DNA from: Pecten maximus
Taxonomy: Eukaryota
NCBI RefSeq assembly: GCF_902652985.1
Contig: NC_047023.1
Span: forward strand, 25,606,001-25,670,000
Length of the DNA stretch: 64,000 bases
Direction: 5' to 3'
Positions 1 to 64,000 of this stretch are shown here, piece by piece (within the stretch, counting starts at the first letter, position 1; every line of letters begins with the position of its first letter). A model generated the notes under the pieces. The model saw only the letters and a program-made list of their open reading frames with translations. It searched no databases and was not told the DNA's origin. The position numbers and the translations under genes are program-made.

Positions 1-1390
1 TTGAAGGTAACTCAGTTATTACTTTGTCAGACCCGTATGTTTGAAAGTAACTAAGTTCATCGTCGGTTGGGGAAGAAGGGATGTTACTATCAAGAAACAG
101 AAACAAATATTAGCCTCTGGGGAATTGAAATCATCATGCTTATCATATAACTTAGTTGTAAGTTGTCACTGCTCGTTCTAGTGTGAGCTTGAGGTAAGCG
201 ACTGATTTTGAAGAATCTTAAGTGTCATTTGATTTCAATGTTTTATGGTATATCCCATTGGCATAGTCAATGTTTTAATGAAAAAAACACATCTTCAGTA
301 TATTAGTACGTAGCGTCTTTACAAGGTCTCGGTTACCTGCTGTGATAAGTTTATATGTATATATAATCAGCTTCATATGGAAATAAAACGTTGTCCAAGA
401 ACGGGCACAATTCATTACCATGGACAGGGGCACAATCCAAACTACTAGAACTACAAAACAATGCTGCATTTGAAACAAAATTAATCAACCTATCGTTATA
501 GTTGTTTCTGAACTTTATACATTTTACTTCCTATTCAGAACGTATACAACAATGCGTATTCATGTATGGGTCAGAAATACTCTATGTTATTTCGTAAATC
601 ATTATCTAGATATTGAGAACAAAAATTGTATATAACATCTTATAAGTTTAGGCTGTGAGTGCATGTATGATATCTTTCGTGCGAGAATTCACATATTGTC
701 CTTGGGAATAACCCCCGTGGCTATGGTAGTCCAACTTGGTAATAAATGAAAGGTAGATAAAGTAGTACTAAACTAGCGCTATTTTTAGCGCTGCTAACTT
801 TGATCTAGGTATATATTACGGCAAACTATGACATTTATATAATTGATATATCTAGAAAATAATGTATAATAATAGCAGAAAATACCAACACTAAAACCAA
901 ACCGTTACTCAAAATCGAAAAACCAAAAAAACAAAAAACAAAAAAAACGATGAAATATAGATTTGTATTAAGACCTTTGGAAATGTACAAAGAGAATACT
1001 AATAACTATTCCGTGAATATATGTTCTCTGTTTCATCGACGGAATCGACATGTAAATCTAGATTACATCTTACTTCGTATCTGGCAAGAAAATAGCCTAT
1101 TTCAAAATGACATCATAATGTTGATTTAAAAAACATCGTCTTTAACAACGCCTTTAAGGAAAATCTCAATCAGCACTATCATTCTAATTAGTGTAATGGA
1201 CGTATCACCAGTTCAAAACCATAATTAGGGCAAAATCGAATATATATTGTTATTGAGGCAGAAGACACTTACCCTCTAGGAACGCATGGTCTTATTCCTT
1301 TATGCTTTTACGAGGGGGTATTTTGATTTCAATGTATCGATTTCTAGTTCGAGTTATGGCTTAGCTGCAGTATTTTATTTTCTTTATTAT

Positions 1391-1625
1391 GTCTTTATTT
1401 TTGTTGGTATTTTAGTTTCCTGGTATAGAATTTGAGTTAGAATTATAGTTTAGCTATAATGTCTATATTTTTGTTGGTGTTTTAGTTTCCTGGTATAGAA
1501 TTTGAGTTCGAATTATAGTTTAGCTATAATGTCTATATTTGTGTTGGTATTTTAATTTCGTTGTATCGAGTTAGAATTTAAGGTTAGCTATTACGTCAAT
1601 ATTTTCTGATATTTCAGTTTAGCTC
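1391..1625. repeat. 70-bp tandem repeat, ~3 copies
   Basis: gtct(t/a)tatttttgttggt...tagctataat units start at 1391, 1461, 1531. Confidence 0.8.
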
Positions 1626-1760
1626 TGAATACTTTCAGTTCTTTCATTTCAATACATGCGAACGAATTCAATGTAGGACATTATTTTTGTCCTTTATAAG
1701 ACGTCAGTACTTTCTTTTAATTTACAAATGAATACACATATATAAATATGTGCATTGCAG

Positions 1761-1981
1761 GGGAGACACAATGGAACCAAATGGCCAGAGATACGTTGAA
1801 AGAGGCCCTACAGGCAAAAAACAACATGAATGTAGCCAAGAATGTAATATTATTTATCGGTGACGGGATGGGAGTCTCCACTGTCACCGCAGCTAGGATA
1901 TACAAGGGCCAAAGAATGGGGAACCTAGGCGAGGAAACGGTCCTCTCGTTCGAAAAGTTTCCACATGTTGCTCTTTCTAAG
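1761..1981 (+). CDS. ALP-1 exon 2 (ETQWNQ...GDGMG...VALSK)
   Basis: ttgcag| acceptor, AAG|gtaatg donor; 221 nt. Confidence 0.93.
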
Positions 1982-4900
1982 GTAATGTATACTTATGTGT
2001 GTGCATGGTATTAAACATTATATCTGTACATAATGTATGTACATTATCTCTGTACATTATATCTGTACATTATATCTGTACATTATATCTATACATTATA
2101 TCTGTACATTATATCTGTACATTGTATCTGTACATTATATCTGTACATAATGTATGTACATTATATCTGTACATTATATCTGTACATTATATCTGTACAT
2201 TATATCTGTACATAATGTATGTACCTTATATCTGTACATTATATCTGTACATTATATCTGTACATTATATCTGTACATTATATCTGTACATAATGTATGT
2301 ACATTATATCTGTACATTATATCTGTACATTATATCTGTACATTATATATGTACATAATGTATGTACATTATATATGTACATTATATCTGTACATTATAT
2401 CTGTACATAATGTATGTACATTATATCTGTACATTATATCTGTACATTATATCTGTACATTATATCTGTACATAATGTATGTACATTATATCTGTACATT
2501 ATATCTGTACATTATATCTATATCTGTACATTATATCTGTACATTATATCTGTACATTATATTTGTACATTGTATCTGTACATTATATCAGTACATTATA
2601 TCTGTACATTACATTTGTATATCTGTAAATTATATCTGTACATTGTATCTGTACATTGTATCTGTACATTATATCTGTACATTATATCTGTACATTGTAT
2701 CTGTACATTATATCTGTACATTATCTCGGTACATTATATCTGTACATTATATCTGTACATTATATCTGTACATAATGTATGTACATTATATCTGTACATT
2801 ATATCTGTACATAATGTATGTACATTATATCTGTACATTATATCTGTACATTATATCTGTACATAATGTATGTACATTATATCTGTACATTATATCTATA
2901 CATTATATCTGTACATAATGTATGTACATTATATCTGTACATAATGTATGTACATTTTATCTGTACATTATATCTGTACATTATATCTGTACATTATATC
3001 TGTACATTATATATGTACATTATATCTGTACATTATATCTGTACATTATATCTGTACATTGCATCTGTACATTATATCTGTACATGATATCTGTACATTA
3101 TATATGTACATTATATCTGTACATTATACCTGTACATGATATCTATACATTATATCTGTACATTAAATGTATACATTATATCTTTACATTATATCTGTAC
3201 ATTATATCTGTACATTATATCTGTACATTATATCTGTACATTACATTTGTATATCTGTACATTATATCTGTACATTATATCTATACATTATATCTGTACA
3301 TTATATCTGTACATTGTATCTGTACATTATATCTGTACATTATATCAGTACATTATATCTGTACATTACATTTGTATATCTGTACATTATATCTGTACAT
3401 TGTATCTGTACATTGTATCTGTACATTGTATCTGTACATTATATCTGTACATTTTTCTGTACATTGCATCTGTACATTATATCTGTACATGATATCTGTA
3501 CATTATATCTGTACATTATACCTGTACATTATATCTATACATTATATCTGTACATTATATCTGTACATTATATTTGTACATTGTATCTGTACATTGTATC
3601 TGTACATTATATCTGTACATTGTATCTGTACATTATATTTGTACATTATCTTTGTACATTATGTCTGTACATTATATCTGTAAATTATATCTGTACATTA
3701 TCTTTGTACATTATATCTGTTCATTGTATCTGTACATTATATCTGTACATTATCTCTGTACATTATATCTGTACATTATATCTGTACATTATATCTGTAC
3801 ATTATATCTATACATTATATCTGTACATTATATCTGTACATTATATCTGTACATTACATTTGTACATTATATCTGTACATTATATCTATACATTGTATCT
3901 ATACATTATATCTGTACATTATATATGTACATTATATATGTACATTATATATGTACATTATATTTGTACATTGTATCTGTACATTGTATCTGTACATTAT
4001 ATCTGTACATTGTATCTGTACATTATCTTTGTACATTATATCTGTACATTATATCTGTACATTATCTTTGTACATTATATCTGTTCATTGTATCTGTACA
4101 TTATATCTGTACATTATCTCTGTACATTATATCTGTACATTATATCTGTACATTATATCTGTACATTATATCTATACATTATATCTGTACATTATATCTG
4201 TACATTACATTTGTACATTATATCTGTACATTATATCTATACATTGTATCTATACATTATATCTGTACATTATATCTATACATTATATCTGTACATTATA
4301 TCTGTACATTATATCTGTACATTACATTTGTACATTATATCTGTACATTATATCTATACATTGTATCTATACATTATATCTGTACATTATATCTGTACAT
4401 TATATATGTACATTATATCTGTACATTATATCTGTACATTATATCTGTACATTATATCTATACATTATATATGTATATTATATCTGTACATTATACCTGT
4501 ATATTATGTCTGTAAATTGTATCTGTACATTACGTCTGTATATTGCATTATGTAAATCTGTATTTTGCGTCTGTACATTGCGTCTGTGCAGGGCCCGCGG
4601 TGGCCGAGTGGTTAAGGTGTCCCGACACTTATCATTAGTCCTCCACCTCTGGGTTGCGTGTTCGAAACCCACGTGGGGCAGTTGCCTGGTACTGTCTGCA
4701 GGCCGGTGGTTTTTCTCCGGGTTCTCCGGCTTTCCTCCACCTCCAAAACCTGGCACGTCCTTAAATGACCCTGGCTGTTAATGGGACGTTAAACAAAATA
4801 AACCAAATCCAGTATCTGTACATTATATCTGTACATCACATTTGTAATTAAATTTTTCACCGTATATGTACATTTTGTCTGTACATTATATCTATGCATA

Positions 4901-7900
4901 ATTTCTGTTCATTATACCGGTACATTACGTAAGTATATTTCATCTGTTGATTATATCTGTAAATGTCCCCTGTATTTGATATATGTTTCATTTTTTCTGT
5001 ACATTGTTTAAGGATTGTACCTCATTTTGACTGCGTATACGATGGTATGTCTGTAGTTGGCAACGGGCATTTCCTATAGTTAGTGCGTTAGCGTTCCATA
5101 GGATATATTGGTTGCCAACTGCGGGCATACTACTGTATACGCAGTATAGAGTTACATTCCTGATATTTACATTAAATAAATCGATTAAATACAGTACGAA
5201 GGAAACAAATTCAGGGCTTGTTGCGACGTTTATAAAGTTTTACTGTAGCTCTGAGTGCTTGGATAATATAGCTCCAGTGAACCAACGTAAAGACACCACT
5301 ATTGTTAACAAAATTAAAAGAAACAACTCAACATTTTTGTTTAATACCCTTTACGTTTTTAATTTATTGACATATTCACAATCCGTAATTTCCGTCTCAG
5401 ATTAACTATGGTTGCTAAGCGTATTGGCACAGATTTAGTAGTCACGTGGTCAAATGTTCTCTTGGAATTGTACGCTTCACCCATTACTTCGTGGAAAAGT
5501 TAAAAGAAAAACAAAAAAACATTCCCGCAATTTTATGTTTAGTTTTTGACAAAATACTCACATTACGTTAGCTTTTTGAGCAGAGATGATTGAGTAACAG
5601 GAGAAAACGCTAAAACTGCGTTGATCAGTCCTTTCCAAATGGCGCCGTCTACTTGACGTTCAGATAACGTCACAAATAGACGACGTCGTGATTATGTTAC
5701 TAATTCCCGTGCTAATTAATACGCTGGCCTTTTTTTCACTGAGTATACGCTTATTTGTTCGCAGTCAGAGTTTACGAAGCTGAAGTAGGGAGAGATGTAA
5801 ATATATCTGTATATTACATTTGTACGAACAGCTTATACCATCATGGAGAATGAGTCTTTATTGCATTTTTGTCAGTTGAATATAGAAATTCATCAGACTA
5901 ATAAAACTTATGTTTTCGCTGCATTGATGAGCAGTAATAATATAAGATTTTGCAGTGAAAATGTAAGTTTTTTGTTTTTGAGCATTCAGACGAACCCTTG
6001 TATTCACCTCTTTGAAACTTGCCGATTTTTTTCAATCGAAGCAAAGATAGATAGATTGGTTATTTTGCCGATTTCTGTAATATTCAGACTAGTCTTTGAC
6101 AAAATACTCACTTAATGTTAGCTATTCATGCAGATTCTCCGATAACAGCAAAAAACGCTTAAATTGCGTTGATAAGTCCTTTCAGAATGGCGCCGTCAAG
6201 TTGACGTGGAGTAACGTCACAAAGAGATGACGTCATGAATTCCCGCACTTATTGACACCAATAAAAAAATGAATGTTTTGCCGTTTAATATGACATATTT
6301 CACTCGTATGACAGAACATTTCGATATTTTTCACTCGTGAATTATAGGTTATATTAAACGGGAACCCCATACATTAAATATCCTCTATGAACACAATGGT
6401 ATGGTTCGGAAGAATCCAAAATTGTAATTCCATTTAAATGGAACTCATTCATACAGGTATGTTTACCCATTGTGCCTGATTTCATATATAGTTTCATCTT
6501 AACGCATGCAATGATTTTAGATTTACTCTGTTGACCGACAAACACCGGATTCGGCAGCAACAGCCACTGCCCTGATGTGTGGGGTAAAGACTAACAATGG
6601 AGTGCTGGGGGTCAAGGAGACAGTTCAAAAGGAAAACTGTGGGGCGACAGCCGGTCAGGAAGTGAAGTCGATATTAAAGCATTTCATAGCTGCAGGTAAG
6701 AAATGGTGTCAAGAACAAATGAAAGAGAATACCTCTAAAATAATATAGTGAAAATGTTAACGTGTGAAATACCAGGTATCCGATAAATGTATGTTGGGGA
6801 TTTCTACATGTGCACTTAGTTTTCCTGTAGACGCCATTCAAAAGGATTATTTTCAACAATTTATATCGATGATGTCTAACGTGTTTGCTTTTTCCAGTAA
6901 CCTCGTTTCCACAATGTATTTATATTATTAAATATAATTTTATATATTTCCCATCATCAATGATCTGCTTGTCTATATCTCGATCAGATGAAAGTTCAGT
7001 TTTATAACGACAGGACGCAGTACTGGGATAGTGACTACATCTAGAGTGACTCACGCCACACCTGCCGCTGCCTACGCCCACAGTGCCTCGCGGGACTGGG
7101 AAGGGGACGCTCTTATGACGTCAGTCACAGGAGGGTGTAAGGATATAGCTTACCAACTGGTGTACGACAATAATGACATACAGGTAGGTTTGATATGACA
7201 ATGACGTCATACAAGTGTAATTGTTATTACATAGACGTCATAAGTTAGGTTTGATATATTGTAAAAATGACGTCATACAAGAAGGTTTGATATAACAGTG
7301 ACGTCATTCAGGTAGGTTTGAAATAAAAGTGACGTCATACTGGTAGGTAAATTTATTCAAATTCAAATTCTTTATTGACTGTAGGCCATAAGGCCCACAA
7401 GTACATATTATAAACAAAACAATACATGATCATGGCATAGAACAGCAATGCTACAGTGCAAATACAAAGCGGAGTACGGATTAAAGATATAAATATATTA
7501 CAGCTGACGCCACAAGCTAGGTTATATATGACATCATTGTGACAAGGCAGTTTGACATTACAGTGACGTCACAAGGTAGGTTTGTTATAACAGTGACGTC
7601 ATACAGGTAGGTCTGATATAACAGTGACGTCATACAGGCAGATTTATTATTACAGTTGACGCCACAAGCTAGGTAAGATATGACATCAGTGTGACAAGGT
7701 AGTTTGATATGACATCATTTTGACAAGGAAGTTTGCTATTACAGTGACGTCACAAGGTAAGTTTGTTATAACAGTGACATACAGGCAGGTTTATTATTAC
7801 AGCTGACGCCATAAGCTAGGTTAGATATGACATCGTTTTGACAAGGTACAGTAGTTTGATATTACAATGACGTCATACAGGTAGGTTTGATTGAACAGTG

Positions 7901-10900
7901 ACGTCATACAGGTAGGTTTGATTGAACAGTGACGTAATACAGGCAGATTTATACTTACAGTTGACGCCACAAGCTAGGTAAGATATGACATCAGTTTGAC
8001 AAGGTAGTTTGATATGACATCATTTTGACAAGGTACAGTAGTTTGATATTACAGTGACGTCACAAGGTAGGTTAGATATGACAGTGACGTCATACGAGTA
8101 CAGGGCCAGGAGTCGTTACTGAAGCAGAAGGCATTAATCCTGCCATACTAATTTACAACACGAATGACAATGAGAAACAGTTTCCACGGATGCACTCTTT
8201 ATCCTGCATAATGAAGTAAATTGTTTGTGATGCTCGTTGAAATGCTTGATGGTTCCGTGGTCATTTTTGGGAACGTGACATTTGCTGAATTCGACTTAAG
8301 ATTACACAAGGGGTGCCGTCAGTTAAGAAGACGATTACCCTTGCGAAATAACTGGTCTTATTAGTTTTTCTCGGGTTTCCATGTAAATCTGTATTACAAA
8401 TGTAATCTTTTCCCCTGTTTTAGGTTAACCACATACATGTTTATCTGATTTCTAACAACCAAGACGCAAATGTAGATCTTGTTTACAAAAATAACAAAAA
8501 ATGCCTCTAATTTGTTTCCTTTTTCCTTTTTTTTTATCATAGACAAATTTCCAATGAATTAGCAAAACACGATAAAATCATTAGACAATACCTATAAAGT
8601 GGAACTTTTGCTGGGATGCATTATAGTTAAAAGGTTTAGTTAGTATGGATAAATTTCAAAAACTATCTTGCAACACATTTCCCAGTTCCATTCTTGTTTG
8701 CAGTGGAATGTATATCTATGTCTTTGCAACACTACTATCTAATAGTTATGATACTGTACAATTGTTACATTTCACCGGGCTAATGTTTTGGTGTTATTTC
8801 GGTCGGAATTAATCAGAGAGCATTTAATTTCGCGCAACCATACCTTGTAGAAATTCTGCAGTGAAGACTTCAATGCATTTATTTGTACTTAATATATATA
8901 AATATTAGATAAATATCTTTTTTAGCGCTGTATTGAATAACAGAGAATAAAGCGAAGCTTAATCCCCGCGAATATTACCAAAGACACAGTAGTATTTCCA
9001 TATATGTCTCTGAATATAGAAACATGTGTTACGATGTCAGAGCGTAATACCTAATGCCATTTGATAGTTTAAATAAAGACAACCAGTACAATGTGTACTT
9101 TGATAGCCTAAGGCTGTTTACTTTGATAGGTTGTGCTGGGCGGAGGTAGAGGTCCATTTCTGCCGAGTAGTAAAGTCGACCCAGAAACACAGAAAGTAGG
9201 ATGGACCCACAGGAGGGACGGTCACGATCTGATAGAGGTCAGTAAACTTGTCACTCCGGAAGTACTCTGTATTTTAACGCTCTTCGCTCTGAAAACTAAC
9301 CGCTAAATTATTAATGCTTTAATTACAGTTTCGTTATATGTTACTGTGGCCGCGCAAATTCATCACTGCGCTTTTTTGTTTCAATTCATGTTTTCACCAA
9401 ACTTTGGATGAGCCAAACTAAATACGTTAATACTATTGCATTCATTTTTGAACACTAGGAGCCAAGGTTGTTTGCGTATCAGGAAACATAGACAATTGAC
9501 ATTATAACTTTCCATTGTCAATTGACAAGATAACTTCCTAGGGACCAACCAACCAATTGTTTTCCCATAGACTTTAGTGTTAACGTTTTGGAGTATTTCA
9601 TTAAAATTCCTGAATTCAATATGACAATTATGGTTTATAACAAAAGTTTAGTGTCTGATATAACACCTAATAATAATAATAAAAAAAAGTTTGGTCCTTC
9701 AGCTCAAATTTTCTCCAGGGTAGCCATTTTGAAAATCGGCGAATTTCGCAGTGAAAATTCTCAAAAATCTTAAATGTTTACCTGTTAATTATTATAACCT
9801 GAACTTTTGGGAAAAAATCAATCGGAATTACGAAATTAATATCAACATTTTTTATTGATAGTTGCCTATCAGACTACATATCTATTTTCTCGTTTCATAT
9901 CATACTGGCCAATCAGTGGCTGCCAGATATTTTATCCTTGACTCAACTTTCTATACACAGTGGCTGTTTCAAAAATATATTTTTTTCAATTGGTTGGTTG
10001 TTACCTATATTGTTGAATGATTTTATAACTTTCTATTGTCGATTTTCATTATAACTTTCTATTGTCAATTGACATTTTAACTTTCTATTGTCAATTGACA
10101 TTTTAACTTTCGATCGTCAATTGACATTTTAACTTTCTATCGCCCATTCACATTTTAACTTTCTACATTCAATTGACATTTTAACTTTCTATCGTATTGA
10201 AGGAGTCAAAAAGGGGAGCTAAGAATCCCAGACGACTTTACCTGTTATAGTTGGTGTATGATAATGAAACATTTCAAAGCATATTTTTAATATTAATTCC
10301 AAAAATCAATATTTCGGAAAAAGAATCCTCTTTGAGAAGTTCCTTCGGTAGTAAGATGTTCCATTTTACCATTAGTAGGTTATGTTATGGAAGTATGGAT
10401 GTTCTAAAAGTGACTAATTAGCCTGTACATCTATCAGCCATTAAACATCGGTTTGATCATCCTTCTGTTAGGTACAATGTACTACAAACTTCTTGGTACA
10501 ATGTACTACAAACTCCTAGATACATTGTACTACAAACTCCTGGGTACAATGTACTACAAACTCCTAGATACAATGTACTACAAACTCCTGGGTACAATGT
10601 ACTACAAACTCCTAGATGCAATGTACTACAAACTTCTTGATACAATGTACTACAAACTTCTTGGTACAATGTTTTACAAACTCCTAGGTACATTGTACTA
10701 CAAACTCCTAGATGCAATGTACTACAAACTTCTTGGTACAATGTACTACAAACTTCTTGGTACAATGTACTACAAACTTTCTACATTCAATGGTACAATG
10801 TACTACAAACTTTCTACATTCAATAGACATTTTAACTTTCTATCGTCAATTGACATTTTAACTTTCTACATTCAATTGACATTTTAACTTTCTACATTCA

Positions 10901-13900
10901 ATTGACATTTTAACTTTCTACATTCAATTGACATTTTAACTTTCTACATTCAATTGACATTTTAACTTTCTACATTCAGTTGACATTTTAACTTTCTACA
11001 TTCAGTTGACATTTTAACTTTCTACATTCAATTGACATTTTAACTTTCTACATTCAATTGACATTTTAACTTTCTACATTCAGTTGACATTTTAACTTTG
11101 TACATTCAATTAGCATTTTAACTTTCTATTGTAAATTAGCATTATCACCTTCTATTGTTGAGTTCCATAACATCTTTCTATTGTCAATTATTGTTCTTCA
11201 TAGACATTAATTTTTTTTTTCTGTTTGTGAAAAATGATACACAATTGCTTTAGCCCCGGTGGGATGTATTATTGTAAAAATATTCATTCATGGTCGCCGG
11301 GGAATGAAAGTCTAGAACTTCTACTTTATTAAAGGAGTCAAAAAGGGGAGCTATTAATCTCAGATAACTTTACCTGTAATAGCTGTTGTATGCTAATTAA
11401 ACATGTCAAAGCATATTTTTAATATTAATGCCAAAAATCAATATTTCGGAAGAAGAATCCTCTATGAGAAGTTCCTTCAGTATTAAGGAGTTCCATTTGA
11501 CCATTAGTAGGTTATATCATGTGGACCTTTAATTGGACTATTGCTACTTCTTTAGAGTACAGTATGTTATGGAAGTGAAGATGATCTAAACGTGACTAAT
11601 TAGCCTGTACATATATCAGCAATTAAAACCCAGTGTGGTCATCCTTCTACTGATCTGCGACAAAGTCTGTCGGATGATGATATGGCTCTGTATTGATTTT
11701 TAGTTTTAATAAAAACAAAATTGTTAAAGAGAGCATAAACTAGCCTCAGTTCTTTTTAAACTTTGTAATTCTTAGCAAAACCTTGTCATTTATTCTTCAA
11801 GCCTGATTATTTGTCCCAAATGATTTGTTTTTTACTTCAGAGTCCGCCATTTGTCCTTTGAGCCTGATCACTTGTTCCAAATATTTTCTCATTTGTCCCT
11901 AAAATCCGCCATTTGTTGCCGAAGGACGTTCATTTGTTCCTAAATCTCTGTCAGTTCTTGACCTTGTCATATGATCCTGAAGCCTCTAGTTTTAGTTCCA
12001 ACATGATGCTATCTCAAGCTTACCTGATTAATAAACAAACTCCTAGATACAATGTACTACAAACTCCTAGATACAATGTACTACAAACTCCTAGATACAA
12101 TGTACTACAAACTCCTAGATACAATGAACTACAAACTCCTAGATACAATGTACTACAAACTCCTAGATACAATGTACTACAAACTCCTAGATACAATGTA
12201 CTACAAACTCTAAGGTACAATGTACTACAAACTCCTAGGTACAATGTACTACAAACGTCTTGGTACAATGTACTACAAACTCCTAGGTACAATGTACTAC
12301 AAACTCCTAGGTACAATGTACTACAAACTCTAAGGTACAATGTACTACAAACTCCTAGGTACAATGTTCTACAAACTCCTAGATGCAATGAACTACAAAC
12401 TCCTAGGTACAATGTACTACAAACTCCTAGGTACAATGTACTACAAACTCTTAGGTACAATGTACTACAAACTCTGTAGGTACAATGAACTACTCTGATA
12501 CTTAGAATAGGCAAATGCAAATTGGAAAAGAACCATTACCCTAAGATTAAAAAAATCATCTTCGTGATGTTTTTACTTTTCATTTAAATCAATGCTTTAT
12601 CCTGTTTTATTTATAAGAAAGATGCATAATTAACCATTTGTGAATATTGATTGAGATGTTTAATTAAATAATCGGTAATATTCCGTCTCTGTAAATTTCG
12701 TTTTAGATTTGGAAGCAGATACATTCTTCGAATGAACACCGTCATAGCTATGTATGGAGAAAGGACCAGTTTGACTCCGTAGATCCCGCGGAAACTGATT
12801 ATCTCCTTGGTATGTCAGTTTTATCGCGGACACGGATAACATTATAGACAAGAGGCCCGTGGGCCTTTACGGTCACCTGTGTTTTGATATATTTTGGCCC
12901 TTGTGATCTTGAATGAAGGTCAAGGTCATCCATTTCAAAAAACTTGGTAGCCCTTAATCCCAGCATGCTAGAGACCTAAAATTGGGTCTCTGGGCCTTTT
13001 GGTTATAAAGAAGAAGTTGTTTAAATATTTTAGCATATTTGACCCCTGTGACCTTGAATGAAGGTCAAGGTCATTCATTTGAACAAACTTTGAAGCACTT
13101 AATCCCAGCATGATACAAACCTACTAATATTGGATCTCTGGGCCTTTTGGTTATCAAAAAGAAGTCGTTCAATGATTTTAGCATATTTGAGCCCTGTGAC
13201 CTTGAATGAAGATCAAAGTCATCCATTCAAAAATAAATTGTAGCCCTGCATCCAAGCATGCTACATACCAAATACCAGGTCTCTGGGCCTTTTGGCAATT
13301 GAGAGGAAGTTGAAAATGTAAATTGTTTACGACGCACACCGCACGAAGCCGGACAAAAGGCGATCGCAATACGTCAACTGAGATTTTGTCTCAGGTGACC
13401 TAAAATGTTGTGTAATAATCCTGTTGAATATTTTCAATCAGTTTGAGAATAGATGAATTGTAAGAGGTAAAATATTAATGTGAACGTATCACAAGGTGTT
13501 TATTGTACATTGAGAACGTATTAATATTTTGTGAGGCCGATAAATATGTTGTAAAGAATTTACAAAAAATGACATATATATCATTTATTCAGGCCTATTT
13601 GACGCAAGTCACATACCTTACGAAAACGACAGGGATAAGTCTGCAGCAGGGGACCCGTCGCTTGCCGAGATGACTAGCAAAGCCATCAAGATACTGAAGA
13701 AAAACCAAAACGGTTATTTTCTAATGGTGGAAGGTCAGTTAACTGCTTATATTCACATTGATTTGAAAGGGAGTCGTCAATCATTGTTCTATTAAGAGTT
13801 CGGATTACGCATTAGAGTAAAGGGTAAAATAGGAATGATAGTTAGTTTTGTAGCTTGCATGGACTGATAAAGGCAAGTGGACCTCGTGCACATGATGTGA

Positions 13901-16232
13901 GCTACGAAGCAGTTTATGTACAATGTATAATTGCACGAGGCTCACTTTTCTTTATCAGTCTACAGTACACTCCATGCAGTCAAAATCAAATAGCTTTTAA
14001 AGCTCGAGAAAAAGTGCAACTGTGTTGATTATATCCAAAGATTACTGGAGGATTGGTGTGAAATTCTTTAATTTATTGACTCACACTGGCGTTTTGGTAT
14101 GTATATTCTGATAAATTTGAGTAAAGCAATAGCGATTTGAAAATTGGCGGTATTTGACACCCCGGAACCTTTCATTGTCATCGTTATTAGTGCAGTGACC
14201 GCCAATATCTTATACTGTGTGTTATACATGTTAAAGTCAATAAATGAATTGAACTTAGTCGCGTGTAAGCTTTTAGAAAGGATCATGGTCATGTGCTCGA
14301 CTATATATTGCATATACTGTACCAGTATGTTATTTGCTGCATAACAGTGTTACATTGTACAACTGTAAATGAGCTCGGCTCTATCAGTTGTGTCATTCTG
14401 TACTCTACTTACATTTTTATTAACATACAATTTATAATCAGCTTAACCACTTGTGGAAAACAATGTTCAAAATTGCATTCAGGTCCAAGGCGGTGTAAAA
14501 CTAGATTTTCAATTTAAACAATATCAGAATGTATTCTCATACTGGGAAAAAATGATTCGCCTGACAAAACGAAGGCATGTGGCCAAGAATCTTCATCCGG
14601 AAATAAAATTTAGTAAATTCATTGAGGGGGAGTAAAGTAAATATGTAAACCTATCGCACACATTTTCAGAGACCTTCACAGTTTGGGGTACTTAATGAGA
14701 AACTTTTGTGATTTGACTTTTAAATATCAGCACAGCTAATTAGTATTGTTTTTATGCAAACAGGTGCTCGTATAGACCACGCCCACCATGACAACGAAGC
14801 TAAACGTTCTCTCGTGGAGACGTTGATGTTTGAAGAAGCTGTGAGTGAGGCGTTACGACTAACATCCACGGAGGATACCCTAATTATCGTAACGGCCGAT
14901 CATTCTCACCCCTTCAACATCGCCGGGTACTCATATAGGGGCAACGACATCCTAGGTACATTGTATTGATTTATTTATCTACTTAGTTCCTTTGTTCATA
15001 CAGGGGCAACGACATCATACGTACACTCTATTTTGTATTAATGATGTCTTACGATTTCTTTACAATATATTTAATAATTCATTAATGAAAATATTTCAAT
15101 CAGCAAAGTTGAATCATTAAAAACATATGTTTGTTTTTTACAATAATGTGTAAGAAGTTTTATCGACTTAAATAAAACTCTATAGGTAAACAGGTTTATT
15201 TTAATCAATATTTTGATAGATAAACTTATCGGTGTCTAGAAATACAGATGAATTACTTTTTTTAAAGATTTTGATAGATAAAAACAATGGTGTGACAGAA
15301 GCCCTTAATAATTTATAAATATGTGTAGGTATAACTATACCGTACTGGGACGAGCCTCCCAGGGATGGTCTCCCTTACACCACACTTGTGTACGGTAACG
15401 GACCCGGGCGGCGCCCATACGAGGGCAGGGCCAACTACACAGGAGTGGACACGTGTAAGTTGTGATGGTGTTATAAAGGTGGTCTGTCATTCCTAAATCT
15501 GACCATATAACACATAATACTTGACACCCCGATGTTTAGATAGAAAACAGAATTCTGGAGTCGAACAGTAGCTGTTGAAATGTTTCACAAATCTGACCAT
15601 ATACGACCGCACGAATCATACATGTATATGGCAACTAGCAATCCTTATAGAACTAAAGTGATACTAGATTATGTTACTATGGTAACCTACCAACTATGTA
15701 TTATGTAACAGGAGGGCTTTCATTGTTTTAACTGCCCCTATCACTACCATTACCACAGTGCAAACGTCGCCATACAGATGTAATGTTGTTGTACCTAATT
15801 TTTAAAACATATGATAATCTTTCATTTTAAAATTGCGGAAAATCCATTTCTTGGTAGCGATATTCCAGTCTTCATGATCTTTAGAAACATACTTGTCTAT
15901 GCTACATTATATCACTACCTGTTAAGGCGATGTTTCGTTCTACCTTTTCAGCTTCGGACGACTTTAAACAGGAAGCTGCTGTACCACTATCGTACGAGAC
16001 GCATTCCGGAGAGGATGTCGGGATATATGCACTTGGACCAATGGCACATCTTCTGTATGGCGTCCAGGAACAGCATTACGTTGCCCACGTGATGCAGTAT
16101 GCCGCCTGTGTCGGTGATTACAAAGATGATTGTAAGCGCCCGGATGATGGCGATTCCAATGGAGGACATACACTGTCTGTCAATATCTTGTTATTTGTTA
16201 CTTTCTGCATAATCACATCAATCGTTATGTAA
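1761..16232 (+). CDS. ALPL: Alkaline phosphatase paralogue 1 (TNAP-like, predicted GPI-anchored); 5'-partial, 9 coding exons in window
   Basis: Manual splicing with GT-AG sites and consistent phases: 1761-1981, 6521-6695, 7014-7183, 9130-9237, 12707-12809, 13593-13733, 14764-14955, 15329-15454, 15952-16232. Motifs: [16 protein letters not shown] (catalytic Ser), [38 protein letters not shown]; hydrophobic C-terminus. Signal-peptide exon not found. Symbol is family-level; orthology not tested. Confidence 0.95.
2016..5010. repeat. 13-bp minisatellite (TACATTATATCTG)n, ~200 copies, ALP-1 intron 2
   Basis: Directly visible; interrupted by a SINE at 4591-4810; source of all the [13 protein letters not shown] ORFs. 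Confidence 0.97.
4591..4810 (+). mobile_element. tRNA-derived SINE with V-domain-like core (family A)
   Basis: A box TGGCCGAGTGG, B box GTTCGAAAC, core GGTTTTTCTCCGGGTTCTCCGGCTTTCCTCC, A/C-rich tail; close copy at 51539-51760. Confidence 0.9.
5285..5700 (+). mobile_element. Dispersed repeat, probable non-autonomous DNA transposon fragment
   Basis: Matches the reverse complement of ~20460-20898; related partial copy at ~6080-6240. Confidence 0.75.
6521..6695 (+). CDS. ALP-1 exon 3 ([25 protein letters not shown]...)
   Basis: ttttag| acceptor, G|gtaaga donor; carries the catalytic Ser. Confidence 0.93.
7014..7183 (+). CDS. ALP-1 exon 4 ([30 protein letters not shown]...)
   Basis: acag| acceptor, CAG|gtaggt donor; 170 nt. 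Confidence 0.93.
7165..8097 (+). repeat. Degenerate ~31-bp minisatellite spanning the ALP-1 exon 4 donor
   Basis: Unit acagtgacgtcatacag-gtaggtttgatata resembles the exon end aatgacatacag|gtaggtttgatat. Confidence 0.85.
7352..7482 (-). mobile_element. Short 3' end of a LINE-type retroposon
   Basis: Minus strand reads gggccttatggcct stem-loop, AATAAA, then (GAATTT)n tail; interrupts the 31-bp array. Confidence 0.55.
9130..9237 (+). CDS. ALP-1 exon 5 ([10 protein letters not shown]...RRDGHDLIE)
   Basis: gatag| acceptor, GAG|gtcagt donor; 108 nt. Confidence 0.92.
9541..10005. mobile_element. MITE with 19-bp TIRs and TA target duplication (Tc1/mariner-type)
   Basis: GGGACCAACCAACCAATTG ... CAATTGGTTGGTTGTTACC (17/19 match), TA on both flanks, inserted in the 26-bp repeat. 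Confidence 0.75.
10022..11190. repeat. 26-bp minisatellite (CAATTGACATTTTAACTTTCTACATT)n in two blocks (10022-10197, 10810-11190)
   Basis: Directly visible; further copies at 9490-9540. Confidence 0.9.
10470..10810. repeat. 24-bp minisatellite (GGTACAATGTACTACAAACTCCTA)n, block 1
   Basis: Directly visible. Confidence 0.93.
12037..12492. repeat. 24-bp minisatellite, block 2 (~19 copies)
   Basis: Same unit as block 1. Confidence 0.93.
12707..12809 (+). CDS. ALP-1 exon 6 (IWKQ...TDYLLG)
   Basis: ttttag| acceptor, G|gtatgt donor; 103 nt. Confidence 0.9.
12848..13405 (-). mobile_element. Non-autonomous Helentron/HINE-type element with internal ~147-bp tandem repeats
   Basis: Minus strand starts TTTTAGGTCACCTG and ends CAGGTGACCG...GGCCCACGGGCCTCTTGT (subterminal inverted repeats plus 3' hairpin); three internal units containing GACCTTGAATGAAGGTCAAGGTC. 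Confidence 0.75.
13593..13733 (+). CDS. ALP-1 exon 7 (LFDASH...PSLAEMT...GYFLMVEG)
   Basis: ttcag| acceptor, G|gtcagt donor; 141 nt. Confidence 0.93.
14764..14955 (+). CDS. ALP-1 exon 8 (ARIDHAHH...TADHSH)
   Basis: acag| acceptor, G|gtacat donor; metal ligands; 192 nt. Confidence 0.93.
15329..15454 (+). CDS. ALP-1 exon 9 (...[15 protein letters not shown]...)
   Basis: gtag| acceptor, T|gtaagt donor; 126 nt. Confidence 0.92.
15952..16232 (+). CDS. ALP-1 last exon (ETHSGEDV...GPI signal, TAA)
   Basis: ttttcag| acceptor; lies within ORF 15930..16232. Confidence 0.93.
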
Positions 16233-18084
16233 TTGTGAACTTATATTATTGCTAGTGATTTTATTTGTTTTGTCTGAAGTTATACCATTGTTTTAAATAA
16301 ATCCTATTTACATATCGTGACAATAAATACCCAACCAATTGCAATCAACAACATTTTCTATTTTTGACATTCCGATAGAAAAAGAGGGGTACCTGAAATC
16401 GATTATAATGTTTTCTGGATATATTTCCCTTTTACTATCATGCAGATAAAGATAGATATGTACTGTTAAAATAAAATCAAAGTGCACAGGGGTGAACTTC
16501 ACCTTTAATCAACCGTCTCTGTATCAGACGTGGTCAAATACGACTTTTAAAACCTCAACCGATGTCTACTAGAATAGCCAGGTTCACAACTTACCGGTGT
16601 GAATGTCCAGGAGTTCAAAGGATGATCTCTACATAACTAACTTCACGGACAGCTGCCTTAAATTACTGATGAAATCAGGGCCTGATTGCAGGATTGTTGG
16701 TTTATTATGTTATTGTAAAAACGTCTCTGAGCCTATTGTCTGGAAGTACATCTTCTACTTTCTACCGGTGACTTTGCTTGAAGTCGAATGATTCTAACGT
16801 TAATGCTGATATCTTCCACCTCGTACCTTACATCTCATTAATTGGCCGTATTACATCTACACCAGTAACGACTCGTACTTTTCGTTTCGTCTTTTCATAT
16901 AAAAACAATCACAACACGGGGATTGCATGTAATATGTATAACTAGGTACTTATTTTGAGACATTTGTGAGGGTATGGAACCTTTCAAACTATAGACAAGG
17001 TCGTAAACCTTCGAGATATCACCAATCATGAAGTCTAAACAGAAGGCTTATCCTACTTACACCAGATTGAGGAGTTCGGCAATTACTTATACATCTATTT
17101 ATGTATATACACGTCTTTCCTTAACGATAAACAAGTTAGCATTACGTTATAGGAGCTGGACATGTATTGGAATACGTGTTGGCTATTAGTGATCTACCTT
17201 ACTGAGATGAGGATCAAAGTGATGGTGATGTAATGTGTTAATTCACAATAAAAAGAACACGTTTTCTGTCTTATTCACATTATTGGTTTTACATTTAAAT
17301 TATAGTTGACCTATTACAATTCGAAGCGAGATACAAAGGAATCCATCTATTGGCCAATTATTTGTAACAACTGAACACAATTACAGTCTGATATCTTTAA
17401 ATCCAAATGTGGACAAAATTAAAAGTTTCATAGACCAATTCAATTAACTAACGTATTTGTGTTATAAATCTATGATTATACTATTGGCTACGTACGTGTA
17501 TATTAACCGAGGCGTAGGTTTTAAAAGGGAGAGAACTCGGATAAGTCTGGAGTAAGATAAACCTTTGCCTCCATTCACTTCCGAGAAGAAAAAAAATACC
17601 TAAAATCCATGTTTTTTTTTGGTTTTTTTCCCAAGTATCTGACTTAGATCCGGTTATTAATATGACCATCCTTAGATTTGTTTTCAAATACATGAACACA
17701 TCTACTCTAAATTCTAAATGATTATGAGTTTCGTACGAACGGTTCAGAAGGGATATATTTAACATTTGAATGGTGTGATACATGTATATTAAGTATGTTA
17801 CATCTCGGCCGAAACAGTTGTCGTGACTAATATTATCATTTGCCAATTCTCTTTAGATTTGTTGTTAAGAGATCATTGATTGTATCCCGAAGACATTATG
17901 CCATGCCAGGCCTCTATATTTGGTATGTAATTCCGGTCTTAAAGCGATCATTTCAGGGTGCTGTTATTGGTTATATTTAATTTTGGTGCTAATTAGATAT
18001 ATTTCTACAACTTTGGTGTTATCTAAGACATTTCTGTAATGAGCAGTATATATATACTGTCACTGGTATGGCATATACCACTTG

Positions 18085-18270
18085 TTTAAAATCTTTCTTG
18101 TAAGAAACCCCAATATCTGATTTACTCGTTCAAATTCTTTCTACTCAGAAACCCCAAAATCCGAGTTACTCGTTCAAATCTGTTCTTCTGAGAAACCCCA
18201 AAATCTGAGCTAATTGTTCAAATTCCTTCTACTGAGAAACCCTAATATCCGAGTTATTTGTTTAATTTCT
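18085..18270. repeat. ~44-bp tandem repeat, 4 copies
   Basis: Recurrent agaaaccc(c)aa(a/t)atc(c/t)gagtta..gttcaaa. Confidence 0.75.
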
Positions 18271-19397
18271 CCGACTGGAAAACTATATTTCTGTGTGTTA
18301 GTTAAAAGCATAATCCCTACTAGGAAACTACATTATATAATATATATACCTACTCAATCAATACTCCCTACTGGGAAAGTTCTTGTAGAGGTATCTTTAT
18401 CTCGTGGATTACATATCCCTCCACATACACGTCATTCCCGTTTGTGTAAAACTTAGAAATTCACGCTGGACTGTCATCATGAAAAAAATATGTATAATTA
18501 TTGTCCATGATATATATACTTCCGTATTTGTGAAGTCAAACTCTGTCTGTTGTTAAGGTCCCTATCTGGTAATCATCGCCGACTTCTTTAGAAGAATTGT
18601 CACGTTCGATATGCTCCCATTGTGATTCCGTTGTGGTCTCAGTGTGCGGACGATTACTATTGGTATTGTGTAATCCAAAAAAATATTTCCATACACAACA
18701 TGTGAAAATAAAGTTAAGGTAAGACGTCACGCCGTCAACAGATGTAAGACTGTTGAGTAAATAAAAGGTACACACAGACATTAGGTGTACCTCGAGTTAT
18801 AGTATCATTGCTTTCAAATAAAATGTATACACTATTTTGCTGTTTACAATCCCACCTTTGGCGCTCGCATTATCACTTAATTACTGGACCCCCCCCCCCC
18901 CCCCCCCCCCCCTTTTTTTTTCTCTCTCGAAAATCTTGGATCCGCGCCTGTTAGAGGTGAGAGTAAGTAGGGAAAGCAAACAAATATTTTTTTCTATTTA
19001 AAGATGGCTGTGCAAGTCACGAAACATGATCTTGTCAGCTTCTCAATAAAATATTAGTACAATTTGTTTGAAATATTGTACAGATCCGTAATGTAAAATC
19101 AACGTAAGAATTTAATCAGAGGAACCAGACTAACGCTTTATCTTACACGTGTAGCAGAAGTGTTTACTTGATAAACTGCACGCCTTGTCAAACCCGTATT
19201 TAAGGCATTAGAGTGAGTTTGATCATGCATGTCGTTACCTGAGACACATTCAAACTAGAGTGACCGAGTGACATAGTTTATTAAAGAGCAGGAACATCAT
19301 ATAGCCGATCTATCTGTTAAACATCACATTGCCGGTCTATCTACACAGGTAAAAACATCACGACTGGTTGGAGACATCGACAGTGTAACTTACAAGG

Positions 19398-19464
19398 ATG
19401 ACAAGTTTAAGGATTACATATCTCTTCTTGGTCATACTAGCTTTGACACACGGAGTCCCTAATA
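19398..19464 (+). CDS. ALP-2 exon 1 (signal peptide)
   Basis: ATG plus hydrophobic core; A|gtaagt phase-1 donor matches the phase of the next exon. Confidence 0.8.
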
Positions 19465-22400
19465 GTAAGTGTACATATAATCAATTATAATGGAAACGTT
19501 ATGAAGTTTTTATAACCTATACAATATCTCGTTTGTGAGGTGGTCCGCAAGGTGTGACAGTACACGCTTCTCTTAAGTGCTTCGAACCTTTATATTTCTT
19601 ATGTTCATGTTTCTTCACAGGACTCTTATTCGTTACGACTTACTTTGAATCCCCGGACTGTATTGTAACTCAACAACTGAAATTGATGATGTTGGAAGTT
19701 ACAGGATTACATCACTCAATCTATTGATGGGTTTCGTCTCACCAACTATATAGGCGTTTGTCCTGTTGGTGTCCTATTCTGGGGGTTGAAGGATTAAATA
19801 GGTACACTGCTCTTACAGCTAAATTAGCATACTTTGCCATTCAAACATATAAAGAAACAGGTATTTCAATGCACTTATTGTTAAATAGATGTTAGAGTGA
19901 AGGCTTGAACACTAACACCTAATGCAGAGCACCTGTACAAGAAAATGTCTGTGTGTACCTTTTATTTACTCTCAAATCCGTCCAGCGTTATTTAAGTTAA
20001 ACTCAATATATGCGCGCGTGTTTGATAAACATATGTTCGAAAATCGAGGAGAAAATGGTAAGGAAAATTGATAAATGAAGATCACATAGGTCCGACTTTA
20101 TCTGGGCATTTTTCACCGTTATGGACGTACACATATTTTATATCATTGTTTCATAAAATTATACTTATGTGAATACATAGTGAAGACCATGACTGATTTG
20201 TTAATGATTTCGCGCAGAATCCAATCCTGGAACTAAAATTAAGCGTATTCTTGAAAGACTGGTCTTGAATGTTTTAGTTACAAGCAATCCGTTGTTGCTA
20301 AAACAGTAATTAACGAATTAACCTTGGTGTGCCAGATTACATGGGCGAAAATCGTTTATATATTATATATTTACGTCTCTACTTTCTTCAGCTTAGTAAA
20401 CTCTGACTGCGTTAAAATTAGCATTAAAAGCAGTGAAAAAAGGCTCGGCGGAGTGATGAGCGCGCAAATTGGTAACATAATCACAACGTCTTTTTTGTGA
20501 CTTTTAACGGAACGTCAACTAGACGGCGCCATTTTCAAAGGACTGGTCAACGCAATTTTAAGCGTTTTCTCCTTTTACCGATGATCTCTGTACAAAAAGC
20601 TAATGCCGAGTGAGTATTTTGTCAAAACCTAAACTGAAGATTGCAGAAATGAGGGAAAATTTAACTTTTCCACGAAGTAAGCTAACAACAAATGGCTGAA
20701 GCGTACAATTTGTATAGAACATTCGACCACGTCACTACTGAATCTGTGTCAATACCCGCTGTGCTTGACAACAGTAGCTAATCCGAGACGGAAAGTGTGG
20801 ATTGAGAATATATCAATTAATTGAAAACGTAAAATGTATTAAACAAATGTATTGAGTTGTTTCTTTTAATTTTATTAACAATACATGTGTCTTTACGTAG
20901 CAACCACGGCTGCCGTAGTTACCAACTACGAAATATTGTGACGGCGGTCACATCCGTGCTTTATTACGTCTTTTTCTGGGTATGAATTAACTTCTGTTCC
21001 CGATATATGTTTGCAATCAGACAGGTTTGAAAGAAAGCACTATTGCGCGAACATAGTCTATCAGCACGGTTACCGATAAACGGGTTAAAACGGGCACATA
21101 AGGTGTAGGGCAAGTGCAATATTCTTTCTATGTTTGAATTTTGACGTCATGATATAATCTTAATTTGTTGACGTCTCCTTTCTATAGCATAATATATTCG
21201 TTGAGATATTCGTGCGTGTAAGATTCTAAATATAGGGTTAGATTTTCTGAGCGGCATAAGCGAACAGTTAGATAATTAAACAATTAGATAAAACTACATT
21301 GTGTTATTAACAAATCTGTCGTCTGCTTCAAAGAACACAGAAACTAGGCTGAGTCAAAAATGCAGTGTACAGCGCCCACGTAAGAATTCCTCAATACAAT
21401 GCAGCATTTATTCTTGCCGCATACATGTACATGAATTTACCCGTGGGTAGAAAAACAGACGATGTCAGGCATGAGAGATCAAGGTGTCATTTTATACACC
21501 TGGCAATTAGAGCATGAAGTGATTTGCTGTGTAACCAAACGGCACAGCTCAGATTAAGCAATTAGCTACAATGCTGCAATGTTTACGTCGGCGACGTCAT
21601 AGGAACATGCGACGTCATAAAAGCAGGAGCATTTGAATAATACCCTTTTCCATACGTAAAGTTTATATACAGCGTTCTGTTCAGTGTAAATATTTTTTAT
21701 AGGATCTAAGGTATGTACAAAATGTAGCAAATTATTGATATAACTACATAATGCGTAAAAGAAATAAAGGACTGAAACTGCTGTAGCCCTATAACTTTTC
21801 AAAGTTAAGGATCAAATCAAGTGATATTACACAGGCATATCAATATAATTTAGGACATGGCAACACGATTATTTATGAGGAAAAAGCAAAGGTAGTTTGA
21901 AGTAAAGCACGGAAATTTCTTTAAAAAAAAAACAACCAAAAACACAGTTAAACTATTTCTTTCGAAAACATTCCTCTTAAAATGTTCAAATGTATGCACT
22001 GAATTTTGACCTTTAATAGTATTATAATAGGAACATCTGTATTAATCGAATAACCTCCATATATGTGATATTTGTGTGTTATTATTCACAACCGACTTTT
22101 GGATTTTATTGTCAAAACAATACTAATCCTTATGTTATCAATAGTGTCAAATCCAGTCAAACAAATGCATAAGCGCATGGTTATTTTGTGCATTATATGT
22201 GATCCGCATGAGCCTTCTGCACTTTGTTCTCCTGAAACGTGCATTGCTTTGCATGTTATGCAGAAGTTTATCAATAGTTCAATACATTACATGCCCACAA
22301 CAAAGACCCATGGCTAGCCATAACACATACTAATAATGTATTGCTACTTCTCTTCAATTGCATATGAGAAGTAATTTATAGGCTTGTAAAATATCATTCG

Positions 22401-25400
22401 ATTTGCTAAATTAGGTAGTTTAAGCACTACCTTTCAGGCAACTATATGTTTTTTTTTCGATATATATGTATTGAGATTTTATAATATAGTTTGTAACCCA
22501 ATTTTGATATTAAATTGATATTAAAGCAACACACTCCCTAACAAATATTCATGAATGTTTAATTTTGACCTCTTTACAGATTTCAGACTTAATATATACA
22601 CACCAAATTATCTCGAATCAAAAACTGGAATAACATATATATTTATGAAATTTCTAAAAATAATATCTGAGTCCGACGGACCAATTTCTATCCAATAAGT
22701 ACTACAGTGCAACAGTCGGGTTATCAGTCAACAATAACAATGGCGGAACTCCGAAAGCATGTGCCTGCCAAAACGCAGACAGATTCGTAAAGAAACGTAA
22801 AAGGGTCTGGAATCGGCAAAACCTCATGATTTCCTAAGAAGAAGAATTGATTCGTTGGAACTTAGCGAGAGAAGAAAAGAGATTGATTTCCCATTTTGTC
22901 GGGCGTCTATTAAATTGCTTAGCCTTTTCCTTGTTCCTCGTACATTGTCAACTTCACCAATCTGATTTTTATCGATGTTTTGTTGTATTGATATTGCTAT
23001 ATTTTATAATAAGTATTTGGTGGTATGTTTGTTTATGTTGATCAGTTATTACGGGAATATTTTGCTAATATGATCAAATGAAAGCATCAATAGACAAGTT
23101 CACGCTTACTCGATAGTGAATCAACGGCCATGTGTGTAGTTTATTTGTAGTGTGCGTTGATGTAGCCTCGTTCTCGGCTCCTTGACAAATCTCGCGATAA
23201 CAATAAATGCGGCGAGTAATTTTTATATACTGATGTCACAATGATTCCCCCAATCAAGCGGTCATTTTATTGTTACATTGTAGGAGAGCGTGAATGAGCA
23301 TGTGATTGCTTTTGATATATGTGTATAACGAGAGTTTTAGGTTATTTGGGAGCATGTGGCTTTAAATACCGTGATGGAATTGCATCACGATCAGAAATTG
23401 TCATAAAATGCTGATGTTTGATATTTAAAGTTTACTCTTTATTGCCTTTCTCTCTTTCCGATATTGTTAAATTGATATGATTCTTAAACAGGGATATTGT
23501 AAATCTGTCAAGACTCCCCCTTGATAGCGTACATTTTTAACATACGGATTACTGGAGCTATGTGTACTGAATGGGTGTTAGTACATATACAGTATATGTA
23601 AAATACAATGATGGTTTCATGCAGCCGATTCATAAACCACTCAGAAACTAAATTCCTTTTAACAGAATTCATTCAAACAGATAATCCCATACTGAAAATT
23701 AACATCAATTACAAAGATATTAAACAAAAATTGTTTTATTAATGAAACGTTACGATTATTACAGTAATTTGCACAGAGTTGCATAATTTTCTATCCTAAT
23801 ATAGGCTAGTCAGGGCTTATTCCACAATTCTTCCCTAATTAACAATTGTTACTTTTGACTAAAATATCTGTTAAAGGTTAAACTAAGTTAACAGATATAT
23901 CTATTAATATTTGATCAAATGAAAATACACAAATATATTTATAAAGACACAATGTAAGAACGACTTTTGTTGTACATAAAAAATGTATGTACAAATATGT
24001 CACATTTTTATGATTTAAAGATGCTGCATCTATGAAAAATAGTAATTATGACTGCTTGAAAATATCAATAGACAGTTGTGAGTCGTTTCCCAGAAAATTG
24101 GACGTATACACTATTGTATTTTATACATGATTATCTAGGCCCTATGACTTTAAACAGCCTCTTTCAGATTTTATACATCATCTTCTAATCACAGACGTGA
24201 TTGCTTTGTTTATATAGAATCGTAAATTGTCCTTTTTGTTCACCATTGATATGACTGGTAGCCATTTTATTTGTTAGGATCGTCTATTTACAAACATCCT
24301 GCCTAATACACTACAAAGTAACTCTTATATCTTTACGTTAACAAATCGCCATATTTTCATGATATAATGCAAAACAGGATAAGATATATTCGTAGTCTTG
24401 GAGACTTTGTTACTTACATACTTTTAACTTATGTTGCCTCTGGACTATTGTGGGTAGATAACACGTAGCTACCTTTGGTTTGGATGGCCCTTAATCCCTG
24501 TATCAATGTTGAGTTAGGCTTCACAAATGCCTGTCTAACTTTTTTAAGAACTAGATAATTACTGAGATGAGAGTGAAAATATTCATTCATTAAAAGAGAA
24601 AAACCTATTTTGACTGTTGGTAATTCAATCATTAACATAACTAGAGCATTATTTTGCACTATTCAAAATACATCAAACTACATATTGCTCATTAATCCAT
24701 AAAACTGCCATATGGTGAGTGATTTAAACATGGTATTTGATGTGTTTTATTCAGCAGGAAACACAAATTGGAATCAAATGGCAAGAGACAGTCTGGAAGA
24801 AGCTCTGAAATTGAAGCAAATCAACAAGGTTGCAAAGAATATCATACTGTTTATTGGTGATGGACTCGGGCTCTCAACCGTGACAGCTTCAAGGATACTC
24901 AAAGGTCAAAAGATGGGTAACCCTGGGGAAGAGACTGTTCTCGAGTTCGAGAAATTCCCATACGTAGCCCTGTCTAAGGTAATGTGATCTATGTCAAGCG
25001 TTAAACGCACAGCATGTCCCAATATATATATATAGGTACATATATTTATGTTAACGATCTGTGATATCAGACACCAAAAAAAGTTAATTTACAGGGCAGG
25101 AATGCGGGGGAAGAATGCTCTCTGTTTACATATCATATGTACCATGCATAGTCATTTCAAGGTATGTAAAATGAATAGTGACACTCGATATATATATATA
25201 TATATTCTATATGTGTAACCTTTATCTCAAGATGGCCGAAGTGATTTGTGTGCAATTAAAATTGATATTTGAAATCATACTGTCCTGTTTTCAGAAAATA
25301 TACAAGACCTTCAAAACATGCTAGACTTTTTGCATTCGTATTCTTCACGATGGGATTTAGAGGTAAACCTGGATAAAACTAAAATAGTTGTGTTCAGGAA

Positions 25401-28400
25401 AAGTAAAAGAATTTATCCTATTGAACGATGGACATACAATGGTATGCCAATTGAGTTGGTAGATCAATTTTGTTACCTTGGTCTGACTTTTAATTATAAT
25501 GGTAAATTTACTGTTGCTTTGAATAACTTTGCTATGCAAGGCAGAAAAGCTTACTTCTTGTTAAATAGGAAAATGAAAAGATTCATGTTAAACTGTGAAT
25601 ATCTCATGTTTACTGAACTATGGATGTGAAGTTTGGGGATTTTGTCCGGCACCACAGTTAGAGAAAGTACACTTACTGTTCTTAAAAAATATACTTGGTA
25701 TAAAAAAGACCGCCAATTCTTCCATGGTCTACTCTGAGCTTGGGCGTTTCCCTTTACAAATTAGTCGCAAGATTTCTGTTCTAAAATATTGGATTAAACT
25801 TCTGAATACGGATAATTGTGTTTTAAAATCATGTTATAATGAACTTGTAGAGCTTAACGTAACAAAGCCAAGATGTAAAATGAATCTCATGTATCATGTA
25901 AAGCATGAGCTTAGTAGTTTCGGATTCTATGACGTCTGGTTGTCCAAGTGTGTTCCTAATGAAAAACATTTTTTGCTGTTATACACACAACGGGTGCATG
26001 ATATTTTTATCCAAGAGTTGAGAAACAATTTCGAAAATTCTTCTAAATGTATTTTGTATCAGCATATTGTAGATCGATTTGAATTGCAGTTGTATCTCAC
26101 GAAGTCTTTTAAATTTAGAAATGTACTTACTAAGTATAGGATACAAGCACACGATTTAAGTGTTGAAACTGGTAGATACCAAGGTATTCCCAGAGCCCAA
26201 AGACTGTGTGTATTATGTAATAGAAGGGAAGTTGAAGATGAAACTCATTTTATATTATTATGTCCAGTTTATTCAGAGTTGAGAAGTGTGTACATCAAGC
26301 CGTATTTGTATCGCCGCCCTTCTGTATTCAAGTTAACTGAATTATATGCAAGTAAAAATGTTAAAACTTTAAGAAATTTCAGTAAATATCTAATGCATGC
26401 TTCGTCCAAAAGAATATCTCTACTCAATAACTGAATATTGCGTTAGATAGTATTTGTCAAGTTTCGTTATTTTGCTTGCTTTAGAGAGTGTGTTATATAC
26501 ATGTGTGTAATGGTATGAATTATAATTATATCGGTTGTGTTCTCCGCCATCTTGTACAAATGAATTGTAATGTACGTTTATGTATTATGTAATTCCTATA
26601 TGTTGCGCTACATTCGGAAATAAACTAAACTAAACTAAACTAAACAAAGTTCTGTATTATGTTTTGATAATGTGTATGATAAGCGATTGTGACGGCATAG
26701 CAGTTTTTGTTTTGTTTTTGCAACCATTAGACACTTTCCTCAGCTTATCAATGATTGTTTTAACTGGATAATATGATTTGTTTATTTGAAATTGTGAAGA
26801 TGAATTCCATTGAAGTGAATATATTTCATGAATCTATAGGTTGCTGAAATTTTGGCCATCTTTTTACAAACTACCTTGAATGGCCGTTTCATATAAAGGG
26901 CTGTAATTGTTGATTGTAACAAAACGTCTCCCTAACTGATGGACAGGTATACGGCTCTGATAAGATGGTGCCGGACTCCGCCGCCACAGCCAGTGCCCTG
27001 ATGTGTGGTGAGAAGACAAACTGGTACCTTGTTGGAACCCGAGATCCGGTAGCTATCTCCGATTGTGTCGCCTCTAAAGCCGAGAACATGAAGATGACGT
27101 GCATTCTGGACCATTTTATAGCTGACGGTAAGTAACAACAGTATTAGTGTGTATATTAAAGATCTGAATGAAATATGTATCGGAATCTGGTATTTTGTTT
27201 GATATATGATTTATGACTTCTTACTCATTAATACATACGTGAAAAGAGTCCACATGCCTAAACTATTTATTAAAGAAGTCATATAGAGAACAATAAAGGA
27301 ATCATACAAAGAACAATGTAATTAAAATCTGATACCCAGGTAAAAAGGTATGTGTCCTCTACATATATAGGGTATAGATTATTGTATATATGTCCAGTGT
27401 GCCTGTAATGTCGAATTTGGTTAACCAAGTCCGACGGGACGTAGTCTTGACCTTATATAACACCTTCCATGTATGGTTTTCTGAACACACCTGTCTACAT
27501 CACTGATCCTCTGGTCCTCTGATCATCTGATTATCTTATCCTCTCTCCCTGTCCTTAACTCTTGCCAGACGTACGCGCGAGCGGTCCAGCTATCTACCAC
27601 TTCATATATACACAAATCACGCCATTTTGTCAGCAGCGTACACGTGGAGTTAACTGCCGACACATTGGCGTGATTTGTCACAAATGATGTGTGTTATGTT
27701 CAAATTAGAGTTTTGACTAAAATGGCAATATTCCAAAGACTCCCTTAATTTTATTGTGCTATACTCCAAATAGCTGTTAAGATATGATTCATTCGCGTGA
27801 TCACAGTGCACTAACGCCCACCTATGTATACATTTTTAATTTACTGAAAGACTTCCTATCTTTTGTCATACGTGAAATTTGGTGCACTATGCTCAAAGTG
27901 AACATAACATCATTGTATAAGAATGTGATCGGAATAAATCTTTATTAAAATCCTATTCAATCAAATTGAATATTTACAATGATGTCAATCTACTTTTGTT
28001 CTTGTTTTGCTCTCTTATCATTGATTTTGAGTTTGATTACATGCTGGTATCCCTTTTTTCTCTTTCTTTTCTTAACTCAATGAAGATAAAGAGCAGACAT
28101 CACAGATTTAAAATCAATGTACTTATTTCGATTTTAAACTATTTTCTAATTGTACAGGTCGGTCTACGGGAGTAGTGACATCAGCCCGTGTCACCCACGC
28201 CACGCCCGCCTCTGCTTATGCTCATACCCCAAACCGGGATTGGGAGGGGGACTACCAGACGGCTGGTATCCCCGGGGACTGTAAAGATATTGCCTATCAG
28301 CTGATATATGACAACAACGACATCAATGTATGTGACTGTTATCGTATACACGAGTGACAGATTTATATATCTAAATGTGTAGATATAACATAGATCTACT

Positions 28401-31400
28401 ACCAATTCCTTAAGATGGTGCCAATATAGGCATTTCTGTGGCCGATCAGTGATAAGGCTAATATTTTGCGGGAAGATACTTCAAGGTCAGCTGCATATGC
28501 TAATATTAGCCTTATCGCTGATTGGCTGCAGAAAGTCCCAACGGGCATCACTGTGTCGAAACCGTTTTTTTTTTTTGCTCTACACGATTGCATCGCTATA
28601 ATACACTAATTTGCCTATACTATAAGTAATACACTTTGCATTATTGTATTATTACTATATATAAATATGATAAATGTACGAATGTCCTTGACAAAACATA
28701 GGTAATTTAACTATGAAACTGCATATAAACTTAAAGGAATATTTCTTCATTCGGAAACATGCACAATTTCTATTGATGAAATATATGTCCGAACGATGAT
28801 TATATATGAGTGTTAGTGCTTATGTGTAATGATTAACGCCGAAATGTACAGGGAAAAGGCGTAGTATTTACAAATATTGTCGGTCGAATTAATAATTTTC
28901 AGAACTTAATACTTGAAAAACTTTAATTTATCTTGAGAAGTAAAATTGCCATATTAAAGTAAAGATTATAACTTTTACTACTTAGGAAAAATGCATATTT
29001 GCCAGGAAGTTTAATTTTGACGAGCCAGACTTTATTCAAACGAAGGAATTCCCTTTTAAGTTTGTGTAAAACGTTTGTTGCTAGCGTTGATAATTCATCG
29101 GGGACCGTAACGACGGTAGCATGTACATGTAAGTATAAAATTTACGGTATAGATGAATATAAAAAGCAATGCCTTTTTGGAGACAAACTGTCCTGTATAC
29201 TGCACTCTTACGCAACGTGAGAACCAGAACACTTGGAATGGGATCTGTTTCCGTGTTTTCACGCAATTACATTTGTCATGTAAGTTGATACGCATATACA
29301 TTGTAGTTTAACCTTCGATTGACATGTAGATAGTGCCCCTAGATATTCAGTCAGTTACGTTTGCGACCTTGACCAAGGTTATTAACAAGACCAATGAAGG
29401 CCGGAAACTACTTCCTAAAAATGAAATATCATTTACATTTACATGTGTGTTTTTCTATTTGTCAGACGTCAAAGCACATTTTTTTAAAACTCTAAATCTA
29501 TTTTCGATACAAAGCTATTATTTAGTACTCTGGATAAAAACTACCAAAAGACACGTGCTCCATGCATTTTTTCCATATCAATTCATCGACTGAAACATTG
29601 GTCCTCTATATTCTCCTGCATACCCTATTCAAGAACAACACAACCACTATATGCATTTGAGCCGAGCGGACGATAGAGCCGGCGTTTAATCAATCAAAAC
29701 ATTCCAAATATATACAACACAATTTCATGTATACAAACCATCGGTAAATTCTTAACTCCCTCACGCACTCTATTTACTAATAATACAATATGAAAAACCA
29801 AGCGAGCCACCCAACCTTAAAGCCGTTTTTTTAACGGAGAAAGGAGGTGCACCAGCTCTAAAGCTTCAGGTTTCTTAACAAATGCTGGGATTTTTAACCT
29901 ATTCTTGAGAACAAAATGCCTGGTATTATAATACAAAACACCTACAAAACTACGAAACTATATTACTCTTCCGTAACAATATATACAACAATATTGAATG
30001 AAAGTTTGTCACGACCTAGAAGTCCGCGGCTAGAATCACTACACTACTATACATTTCGCTCGAGCGCCTGTATACATACCCTTTCGTGACTATCTTACAC
30101 GAACTCAGCCTCTGATTGGCTGCCCAGCCTAGCACACCTTTCACGCGCTATTATCGCACGCGAAAAACATAGGACAATAAATTCCCTATATTCTGCGAAA
30201 CGCGGTAATTTTAAATTCTTTAGTAAAGTCCTCTAGATCTGTACAACAAATACAATATTGAATAAGGCATTTTAATAACTTGCAAAGTTTTCAAGTGATT
30301 TTTTTCTTCTTAAATACATACAGTAAGTTTCAGAAGACAATTTCTGCAAATGCCTCATGTTATATTGTTTACTATAATGCATATTTAAAAATATATATAT
30401 ATAATGTAACAGTTAAATTTATTAATGAATAAATAAATAAATAAATAAATAAATAAATATGAAAGTGAACATATGAAGTATTATTATGATGATAGAGACA
30501 ATTTGATTAGAACAGAAAATACTCTTTCAACCATCAAAACATCAATAACTATTTGCTTTTTTATCGTATTTACAAGTTTTATTGTTCGGAATTTTGACAA
30601 GATAGATATTTGATACCAAAAATTTCAGTTTGTAAGATACATGTATAAAACCTACCAAATCAACAGGTACTGTGTATACAGTACATTCATTGATCTGAGC
30701 TACGTAATGTAATCTTACAAACTTATGTTTAGGTTGTGTTTGGAGGAGGACGCCGGTCGTTCCTACCCAATACTACAGTAGATCCAGAAACTAACACCAT
30801 CGACAAGCGGCATCGTCAGGATGGACACGATCTCATACAGGTGAGGGTGTAGTGGATATGACCTCATACAGGTGAGGGTGTAGTGGACACGATCTCATAC
30901 AGGTGAGGGTGTTGTGGATAGGACCTCATACAGGTGAGGGTGTCGTGGATATGATCTCATACAGGTGAGGGTGTAGTGGACACGATCTCATACAGGTGAG
31001 GGTGTTGTGGATAGGACCTCATACAGGTGAGGGTGTCGTGGATATGATCTCATACAGGTGAGGGTGTAGTGGACACGATCTCATACATGTGAGGGTTTCG
31101 TGAATAGGACCTCATACAGGTGAGGGTGTCGTGAATAGGACCTCATACAGGTGAGGGTGTAGTGGATAGGATCTCATACAGGTGAGGGTGTAGTGGATAG
31201 GACCTCATACAGGTGTGGGTGTCGTGAATAGGACCTCATATAGGTGAGGGTGTAGTGGATATGACCTCATACAGGTGAGGGTGTCGTGAATAGGACCTCA
31301 TACAGGTTAGGGTGTAGTGGATATGATCTCATACAGGTGAGGGTGTAGTGGATATGACCTCATACAGGTGAGGGTGTAGTTGATAGGACCTTATACAGGT

Positions 31401-34400
31401 GAGGGTGTAGTGAATAGGATCTCATACAGGTGAGGGTGTAGTGAATAGGATCTCATTCAGGTGAGGGTGTAGTGGATAGGATCTCATACATGTGAGGATG
31501 TAGTGAATAGGATCTCATACAGGTGAGGGTGTAGTGGATAGGACCTCATACAGGTGAGGGTGTAGTGGATAGGATCTCATACAGGTGAGGGTGTAGTGGA
31601 TATGATATCATACAGGTGATGATGTAGTGGAAAGGATCTCATACAGGTGAGGGTGTAGTGGATAGGATCTAATACAGGTGAGGGTGTAGTGGATAGGACC
31701 TCATACAGGTGTGGGTGTCGTGAATAGGACCTCATATAGGTGAGGGTGTAGTGGATATGACCTCATACAGGTGAGGGTGTCGTGAATAGGCCCTCATACA
31801 GGTGAGGGTGTCGTGAATAGGACCTCATACAGGTTAGGGTGTAGTGGATATGATCTCATACAGGTGAGGGTGTAGTGGATATGACCTCATACAGGTGAGG
31901 GTGTCGTGAATAGGACCTCATACAGGTGAGGGTGTCGTGAATAGGACCTCATACAGGTGAGGGTGTAGTGGATAGGACCTCATACAGGTGAGGGTGTAGT
32001 GGATATGATCTCATACAGGTGAGGGTGTAGTGGATAGGACCTCATACAGGTGAGGTTGTAGTGGATAGGACCTCATACATGTGAGGGTGTAGTGGATAGG
32101 ATCTCATACAGGTGAGGGTGTAGTGAATAGGATCTCATACAGGTGATGATGTAGTGAATAGGATCTCATACAGGTGAGGATGCAGTGAATAGGACCTCAT
32201 ACAGGTGAGGGTGTAGTGGATATGATCTCATACATTTGCGGGTGTCTTGAATAGGATCTCATACAGATGAAGTCGTAGGGGGTATACAGTGAGGTTGTAG
32301 TGCATACGATCTCATAAAGGTGACGATATAGAGGCCGCGATCTCATACAGGGAGGATGAAACGGACACGTTTACAACATGATATACGCATGATCGCGTAA
32401 TTTCAAGCAACCGAGAGTGAATAGGGTTTTAAACTCGTACAGCTGAGAGTGAAGAAGGTTTTGATCTCGTACAGATGAGTGCGTAGTGACCAAGATGTCG
32501 CACAGGTAAAAGTGTAGTAGAGCATTATCATCATAAAATATATATTTATGTTTATCAACAGGAATTTCATAAATATCAGTTACCCAGGTCTATTAACCAA
32601 GATGTTAAAACATAATGGCAGTGCGCATGATCAATTTGAGCATGGTGCTACTTCTATATAGTTGCATATTGTAATGAATATTTTGTGAATCTTGCACTAA
32701 TGGCCAATGCAATGTATAGACCCCTAACTGTAGTATTCAGTCAGCTAAAGAAATACTTTACAAGGTTAGAATATCATCAGTAAAGAAGCAGTCACTTGAG
32801 ACCATGCCATTCAAAGTTCTGCAGTACAAATGCAGTGGAGCATATCAGGGCGGTTTTTATGGAGATGTTGGATGTTATAATTAATGTATGATGACAACTT
32901 TTTCCCGTCCGTAGCATCATTTCCTCCCCATTGTAATTGTTTTTTGGTAGAGCGAAATGATTGAATATCAAAACTGCATAGCCAATAACAGGCAATATTT
33001 TTGGTATAAGAATACTCGTGGATCCGTCTTTAGTTAGCAGTTGTCGATGGTAACTCGCTGTATTAGTCGCCAATGTGTGTAAATGTAACAATGATAGTAT
33101 TTTATTCAGATATGGAAAGATATTCAGCGGACCAAGGGACATAAACATGACTATGTATGGAACAAGGGTCAATTTGATAACATCAACCCCGAGGAGGTAG
33201 ACTACGTACTAGGTAATGCCAGAGTTTGCTGTACTGCAGCACATCAATGTCTCCAAGCACTAAGAACTATATCAAGTGGGATGCATATCGCTGTCCTAAT
33301 TTATTTGAAGCATTATCTCGGTCATTTGGGCCATAAGAAACGACAAATTGTACAAGATTTGTACAGAAGACAAACACGATTTCAGATTGAGTTAGATAAA
33401 TTGGAGCTAAACGTGAATCAAACTATGTGACGTTGATATTAAAGGCCTAAAGTGTTACTACCTAGTAGCTGACTGGGGAAACTAAAGGTAGAGGGAAATG
33501 TCGAAATATATATAGGGAGGTGCGATATCCCCGTTTTCAATAATTTGCAATATTAGATGTAAAATAACGCCAAATACACTCTTTCTTCACAAATACACCA
33601 ATTTAGGATGTAATGCAGATATATACAATGTGGAGCTGTAGATACAGTCTAGGCTTCAACGTCAGTTTTTATATGCGTTCTTAAGACTATACAGTTTATT
33701 TTAGGATTGTTTGGATCGAGCCACATGCAGTACGTACTAGATCGTGACCCCTCCCCAGCCGGTGAACCAACCCTGGCAGAACTAACGGAGAAAGCAATTA
33801 ACATACTGAAGAAGAACGATAAAGGGTACTTTATGATGGTAGAAGGTACGTATTTAATATAGTATGGTATACATTTTGTATATGCAATTTATAGTATCAT
33901 CTGATATTTGTACGCAAAAAGCAATGATGCCATTTTGTAAATGCGATATACACGAACAAATATTCCTGATTATAAAGGTACGCAAATATTACTTCTCTAA
34001 TGGGTGATTACGCAAAGATAAGTGATGTAATTTTACACCCATCACGGAAATAGAAATAACGTCATTCTGTATATATATAACTTGATATTGATTATGATAA
34101 TAACAAACATAACCAAAAACAAAGCAGAACAAAACTTACTGCTACAGAGGACGTTTATCATTTTCGTATATCACCCTCTCTATCCAAGACGCAATATTCC
34201 CACAACTAGAATCGTCATATTAAACAATAAATAAGTAAATAAATTAATTAATTAAAAAACATTACTAACACGTTATGATAACTACATATCTTTTGTACAA
34301 ATCCATTATCAACAAATGATACCGTGATATGATTTATTTCTTTAAATCATGATTTGTGTACAGGTGCCCGTATAGACCACGCCCATCATGATATCTTAGC

Positions 34401-37276
34401 TCATTACGCCCTAGAGGAGACGTTGGCCTTAGAGGCGGCGGTCAAAAAGGCTGCCGATATGACGTCAGAGGAGGATACTCTCATCATTTTCACCGCCGAT
34501 CACTCTCATGTGTTTAACATTGGGGGCTATACACGGAGAGGGAATCCTATTTTCGGTAAGTTTCTCTCTAGTGACCTACACACGGAGAGGGAATCCTATT
34601 TTCGGTAAGTTTCCCTCTAGTGACCTACACACGGAGAGGGAATCCTATTTTCGGTAAGTTTCTCTCTGGTGACCTAGAAACGGAGAGGGAATCCTATTTT
34701 CGGTAAGTTTCTCTCTAGTGACCTACACACGGAGAGGGAATCCTATTTTCGGTTAGTGTCTCTCTAGTGACCTACACACAGAGAGGGAATCCTATTTTCG
34801 GTAAGTTTCCCTCTAGTGACCTACACACAGAGAGGGAATCCTATTTTCGGTAAGTTTCCCTCTAGTGACCTACACACGGAGAGGGAATCCTATTTTCGGT
34901 AAGTTTCCCTCTAGTGACCTAGAAACGGAGAGGGAATCCTATTTTCGGTAAGTTTCCCTCTAGTTCCCTACACACGGAGAGGGAATCCTATTTTCGGTAA
35001 GTTTCCCTCTAGTGACCTACACACGGAGAGGGAATCCTATTTTCGGTAAGTTTCCCTCTAGTGACCTACACACGGAGAGGGAATCCTTTTTTGGTAAGTT
35101 CCCTCTAGTGACCTACACACGGAGAGGGAATCATATTTTCGGTAAGTTCCCTCTAGTGACCTACACACGGAGAGGGAATCCTATTTTCGGTAAGTTTCCC
35201 TCTAGTGACCTACACACGGAAAGGGAATCCTTTTTTTGGTAAGTTTCCCTCTAGTGACCTACACACGGAGAGGGAATCCTTTGCTATTGATTAGTTTCTT
35301 TCTAGTTACCTAGACACGGAGAGGGAATCCTATTTTCGGTAAGTTTCCCTCTAGTGACCTACACACGGAGAGGGAATCCTATTTTCGGTAAGTTTCCCTC
35401 TAGTGACCTACACACGGAGAAGGAATCCTTTTTTTGGTAAGTTTCCCTCTAGTGACCTACACACGGAGAGGGAATCCTTTGCTATTGATTAGTTTCTTTC
35501 TAGTTACCTAGACACGGAGAGGGAATCCTAATTTCGGTAAGTTTCCCTCTAGTGACCTAGAAACGGAGAGGGAATCCTATTTTCGGTTAGTTTCCCTCTA
35601 GTGACCTACACACGGAGAGGGAATCCTATTTTTGGTAAGTGTCTCTCTAGTGACCTAGAAACGGAGAGGGAATCCTATTTTCGGTAAGTTTCCCTCTAGT
35701 GACCTACACACGGAAAGGGAATCCTATTTTCGGTAAGTTTCTCTCTAGTGACCTACACACGGAGCTGAACTGTCTTTTAAGGTAAGAAAATATGTAACAG
35801 AGACGAAATTCTATCTCCACTGATCTTCTCTCTAATTGTCTAAACACAGAGGGATACCTTTCTCCGTCATATTTACTTTGTATCATTGTACAAACGAGAC
35901 ACAATTGAATACAACATGCGGCTTTAAATTACCAATAGTATTGAGAATATATAGGGGTGGAATGGCTTCATAGTAATTTATTCATAGCTAATTTCAAAAG
36001 AACTTGATATTCGATATATTCTAGTTCAAGTTTCCAAAAGAAAATAAACATAGCTTCCAATGTAACAGTTATGGACATATTCTTGGTTTGTGTACCTGAG
36101 CCGATAACCTTTCCCAATGGAATACCCCCTGATATATGCTGGGAAAGTTTTAATTGGATTGTAACGAACTTAGATAAGTTGGTTCCTATCAAATGTTGGG
36201 TATGATTCATTTTCAGTATAGATATTTTTCGGTTTATATTTTATAGGTATCTCTGAACCACAGTCTGACGAGCCTCCACTTGACAATCTCCCATACACCG
36301 TGCTAAACTATGGTAACGGGCCATCTCGAGTCCTCAACGGAACACGAGTCAATCTGACCGGAGTCGACACAGGTGACTAGCCATTGTCTAACAGTTTTCT
36401 TGATTCCTGAGTGTGTTATCCCTAGATAAACTCTTGTCCAGTGTTTTTCACGACATGTCATGTCACCATTTTCAGATATCCCAGTTCGAATATAGTGACA
36501 TTAGGAAAGTAATCGTCATTTTGTAAATAATACTGTTGCACTTAAATAAGGAAAATAATCGGGATTAAGCCGTATATTGTCATTATTTAAATAGGTATTA
36601 TTATGATCTTATTCTGTAAATCGGCTATTCTGGAGACATTTGCTATATATATTTGATGTAGATAAATAAGCCAATATATGATATAAGTGCTGTATTGTAC
36701 CTAAAATATGAGTTGCGATTTCAGTTAAGCTTCTAATAAAGATAGAACAATACATCGCTAAATGTACTTTATATTAAAAATTTTATTTAGCTTTTAGTTA
36801 TTCATGCTAATTAAGCTTTAAATAGTTATTGTATCTAAATAAACCAGTAAAATTTAACACGAGCTCTTCTCCTATTCTAATTCATTTGTTGTTTTCAAAA
36901 CGATGATTTTTTTTTTTTTATTTTAATAATTTTAATTTTACTTCCATGTTTTAATTCATTTATTAACACTAAATATATTTAATGTATCACAGCTGCTAAA
37001 GACTATTTACCTGAGAGTGGGGTCCCCTTGGCTTACGAAACTCACTCCGGAGAGGATGTCGGGATATATGCCCGTGGCCCAATGGCACATCTCCTCCATG
37101 GAGTCCAGGAACAACATTATGTAGCTCACGTGATGCAGTATGCTGCTTGTGTTGGACACTTCAGATCTGACTGTAACCGGGATGTAAATAATGGCCGACA
37201 GCTTATGCCTAGTCTTATGGTTATCTTCTTGTCGATATGTTTTAAATATGCAAAAACATATTTTGTGATATATTAA
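19398..37276 (+). CDS. ALPL: Alkaline phosphatase paralogue 2 (TNAP-like), complete, 10 coding exons, 530 aa
   Basis: Exons 19398-19464 (signal peptide [19 protein letters not shown]), 24758-24978, 26947-27127, 28158-28327, 30733-30840, 33110-33212, 33705-33845, 34364-34555, 36247-36372, 36993-37276. Total 1593 nt, open frame; catalytic and metal-binding motifs present. Symbol is family-level. Confidence 0.95.
20460..20898 (-). mobile_element. Dispersed repeat, inverted copy of 5285-5700
   Basis: Reverse-complement similarity, e.g. aaaattaaaagaaacaactcaa and tttccgtctc(a/g)gatta. Confidence 0.75.
22525..23361. mobile_element. Non-autonomous DNA transposon with TTAA flanks (Kolobok/piggyBac-type)
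   Basis: TTAA|AGCAACACACTCCC ... GGGAGCATGTGGCT|TTAA imperfect TIRs. Confidence 0.6.
24758..24978 (+). CDS. ALP-2 exon 2
   Basis: cagcag| acceptor; [12 protein letters not shown]; AAG|gtaatg donor. Confidence 0.93.
25278..26645 (+). mobile_element. 5'-truncated non-LTR retrotransposon (RTE-X/CR1-group-like) in ALP-2 intron 2
   Basis: Begins just after the expected YADD motif ([15 protein letters not shown]), then KTKIVVF, YLG, YGCEVWG, ELG, CxxC..EDETHF..CP; frameshift near 25595; (TAAAC)n tail. Confidence 0.9.
26947..27127 (+). CDS. ALP-2 exon 3 ([25 protein letters not shown]...)
   Basis: acag| acceptor, G|gtaagt donor. Confidence 0.92.
28158..28327 (+). CDS. ALP-2 exon 4
   Basis: [20 protein letters not shown]; AAT|gtatgt donor. 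Confidence 0.93.
30733..30840 (+). CDS. ALP-2 exon 5
   Basis: [10 protein letters not shown]...RQDGHDLIQ|gtgagg. Confidence 0.92.
30823..32350 (+). repeat. 31-bp minisatellite containing the ALP-2 exon 5 splice donor, roughly 45-50 copies
   Basis: Unit ggata(t/g)ga(c/t)ctcatacag|gtgagggtgtagt; first copy is the exon end; decays toward 32520. Confidence 0.96.
33110..33212 (+). CDS. ALP-2 exon 6
   Basis: IWKDIQ...VDYVLG|gtaatg. Confidence 0.9.
33705..33845 (+). CDS. ALP-2 exon 7
   Basis: LFGSSHMQY...EPTLAELT...GYFMMVEG|gtacgt. Confidence 0.93.
34364..34555 (+). CDS. ALP-2 exon 8
   Basis: ARIDHAHH...[22 protein letters not shown]|gtaagt. Confidence 0.93.
34531..35764 (+). repeat. 49-bp minisatellite containing the ALP-2 exon 8 splice donor, ~25 copies
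   Basis: Unit acacggagagggaatcctattttcg|gtaagtttccctctagtgacctac. Confidence 0.96.
36247..36372 (+). CDS. ALP-2 exon 9
   Basis: [14 protein letters not shown]; G|gtgact donor. Confidence 0.92.
36993..37276 (+). CDS. ALP-2 last exon
   Basis: cacag| acceptor; [19 protein letters not shown]; TAA. Confidence 0.93.
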
Positions 37277-39582
37277 CAATGTGTTTGTAAAACATGAATC
37301 ATAACTAATCCCCATGTATCGAATTCATCTCGGTGAATAGCATCATTTATCATAGAATATTTTCAGGTCTTTTAAAGACTTTCATAATTGTTTATTTCTT
37401 CTGAAAAGGAGACTTTAAAATAAAGTCTATGGGAATGAGATTCAGCTAACGTAAAAGCGATTTTAACCTGGATCACATTAAACTTCTTCGTTTGCAATTT
37501 TTTTGTCTAAAACTGTTGTTTAACACACTTGGAATATTTGTTAATAACGTCATGCTGCGGATATTTTGACCGTTGGATTTGAGAACTGAGCTATGTGGTC
37601 GCCATTAAAAAGACGGGGAAATCAATAGGCTATTACATGTATGTATATTGTGTTTAATTAGAACCCGAATGCATGCATGGTGCTGTATCTTTCTCGTGAT
37701 AAATGTATGTAATGTCAGCTTGGTGAAAATGCCTATATGTATATTGTTTGATATGACAGGCATACTTACATAATACTGCACATCGCGACAATCAGCAAAG
37801 CCTCAACTTGCGGACAGTGAGTGATAATGTCGTTGTTTTTTTTTTTTCAAAAGATCATTTGATTCTACTCTCTAAAGGTGATAAAATGTGGCATATGGCG
37901 TGACTTGCATCGTTTGTTTACATTTATCTCACTTAGTCCTTTGAGCTGATTTTACTAGGTTTATATACATGTAGTGACATCGCAGCGCGAATGTAAAGGC
38001 GATGGCATGTAAAAGATTTGATTAGTGCGCAATCCTTTTTTTCGCCATATAATTAGTTGAAATTGAAAATGTACATATTCATGAACTTACATCCTGTGTA
38101 TATATTGAAGACATCTCGTATGCATGACACTAGCTTACACCTAGATAAATTGAGTTATGTTAACATAAATGCCATTGAAGTGATATAAGGTTTTAACGAG
38201 AGATGACGAAATCCATATGGTGTCATTTGACATAACATGTAGTTAAATTCATTGTGTGTATATCAGTGTATATACAAAATATAATATTGTAGGTTCTACT
38301 ACAATGACACTATCTGAAAACCGAGCAAATTATAATATATGTATGCATACAAATTTTAATCAGTTTGTCATGCGTTCATTACACTGTAGATTGAACTTAC
38401 TAAGTTCGGGAACAGAGATAGAAATCCGAATTTTGTCTCATACAGAACATCTCATAAAAACAACGCCATAAACATTCGTAGCGATAATAGGTTTACATGT
38501 TTTTAACAAGAGGTTAACATATTATAATCTTGTAGCGTTCATAATATTTCATATGTCGTAATCAGGTTGACATCGTATAGAAATGATTCTGTATTCATAG
38601 AATATTGTATTCATTATCAATTTCATGTAAATGGATATCATGACACCGAAATAAAATGTAACAAATGTATTGATTGGTTGTTTATTTCTTTTAGTAATTG
38701 ATATATATATATATTAATAGAATGCAAATTTAACATAATGTTCTATCCTAAGATACATGTATGATTAGCGTAACGTTTTCAATTTACATGTGTACAATAC
38801 CTGGATTTTCCCTTTCCTTATGGTGAGATAACTTCCTCATCATCTATGATCAATATCTACGCATTGTGATTTTTCTGTGTCTTAATGTATCTTGCGGTTT
38901 CGTTCACTCCTGTGGAAATTTTTTCTGGTGGTTTTTAAATAGTTATGTGATTGTGTTAGTTCTCTCTGTTTGATTATCAAATTTTCCACCTACTCTTCTT
39001 TAGTTTTGGATTAAACAGTTTTATTCTTACTTAAATATCACACCTACTTTCACAGAACAGAGCACATCCCCTCTATTATAGAAAAAAGAACACCAAATCT
39101 CCATATATACAAATACAAATACAAATATAAAACACTGCACTTTTCAGTTACTAAATATAACCTTTTTTTCAATTATCAAAGACAACACAAAACTTTTCTA
39201 GCTATAAAAAACAGCAATACATTTTTCAGTTTCAAAATATAACACCACAGTTTTCAATGATTTATGACAACACCACACTTCTCATTAATAAGAAGACAAC
39301 ACCTCGCTTTTCAACAACACTACAGGTTTTAGTTATAAAACACAACTTTTCTTTAAGTTCATTACACTGTCAAATGATCAGAAATGTTCCCTTGTGTATC
39401 AATTAGCTAAACATCTGAGAAGATCCATTTTTAATTTTAAATGGTTTGGTTATTCTCACTTCATTCACAGATTTGTCTCATGTTTAAACCTGTTCAATAT
39501 TTCTCTGTTGCCTCCCTCTCGTGTTTTCTCTGTCAACCTCTAGGGTATGACATATTAATGTGCTCTCAAAAATTTAATGACG

Positions 39583-40392
39583 TCACGGCAACAATGCTAT
39601 GACGTCACGACAACATATTGATTGTCTAATCCCTTCTTTCTTATCTTCGTCCTCTTCGTCTGGAAAATCCACAAAAAATATACAAAACTCCTTTTGAATG
39701 AGTTTCCAAAGCCCAGCACAGCAAATTTTATATGAATACCGTTCGGAACATTCCACACACGGACAACAGATGCTCACTCGCCAACAAGGACAGAAGTATT
39801 CACAACACGTCTTGTCCGGGAAACATTTTCGTTTTGGTGGCCAGCTTGTGTTCCCTACACAACAACAGCACCATAGAATACAGCTCTGGGCACAATGGTC
39901 ATCAGGGCCGGGCCAGGAGACACTCGCGTGCTGTGGACAGTAAATAGGGTATGTAGTAAGTGGACAGTAAATAGGGTATGTAGTAAGTGGACAGTAAATA
40001 GGGTATGTAGTAAGTAGACAGTAAATAGGGTATGTAGTAAGTGGACAGTAAATAGGGTATGTAGTAAGTGGACAGTAAATAGGGTATGTAGTAAGTGGAC
40101 AGTAAATAGGGTATGTAGTAAGTGGACAGTAAATAAGGTATGTAGTAAGTTGACAGTAAATAGGGTATGTAGTAAGTGGACAGTAAATAGGGTATGTAGT
40201 AAGTGGACAGTAAATAGGGTATGTAGTAAGTGGACAGTAAATAGGGTATGTAGTAAGTGGACAGTAAATAGGGTATGTAGGAAGTGGACAGTAAATAGGG
40301 TATGTAGTAAGTGGACAGTAAATAGGGTATGTGGTAACAAACGCCAATCCTGACAGGTCGAGTTCAAGGGACAAACCACAGAGACTGCTCAT
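39583..40392 (-). CDS. Putative cysteine-rich protein with an in-frame 9-aa repeat (TTYPIYCPL x15)
   Basis: 269-aa ORF with ATG; unique sequence open in frame on both sides of the repeat; 20 Cys in the C-terminal ~116 aa; no family recognised. Confidence 0.45.
   Translation of the reverse strand: MSSLCGLSLELDLSGLAFVTTYPIYCPLTTYPIYCPLPTYPIYCPLTTYPIYCPLTTYPIYCPLTTYPIYCPLTTYPIYCQLTTYLIYCPLTTYPIYCPLTTYPIYCPLTTYPIYCPLTTYPIYCLLTTYPIYCPLTTYPIYCPLTTYPIYCPQHASVSWPGPDDHCAQSCILWCCCCVGNTSWPPKRKCFPDKTCCEYFCPCWRVSICCPCVECSERYSYKICCAGLWKLIQKEFCIFFVDFPDEEDEDKKEGIRQSICCRDVIALLP
39933..40337. repeat. 27-bp minisatellite, 15 copies
   Basis: Unit gtggacagtaaatagggtatgtagtaa. Confidence 0.95.
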
Positions 40393-41599
40393 TTATAACC
40401 CACAACACCTTAGGTTTGTAAATATACATATATCAAGACTATAATAAACAACTCGACACTAATGATTAAGCTTGACATCTCTATAGAACTATAGTTACCA
40501 CTAATGTATGATATTTACTGGGCATTACTAGACCAACAGACATTATTGTATAGGTGTATCAGATTTACTTCCCTTCTTGTAACGGAGTGTATGGAGATAT
40601 ACCGTATAACTTAAGGGTCAACTAAACAGCAAATCCAGTCAAAACAGTGATGATTTACAAGCCTATAAAGTCCTACTATGATACAATTCAATAGAAATAA
40701 TTTGATGGACCTTTAGTATGTATCATGGCAAAACGTGAGACTTGCTGTTGACATTTAATTTGTTGAACTGTTTGTAAATTTTAACAAACCATACGAAAAA
40801 TGCGTGTTTCAGGGGACATAATTAGTTCATTTGTATCGCATATATTGCATAAACATGTCGTCTTGCTCACAAGTGTCTAAATGCACAAAATAGGATTGAT
40901 TAGCATTGATTTGACCAGATCGATATGTATCAACACTGTTTTTATTTTGATCTTGAAACGCAAATGGCGGTCGTGAATGGTATCTCACAAATATGGGATT
41001 CAAACATAAAAATGCTCCTATTAGGCAATTTAAAGAATTATAGACATGGAAAGATGACTGCTGTAAGGAAAAAACTAAAACTGTAAAGTTTAGGGTAAAA
41101 CCTGCTTAGATAGAGGCCACAAACTCATCAGTTAAAAACTTTGACCTAAAAACGTCCTACTTACATTGATCAGGTGTCTTAAAAGTATGATATAGGACAA
41201 TTTTCATTGAATGAAATGCCTCCCTAAATGTTATGTTTGTGTAATATTATTCACTGCCGTCATTTGCATTTATACGTATATAAAGTAAATTCCGGTCAAA
41301 CAAATGCTCCTAACCTGTGCTAGAGACAGTTGTGAGCATAACAGCTTGGCTATTGTTCAGGTTTGGTCATTTGTACATGTGTAACTTAGAATTATTCGAT
41401 GCAACATCTTACTATAAAGTAAATCTATAGAAGAATCCGATAGCATCTACGGCAAATAATTGGTAATTGTACGAAAAATATCTATCAAAACAAACATAAT
41501 GGTATATTATAACATGACTATTTTTGTGCATGTATTCGTGTTTGAAATTCAACATCATCTGCTATATTGATGATCATTAACAATGTACGGGTATATATG

Positions 41600-44500
41600 C
41601 ATATAGGTGTGGGTGTATTGTAACTCTGTATAGAAATATACGTCTGATGTCTACTGTAACTCTATACAGAGATATATGTCTGGTGTCAACTATAACTCTG
41701 TATAGAGATATATGTCTGATGTCTACTGTAACTCTGTATAGAGATATACATCTGGTGTCTACTGTAACTCGGTATAGAGATATATGTCTGATGTCTACTG
41801 TAACTCTGTATAGAGATATATGTCTGATGTTTAATGTAACTCTGTATAGAGATATATGTCTGGTGTCTACTGTAACTCTGTATAGAGATATATGTCTGGT
41901 GTCTACTGTAACTCTGTATAAAGATATGTCTTTTCTCTACTGTAACTCTGTATAGAGATATATGTCTGATGTCTGCTGTAACTCTGTATAGAGATTTATG
42001 TCGGGTGTCTACTGTAACTCTGTATAGAGATATATGTCTGATGTCTACTGTAACTCTGTATAGAGATATTTGTCTGATGTCTACTGTAACTCTGTATAGA
42101 GATAGATGTCTGGTGTCTACTGTAACTCTGTATAGAGATATATGTCTGGTGTCTACTGTAACTCTGTATTGAGATATATGTCTGATGTCTGCTGTAACTC
42201 TGTATAGAGATAAATGTCTGATGTCTACTGTAACTCTGTATAGAGATATATGTCTGGTGTCTACTGTAACTCTGTATAGAGATATGTCTTTTCTCTACTG
42301 TAACTCTGTATAGAGATATATGTCTGATGTCTGCTGTAACTCTGTATAGAGATTTATGTCGGGTGTCTACTGTAACTATGTATAGAGATATATGTCTGAT
42401 GTATACTGTAACTCTGTATAGAGATATATGTCTGATGTCTACTGTAACTCTGTATAGAGATATTTGTCTGATGTCTACTGTAACTCTGTATAGAGATAGA
42501 TGTCTGGTGTCTACTGTAACTCTGTATAGAGATATATGTCTGGTGTCTACTGTAACTCTGTATTGAGATATATGTCTGATGTCTGCTGTAACTCTGTATA
42601 GAGATAAATGTCTGATGTCTACTGTAACTCTGTATAGAGATATATGTCTGATGTCTACTGTAACTCTGTATAGAGATATATGTCTGATGTCTATTGTAAC
42701 TCTGTATAGAGATATTTGTCTGATGTCTACTGTAACTCTGTATAGAGATAAATGTCTGATGTCTACTGTAACTCTGTATAGAGATATATGTCTGATGTCT
42801 ACTGTAACTCTGTATAGAGATATATGTCTGATGTCTGCTGTAACTCTGTATAGAGATAAATGTCTGATGTCTACTGTAACTCTGTATAGAGATATATGTC
42901 TGGTGTCTCCTGTAACTCTGTATAGAGATATATGTCTGATGTCTACTGTAACTCTGTATAGAGATATATGTCTGATGTCTACTGTAACTCTGTATAGAGA
43001 TATATGTCTGATATCTACTGTAACTCTGTATAGAGATATATGTCTGATGTCTACTGTAATTCTGTATAGATATATATGTCTGGTGTCTACTGTAACTCTG
43101 TATACAGATATATGCCTGATTTCTACTGTAACTCTGTATAGAGATATATGTCTGGTGTCTACTGTAATTCTGTATAGATATATATGTCTGGTGTCTACTG
43201 TAATTCTGTATAGATATATATGTCTGGTGTCTACTGTAACTCTGTATACAGATATATGCCTGATTTCTACTGTAACTCTGTATAGAGATATATGTCTGGT
43301 GTCTACTGTAACTCTGTATAGAGATATATGTCTGATGTCTACTGTAATTCTGTATAGATATATATGTCTGGTGTCTACTGTAACTCTGTATACAGATATA
43401 TGTCTGGTGTCTACTGTAACTATGTATAGAGATATATGTCTGGTGTCTACTGTAACTCTGTATAGAGATATATGTCTGGTGTCTACTGTAACTCTGTATA
43501 GAGATATATGTCTGGTGTCTACTGTAACTCTGTATAGAGATATATGTCTGGTGTCTACTGTAACTCTGTATAGAGATATATGTCTGGTGTCTACTGTAAC
43601 TCTGTATAGAGATATATGTCTGGTGTCTACTGTAGCTCTGTATAGAGATATATGTCTGGTGTCTACTGTAACTCTGTATAGAGATATATGTCTGGTGTCT
43701 ACTGTAACTCTGTATAGAGATATATGTCTGGTGTCTACTGTAACTCTGTATAGATATATGTCTGATGTCTACTGTAACTCTGTATAGAGATATATGTCTG
43801 GTGTCTACTGTAACTCTGTATAGAGATATATGTCTGATGTCTACTGTAACTCTGTATAGAGATATATGTCTGATGTCTACTGTAACTCTGTATAGAGATA
43901 TATGTCTGGTGTCTACTGTAACTCTGTATAGAGATATATGTCTGGTGTCTACTGTAACTCTGTATAGAGATATATGTCTGATGTCTACTGTAACTCTGTA
44001 TAGAGATATATGTCTGGTGTCTACTGTAACTCTGTATAGAGATATATGTCTGATGTCTACTGTAACTCTGTATAGAGATAAATGTCTGATGTCTACTGTA
44101 ACTCTGTATAGAGATATATGTCTTATGTCTACTGTAACTCTGTATAGAGATATATGTCTGGTGTCTACTGTAACTCTGTAAAGAGATATATGTCTGATGT
44201 CTACTGTAACTCTGTATAGAGATATATGTCTGATGTCTACTGTAACTCTGTATAGAGATATATGTCTAATGTCTACTGTAACTCTGTATAGAGATATATG
44301 TCTGGTGTCTACTGTAACTCTGTAAAAAGATATATGTCTGATGTCTACTGTAACTCTGTATAGAGATATATGTCTGGTGTCTACTGTAACTCTGTATAGA
44401 TATATGTCTGATGTCTACTGTAACTCTGTATAGAGATATATGTCTGATGTCTACTGTAACTCTGTATAGAGATATATGTCTGGTGTCTACTGTAACTCTG

Positions 44501-45122
44501 TATAGAGATATATGTCTGGTGTCTACTGTAACTCTGTATAGAGATATATGTCTGATGTCTACTGTAACTCTGTATAGAGATAAATGTCTGATGTCTACTG
44601 TAACTCTGTATAGAGATATATGTCTTATGTCTACTGTAACTCTGTATAGAGATATATGTCTGGTGTCTACTGTAACTCTGTAAAGAGATATATGTCTGAT
44701 GTCTACTGTAACTCTGTATAGAGATATATGTCTGGTGTCTACTGTAACTCTGTAAAGAGATATATGTCTGATGTCTACTGTAACTCTGTATAGAGATATA
44801 TGTCTGATGTCTACTGTAACTCTGTATAGAGATAGATGTCTAATGTCTACTGTAACTCTGTATAGAGATATATGTCTGGTGTCTACTGTAACTCTGTAAA
44901 GAGATATATGTCTGATGTCTACTGTAACTCTGTATAGAGATATATGTCTGGTGTCTACTGTAACTCTGTAAAGAGATATATGTCTGATGTCTACTGTAAC
45001 TCTGTATAGAGATATATGTCTGATGTCTACTGTAACTCTGTATAGAGATATATGTCTGATGTCTACTGTAACTCTGTATAGAGATATATGTCTGATGTCT
45101 ACTGTAACTCTGTATAGAGATC
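41600..45122. repeat. 36-bp minisatellite, ~98 copies
   Basis: Unit gtctactgtaactctgtatagagatatatgtctg(a/g)t. Confidence 0.97.
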
Positions 45123-45600
45123 AGACTGTTTTTTACATGAAATAAACTGCCGCTGTATCTGATTAACTTTGTTTAGAAACATGAACATGTTTTACAAGCA
45201 ATGCTATATATTCAAATATAGATAACAACAAATAACTGTTCCAGTATTTCTAAATATATCGACTTTTTAAAAATAAATATTGCCTCTGTTATGTAGCCTG
45301 TTACTGTCTAATTTGACAAGTTTGGCAGTCAGAATTTCGAAATTCAACTAATATCTACAGAAATATCTAAACGAATTAAAAGAAAGGTCGAAGGAAATTC
45401 TACTCACCAAAGATCTTTTAATCCCAAACTTTTTGCAAACCTTGAAAATGTATCCAGGTGTCCGATTGAATTTGATCCCCTGAAGAGCGCCACGATGTAG
45501 CCGCGAAAGTACTAGGGATACAGCAGATCTGTGTTTGACTTTTTATTTCATTATTATTATTTACCGTCACATGGACATTTTAACTTTATTCTATATATAT

Positions 45601-45976
45601 ATATATGTCAAGTAGTAATAACGACAGTACAGACAAGTAAATTGTCAAATTTTCGAGGCAATCTGCCCCTTTATCAAGACACAGGTAAATTACATACGAT
45701 CACATATAGACATAATACATGGAACAGTTACACAAATATAGTAGGTATAAACAACAAAAAGTATCATAATGTTGTAAAAATGATCCCCCTCGGTCGATAC
45801 TAAATTCGCCGAGGGCCTATTATGATTAATAAGGAAACATCTTTGGTGGTGTACAGATGCTAAAAGTAAATGAATGAAGGAATGAATGAATGAATGAATG
45901 AATGAACAAATAAATAAATAAATAAATAATATAACTTAAAGGTTTAACAGAAAAGCATCGCGGGTCGATTCGATGT
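45601..45976 (-). repeat. 3' pseudo-LTR of the Penelope element
   Basis: Matches 49744-50115 except in the (ATGA)n/(AAAT)n tract. Confidence 0.92.
45643..45681 (-). ncRNA. Minimal type I hammerhead ribozyme (U3-A8 variant)
   Basis: Minus strand: TGTC-TTGATAA-A-GGGGC agatt GCCTC-GAA-AATT-T-GACA. Confidence 0.75.
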
Positions 45977-46729
45977 GATGGCAGCGCGTGTTATGTCATG
46001 AATGTTTTTGTTATTGTTTTTTTCTTCGATATGTACATTTCGTCCCGCAAAACTCGGCCCAAACAGCGGGTTGCAGTGACAATATCGGGTGGCCAATCCC
46101 ATATTAAAATTAGTTCGTTTAAATGAAATGGAACAAGTTTTAAAAACATATAGATGTAATTGTGTAGAAAGGTAAAATTTAGACATTAGAAACCAAACGA
46201 AAAGGTGGTCGAAAGATCCTATTATCGTGACGAAAACCGAATGTCAGGACGACTCGTCACAAACCGACATCATGTACTCGCCCAACTTATTCAGCCAATC
46301 AGCTGCTGTTTCATGTAAACCAAGTCCCTAAGGAAAGTGTGTTTGTGGGGCCTGTAGGGGTTGGTCTGATTAAATAACATATGGAGTGGGTACTTCCTAT
46401 AAGCGAGAATAGAGATTATAGGAATAATGTTTGAAGAACAAACATCATACATCCCTACTAAAAATAGGATGGCGTAGGACTACAGGTGGAAAAAAAGGCG
46501 GGAATCCCCCAGATGGGGGTTTCCCCGTCCGTTGTAAGGTCCTTTGATAACACATGTGCTCCTATATGCTATGAACCTGTGCACGATATTTGTTGTGTGT
46601 GGCGAGAATAGATATTTATTCCGTCATTTTAACTCCAAGTGAATGATATAGGCGAATAAATCTGCAGTTTTGACATATAGTGAGGAGTTTCTATTGTGAG
46701 AGTCCCTCAACTACGTAACATGAGTAGGA

Positions 46730-49426
46730 TTATCTCTCATTCATGCCGAGTGGGTAGCCGGTTTGTAGTTGGTTGATCCAATGTCGTTCCCTATTCAGGC
46801 GTTGCTGGTCATTCCAACCCCTGCAGTGGTCAATGGGGACAACCTGCATGTCGTGCCATGTGTGGCTCGGCATGTTGAAATGTCTCGCTACTGGCAAGTC
46901 CTGGCGTTTCTGTTTGATAGAACAACGGTGGTTATTTATCCTCAGATTCAGTGGTGTTTTGGTCTCCCCTACATACTGCATGCTACACTTGGCACACGTA
47001 ATAAGGTATATTACATTGGCCGATGTGCAGGAGACTGACTGAATGATGCGGTATTTCTGTCCATTAGTCTCACAATTGAATGAATTGGTGTTGTGAGTGT
47101 ACGGACAGAGTTTACATCTCTTACTGCTACACGTCTCGAAACAGCCATTGGCTGAAGCATTAGATGGTGAAGGTAGATTACCACTGACTACCAAATCTTT
47201 GATGTTTTTTGGTCTGCGGTAAGCTAGTATGGGGGGTTCCGGGAAAATACCCTGGAGTTTGCTGGACGACAACACGATGTGCCAGTGTTTCTGGAAGATT
47301 GTTGACAATGCGGGCATGCCCGGATGAAAGGTTACCACACAAGGTACTCTTCCAGTTTTCGGCCTGTCTTTGTATTCCAGTGTACTCGCCCTGTCCAATT
47401 CTTTCACCCTATCAATTTCACGATCTATTAGGGCTGCGCCATATCCTCTATTGAGAAGATGAGATCTAAGCTCTACACAACGACGTCTGAAGTCATCGTC
47501 GTCGGAGACGATACGCCTGATTCTCAAAATCTGGGAGTATGGAATGCTCCTTGTAGTGTGGGGTGGGTGACAACTGGACGGGCGAAGGTACTGGTGAGTG
47601 TCCGTGGGTTTACTGTATAAATCCGTGTGTATTTCTCCGTTGACGAGTGTGGAACAGGTGTCCAAAAAAGTATTTTTCTCTTCGGAGATGTCGGCAGTAA
47701 ACTTAATGGTCCGATGGAACTCATTCGCGAAACGAACGAATTCCTCGAGGGACTCTCTACCGGATGTCCACTTGATCTCGATGTCGTCAATGAATCTAAA
47801 CCAGCTGAGTGGTTTCGATGGGGCCGCTATTAGAAGCCTTGTCTCGAGATGGCCCATAAACACATTCGCGTAAGATGGTGCCATTTTGGTGCCCATTGCC
47901 GTACCACTAACTTGAAGATAGTGCTCTCCGTTGAATGTAAAGTTGTTCAGCGTGAGCACTAACTTAAGAAGTTCCACTAAACTATCTGTTGAAGGGTGCT
48001 TATTCCTCCGAGTGTCCCAAGCAGAACGGCAGGCTATGATTCCGTCCTCATGTGGGATGTTGGTGTAGAGGGAAACCACATCCATGGTGACCAGGAGTGT
48101 GTCATCAGGTAGATTACTACATGGCGTCTTTTTAAGGTAGTCCGTGGTGTCTTTCAAGTAAGATGGCAAGCTCTCGACATGGGATCTCAAGTGGAAGTCG
48201 ATGAACTTTGAGATTTTTTCTGTGGGGTGGCCAATCGAATTGATGATGGGTCGACCGGGGTTACCAGCCTTGTGGAATTTTGGAAGGAGATAGAAATTCC
48301 CTGCTCGTGGGGAATCGCAGCGCAAGAATTCAGCTGTATCCTTGTCAATATCTCCTTTAAGTTGTATCCTGCTGATGGCGGCATTGACCTTATTAGCATG
48401 CTCCACCGTTAGATCCTTATCCACTTTACGGTAGAACGTCTCATTCGACAATTGGCAATTGGCCTCCTGGATGTAGTCCTCTCTGTTCATGACAACTACT
48501 GCAGAGCCTTTATCGGCTGGTTTGATGACAATGTCAGTGTTGCGTTTCAGAGCCTGAAGTGCCTTGCGCTCACCCATCCCTAGGTTGTCTCTTTGGGTGT
48601 GAGTCATGGTGGTGTGATCGGATATCTCCTGTTTTACAGCATCTATGAATGCCTCGAGTGCTGGGACTTTACTGGGTGGAGGGTTCCATGTGCTTTTTTT
48701 CTTAAATGGATTAACAGGGGAAACCTCTGTGTCAGGGTCATCCGAGTCTTCGTCTTTGGCGAAATGAACGCGAAGAAGGAGTCTTCTGTAGAAGCTCTCC
48801 ATATCCTGCACCAACTCGGCATTGTTGGGATTCCGTGGGATGGGGCAGAAATTCAACCCTTTAGAGAGAACTGAATTTTCTTGGGCACTCAGAGTGTGGT
48901 CCGAGAGATTGACAACTGTGTTGACCATTTGCATGGTTCCCTTATGTTTGGGGCGTAGTCTTCTCTTTCGGGGTTTGTGGCTTGTTACTGGTGGAGTGAT
49001 GTTCATCTCAGGTGGTTGGCCCAGACCGTCACGTTGGAATTTGTTAATTTGTTTTTGACGGAGGGAGGTACGTCTTTAGCTCTCAAAATGGTGTATTTTT
49101 TGGACAAGCGGGTTCGTATCATAACCCGGTGCAGTTTTCAAATTGTTAAGATTCTGGGCCAGCCGTTTGTGTGCAGTGGTCAGTTTTTTGCTACATACTC
49201 CCTGTAAGTGTTGCAATAGTTTCATTTGGTAAACATGTAGGATCCTATCGGAACGTGCTATGGCTGAATTGGACATAGTGCCAATGTTTAGTGTGCACTT
49301 GAATCGTAGGCCTTTAGGAACGATGTCTGCCTGTAGGTACGAGTTGTAATTAATAGGGTGGTGTTGTAAATTAACTACCCGTAGGGCCTCTTTCTTAGTT
49401 GTTTTATACATGACTAAAGGATCCAT
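46730..49426 (-). CDS. Penelope RT-GIY-YIG polyprotein (899 codons) with one in-frame TAA at 49076-49078
   Basis: IVPKGL N-terminal motif, KPADKG, PGRPI, DVVSLYTNIP, GTAMG, RFIDD, FLD, CSSKRCKLC linker, VIYLITC..YVGET..R..HR..HF..H..E. ORFs 49076..49552 and 46730..49006 share a frame and are separated by the stop plus 23 open codons. Confidence 0.92.
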
Positions 49427-49743
49427 TGTTGTCGTAACAGTGGCTAAATGTAAACAGGTGTAAACTAGACAAATTACGGTGATATTGGGACAATACGGGT
49501 ACACAGACAGACAACAGAATATTACGGTGATATTGGGACAATACGGGTACACAGACAGAAAACAAAATATACTTAAATAAAAGAAACGGATTGGATAAAC
49601 CGGATCACAATATAGGTAGCCTAGATTATGATGCGTATTACTTCGTGTGATAGGTAGGGTCTAGTAAGTAATAACGACGGTATAAACCAATATAGGTACT
49701 GGATCCTAACAAACAAATGTTGGATGCGTATTACTAGAAATAG

Positions 49744-50115
49744 ATATATGTCAAGTAGTAATAACGACAGTACAGACAAGTAAATTGTCAAATTTTCGAG
49801 GCAATCTGCCCCTTTATCAAGACACAGGTAAATTACATACGATCACATATAGACATAATACATGGAACAGTTACACAAATATAGTAGGTATAAACAACAA
49901 AAAGTATCATAATGTTGTAAAAATGATCCCCCTCGGTCGATACTAAATTCGCCGAGGGCCTATTATGATTAATAAGGAAACATCTTTGGTGGTGTACAGA
50001 TGCTAAAAGTAAATGAATGAATGAATGAATGAATGAATGAACAAATAAATAAATAAATAAATAAATAATATAACTTAAAGGTTTAACAGAAAAGCATCGC
50101 GGGTCGATTCGATGT
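49744..50115 (-). repeat. 5' pseudo-LTR of the Penelope element
   Basis: Direct repeat of 45601-45976. Confidence 0.92.
49786..49824 (-). ncRNA. Minimal type I hammerhead ribozyme, second copy
   Basis: Identical motif in the 5' pseudo-LTR. Confidence 0.75.
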
Positions 50116-51392
50116 AGGAGACAGGTATTGTATCATTAATAGGTAATGTGTTGATGTAGGTGACATATATTGTATCATTACTAGGTAATGTGTTGATGTA
50201 GGTGACAGGTATTGTATCATTACTAGGTGATGTGTTGATGTAGGTGACAGGTATTGTATCATTACTAGGTGATGTGTTGATGTAGGTGACAGGTATTGTA
50301 TCATTACTAGGTGATGTGTTGATGTAGGTGACAGGTATTGTATCATTACTAGGTAATGTGTTGATGTAGGTGACATATATTGTATCATTACTAGGTGATG
50401 TGTTGATATAGGTGACAGGTATTGTATCATTACTAGGTAATGTGTTGATGTAGGTGACAGGTATTGTATCATTACTAGGTGATGTGTTGATGTAGGTGAC
50501 AGGTATTGTATCATTACTAGGTGATGTGTTGATGTAGGTGACAGGTATTGTATCATTACTAGGTAATGTGTTGATGTAGGTGACAGGTATTGTATCATTA
50601 CTAGGTGATGTGTTGATGTAGGAGACAGGTATTGTATCATTACTAAGTGATGTGTTGATGTAGGTGACAGGTATTGTATCATTACTAGGTGATGTGTTGA
50701 TGTAGGTGACAGGTATTGTATCATTACTAGGTAATGTGTTGATGTAGGTGACAGGTATTGTATCATTACTAGGTAATGTGTTGATGTAGGTGACAGGTAT
50801 TGTATCATTACTAGGTAATGTGTTGATGTATGTGACAGGTATTGTATCATTACTAGGTAATGTGTTGATGTAGGTGACAGGTATTGTATCATTACTAGGT
50901 GATGTGTTGATGTAGGTGACAGGTATTGTATCATTACTAGGTAATGTGTTGATGTGGGTGACAGGTATTGTATCATTACTAGGTAATGTGTTGATGTAGG
51001 TGACAGGTATTGTATCATTACTAGGTGATGTGTTGATGTAGGTGACAGGTATTGTATCATTACTAGGTGATGTGTTGATGTAGGTGACAGGTATTGTATC
51101 ATTAATAGGTGATGTGTTGATGTAGGAGACAGGTATTGTATCATTACTAGGTAATGTGTTGATGTAGGTGACATATATTGTATCATTACTAGGTGATGTG
51201 CTGATGTAGGTGACAGGTATTGTATCATTACTAGGTGATGTGTTGATGTAGGTGACAGGTATTGTATCATTACTAGGTAATGTGTTGATGTAGGTGACAG
51301 GTATTGTATCATTACTAGGTGATGTGTTGATGTAGGTGACAGGTATTGTATCATTACTAGGTAATGTGTTGATGTGGGTGACAGGTATTGCA
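50111..51392. repeat. 42-bp minisatellite, ~30 copies
   Basis: Unit gatgtaggtgacaggtattgtatcattactaggt(g/a)atgtgtt. Confidence 0.96.
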
Positions 51393-51538
51393 TCATAGAC
51401 AGTTTGTTGTAAGTTACATATGTTGTATTATTACCTGAGAGAGGGTTGTAGTATATGACATGTATTGAATCATGAGTAGACAATGTGTTGTAGTAGGTGA
51501 CGTGTATAATAACTGACATTATGTTGTGTTAGGAGCCA

Positions 51539-51760
51539 GGGGCCGCGGTGGCCGAGTGGTTAAGGTGTACTGACACTTTATCACTAGCCCTCCACCTCTG
51601 GGTCGCGAGTTCGAAACCTACGTGGGGCAGTTGCCAGGTACTGACCGTAGGCCTGTGGTTTTTCTCCGGGTACTCCGGCTTTCCTCCACCTCCAAAACCT
51701 GGCACCTCCTTAAATGACCCTGGCTGTTAATAGGACTTTAAACAAAAACAAACAAACCAA
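51539..51760 (+). mobile_element. tRNA-derived V-domain SINE (family A) with 14-bp TSD
   Basis: A and B boxes; TSD TGTGTTAGGAGCCA at 51525-51538 and 51761-51774. Confidence 0.93.
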
Positions 51761-54386
51761 TGTGTTAGGAGCCACACATTGTATCATAACTAGTTATTGT
51801 GTTTTGGTAGGGGCCATGTATTGTATCATGACTAGGCAATGCGGTAATTATATTGTTATACAAATATTGTATGTTAACGTTTTGTAGCATAACAAGGAAC
51901 ATGCATTGTAATATGATTAGAAATGAAAACTGAATAATATTTGAAGGAAGAGTACACATACATATTTTACTGATCTCATTCTATGAACTTTTGGTGTTTC
52001 TCTCAGAATGTTTCACTAAGTTTCTCCGAATTCTGTGTAACCAACTGCTCCATCATAAGAGTGCATACATGTAGTAACGATCTAAGTCAGTGTCAAAACC
52101 ACAACCGTGTTCAAAATATGAATACAACCGTCACTCCATCCAATTTCCAAAACTTACATTTTGTTTTACTGTTATATATATACTATCTCGAAAATTGTAT
52201 ATATGTTTAAAACCAGACAGTTTTAAATTTACTGCTATTGAGGTCGTAAGTATGTTTACAAGAAATATCAATAGCATGCAAAGTCAGTAATCCATGGAAA
52301 ATAGTTTGCCTGAATACTCTGAAGAAAAAATTATTTGTAGAGGTTATATTGTTAAATATATTACTATCATACAATCATTTCTGCATAAAATATATTCTGT
52401 TTATCTATTATGCTATCCTTCAGATTCGCTTTTCTGTGTAGCGTATATAATACAAAACAATTATTTGTACAATATTTGTCTATCAAAGATGTTAAATATA
52501 AACAACACAAAGCTAATTGTGTTACATTAAAAATATATTTATTGTGAAGTATATTTGTTTGTAAAATGATATCTTAATGAACATACAATATAGACATGTA
52601 CTGTACAAAGTGGAATGTTTGTTTGCAAAAGACGTATCGTTTTTCGTGTTTGATATTTACCATTAAAATGTACTAAGCGAGTTGACACGTCAGATTAAGC
52701 ATGCTTCACAAGGTGTCCTTGGATGTCTGCACGAAATTGATTTATGAACTAAAAATTCACGATCTAAAGCACCAGCAAACCTTCCATATTATGTGTACAG
52801 TATGTATTCAAGTCTAATAAACTTAACAGATACAATCACAGGCAGACTGGCTTAAGTAAAACTATGATGAATACAATATCGAACATAAATAATGTATACA
52901 AAGTCGTCTGCATCCTACATTATCAACAAGATGTACACATAAAAGTTGAAAGTTGTGGATAAGCTTCGATTCACTTTGAATTCTGAAATCAATCTCAATT
53001 AATTATCAAAATTATTCCACATAAACTTCAGAAACATACCTTTGTTTATAATCCTTAAATATCAATGCTCGTTACTCTTTTGTCGTGTTAAAGATTTAAA
53101 GATGAAAAATGAACCAAAATCGGTCATGATAACCGAAGCAGTTTTGCAACCGTCAATCTGATTGGTCGACAGTTCCATACACAATACTTACTATACATGT
53201 ACATAGTTGTCGACCAATCAGACTGTCCATTTTAAAACAGCTCTGAGAAAGATAACCTTCTTCCATTCCACAGTCAACGTATCGTCCTATCTTCAAGTGA
53301 TACACTCTGTTAATGTAGTAGGGGTATGGACTAATCTATTTTTTCTTCAAATAACCTGCTAACAAAATACAAACGCCTGTGATGTATATAACAAACATTA
53401 CATCATATCAACGGTGTACATTAATATTGCAAGTAATTTCTCTTATATCGGCGACAAAAGCAGTACAATTGAAATTCATTTTCCAAGATGTATGGTATTG
53501 AAAACATGTTTCATATACAAATATAATTATTGCATCAAAAACGGTTTATCTGATTAAAAAAAATATGAATTTGAATATGGCGTCAACATCTTTACTTTTA
53601 CAAAATATGTTGCTCAATGCATTTTTATCTCGCCAGCCAGAATTCCTTTAGCCATGTGTATTTCTACGAATCAGTATCACTAGCTGCCGTTAAACAGAGA
53701 AAACGATTGCAAATTGGAACCATATTCATATACTTAAACAGTAAATTAAGTTTTTCTCCTTTACGTTCATTCCTCAATATGTTACGATTCACGATATAAT
53801 CCTTTACCTAACATTCCTTTCTGGACATTGAAGAGGAGACAGTTATTTAAGGTGAAAGGTCATCAGCATACGTACAATTATAGATTTAAATTCCATTACC
53901 GTAAATTGTCGCTTGCTTAGGACCATATCGGGATAGAATGTTTCAACGTTCAATATAGATTGTATGGACGATTAATCTAAATTAAACGACTTACATGCCT
54001 GAATAATGAAGTTACCGTCATATATGGTACTATCCCGTATATGATAGAAATGTCACTATATTCATATATTATTTTATCAATGTAAAAGACACAAATGTTA
54101 ATCATATTTTTACTCAATATTTTATGACGAATGAATATCATTAGGTTGCTATGCCCGTAGAAGAATCTAGATTAAAGTTTATTAATCAAATTAAAAGCTA
54201 AAACTTGATTTAACCTCAATCCAACATTTTGTTAAATTGTTTTTCGAAGACTCTTTAAATAAATATTTAAAATAAAATGATACATGGGATAATAAGTTGT
54301 GTACATTTCACAAGCAGCAGACAAATCAACACAATTATCTTGTCGGTGTTAATATATAAACAATCTGAACTGCAGTGACGCCAAAT

Positions 54387-57300
54387 CTATTTATACTCCT
54401 GCGGCTCTTTGAATCGTGTCAAGATGGCCCCTATACCGGAAGCGATAACAATACCTCCACCGATGTAAAATGACAACTTCCATGGATCCTTCTCCTCAGT
54501 ATCCAATATTTCCTCTACAAATGTAAGGATTTATTTTACATTGATCACAGAACATGCTTGCTATATATAAATGTAAAGATCTATTTATATCGATAACTAT
54601 CACAGAACATGCATGCTATATATAAGTAGAAAGATTTATTTAAATAGATAACTGTTACAGAATATACATGATATACATAAATGTAACTAAAAACGCAGTT
54701 TTGCATACAAGAGAAATATCATATCTATTTAGACCAGTCTTAATAATTTTCCCAATCTACATTTATTCCACAAATGAGGTATAAATATAATCTGTCATTT
54801 ATATGCAGGCTTATCTCCCTTCTCTTTACTCAGTCACCATGTTTTCTCTGATGCTTAAGAAAATAACAAGAATTCATTAAGTTTTGCCACTGTATAGTTG
54901 GTACTGTTCCCGGTTATTAAATATTAGCGGAAATATAAAGATAAAATTATATCCACTCAAATGTACAAAAGCGTTCATTCGCCTACTGCAAAATGTTTAA
55001 AAGGCTGACACAGTAATGAAATATATGGGATCAAGTAGGGTGCGCAGAAACCTTACCTACTGTATATAATCTTTCTTGTACATATTCTGAGTGTATTGTC
55101 TACGCATTTTTGTAAACACATTATTAATTCTGTTGGCATATTTACTCACGATTTGATTATTACTTCCTCTTTGTTTTATGTAACTTCTGAAGGTTATCAA
55201 TATTGTAATATTTTACATGTGTTATCACTTACGTTTATTTTGGACAGGTTCAATGATATATCACATATTGTTTATTGTGTGTATGCCTCAACACGGTTTC
55301 CTTTTGTGCATACCCCAACATGATTTACTTATTAAATATATATATCAACATCTGTTGTTCATTTTACGTATATATTAAAACTTGTTGTGTATTGTGTATG
55401 ATCCATCACCGCCTTTTACATACCTTCTGCGGGGGTTACCACCAACTCAGCGATACCAGCCATCAACCCAAACAATCCTTCAACGATACGGACGTGTCCT
55501 TTACCAAACGTATCCGGTATAGTATTATCCAGCAGCGAGTTAAATATTCCTGGAAAATATATAAAAAAAAATCAGCTTGGAAATCGACACCTCTCAAAAG
55601 CATGACCTCATATCCAAATTTAAACCACCCGAAAATAAAGAAGTAAAAACCAAACGAAGTTCGGTTTAAAACCTGTTTCACTTATTCCTTTATTTAGGCA
55701 TATCATTTGATTTTTGAAAAAAAAATCTTTACTGCATTTATGACTTTTATTGGAGGTCAGTGCGTGAATTGATCATATTTCTCAACAGATTATGGTAACG
55801 TTATTCCAGTAGGCTTACGCAATAATAAGTTTTGCACTGTATTTATCTGTGCATGACAATACTGTATTTAACGTGATCAATAAATTTATACAACCTTTGC
55901 TGAACCCAAAGAGAGCTCCAAATCCTGCCACCAGTCCGACGGTTTTGAGGGACGGCGCAACACAACCAAGTACACCTGCCAAGATGTTAATTACTCCAAT
56001 GGTTATAAGGACAGTGCCTATTTCCCGGTCCTTCCAACAGCAACACAGAACCATCACGATCAGTCCGGCTAGTTCGCCAAGGTACGGAACCACTACCGCA
56101 ATCAATCTCTCAATTATTTCCTCTGTATCATTGTCATCAATTTCAACTTCGCCCAATAACTTTTGGTATTGATTAAGTGGCAACGGCTTTCCTGTTGTAT
56201 CAAAAAAGATATAAATTCATGATAAAAAATAGCGGATAGCAAGTATTGAAATTAATACACCGGATTTAAAATGGTAAAAGAAATTTAAAAAAATAAACAA
56301 ACAAAAACAATTTTTTTTGACCAATTCTCATTCACAACACATATCAATTCAGCCATCAATAAAAAAATTAACGGAAATGCTATCCATTAAATTCTCCTGA
56401 ACGTCTCGCACCTCAACATATCTACAAAACAGCACTATCGAAATGAAGTATCCCATGTAGTGTTTAACAGCAGAAACCTTGTTAAGACTGGAAATCTAGC
56501 TTTATCAAGTCAGCAAGCTTTTGGATCAAGGACTTAATGGTTTCATTTTGGCCAAAAGTTGAAGAAAAATTGCACATCATAGAACAGAATGTTTTTATTT
56601 TTTTAATTGCAGTCGATCCGATTTCTCACCGTTTATACGATACACCTGACTGATTAAGATCAGACGTACCAAATTGGTCCAGGAAGATCAGGATGAGTAG
56701 TAAGTACAACACCAAATCCTTGAACAACTTCCAATCCACAATGCCAACGATGCGACCTACGTAGTTTGTCCTGCTGTCGGAGCTCTTCAATTCAAGCGGC
56801 GTGAGGGTGGCACAACAAAAGAAAGCGACACCTATCGCGATCAACTGATACCGGAAGTTGTGTTCCCATTTGAATTTTAGTTCAATATCTTTGTTGAATG
56901 TTGGTGCTAAGGACAAAAGAAGCATTCCGATGACACCGAGGACCTCCCCAGCTCTTACAATACCGATGGCGCGTAGTCTCTTTGTTGCAAAGTATTCCAG
57001 TGGAGGAACTATGGCTGTAAGGAGGAGGAAGGCTGACCCGAGACCTAGTAACAGATTCAATACACAAATTACTATTATGTTTGCAGCATTGCCAATACTA
57101 CAGACCAGAAAGGTTTTACAATAGATTTACAATAATTAAATATATATTCACGAATTTCTCGATGTTTACATTTAAAACTTATTAAGAAGAATGGTACACA
57201 ACACACACAAGATAATGGTAACTTTCAATACAAATTGAGACATTATATACAGTTGAGCCAACAATGAATCAAACTGTATCCACTGTTACAGCATTTTATG

Positions 57301-59102
57301 TTTCGTAAGTGATGCCAAGGACGAGAAAGTATGAGATTTTGCAGTGAAAGTATGATATTTTGCAGTGACAATATAAGGTTTTGCCGAAACTACTTTCCTG
57401 TTATATGAGTTGTTCCCCTTGATCGAACTTGGGCGTTTTAATAAATACAAACAGGAGTTTATAAGTGTCGTTTATTACTTTTATTTTTTTATGTGAACTG
57501 TATTTTGTAGCGTATCAATATTTTGAAATGCGCACTTATCCCGATCAGCTGACTCGATCGTTTATCATTTCGACGAATTGGTCAAGCTACTTTCCAGTAT
57601 CTGTAACAGAAGAACCTGGGACTTACCGGTTAGTCCTCCTAAACAGAAGGCAGCGAAGTCTTCCTGATCTTTAGTGAGCCAGGACGACACAAATAGACCT
57701 CCTCCGTACATTAGACATCCCAGTATACCTACGATACGGTATCCTAAAGGCACCATGAGGATAGCGGCCACCACAACTGTAAAACAAATCGAAAAATAAA
57801 ATCGAAATTGGTCAGGTTGCAGCTCAGACACAGACATAATTATCTCAACACACGTTATGCTTGACATTTTTTAAATCATATATCATCATCCACTATTGTC
57901 GACATGTATCATCATCGTCATCGTCGTTGTCAACATCGACATAAATGTGTTCAATTGAAAGATAAAGTCTGACTTAGGTGGCGGCTTGGGATGTGATTCC
58001 AAATTTAAAATATTCAATATTTGTTGAAAAAAGCCATCTTTGCATTTCCATGAGCAAAGGATTATCGTTTCTTGTTCACTATCATAAAAGGTGAACAGCT
58101 GATTTGAAGAAATCTTAACAAAAAATGCTCGAAACTAATATTTGGTGTATAATTCATACATGAAAATAATAACATGAGACAAATTTTAAAATAATGTGTA
58201 TATGTATACCAACTTTTTGAATAAAAACAGGAATTGTTTAATTTAATAAATGTATATGGACCCCATATCTTATCTCATATTGCAGTGCGATAGCTGAAGT
58301 TTTGGATGTGCGAAGACATTAGTAGATGCGTTTATAATTGTACAAGGGTTCTAATTTGTTGTTTAAGTGTAAACCATTATTTCCCGAAGTCGAATATGTT
58401 TCATCATAATGATGATTCCAATGCTTTCTACAATACAAATCCGACGGCCACCTTAAAGCGTCATCTAAACAACACATCCAGTGATATTTTCACTTCCCAT
58501 TAATACTGTGGTACAACAGAATCAGTTAAATCAGGTCTATCAAATGTCCATACGGCGTGAAATACATACTTGTGAACATAACGGCATTCATATATCTTTG
58601 ACATAATAATGACGTATCTCTCTGTATCTTTTACCATATATTGATTATAGTTAATAACTATAGATGTTAATTTTCGACATTATATCTCTTTGCATGGTTA
58701 CTTGTCAAAATCATAGCCTAATACTACCACGAGTGCATGACAAAAACAAGGATCGTTAACGGAAGAACGAACGGAACAACTAACTTATGGACGGACACGG
58801 TCATTATTTTTAATCTAAATAAACAAATGCAATGTCCGTCGAAATTCCACGAATGTTTTACAATCTTACCTCCTAATTTTCGAACAGCATCAAATGCTTC
58901 TAGGATGTCATTCGCTTTATCACTACCAAATTCATCTGCGAAATCCCTTGAAAACAAGAGTTATCAGCATAATCACAGCAGCATTGCACATATTGATGAT
59001 GAAGCAGGCCAGCACGATCATCCACGCCCGACAGCCACCGTCAGGGGGGTTATAGACTGAGCCCGGCCCCGAGGTATCCAACTCCAGATCTCCAACCTGC
59101 AT
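54387..59102 (-). CDS. Divergent monocarboxylate-transporter-like (SLC16 family, MFS) gene, 6 exons, ~435 aa; one 1-bp frameshift in exon 1
   Basis: Exons 59102-58870, 57776-57627, 57044-56670, 56191-55895, 55549-55424, 54514-54387, all phase 1 GT-AG. Motifs PPDGGCRAWMIVLACF, GYRIV, YFATKRLRAIGI, DWKLFKD; multiple hydrophobic segments. Confidence 0.85.
54516..54690. repeat. ~55-bp degenerate tandem repeat (3 copies) abutting the acceptor of the last transporter exon
   Basis: aaatgtaa(g/a)gat(t/c)tattt...cacagaacatgc recurs. Confidence 0.65.
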
Positions 59103-60238
59103 GGCTTCCCTCGGCTAAGCAGATAAAATACAGGTATAAAAGAGGTACCAGACTAAACAGCTCAGTCTTGTGCTGACGAGTAAGTCAGGTAGTGGTTGGA
59201 TTTGTTTACATAACAACATACAAAAACAAAACAATGCTGACTGTAATGATATTCCAAGCTATAGTCCGCTGTTAGGTATAGCTAAACAAGTTCCTGTTAA
59301 TATTTCAAGGTGGCTTTGTTAAGTACGACATTAACCCACGTCTGTGTGAAGAACCCTGCAGTATATCTCGTCCTACATATAAGTCCGGGCGATAATCAAT
59401 AAACAGCATCCGCATCCCTTGTTGTAGACCGTTTAGATTCTGACTCAGCAAAATGGGAAGGATTTGTACATATATGGTGACAACTATTGCATTTTTCCGA
59501 GAAATTACGACAGGGAGAAATGTTTTCGGGCAATCATGATAATGAAAATTGTCCCACGTGATATTTGAATGTGTAAGCATGCATATCCTAGTTTTTAACA
59601 TGGTTTCGTATTCGTCACCTGTGATTTTGTCTTACCTGTAAACATACAACCATTGGTTACAGTCCTTAGTGTATGTTAAAGTGGCTGTAGGTGTCGGTAA
59701 GTCCCGTGATACGGTTAGATACACATGATTGATTTACCTTTAATATCCAATACTTTAACTCTAATTCCTCATCAATATACAATTTGACATGAAGCAAGTT
59801 TTGTCAGTAGTGTAAATAAAATGTCCTTTTACAAAAATATATAATGCATTATCTTATGCTGTGTTATAGTGTTACTCTTGAACTTTTATTTTATCACAAT
59901 GTTTTTAAAATATGTATAAAACAACACATTCAAACGCTTTCAAGACATCTGTGGAATTTAATAATGAGTAGTGTTGTAAGTAGGTGAGGGAAATGTTTCC
60001 CCACTATCACGCAACGTTTCGTGAATACAAAGGATGGCGAACGTTTTGGGAATATTGACAATGATAAAAATAGACATAACACAAAGATTTACAGCTCATT
60101 AAGCTGTAGGTATGACATTAAACAATAAACGGCGTATTTTGTTTAAAAGGAGAATGAATATAATTTAAATCATCCAGCTCTAAATATAAAAAAAGTTTTA
60201 GATGACCACAATTCACGGCAAATACATTCATTTTATAA

Positions 60239-60330
60239 TTCAAAACTTCTTTTACATTCGAAAAAAGGTTCAAAACTTCATTTACATTCGAAAAAAGGTT
60301 CAAAACTTCTTTTACATTCGAAAAAAGGTT
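60239..60330. repeat. 30-bp tandem repeat, 3 copies
   Basis: Unit ttcaaaacttc(t/a)tttacattcgaaaaaagg. Confidence 0.85.
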
Positions 60331-61653
60331 ATCTCGATAGAAGGAATTATATACCATTAGAGATAAAATATAGTGCAAGGTTCTATACCGTCCCGACATA
60401 TAGAAACACACTGCAATGAACGAAAGCGAAAAGTTAATATTTTTCAGACATAATATTATAATTCCTATTTTTAGTAACGAATTTATTTACATTGACATAA
60501 TGAATTACTATCCCAGGATAGCAATCAGTTACAAAAACTAATGAATCATTCAATGCCATAGTAACCTTGATATTGGCTCATGAAATCAAGTCGTTTGATT
60601 ATTTACATAAACTAAAAGAACATAAATCGAAAGTTAAAGAAACAAGAATATTTCAATGTAAAATCGGACAAAAACTATTACAATGTCTATATCACAATTC
60701 ACATATATACTAACAAAAATAAGATAACTCATTTGTATGCTTGGAATGTAAACAAGACATTGATTTTTGGAACTTTAAGGCAAAACGACTACTTAAGACT
60801 CATCTAATTTTGCCAGCAACACTACAAAAAAAATGTGAAAACCTGTAAAACCATGATTTAATCGGCATATAATGTGTTCTCTGAAAACACATCGAATATA
60901 AACTGCATGAGCTCTCTCGTCAGAAGAAAAAAAAATGAATAAATGTTGAGGTTTCATTCTAGACCTTGATTGTGTTCAATTTATTTTCACATTTCGCCTT
61001 TATTCATTATTTCACATGTAACCCATTAGTATTTTCACTCTTTGTATTCTGTATAAGTTGACATGATATATCTATTTATTTCTATTGGTTTATTTATCTA
61101 TCAATCTATTTATGAAATTAAATGCATTATTTTCTTATGTTTCCTGTTGCATTAGTATTTACCTAGCAATAAAGGTTCTAAGGTATTGTCTTACACCGAA
61201 AACATATATTTTAAATAAAAGGTATGGTATGGTCTTCTTTATTAGTTATTCGTGATCTCAAATAACTCGGGTAATGAAGAGACATCAGCGTTGATGCATG
61301 AAACAGTCTGGTTTAAAATACCAACATTATCATTGTCAATAACGATTTTTTTTCTCAACCATGGTTCATAAATCCAACACTACGTCTTTCTAATGCTTTG
61401 AGTGTATTCTAGATTAAACTGTATACGCCTAACTGAATATTTTTCTTAACATTAAGCTTATTATTATATCATTACTGAATTGGAAAACCATGGCCATGTT
61501 AAATGATGGTTGATTCGTTCTTCTTGCTGGATCTAACTTCTATGAAAACTTGTAAATCATTTTAAAATAAACTGTAGTACAAATTTTAAATACCACTAGC
61601 GTGTGAAAATATGATGACATATGATAGCCTGCTCGAAATAGTTAAATGCTTTA

Positions 61654-61870
61654 GGTGGAGGTGTAGCAATGGGGTTACACAATTGCCTGTCACCTAGACG
61701 GCCGGGGTTCGATTTCCCGATCGGACGTTAAAAGAACCGGGGTTTTCCCCAAGGTTCTCCAGTTCCCTCCCACAGTAATAACTCTCGCGCGCTTCAAGCC
61801 AGGCCAACAGGCGAGATTAATATAAGTTTACATGACTTGTTTGGCAATTGTTGTTAAATAAAATAAATTT
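61654..61870 (+). mobile_element. Second-family tRNA-derived V-domain SINE, diverged
   Basis: TGTAGCAATGG A-box-like, GGTTCGATTTCCC B box, GGTTTTCCCCAAGGTTCTCCAGTTCCCTCCCACA core, A-rich tail. Confidence 0.7.
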
Positions 61871-63216
61871 GTATTGAAAAACGCTTATAAATAGATCAAA
61901 GTCACAGGTGAATTGCAAACATGGTGAGTGACGTCGCTAGAAATACTATCGTTTTGTAATAGATGTAATAACAGAGGGTTTGTATAAGGTACTATATAAA
62001 TTCCCTTGAATGTTGACGTAATGTTTCCTTTCAACGTCTTTTTATTTATACTTAAATGTCGAGGGTCGAAAATCCCCAACCAGCTATAAACCACATGTTC
62101 ATACATGTTGTGTATGACATAAGTGTTTTTATTCAATTATGGGAGAGAAAAAATAATTCATCTAGTATAAAAAAAAACGTGAATGCCAAAACCATGATTC
62201 TATCTTAAATCGACGAAACGAGGGCAAGGTACGAACAAAATATCTTTGCTTGTAAATCCTTCAGAAATTAAATTGACAAAGGTTCAGGGGTTCCGGAATA
62301 GTAAACTTCTTCAGATCCATTGCTAAATCTAGGTCAAGTTCGGGTTAAGTGACATTCCCAAATAAAAACAACGGTGGTGACAACGGAACCATAAGGCGTA
62401 ACTAGCATCGAATAGGAAGTTATACCACACAGGGTGATAAACTATTTCCAAAATATTTCTAAATAAAATCATGGTGTTGACCAGACAGTTTTCCATGATA
62501 AGATACTTATTACATATTATACAAATGTAGCTTGTATTGTCAAAATCTAACTGTGATAACGCACGGCACATTATTTTAAGTGAGACTGAAGGATGCAGTT
62601 ATCTGTAATATACATCTGTATCTATATACCAATTACTGTTGTGTAGTACAGATGATCACTAGGAGGGCCGTGGAGTTGTCAGGGCCGTGGAGCTGTCAGG
62701 GCCGTGGAGTTGTCTTATCTGATGCAGTTGGTAACAACTTCTCTCTTTTTAAAGTAATTTTTTCAATCAGTAAAAGCTACCTCCTCTCTCAAATTATTTA
62801 TCCTTCATATCAAAGTGGTTCATTTCTTCTTTTTTTCAAATAATTATTTCATTTATTTATTTAAAATGTCTATGAAATTTCAAGATTTTTTATCAATTCT
62901 TATTGATGTTTTTACACTCAGAAATATATATCCCCTTCTACAAAACAACAAAACATCTTTCAAAGTAATAAGCTCGGAATAAATATTATATTAATCAATG
63001 ATTACATCAACGGTACCTTTAGTTCTATATATAGAATATCATATCTACTGAATGTCAGCCCTAAATATGAAGAGGAGCCCCTCGGCCACAGAGTAGTGGG
63101 ATTATTAGTGTCATACACACACTGTGGTGACCGACATATCCAATATACAAAACACGAATAGTTTTAGATTAACATTTGATTCCGCCTCTAACATGTATTA
63201 TAAATGAGATATTTAC

Positions 63217-63348
63217 CAGTGCACTGGGCTGTGCCGGAGGTTGGTAGCTGGGAGGTGCCTGCTGTGGATATCCATACTGAAATGCTGGGTTATACTGCCC
63301 GTGTTGTCCCTGAGAAGGATATGCGTAATTATACACGGGCGCCGCCAT
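63217..63348 (-). CDS. Candidate Pro/Tyr/Gln-rich exon (MAAPVYNYAYPSQGQ...QAPPSYQPP)
   Basis: aaaATGG start context, 44 open codons, PPSY motif, CTG|gtaaat donor; downstream exons not identified. Confidence 0.35.
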
Positions 63349-64000
63349 TTTTGATCAATACTGTTGGTATTTTCCTGTGTCCAGAAACCTGCCCTTGTAG
63401 AGTAGTAGTAGAAGGACCTGACGCTACTTATACAGCCACAAGCGGGTATTCCGTAAACGCTTCGGTGCACACAAGGAAAGATATGTAAATATGCCGGGTA
63501 AAACCACACCACTTCTTTTCATATCGACTTAACTTCTAAAACCTAGTAATAGAGAACCATTTCACATACCGATACACACTCACAAAGTGATGTATTCCTC
63601 CATAACAAAATGTGTATTGCATACCAAATAACACAGTCTAGGCGTAGTATCATTATATAATATTAAATGTATGACATTCAGCCAAGTTAAAAGATATCAA
63701 AGACGGGGACACTGAGATGCGGTTACAAAACAAATCGTATCATATATGATGTTAGGAAGATTCAGTTACTGGACGGGATTCAACTCACGGAGTATGAAGG
63801 AAAACCTGTTACACTGTCTGATGAAACATGCTATTATTTAAAAAGTGTTGTCAACTTAGGGTCTGGATGTACCTACATGTATACTCAGAATGACATTATA
63901 AGTAACGGAATAAAACGCTTTTGATGTTGTAGCATTTACATTTTGTTGTTGAAATTTAAGCAATAATGAATAATGAAGTTTAAATTAATTGCTGACGTTG

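What the first reader, a model, noticed from the sequence alone, without database searches (positions are those of the whole stretch)
30823..32350. About 45 tandem decoy donors (CAG|GTGAGG) after ALP-2 exon 5, each behind an in-frame stop
Most 31-bp units recreate CATACAG|GTGAGG, identical to the true donor. Reading past the first donor gives GTG AGG GTG TAG, so use of any later donor includes a premature stop. Inference: array length could act as an allelic rheostat on ALP-2 output through nonsense-mediated decay. The AG|GT junctions also resemble recursive splice points, though they lack a strong pyrimidine tract.
Basis: partly seen in the sequence, partly recalled or inferred. Interest (0 to 1): 0.7.

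Follow-up and report, generated by a model that had tools for sequence, protein, structure and literature searches.

The report
Repeated splice donor in phosphatase intron
A 31-base piece spanning the end of one exon of an alkaline phosphatase gene and its splice signal is repeated 46 more times in the next intron, but the assembled transcripts use the original signal, so this is likely a tolerated example of a known repeat type and not an expression dial.

Summary
The array is real: 46 in-register 31-bp copies follow the exon-5 donor; 44 keep GT and 33 the exact CAG|GTGAGG. One stop codon in unit 1 precedes all of them. It is an exon/intron-boundary minisatellite, a kind described in human F7 and CBS and as amphioxus 'mirages'. 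Spliced contigs from 3 of 4 runs (three studies) join the first donor to exon 6; the fourth does not reach the junction. Contigs drop rare forms, so a small leak is untested. Such duplications sit at 18 of 338 predicted donors and 18 of 342 predicted acceptors in two gene families here, only 1.5-1.9 times the intronic background, and several are larger than this one. The stop is unremarkable: 138 of 320 ordinary donors have one within 31 nt, and decoy offsets are random in frame. Best reading: a tolerated by-product of a very repeat-rich genome, with the exon-proximal donor winning. The NMD rheostat has no support here but is not excluded; recursive splicing is unlikely. The scan had already reported this kind at other loci of the same genome.

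The parts
30733..30840 (+). ALP-2 coding exon 5 (108 nt, phase 0/0); its last ~19-22 nt are the exon-derived part of the repeat unit
   Evidence: Open spliced frame; contig loose ends match 30808-30837 joined to exon 6
30838..30846 (+). Authentic 5' splice site CAG|GTGAGG, of median strength (PWM 8.3; 44 of 80 ALP-family donors score lower)
30841..32270 (+). 31-bp donor-spanning minisatellite: 46 downstream pseudo-donor positions, 44 with GT, 33 identical 9-mers; 25 distinct unit types among the first 45, with internal block duplications
30850..30852 (+). In-frame TAG in unit 1 (codon 254), included by use of any later donor
32271..32510 (+). Degenerate, out-of-register tail of older repeat copies
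   Evidence: sequence; approximate matches at 32320, 32443, 32475
33110..33212 (+). ALP-2 exon 6, the acceptor partner; intron 5 is 30841-33109 (2269 nt)
34527..35764 (+). Second donor-spanning minisatellite in the same gene (exon 8 donor at 34556; 49 bp x 25); first donor used in contigs; no stop in unit 1, frameshift instead
19398..37276 (+). Host gene ALP-2, alkaline phosphatase family (PF00245), 10 coding exons, about 531 aa
   Evidence: stop position read
7166..8095 (+). Older, degenerate 31-bp donor-derived array after the ALP-1 exon 4 donor (7184); unrelated unit sequence
14931..15035 (+). Single 65-bp duplication of the ALP-1 exon 8 donor (14956), with a weakened copy

Best explanation
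This is a minisatellite made from the exon 5/intron 5 border of an alkaline phosphatase gene; the assembled transcripts are spliced at the first, exon-proximal donor, and the 46 downstream copies are likely silent, selectively near-neutral pseudo-donors. Step 1 (shown): the unit is about 19-22 nt of exon end plus about 9-12 nt of intron start, and it resembles this gene's own exon more than the paralogue's. Step 2 (inferred): a short tandem duplication across the junction was amplified by slippage or unequal exchange. It can only grow into the intron, because the exon side is under purifying selection. Step 3 (shown for the dominant form): splicing uses the first donor. Step 4 (inferred from human F7 minigenes): the most upstream functional donor out-competes identical downstream ones through 5'-to-3' scanning or exon definition. 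Step 5 (inferred): any leak to donor 2 or later would carry a stop at codon 254 and would probably be degraded by NMD, as an incidental safety net rather than a regulatory design.
For: Origin: units match their own exon end at 16.0 of 19 nt on average (units 2 and 5 at 19 of 19) against 12.1 of 19 for ALP-1. A genome search found matches of 77% or more only inside this array; other hits were 72-76%. Use: loose ends before exon 6 in X2, X3 and X9 (studies P2, P3, P4) are exon-5 letters 30808-30837, including 14 nt absent from the units, and the exon-8 array is skipped the same way. Commonness: 18 of 338 predicted donors and 18 of 342 predicted acceptors in the ALP and SNF families carry a junction-spanning duplication. 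10 of these 36 have 20 or more extra copies, up to 69 at a donor and 102 at an acceptor. Background: 1080 of 5000 intronic control positions lie inside a local repeat and 139 of 5000 in a first unit, so splice sites (36 of 671) are enriched 1.9-fold, or 1.5-fold once positions inside arrays are excluded. The rate falls gradually into the intron. No selection for stops: decoy offsets mod 3 are 12/10/11 of 33, and 4 of 33 are in-frame and stop-free against 3.0 expected. Precedent: PMC1557585 and PMC3087553.
Against: The RNA evidence is contigs only, which drop rare isoforms, from runs whose RNA status is a guess, though they skip GT-AG introns. No read data lie across the array. The enrichment at splice sites is modest but non-zero (Fisher p = 0.0008 unconditional, 0.03 conditional). 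The exon-8 donor carries such a duplication in 4 of 10 ALP paralogues (nominal p = 0.0013, before correcting for the many junction classes examined). The donor core of the units has not decayed (0.56 variant alleles per site against 0.82 elsewhere; small numbers). In ALP alone donors exceed acceptors (10 of 80 against 2 of 90, p = 0.014); this did not replicate in SNF (8 of 258 against 16 of 252). In human CBS and 6-16 two pseudo-sites are used (PMC1557585 introduction). Scanning was shown in mammalian cells, not in this animal.
Confidence: 0.8

Rival explanations
1. Leaky but incidental: a few percent of transcripts use donor 2 or 3 (+31, +62 nt), carry the codon-254 stop and are degraded. 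This lowers output slightly and depends mainly on the sequence of the first units, not on copy number, as described for human CBS and 6-16. It can coexist with the best explanation.
For: Donors 2-8 score the same as the true donor. Two proximal pseudo-sites are used in CBS and 6-16 according to the introduction of PMC1557585.
Against: No such junction appears among the contigs of the 3 informative runs (weak, since contigs drop rare forms). F7, LMNB2 and PDGF use only the authentic site.
Confidence: 0.25
2. One reading: array length varies between alleles and sets the fraction of transcripts diverted to NMD, tuning ALP-2 output, possibly adaptively.
For: 33 of 46 downstream donors are identical and all lie behind a stop. 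Internal block duplications suggest length instability. [quoted passage not shown]
Against: The first donor is used in contigs. The stop and frame pattern are at chance level across 33 comparable duplications. Arrays this size or larger are common here, at both donors and acceptors. Distal pseudo-sites do not compete in F7.
Confidence: 0.06
3. Recursive splicing: the AG|GT points act as zero-length exons and the intron is removed stepwise.
For: 41 of 45 units keep AG before the GT position. Their acceptor scores (3.1-6.7) overlap the low end of real acceptors: 27 of 90 ALP acceptors score no higher than the best unit.
Against: The median unit score is 5.6 against 8.4 for 342 predicted acceptors, and the pyrimidine fraction is 0.46 against 0.66. 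The AG|GT is simply the copied exon end CAG plus donor. The intron is 2269 nt, whereas recursive sites are known from very long introns (recalled).
Confidence: 0.03
4. Splice-site-linked mutational hot spot: a process tied to splice sites (for example transcription or spliceosome pausing, or R-loops) seeds duplications preferentially at exon borders.
For: 1.5-1.9-fold excess at splice sites; recurrence at the exon-8 donor in 4 of 10 ALP paralogues and at the exon-5 donor in 2 of 10.
Against: There is no sharp peak at the junction: 36 at offset 0, 35 at +20, 29 at +40, 27 at +100 and 19 at +300, of about 670. This is what arrays growing until bounded by an exon would give. Some cases in paralogue pairs may share one origin.
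Confidence: 0.12

Closest known systems
Human F7 IVS7 37-bp VNTR (Borensztajn et al. 2006, PMC1557585; seen: abstract, introduction passages, full Discussion)
   Same: The first unit spans the exon/intron border, identical pseudo-donors follow, and only the most upstream site is used.
   Different: 5-9 repeats there against 46 downstream copies here; 4 exonic nt per unit there against about 19-22 here. F7 is shown to be polymorphic and was tested in minigenes; neither is shown here.
Human CBS IVS13 31-bp VNTR, 6-16, LMNB2 and PDGF minisatellites (seen only as described in the introduction and reference list of PMC1557585)
   Same: Donor-reiterating minisatellites. CBS has the same 31-bp period, by coincidence, and 15-20 units; 6-16 has 25 pseudo-sites.
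   Different: CBS and 6-16 use two pseudo-sites as well as the authentic one, and a CBS activity association is reported by title. No leak is seen here at contig resolution.
Amphioxus 'mirages' in Adh3, BflGb6 and BflGb9 (PMC3087553; seen: abstract and section-16 passages)
   Same: Invertebrate minisatellite-like duplications of exon/intron borders, at both 5' and 3' borders. [quoted passage not shown]
   Different: Different phylum, and units of 150-160 bp in the globins. Length differences between haplotypes are shown there and are untested here.
Recursive splice sites / ratchet points (recalled, no paper read)
   Same: AG|GT juxtaposition.
   Different: Those are single conserved sites with strong pyrimidine tracts in very long introns. 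Here there are 46 purine-rich copies in a 2.3-kb intron, explained by copying of the exon end.

Membership tests
Exon/intron-boundary minisatellite ('mirage'; F7/CBS type) | Head-to-tail repeat whose first unit spans a real exon/intron boundary | tested here: met
   boundary confirmed by spliced contigs
Exon/intron-boundary minisatellite ('mirage'; F7/CBS type) | Splice signal reiterated in many but not all units | tested here: met
   44 of 46 keep GT, 33 of 46 the identical 9-mer
Exon/intron-boundary minisatellite ('mirage'; F7/CBS type) | Unit derived locally from the host exon, not from a dispersed satellite | tested here: met
   the genome search skips very common words, so rarity is not fully proven
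Exon/intron-boundary minisatellite ('mirage'; F7/CBS type) | Regular mRNA made from the authentic, exon-proximal site | tested here: met
   3 of 4 runs, three studies, dominant form only
Exon/intron-boundary minisatellite ('mirage'; F7/CBS type) | Length polymorphism between alleles (VNTR) | not testable with these tools
   No second haplotype of this locus in G000; internal block duplications only suggest instability
Regulated unproductive splicing (AS-NMD) | Alternative stop-bearing isoform detected and stabilised by NMD block | tested here: inconclusive
   None among contigs, which drop rare forms; no NMD-block data
Regulated unproductive splicing (AS-NMD) | Stop or frame arrangement beyond chance, or conserved | tested here: not met
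   138 of 320 ordinary donors have a stop within 31 nt; offsets random in frame. Cross-species conservation not tested.
Recursive splice site | Strong 3' splice site (pyrimidine tract) abutting a donor, in a long intron | tested here: not met
   Pyrimidine fraction 0.46 against 0.66, median score 5.6 against 8.4, intron 2269 nt
Recursive splice site | Intermediates or saw-tooth read pattern in nascent RNA | not testable with these tools
   Only assembled contigs were available

The most novel reading that the evidence does not exclude
In this genome about one splice site in twenty is reiterated by its own minisatellite, with recurrent hot junctions. These arrays form a genome-wide layer of copy-number-dependent splicing leak (NMD drain or U1 sink) that tunes expression allele by allele, and the ALP-2 exon-5 array is one such dial.
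Probability: 0.07. Interest if true: 0.65.

Novelty: new member of a known kind. Interest (0 to 1): 0.2.

Why it matters
As a single locus it matters little: the kind is described and the main transcript is normal. Its residual value is as test material. A genome in which roughly 5% of sampled splice sites carry identical decoys, some with 50-100 copies, is a natural panel for asking how the spliceosome picks the exon-proximal site outside mammals, and for the 'mirage' model of intron gain. It is also a practical trap for gene annotation and read mapping. If copy number did tune expression, it would reveal a class of expression variants that SNP-based studies cannot see.

Tried and rejected
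(1) Donor-specific bias: suggested by the ALP family (10 of 80 against 2 of 90) and rejected after the SNF family (8 of 258 against 16 of 252; pooled 18 of 338 against 18 of 342). (2) Selection for stops or frameshifts behind decoys: rejected. (3) Selection to mute decoys: no excess change in the donor core. (4) Dispersed satellite origin: no close match outside the locus. The three weakly similar arrays fetched (L080-L082) are other minisatellites with a similar core and were not shown to be exon-anchored. (5) Allelic length test with unplaced contigs: the near-identical pairs found (L083/L042, L019/L011) carry no catalogued junction array, so the test was uninformative. (6) Run search: no RNA holder listed; the holders are 'RNA?' guesses kept as contigs, and no raw reads were available. 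(7) A second laying, on the exon 3-5 side with the first two units, gave no result, so +31 use was not seen from that side. X1's one contig does not reach the exon 5/6 joint. (8) Turri et al. 1995 is not held; PMC10078293 passages did not bear on donor-spanning repeats. (9) Six literature searches listed no paper on such arrays in molluscs. The library lacks most subscription journals and no supplements were read, so absence from print is not established. Rows dropped before counts: the C3071 ALP copy (near-duplicate of the C16 14.68-Mb gene); SNF hits on unplaced contigs; 1 of 61 SNF clusters not fetched; 6 of 264 donors and 16 of 268 acceptors removed as duplicates or low-scoring; 9 of 680 sites too near a stretch end; 3 of 36 duplications without an intact decoy in the frame test.
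Full report
Observation. The window lies in an animal genome of 918 Mb (G000:C9:25606001-25670000); earlier notes call it a scallop (not checked here). It holds two alkaline phosphatase genes (PF00245). ALP-2 has ten coding exons that give an open frame. TRF reports a 31-bp array at 30832-32270 with 46.4 copies. In register with the true donor (GT at 30841) there are 46 downstream positions: 44 keep GT, 33 have the identical CAG|GTGAGG and 30 are identical from -7 to +6. Reading on from exon 5 meets TAG at 30850-30852, so every later donor would include the same stop at codon 254 of about 531. The lost half carries the motifs that bind the catalytic metals (recalled).

Origin. Each unit is about 19-22 nt of exon end plus about 9-12 nt of intron start. 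Units match ALP-2's own exon end at 16.0 of 19 nt on average, and units 2 and 5 at 19 of 19, against 12.1 of 19 for the paralogue ALP-1. A genome search with five units found matches of 77% or more only inside the array, and 72-76% hits in three other arrays. The first 45 units fall into 25 types with repeated blocks, and the 3' end frays into degenerate copies. This fits a local duplication across the junction followed by ordinary minisatellite turnover (inference).

Which donor is used. Contigs of four runs were laid on 32600-34600. In X2, X3 and X9, from three studies, the letters before exon 6 are exon-5 positions 30808-30837, including 14 nt that no unit contains, so the joint is at the first donor. 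X1's single contig does not reach the joint. The same three runs join exon 8 straight to exon 9, skipping the second array (49 bp x 25). The runs are only guessed to be RNA, but their contigs skip GT-AG introns. Contigs drop rare variants and nothing was laid across the array, so a minor leak remains untested.

How unusual it is. I annotated junctions by homology in 10 ALP genes (80 donors, 90 acceptors). I added junctions in 60 stretches of SNF transporter genes (258 donors, 252 acceptors, predicted from homology and ALP-trained matrices). A symmetric test asked whether the junction is copied into the adjacent 500 nt of intron. It is at 18 of 338 donors and 18 of 342 acceptors, whereas random pairings pass in 0.25% and 0.1% of 6000 trials. 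23 of the 36 have three or more extra copies and 10 have twenty or more, including donor arrays of 50, 63 and 69 and an acceptor array of 102. Some paralogue pairs may share one origin, and the sites outside ALP-2 are predictions.

Background rate. Introns here are very repetitive: 1080 of 5000 control positions lie inside a local repeat and 139 of 5000 in a first unit. Splice sites (36 of 671, 5.4%) are enriched 1.9-fold (Fisher p = 0.0008), or 1.5-fold against positions not inside arrays (p = 0.03). The rate declines gradually from the junction into the intron and drops to 1 and 0 of 671 at 40 and 60 nt inside exons. That is the pattern expected if arrays arise everywhere and are bounded by exons. 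Two results cut against pure neutrality: the excess is non-zero, and the exon-8 donor is duplicated in 4 of 10 ALP paralogues (nominal p = 0.0013, uncorrected).

The stop. 138 of 320 donors without duplications have an in-frame stop within 31 nt, and 64 of 320 within 12 nt. Among 33 duplications with an intact decoy, the offset modulo 3 is 0, 1 and 2 in 12, 10 and 11 cases. Four would give stop-free in-frame insertions against 3.0 expected. The exon-8 array of this gene has no stop in its first unit. The stop is therefore not evidence of design.

Recursive splicing. The unit AGs score 3.1-6.7 (median 5.6) against a median of 8.4 for predicted acceptors, with a pyrimidine fraction of 0.46 against 0.66. 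However, 27 of 90 ALP acceptors score no higher than the best unit, so score alone does not exclude it. The intron is only 2269 nt, and AG|GT follows trivially from copying CAG|GT.

Known systems. PMC1557585 (abstract, introduction passages and Discussion) describes the F7 37-bp VNTR, in which only the most upstream of identical donors is used and downstream ones work only if upstream ones are inactivated. It lists CBS and 6-16 (two pseudo-sites also used) and LMNB2 and PDGF (authentic site only). The CBS papers were seen only as titles. PMC3087553 (abstract and passages) describes amphioxus 'mirages' at both borders, which do not disturb regular splicing and vary in length between haplotypes; this lead came from earlier notes. 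Four earlier notes report the same kind at other loci of this genome; they are unchecked AI notes and not independent support.

Verdict. This is a new member of a known kind. The dominant transcript uses the first donor (shown). Silence of the copies through upstream-first selection, and removal of any leak by NMD, are inferred. Confidence 0.8; a small incidental leak 0.25 (compatible with the main reading); a copy-number rheostat 0.06; recursive splicing 0.03. Interest 0.2.

Noticed in passing
window 34527-35764; 14931-15035; L016 about 7602-7894; the C16 25.19-25.21 Mb ALP gene (L017/L018): The exon-8 donor is duplicated in 4 of 10 ALP paralogues, with different unit lengths (49, 65, 36, 38 bp): a possible recurrent hot junction.
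   Followed up: partly
L050 (SNF gene, + strand, donor near 5557): A 39-bp donor array with 25 intact copies whose first extension is in frame and stop-free. Decoy use would add 13 residues per unit, so this is a better test locus for donor choice than ALP-2.
   Followed up: partly
L035 (+ strand, acceptor near 7638); L070 (acceptor near 3981): Acceptor-spanning arrays of about 102 and 51 copies, in frame and stop-free to the first intact decoy.
   Followed up: partly
window 24755-24758: Tandem NAGNAG acceptor at ALP-2 exon 2 (two AGs three bases apart); either would keep the frame.
   Followed up: no
window about 25290-26435: Truncated LINE-like reverse-transcriptase tail ending in a (TAAAC)n run at 26621-26645 in ALP-2 intron 2 (read by eye; family recalled).
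   Followed up: no
window about 45590-50110: A minus-strand element of about 4 kb that looks like a Penelope-type retroelement (RT plus GIY-YIG-like end; recalled). It is flanked by direct repeats of about 390 bp (about 45600-45990 and 49730-50110), and a 42-bp x 30 array starts right at its edge.
   Followed up: no
window 12889-13295: 148-bp x 2.8 repeat inside a MITE/Helentron-like element of a type recalled from bivalves.
   Followed up: no
window about 4590-4810 and 51540-51760: Two copies of a tRNA-like SINE-type element of about 215 bp.
   Followed up: no
L011 versus L019: An unplaced contig holds a 92-95% identical copy of part of an ALP gene with different minisatellite copy numbers (20-bp unit x3 against x13; a 24-bp x32 array in one only), showing rapid intronic repeat turnover.
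   Followed up: partly

What the first reader, a model, noticed from the sequence alone, without database searches (positions are those of the whole stretch)
45643..49824. Paired non-canonical hammerhead ribozymes in the Penelope pseudo-LTRs
Seen on the minus strand in both repeats: stem I TGTC/GACA; core TTGATAA instead of CTGANGA, a compensatory U3-A8 swap of the C3-G8 pair; an extra A; stem II GGGGC/GCCTC; GAAA; and a stem III reduced to the palindrome AATT. Known: Penelope-like elements carry minimal type I hammerheads thought to cleave as dimers through a palindromic stem III. Inference: the two copies 4143 nt apart could pair and release a unit-length, possibly circularisable, RNA. Searches restricted to CUGANGA would miss this motif.
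Basis: partly seen in the sequence, partly recalled or inferred. Interest (0 to 1): 0.7.

Follow-up and report, generated by a model that had tools for sequence, protein, structure and literature searches.

The report
Penelope retrotransposon hammerheads with U-A core
Both end repeats of a jumping gene in a probable scallop genome carry a real hammerhead (self-cutting RNA) motif of an already published variant type; related copies suggest it likely trims only the front end of the RNA now and then, rather than cutting out a whole unit, and cutting itself is untested.

Summary
Observation confirmed. Identical 39-nt minimal type I hammerhead motifs (U3-A8 core, extra A, AAUU palindrome, U17) lie 4143 nt apart in the two pseudo-LTRs of a Penelope-like element whose ORF has one premature stop. 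The motif is fixed in a family of about 1,300 genomic copies. It is 36/39 identical in a sister family only 64% alike in protein, and all three differences keep the fold. It is not new: Cervera and de la Pena 2014 describe U3-A8, the extra base, the palindrome, the dimer and the circle model, and list an oyster motif with the same stem I and palindrome. This scan has noted such motifs 29 times in at least 12 genomes. The release model is only partly supported: copies are primed 45 or 134 nt downstream of an uncut 3' hammerhead, so an RNA cut at both sites cannot be the template unless re-ligated. Two of nine near-full-length copies begin within 2 nt of the predicted cut (post hoc, P about 0.002-0.02), a hint of 5'-end cleavage; short copies show no significant excess there. 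No RNA ends could be read.

The parts
49786..49824 (-). Upstream minimal type I hammerhead motif, U3-A8 core; predicted cut between 49790 and 49789
45643..45681 (-). Downstream hammerhead motif, identical; predicted cut between 45647 and 45646
49740..50115 (-). Upstream pseudo-LTR (5'-truncated tandem copy of the 3' end), joined to a 42-bp minisatellite through about 5 nt of shared sequence
45600..45976 (-). Downstream pseudo-LTR, ending about 45 nt past the predicted cut (short end) in a (TA)n run
46730..49426 (-). Penelope-like ORF, 898 codons: RT, CX4CXXC linker, GIY-YIG endonuclease with CCHH residues; one in-frame TAA at codon 117 (49078-49076)
   Evidence: frame is open at this place in L142 and L138
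49655..49743 (-). Optional 'tail' of about 88 nt between the two fixed 3' ends of genomic copies (about +45 and +134 from the cut); both ends follow a duplicated motif; inferred RT start sites
49775..49789 (-). 5-bp hairpin starting at the first base after the cut; competes with stem I (same at 45646-45632); predicted only
   Evidence: kept with a compensatory change in most family B copies
49473..49570 (.). Two copies of a 48-bp repeat in the 5' UTR (expanded in L277)

Best explanation
[quoted passage not shown] Shown: the motif, its fixation, pair-keeping changes between lineages, and 3' ends of copies at about +45 and +134 beyond an intact hammerhead. Inferred: the element's RT binds just 3' of the hammerhead and primes there from a nicked (TA)n target; two hammerheads (the two repeats of one transcript, or two RNAs held by the protein) pair through AAUU and swapped stem I strands, probably with protein help; a template cut at the 5' site gives a copy that starts at the cut, an uncut one gives a copy with an upstream pseudo-LTR like the window's. 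The window copy has a premature stop and would need protein from another copy.
For: Conservation island: 36/39 identity between families A (window) and B (L138) against median 67% in coding and 44% in 3' UTR windows; the 3 differences are one compensatory stem I swap and one A-U to G-U. Six hand-picked lineage representatives: 66 of 66 cells paired, 2 compensatory pairs, slid controls 35-55%. The 4 recurrent haplotypes (48 of 62 copies) all keep the fold and vary at N17 (U or C). An unrelated U3-A8 repeat with other stems and an AGCU palindrome and C3-G8 families with ACGU, AGCU, AUAU occur in the genome. 3' ends lie at two fixed sites beyond an intact motif. Of 9 copies that hold the ORF start and reach the cut position, 2 (L139, L141; different flanks, different 3' ends) begin at -2 to 0; P 0.002-0.02 under a background of 0.3-0.5% ends per nt. 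In the anole Poseidon element the hammerhead cuts only with protein, cutting is not needed for insertion, and RT starts at two internal sites (PMC11167929).
Against: No cleavage data. The cut-site signal is 2 copies, post hoc, both in family B, both blurred by 2 nt of matching T; a third copy (L142) ends at -10, inside the motif, which fits an RT stall at stem II on an uncut RNA. Short copies show no significant excess at -2 to 0: 8 of 31 (A), 5 of 14 (B), together P 0.10, with a few likely duplicated loci still counted; the density of 5' ends near the cut is only about 1.3-1.5 times that in a control window upstream (my by-eye count and capture correction). In context the hammerhead fold is a minority (stem I probability 0.07-0.36) and the dimer is 6 kcal/mol or more worse than two monomers. 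An older lineage spread with a U3-G8 wobble, so a perfect 3-8 pair was not essential. Anole RNA-seq showed no read ends at the cut site.
Confidence: 0.55

Rival explanations
1. One reading: the two hammerheads pair, both cut, the 4143-nt unit is ligated into a circle, and RT copies the circle for more than one round, which makes the pseudo-LTR tandem.
For: A circle restores the intact hammerhead with 5' UTR sequence behind it, which is what every 3' end shows; 6 of the 9 near-full-length copies extend 90 nt or more upstream of the cut; the model is in PMC4209133.
Against: A circle has no end at the cut, yet L139 and L141 start there; uncut tandem or read-through transcripts explain the same anatomy; the anole element uses unprocessed RNA in vitro; the dimer is weak by calculation. 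No circle data: only assembled contigs were served.
Confidence: 0.25
2. The fold is kept as a binding or positioning site for the element's protein next to the RT start sites, or is a slowly decaying ribozyme; cleavage is negligible in vivo.
For: Conservation between A and B extends past the motif on both sides (up to 85% just upstream); U3-G8 copies multiplied; hammerhead mutants do not affect insertion in vitro; Naiad elements thrive without hammerheads (PMC8557442 passages).
Against: G5, A6, A9, G12-A14, the palindrome and H17 are kept in all recurrent haplotypes and in unrelated families whose stems differ; the young, abundant families have the Watson-Crick U-A pair (99 of the first 100 listed); two full-length copies start at the cut.
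Confidence: 0.17
3. Chance resemblance or a decayed canonical hammerhead in one dead copy.
For: Rfam finds nothing; the ORF is broken.
Against: 1519 against 147 control matches; U3 and A8 fixed across two families; compensatory changes; no C3 among the 17 G8 copies.
Confidence: 0.02

Closest known systems
U3-A8 minimal hammerheads of Schistosoma mansoni Cercyon Penelope-like elements (Cervera and de la Pena 2014, PMC4209133)
   Same: U3-A8 core (about 1,300 hits there; one listed motif has the same UUGAUAA-A core, another sits in both repeats of a full Cercyon copy), extra base between 9 and 10.1, G10.1-C11.1, short stem I, palindromic 15.2-16.2, position in both pseudo-LTRs, dimer and circle proposal.
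   Different: Other host and element family; AAUU palindrome; 6-bp stem II. Their cleavage assays used family Sm1, which by my reading of the text-converted figure is a C3-G8 family.
Crassostrea gigas PLE minimal hammerhead (same paper, Fig. S3, Table S1)
   Same: Same GUC/GAC stem I, AAUU palindrome, U17, GGG-starting stem II and similar downstream bases; a bivalve relative.
   Different: Canonical C3-G8 core. Descent from a common element is likely but was not tested by protein.
Saccoglossus kowalevskii(1) PLE hammerhead with U3-G8 (same Fig. S3)
   Same: Wobble core like the older lineage C found here.
   Different: Other stems and host.
PAc, Poseidon element of Anolis carolinensis (Frangieh et al. 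2024, PMC11167929)
   Same: Hammerhead in the pseudo-LTR, two RT start sites downstream of it that define an optional tail, AT-rich targets.
   Different: C3-G8 core, hammerhead overlaps the ORF start; tail classically 30-40 nt against about 88 nt here; Poseidon clade lacks the linker cysteines seen here.
Neptune/Nematis clades of EN+ Penelope-like elements (Craig et al. 2021, PMC8557442)
   Same: RT then C-terminal GIY-YIG, CX2-5CxxC linker, CCHH, DKG motif, tandem and inverted insertions, tail at one end, microsatellite targets.
   Different: Neptune versus Nematis not resolved: no labelled references were on hand.

Membership tests
Minimal type I hammerhead of metazoan PLEs | Core YUGANRA + GAAA + UH with a 3-8 Watson-Crick pair | tested here: met
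   U3-A8, H17 = U or C
Minimal type I hammerhead of metazoan PLEs | Short stem I, stem II with G10.1-C11.1, one unpaired base between 9 and 10.1 | tested here: met
Minimal type I hammerhead of metazoan PLEs | Stem III reduced to a palindrome at 15.2-16.2 | tested here: met
   AAUU; other families in the genome use ACGU, AGCU, AUAU
Minimal type I hammerhead of metazoan PLEs | Lies in both pseudo-LTRs of an RT + GIY-YIG element | tested here: met
   also L140 in family B
Minimal type I hammerhead of metazoan PLEs | Covariation among family members | tested here: met
   2 compensatory stem I pairs, 3 one-sided pair-keeping changes in 6 hand-picked lineages; 15 of 500 shuffles as high; no double change in stem II within the A/B/C group
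Minimal type I hammerhead of metazoan PLEs | Self-cleavage as a dimer | not testable with these tools
   Only indirect: calculation unfavourable; 2 of 9 long copies begin at the cut
Rfam hammerhead families | Covariance-model hit | tested here: not met
   No hammerhead hit at E up to 10 in 45400-50300
EN+ Penelope-like element | One ORF with RT and C-terminal GIY-YIG; pseudo-LTRs; 5'-truncated and inverted copies | tested here: met
Neptune/Nematis clade | CX2-5CxxC linker between RT and EN; CCHH motif | tested here: met
   Read from the translation against the definition in PMC8557442
Neptune/Nematis clade | Placement in an RT tree with named references | not tested
   No labelled reference sequences among the 120 listed homologs

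The most novel reading that the evidence does not exclude
The genomic copies record how a Penelope hammerhead is used in the germ line: the U3-A8 ribozyme, reached from C3-G8 through a U3-G8 wobble stage that still transposed, cuts the 5' copy only and so sets the start of full-length insertions, while a two-RT complex primes the two target ends at two different start sites (16 of 22 head-to-head pairs join one short-tail and one long-tail arm).
Probability: 0.3. Interest if true: 0.55.

Novelty: new member of a known kind. Interest (0 to 1): 0.27.

Why it matters
The motif itself adds only another host to a published variant. What the hammerheads of Penelope-like elements do in vivo is still open (stated in PMC8557442 and PMC11167929). 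This family is young, abundant and has two full-length copies starting at the predicted cut and two fixed RT start sites, so it is a usable test bed for deciding between 5'-end trimming, circles and no cleavage.

Tried and rejected
Rfam scan: no hammerhead hit. RNA runs: 24 listed, all as assembled contigs; four laid on 45985-50115 hold scattered pieces, deepest over the hammerhead and tail, which mirrors the 3'-biased copy number; no starts, ends or circles can be read, no silent control stretch was laid, so no claim of expression is made. Pile-up of short copies at the cut: looked striking in the raw lists but is not significant after mapping breakpoints and against a control window. The automated control count (22 of 30) includes older variants that are not truncated; I counted about 14-16 by eye; 7 of the 37 control matches were not fetched. 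Idea that U3-A8 is decay of C3-G8 in this copy: rejected. Idea that lineage C is fixed for U3-G8: 5 of 5 exact matches have G8 but C-like copies with A8 exist (L035, L227, L232), so it is mixed. Link of family D to a PLE ORF: no tblastn hit in the loci fetched; only an inverted pair and TA-rich ends suggest it. MAFFT across unrelated families did not hold stem II in register, so pair counts used six equal-length relatives only. Lunse et al. (RNA Biol 14:1499) and Przybilski and Hammann 2007 (RNA 13:1625) are not held; only their titles were seen in reference lists, so published assays of U3-A8 may exist that I could not read. Searches for C3U/G8A (0 papers) and passages in PMC3088659 gave nothing on U3-A8 activity. 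Searches listed no paper on full-length PLE copies starting at the cut, judged from listings only.

Full report
Observation. On the minus strand the same 39-nt motif starts at 49824 and 45681, 4143 nt apart, inside two direct repeats of about 375 nt that differ only in a simple-repeat tract. It parses as a type I hammerhead: 4-bp stem I, core UUGAUAA, an extra A, 6-bp stem II with one G-U, GAA, palindrome AAUU and U17. Alone it folds that way (z -2.74). Rfam has no hit.

The element. Between the repeats lies an 898-codon ORF (49426-46730) with one in-frame TAA at codon 117, RVT_1 and GIY-YIG domains, a CX4CXXC linker and CCHH residues, which by the definitions in PMC8557442 (passages read) point to the Neptune or Nematis clade. 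The nearest named proteins are annotated from the scallop Pecten maximus (97% and 72%), then other bivalves and amphioxus, so the host is probably a scallop. The frame is open at that codon in L142 and L138, so the window copy is likely non-autonomous. The 3' end runs into (TA)n; the 5' end joins a 42-bp minisatellite.

Family evidence. A loose U3-A8 pattern has 1519 matches against 147 for the control; about 88 of the first 100 listed belong to this group (counted by eye). A tight pattern gives 894 matches, 99 of the first 100 with A8. In 62 copies taken from loci chosen by repeat or protein similarity, four recurrent haplotypes cover 48 copies and all keep the fold; the 14 singletons include breaking changes as expected of dead copies. 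Family B, 64% alike in protein, matches 36 of 39 bases while 3' UTR windows have a median of 44% and coding windows 67%; the three differences are a C-G to U-A swap in stem I and A-U to G-U in stem II. Six hand-picked representatives give 66 of 66 cells paired and two compensatory pairs (small, related sample). The genome also has an unrelated U3-A8 repeat with an AGCU palindrome and C3-G8 minimal hammerheads (330 against 54 control) with other palindromes. Seventeen copies have G8; 16 have U3, one G3, none C3. About ten of them share the flanks of an old lineage C (copies 73-90% alike), which also has A8 members. With the C3-G8 oyster motif in the literature this suggests a path C-G, U-G, U-A; the order is inferred, no tree was built.

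What is known. Cervera and de la Pena 2014 (PMC4209133; parts 1-2 of 4 of the main text and parts 1-2 of 3 of supplement 2 read; supplement 1 could not be searched) report the U3-A8 variant in Schistosoma Cercyon elements, the extra base, the palindrome, weak dimer cleavage, and the circle model. Their Fig. S3 lists an oyster PLE motif with the same stem I, AAUU and U17, and a U3-G8 motif from an acorn worm. The review PMC6765202 (passages and half of one section) repeats the model. Frangieh et al. 2024 (PMC11167929, parts 1-2 of 4) show for an anole element that RT starts at two internal sites, that the hammerhead cuts only with protein, and that cutting is not needed for insertion in vitro. 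The preprint 10.64898/2026.07.22.740005 (part 1 of 5) and PMC3884650 (passages) added background only. The scan has 29 earlier findings with these words in at least 12 genomes.

Mechanism. Copies end at two fixed places, about +45 and +134 from the predicted cut (+48 and +140 in family B), each after a duplicated motif and usually in (TA)n. So the template had an intact bond at the 3' hammerhead: it was uncut or re-ligated, and a linear RNA cut at both sites cannot be it. Following a lead from finding e1-8659544, I mapped 5' ends. Among the 23 matches to the ORF's N-terminus, 9 distinct copies reach the cut position; they end at -2, -2, -10, -92, -159, -241, -326 (the window) and beyond the reference in two. 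L139 and L141 are whole family B units with different flanks and different 3' ends. Two of nine within 2 nt has P 0.002-0.02, but it is post hoc and blurred by matching T bases. Short copies do not pile up significantly at the cut (13 of 45 at -2 to 0, P 0.10). By calculation the double hammerhead (-16.6 to -18.2 kcal/mol, flanks left unpaired, no tertiary terms) is worse than two monomers (-22.6 or lower), and with flanks stem I has probability 0.07-0.36 because of an upstream alternative hairpin and a hairpin starting at +1. I therefore favour a weak, likely protein-assisted ribozyme that sometimes trims the 5' site (0.55) over obligate double cut and circle (0.25) or no useful cleavage (0.17). 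RNA data could not decide: only contigs were served.

Side result. Of 22 head-to-head pairs in the fetched loci, 16 join one short-tail and one long-tail arm, 5 two short, 1 two long (P 0.008-0.03; my classifier calls any end without the tail motif short). This fits the published remark that the tail is often at one end only and a dimeric protein priming two target ends; that reading is inference.

Verdict. Real, well conserved, and of a published kind. Interest 0.27; the only fresh elements are the hint of 5'-end cleavage in full-length copies, the wobble-stage lineage and the paired use of two start sites.

Noticed in passing
L005, L012, L021, L027, L045, L055, L187, L194, L205 and others: Head-to-head pairs mostly combine one short-tail and one long-tail 3' end (16 of 22).
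   Followed up: partly
L091-L100, L102, L106, L158-L162: Old lineage with U3-G8 wobble core in many copies, U3-A8 in some (L035, L227, L232).
   Followed up: partly
L143-L149, L153-L156: Independent U3-A8 hammerhead repeat with 5-bp stem I, A-U-rich stem II, AGCU palindrome and C17; no ORF found nearby.
   Followed up: partly
L061-L090: At least two C3-G8 minimal hammerhead families; G10.1-C11.1 followed by a G-U pair recurs in families A, B, D and these two (by eye).
   Followed up: partly
G000:C10:14492450-14493135: 30-bp tandem repeat whose unit matches the U3-A8 core pattern but has no good stem II.
   Followed up: no
L164, L270: Tandem array of a roughly 67-bp unit made from the tail region (+78 to +134) of the element.
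   Followed up: no
L182, L187, L194-L197, L259: Tiny inverted insertions made only of sequence from about the cut site to the two 3' ends.
   Followed up: partly
window 41619-45121, 50111-51396, 39933-40337: Minisatellites of 36, 42 and 27 bp around the element; they give long spurious open frames.
   Followed up: no
L138 (G000:C7:33871000-33878000): Family B copy with an uninterrupted ORF (929-codon open frame) but no upstream repeat; starts at +67.
   Followed up: partly
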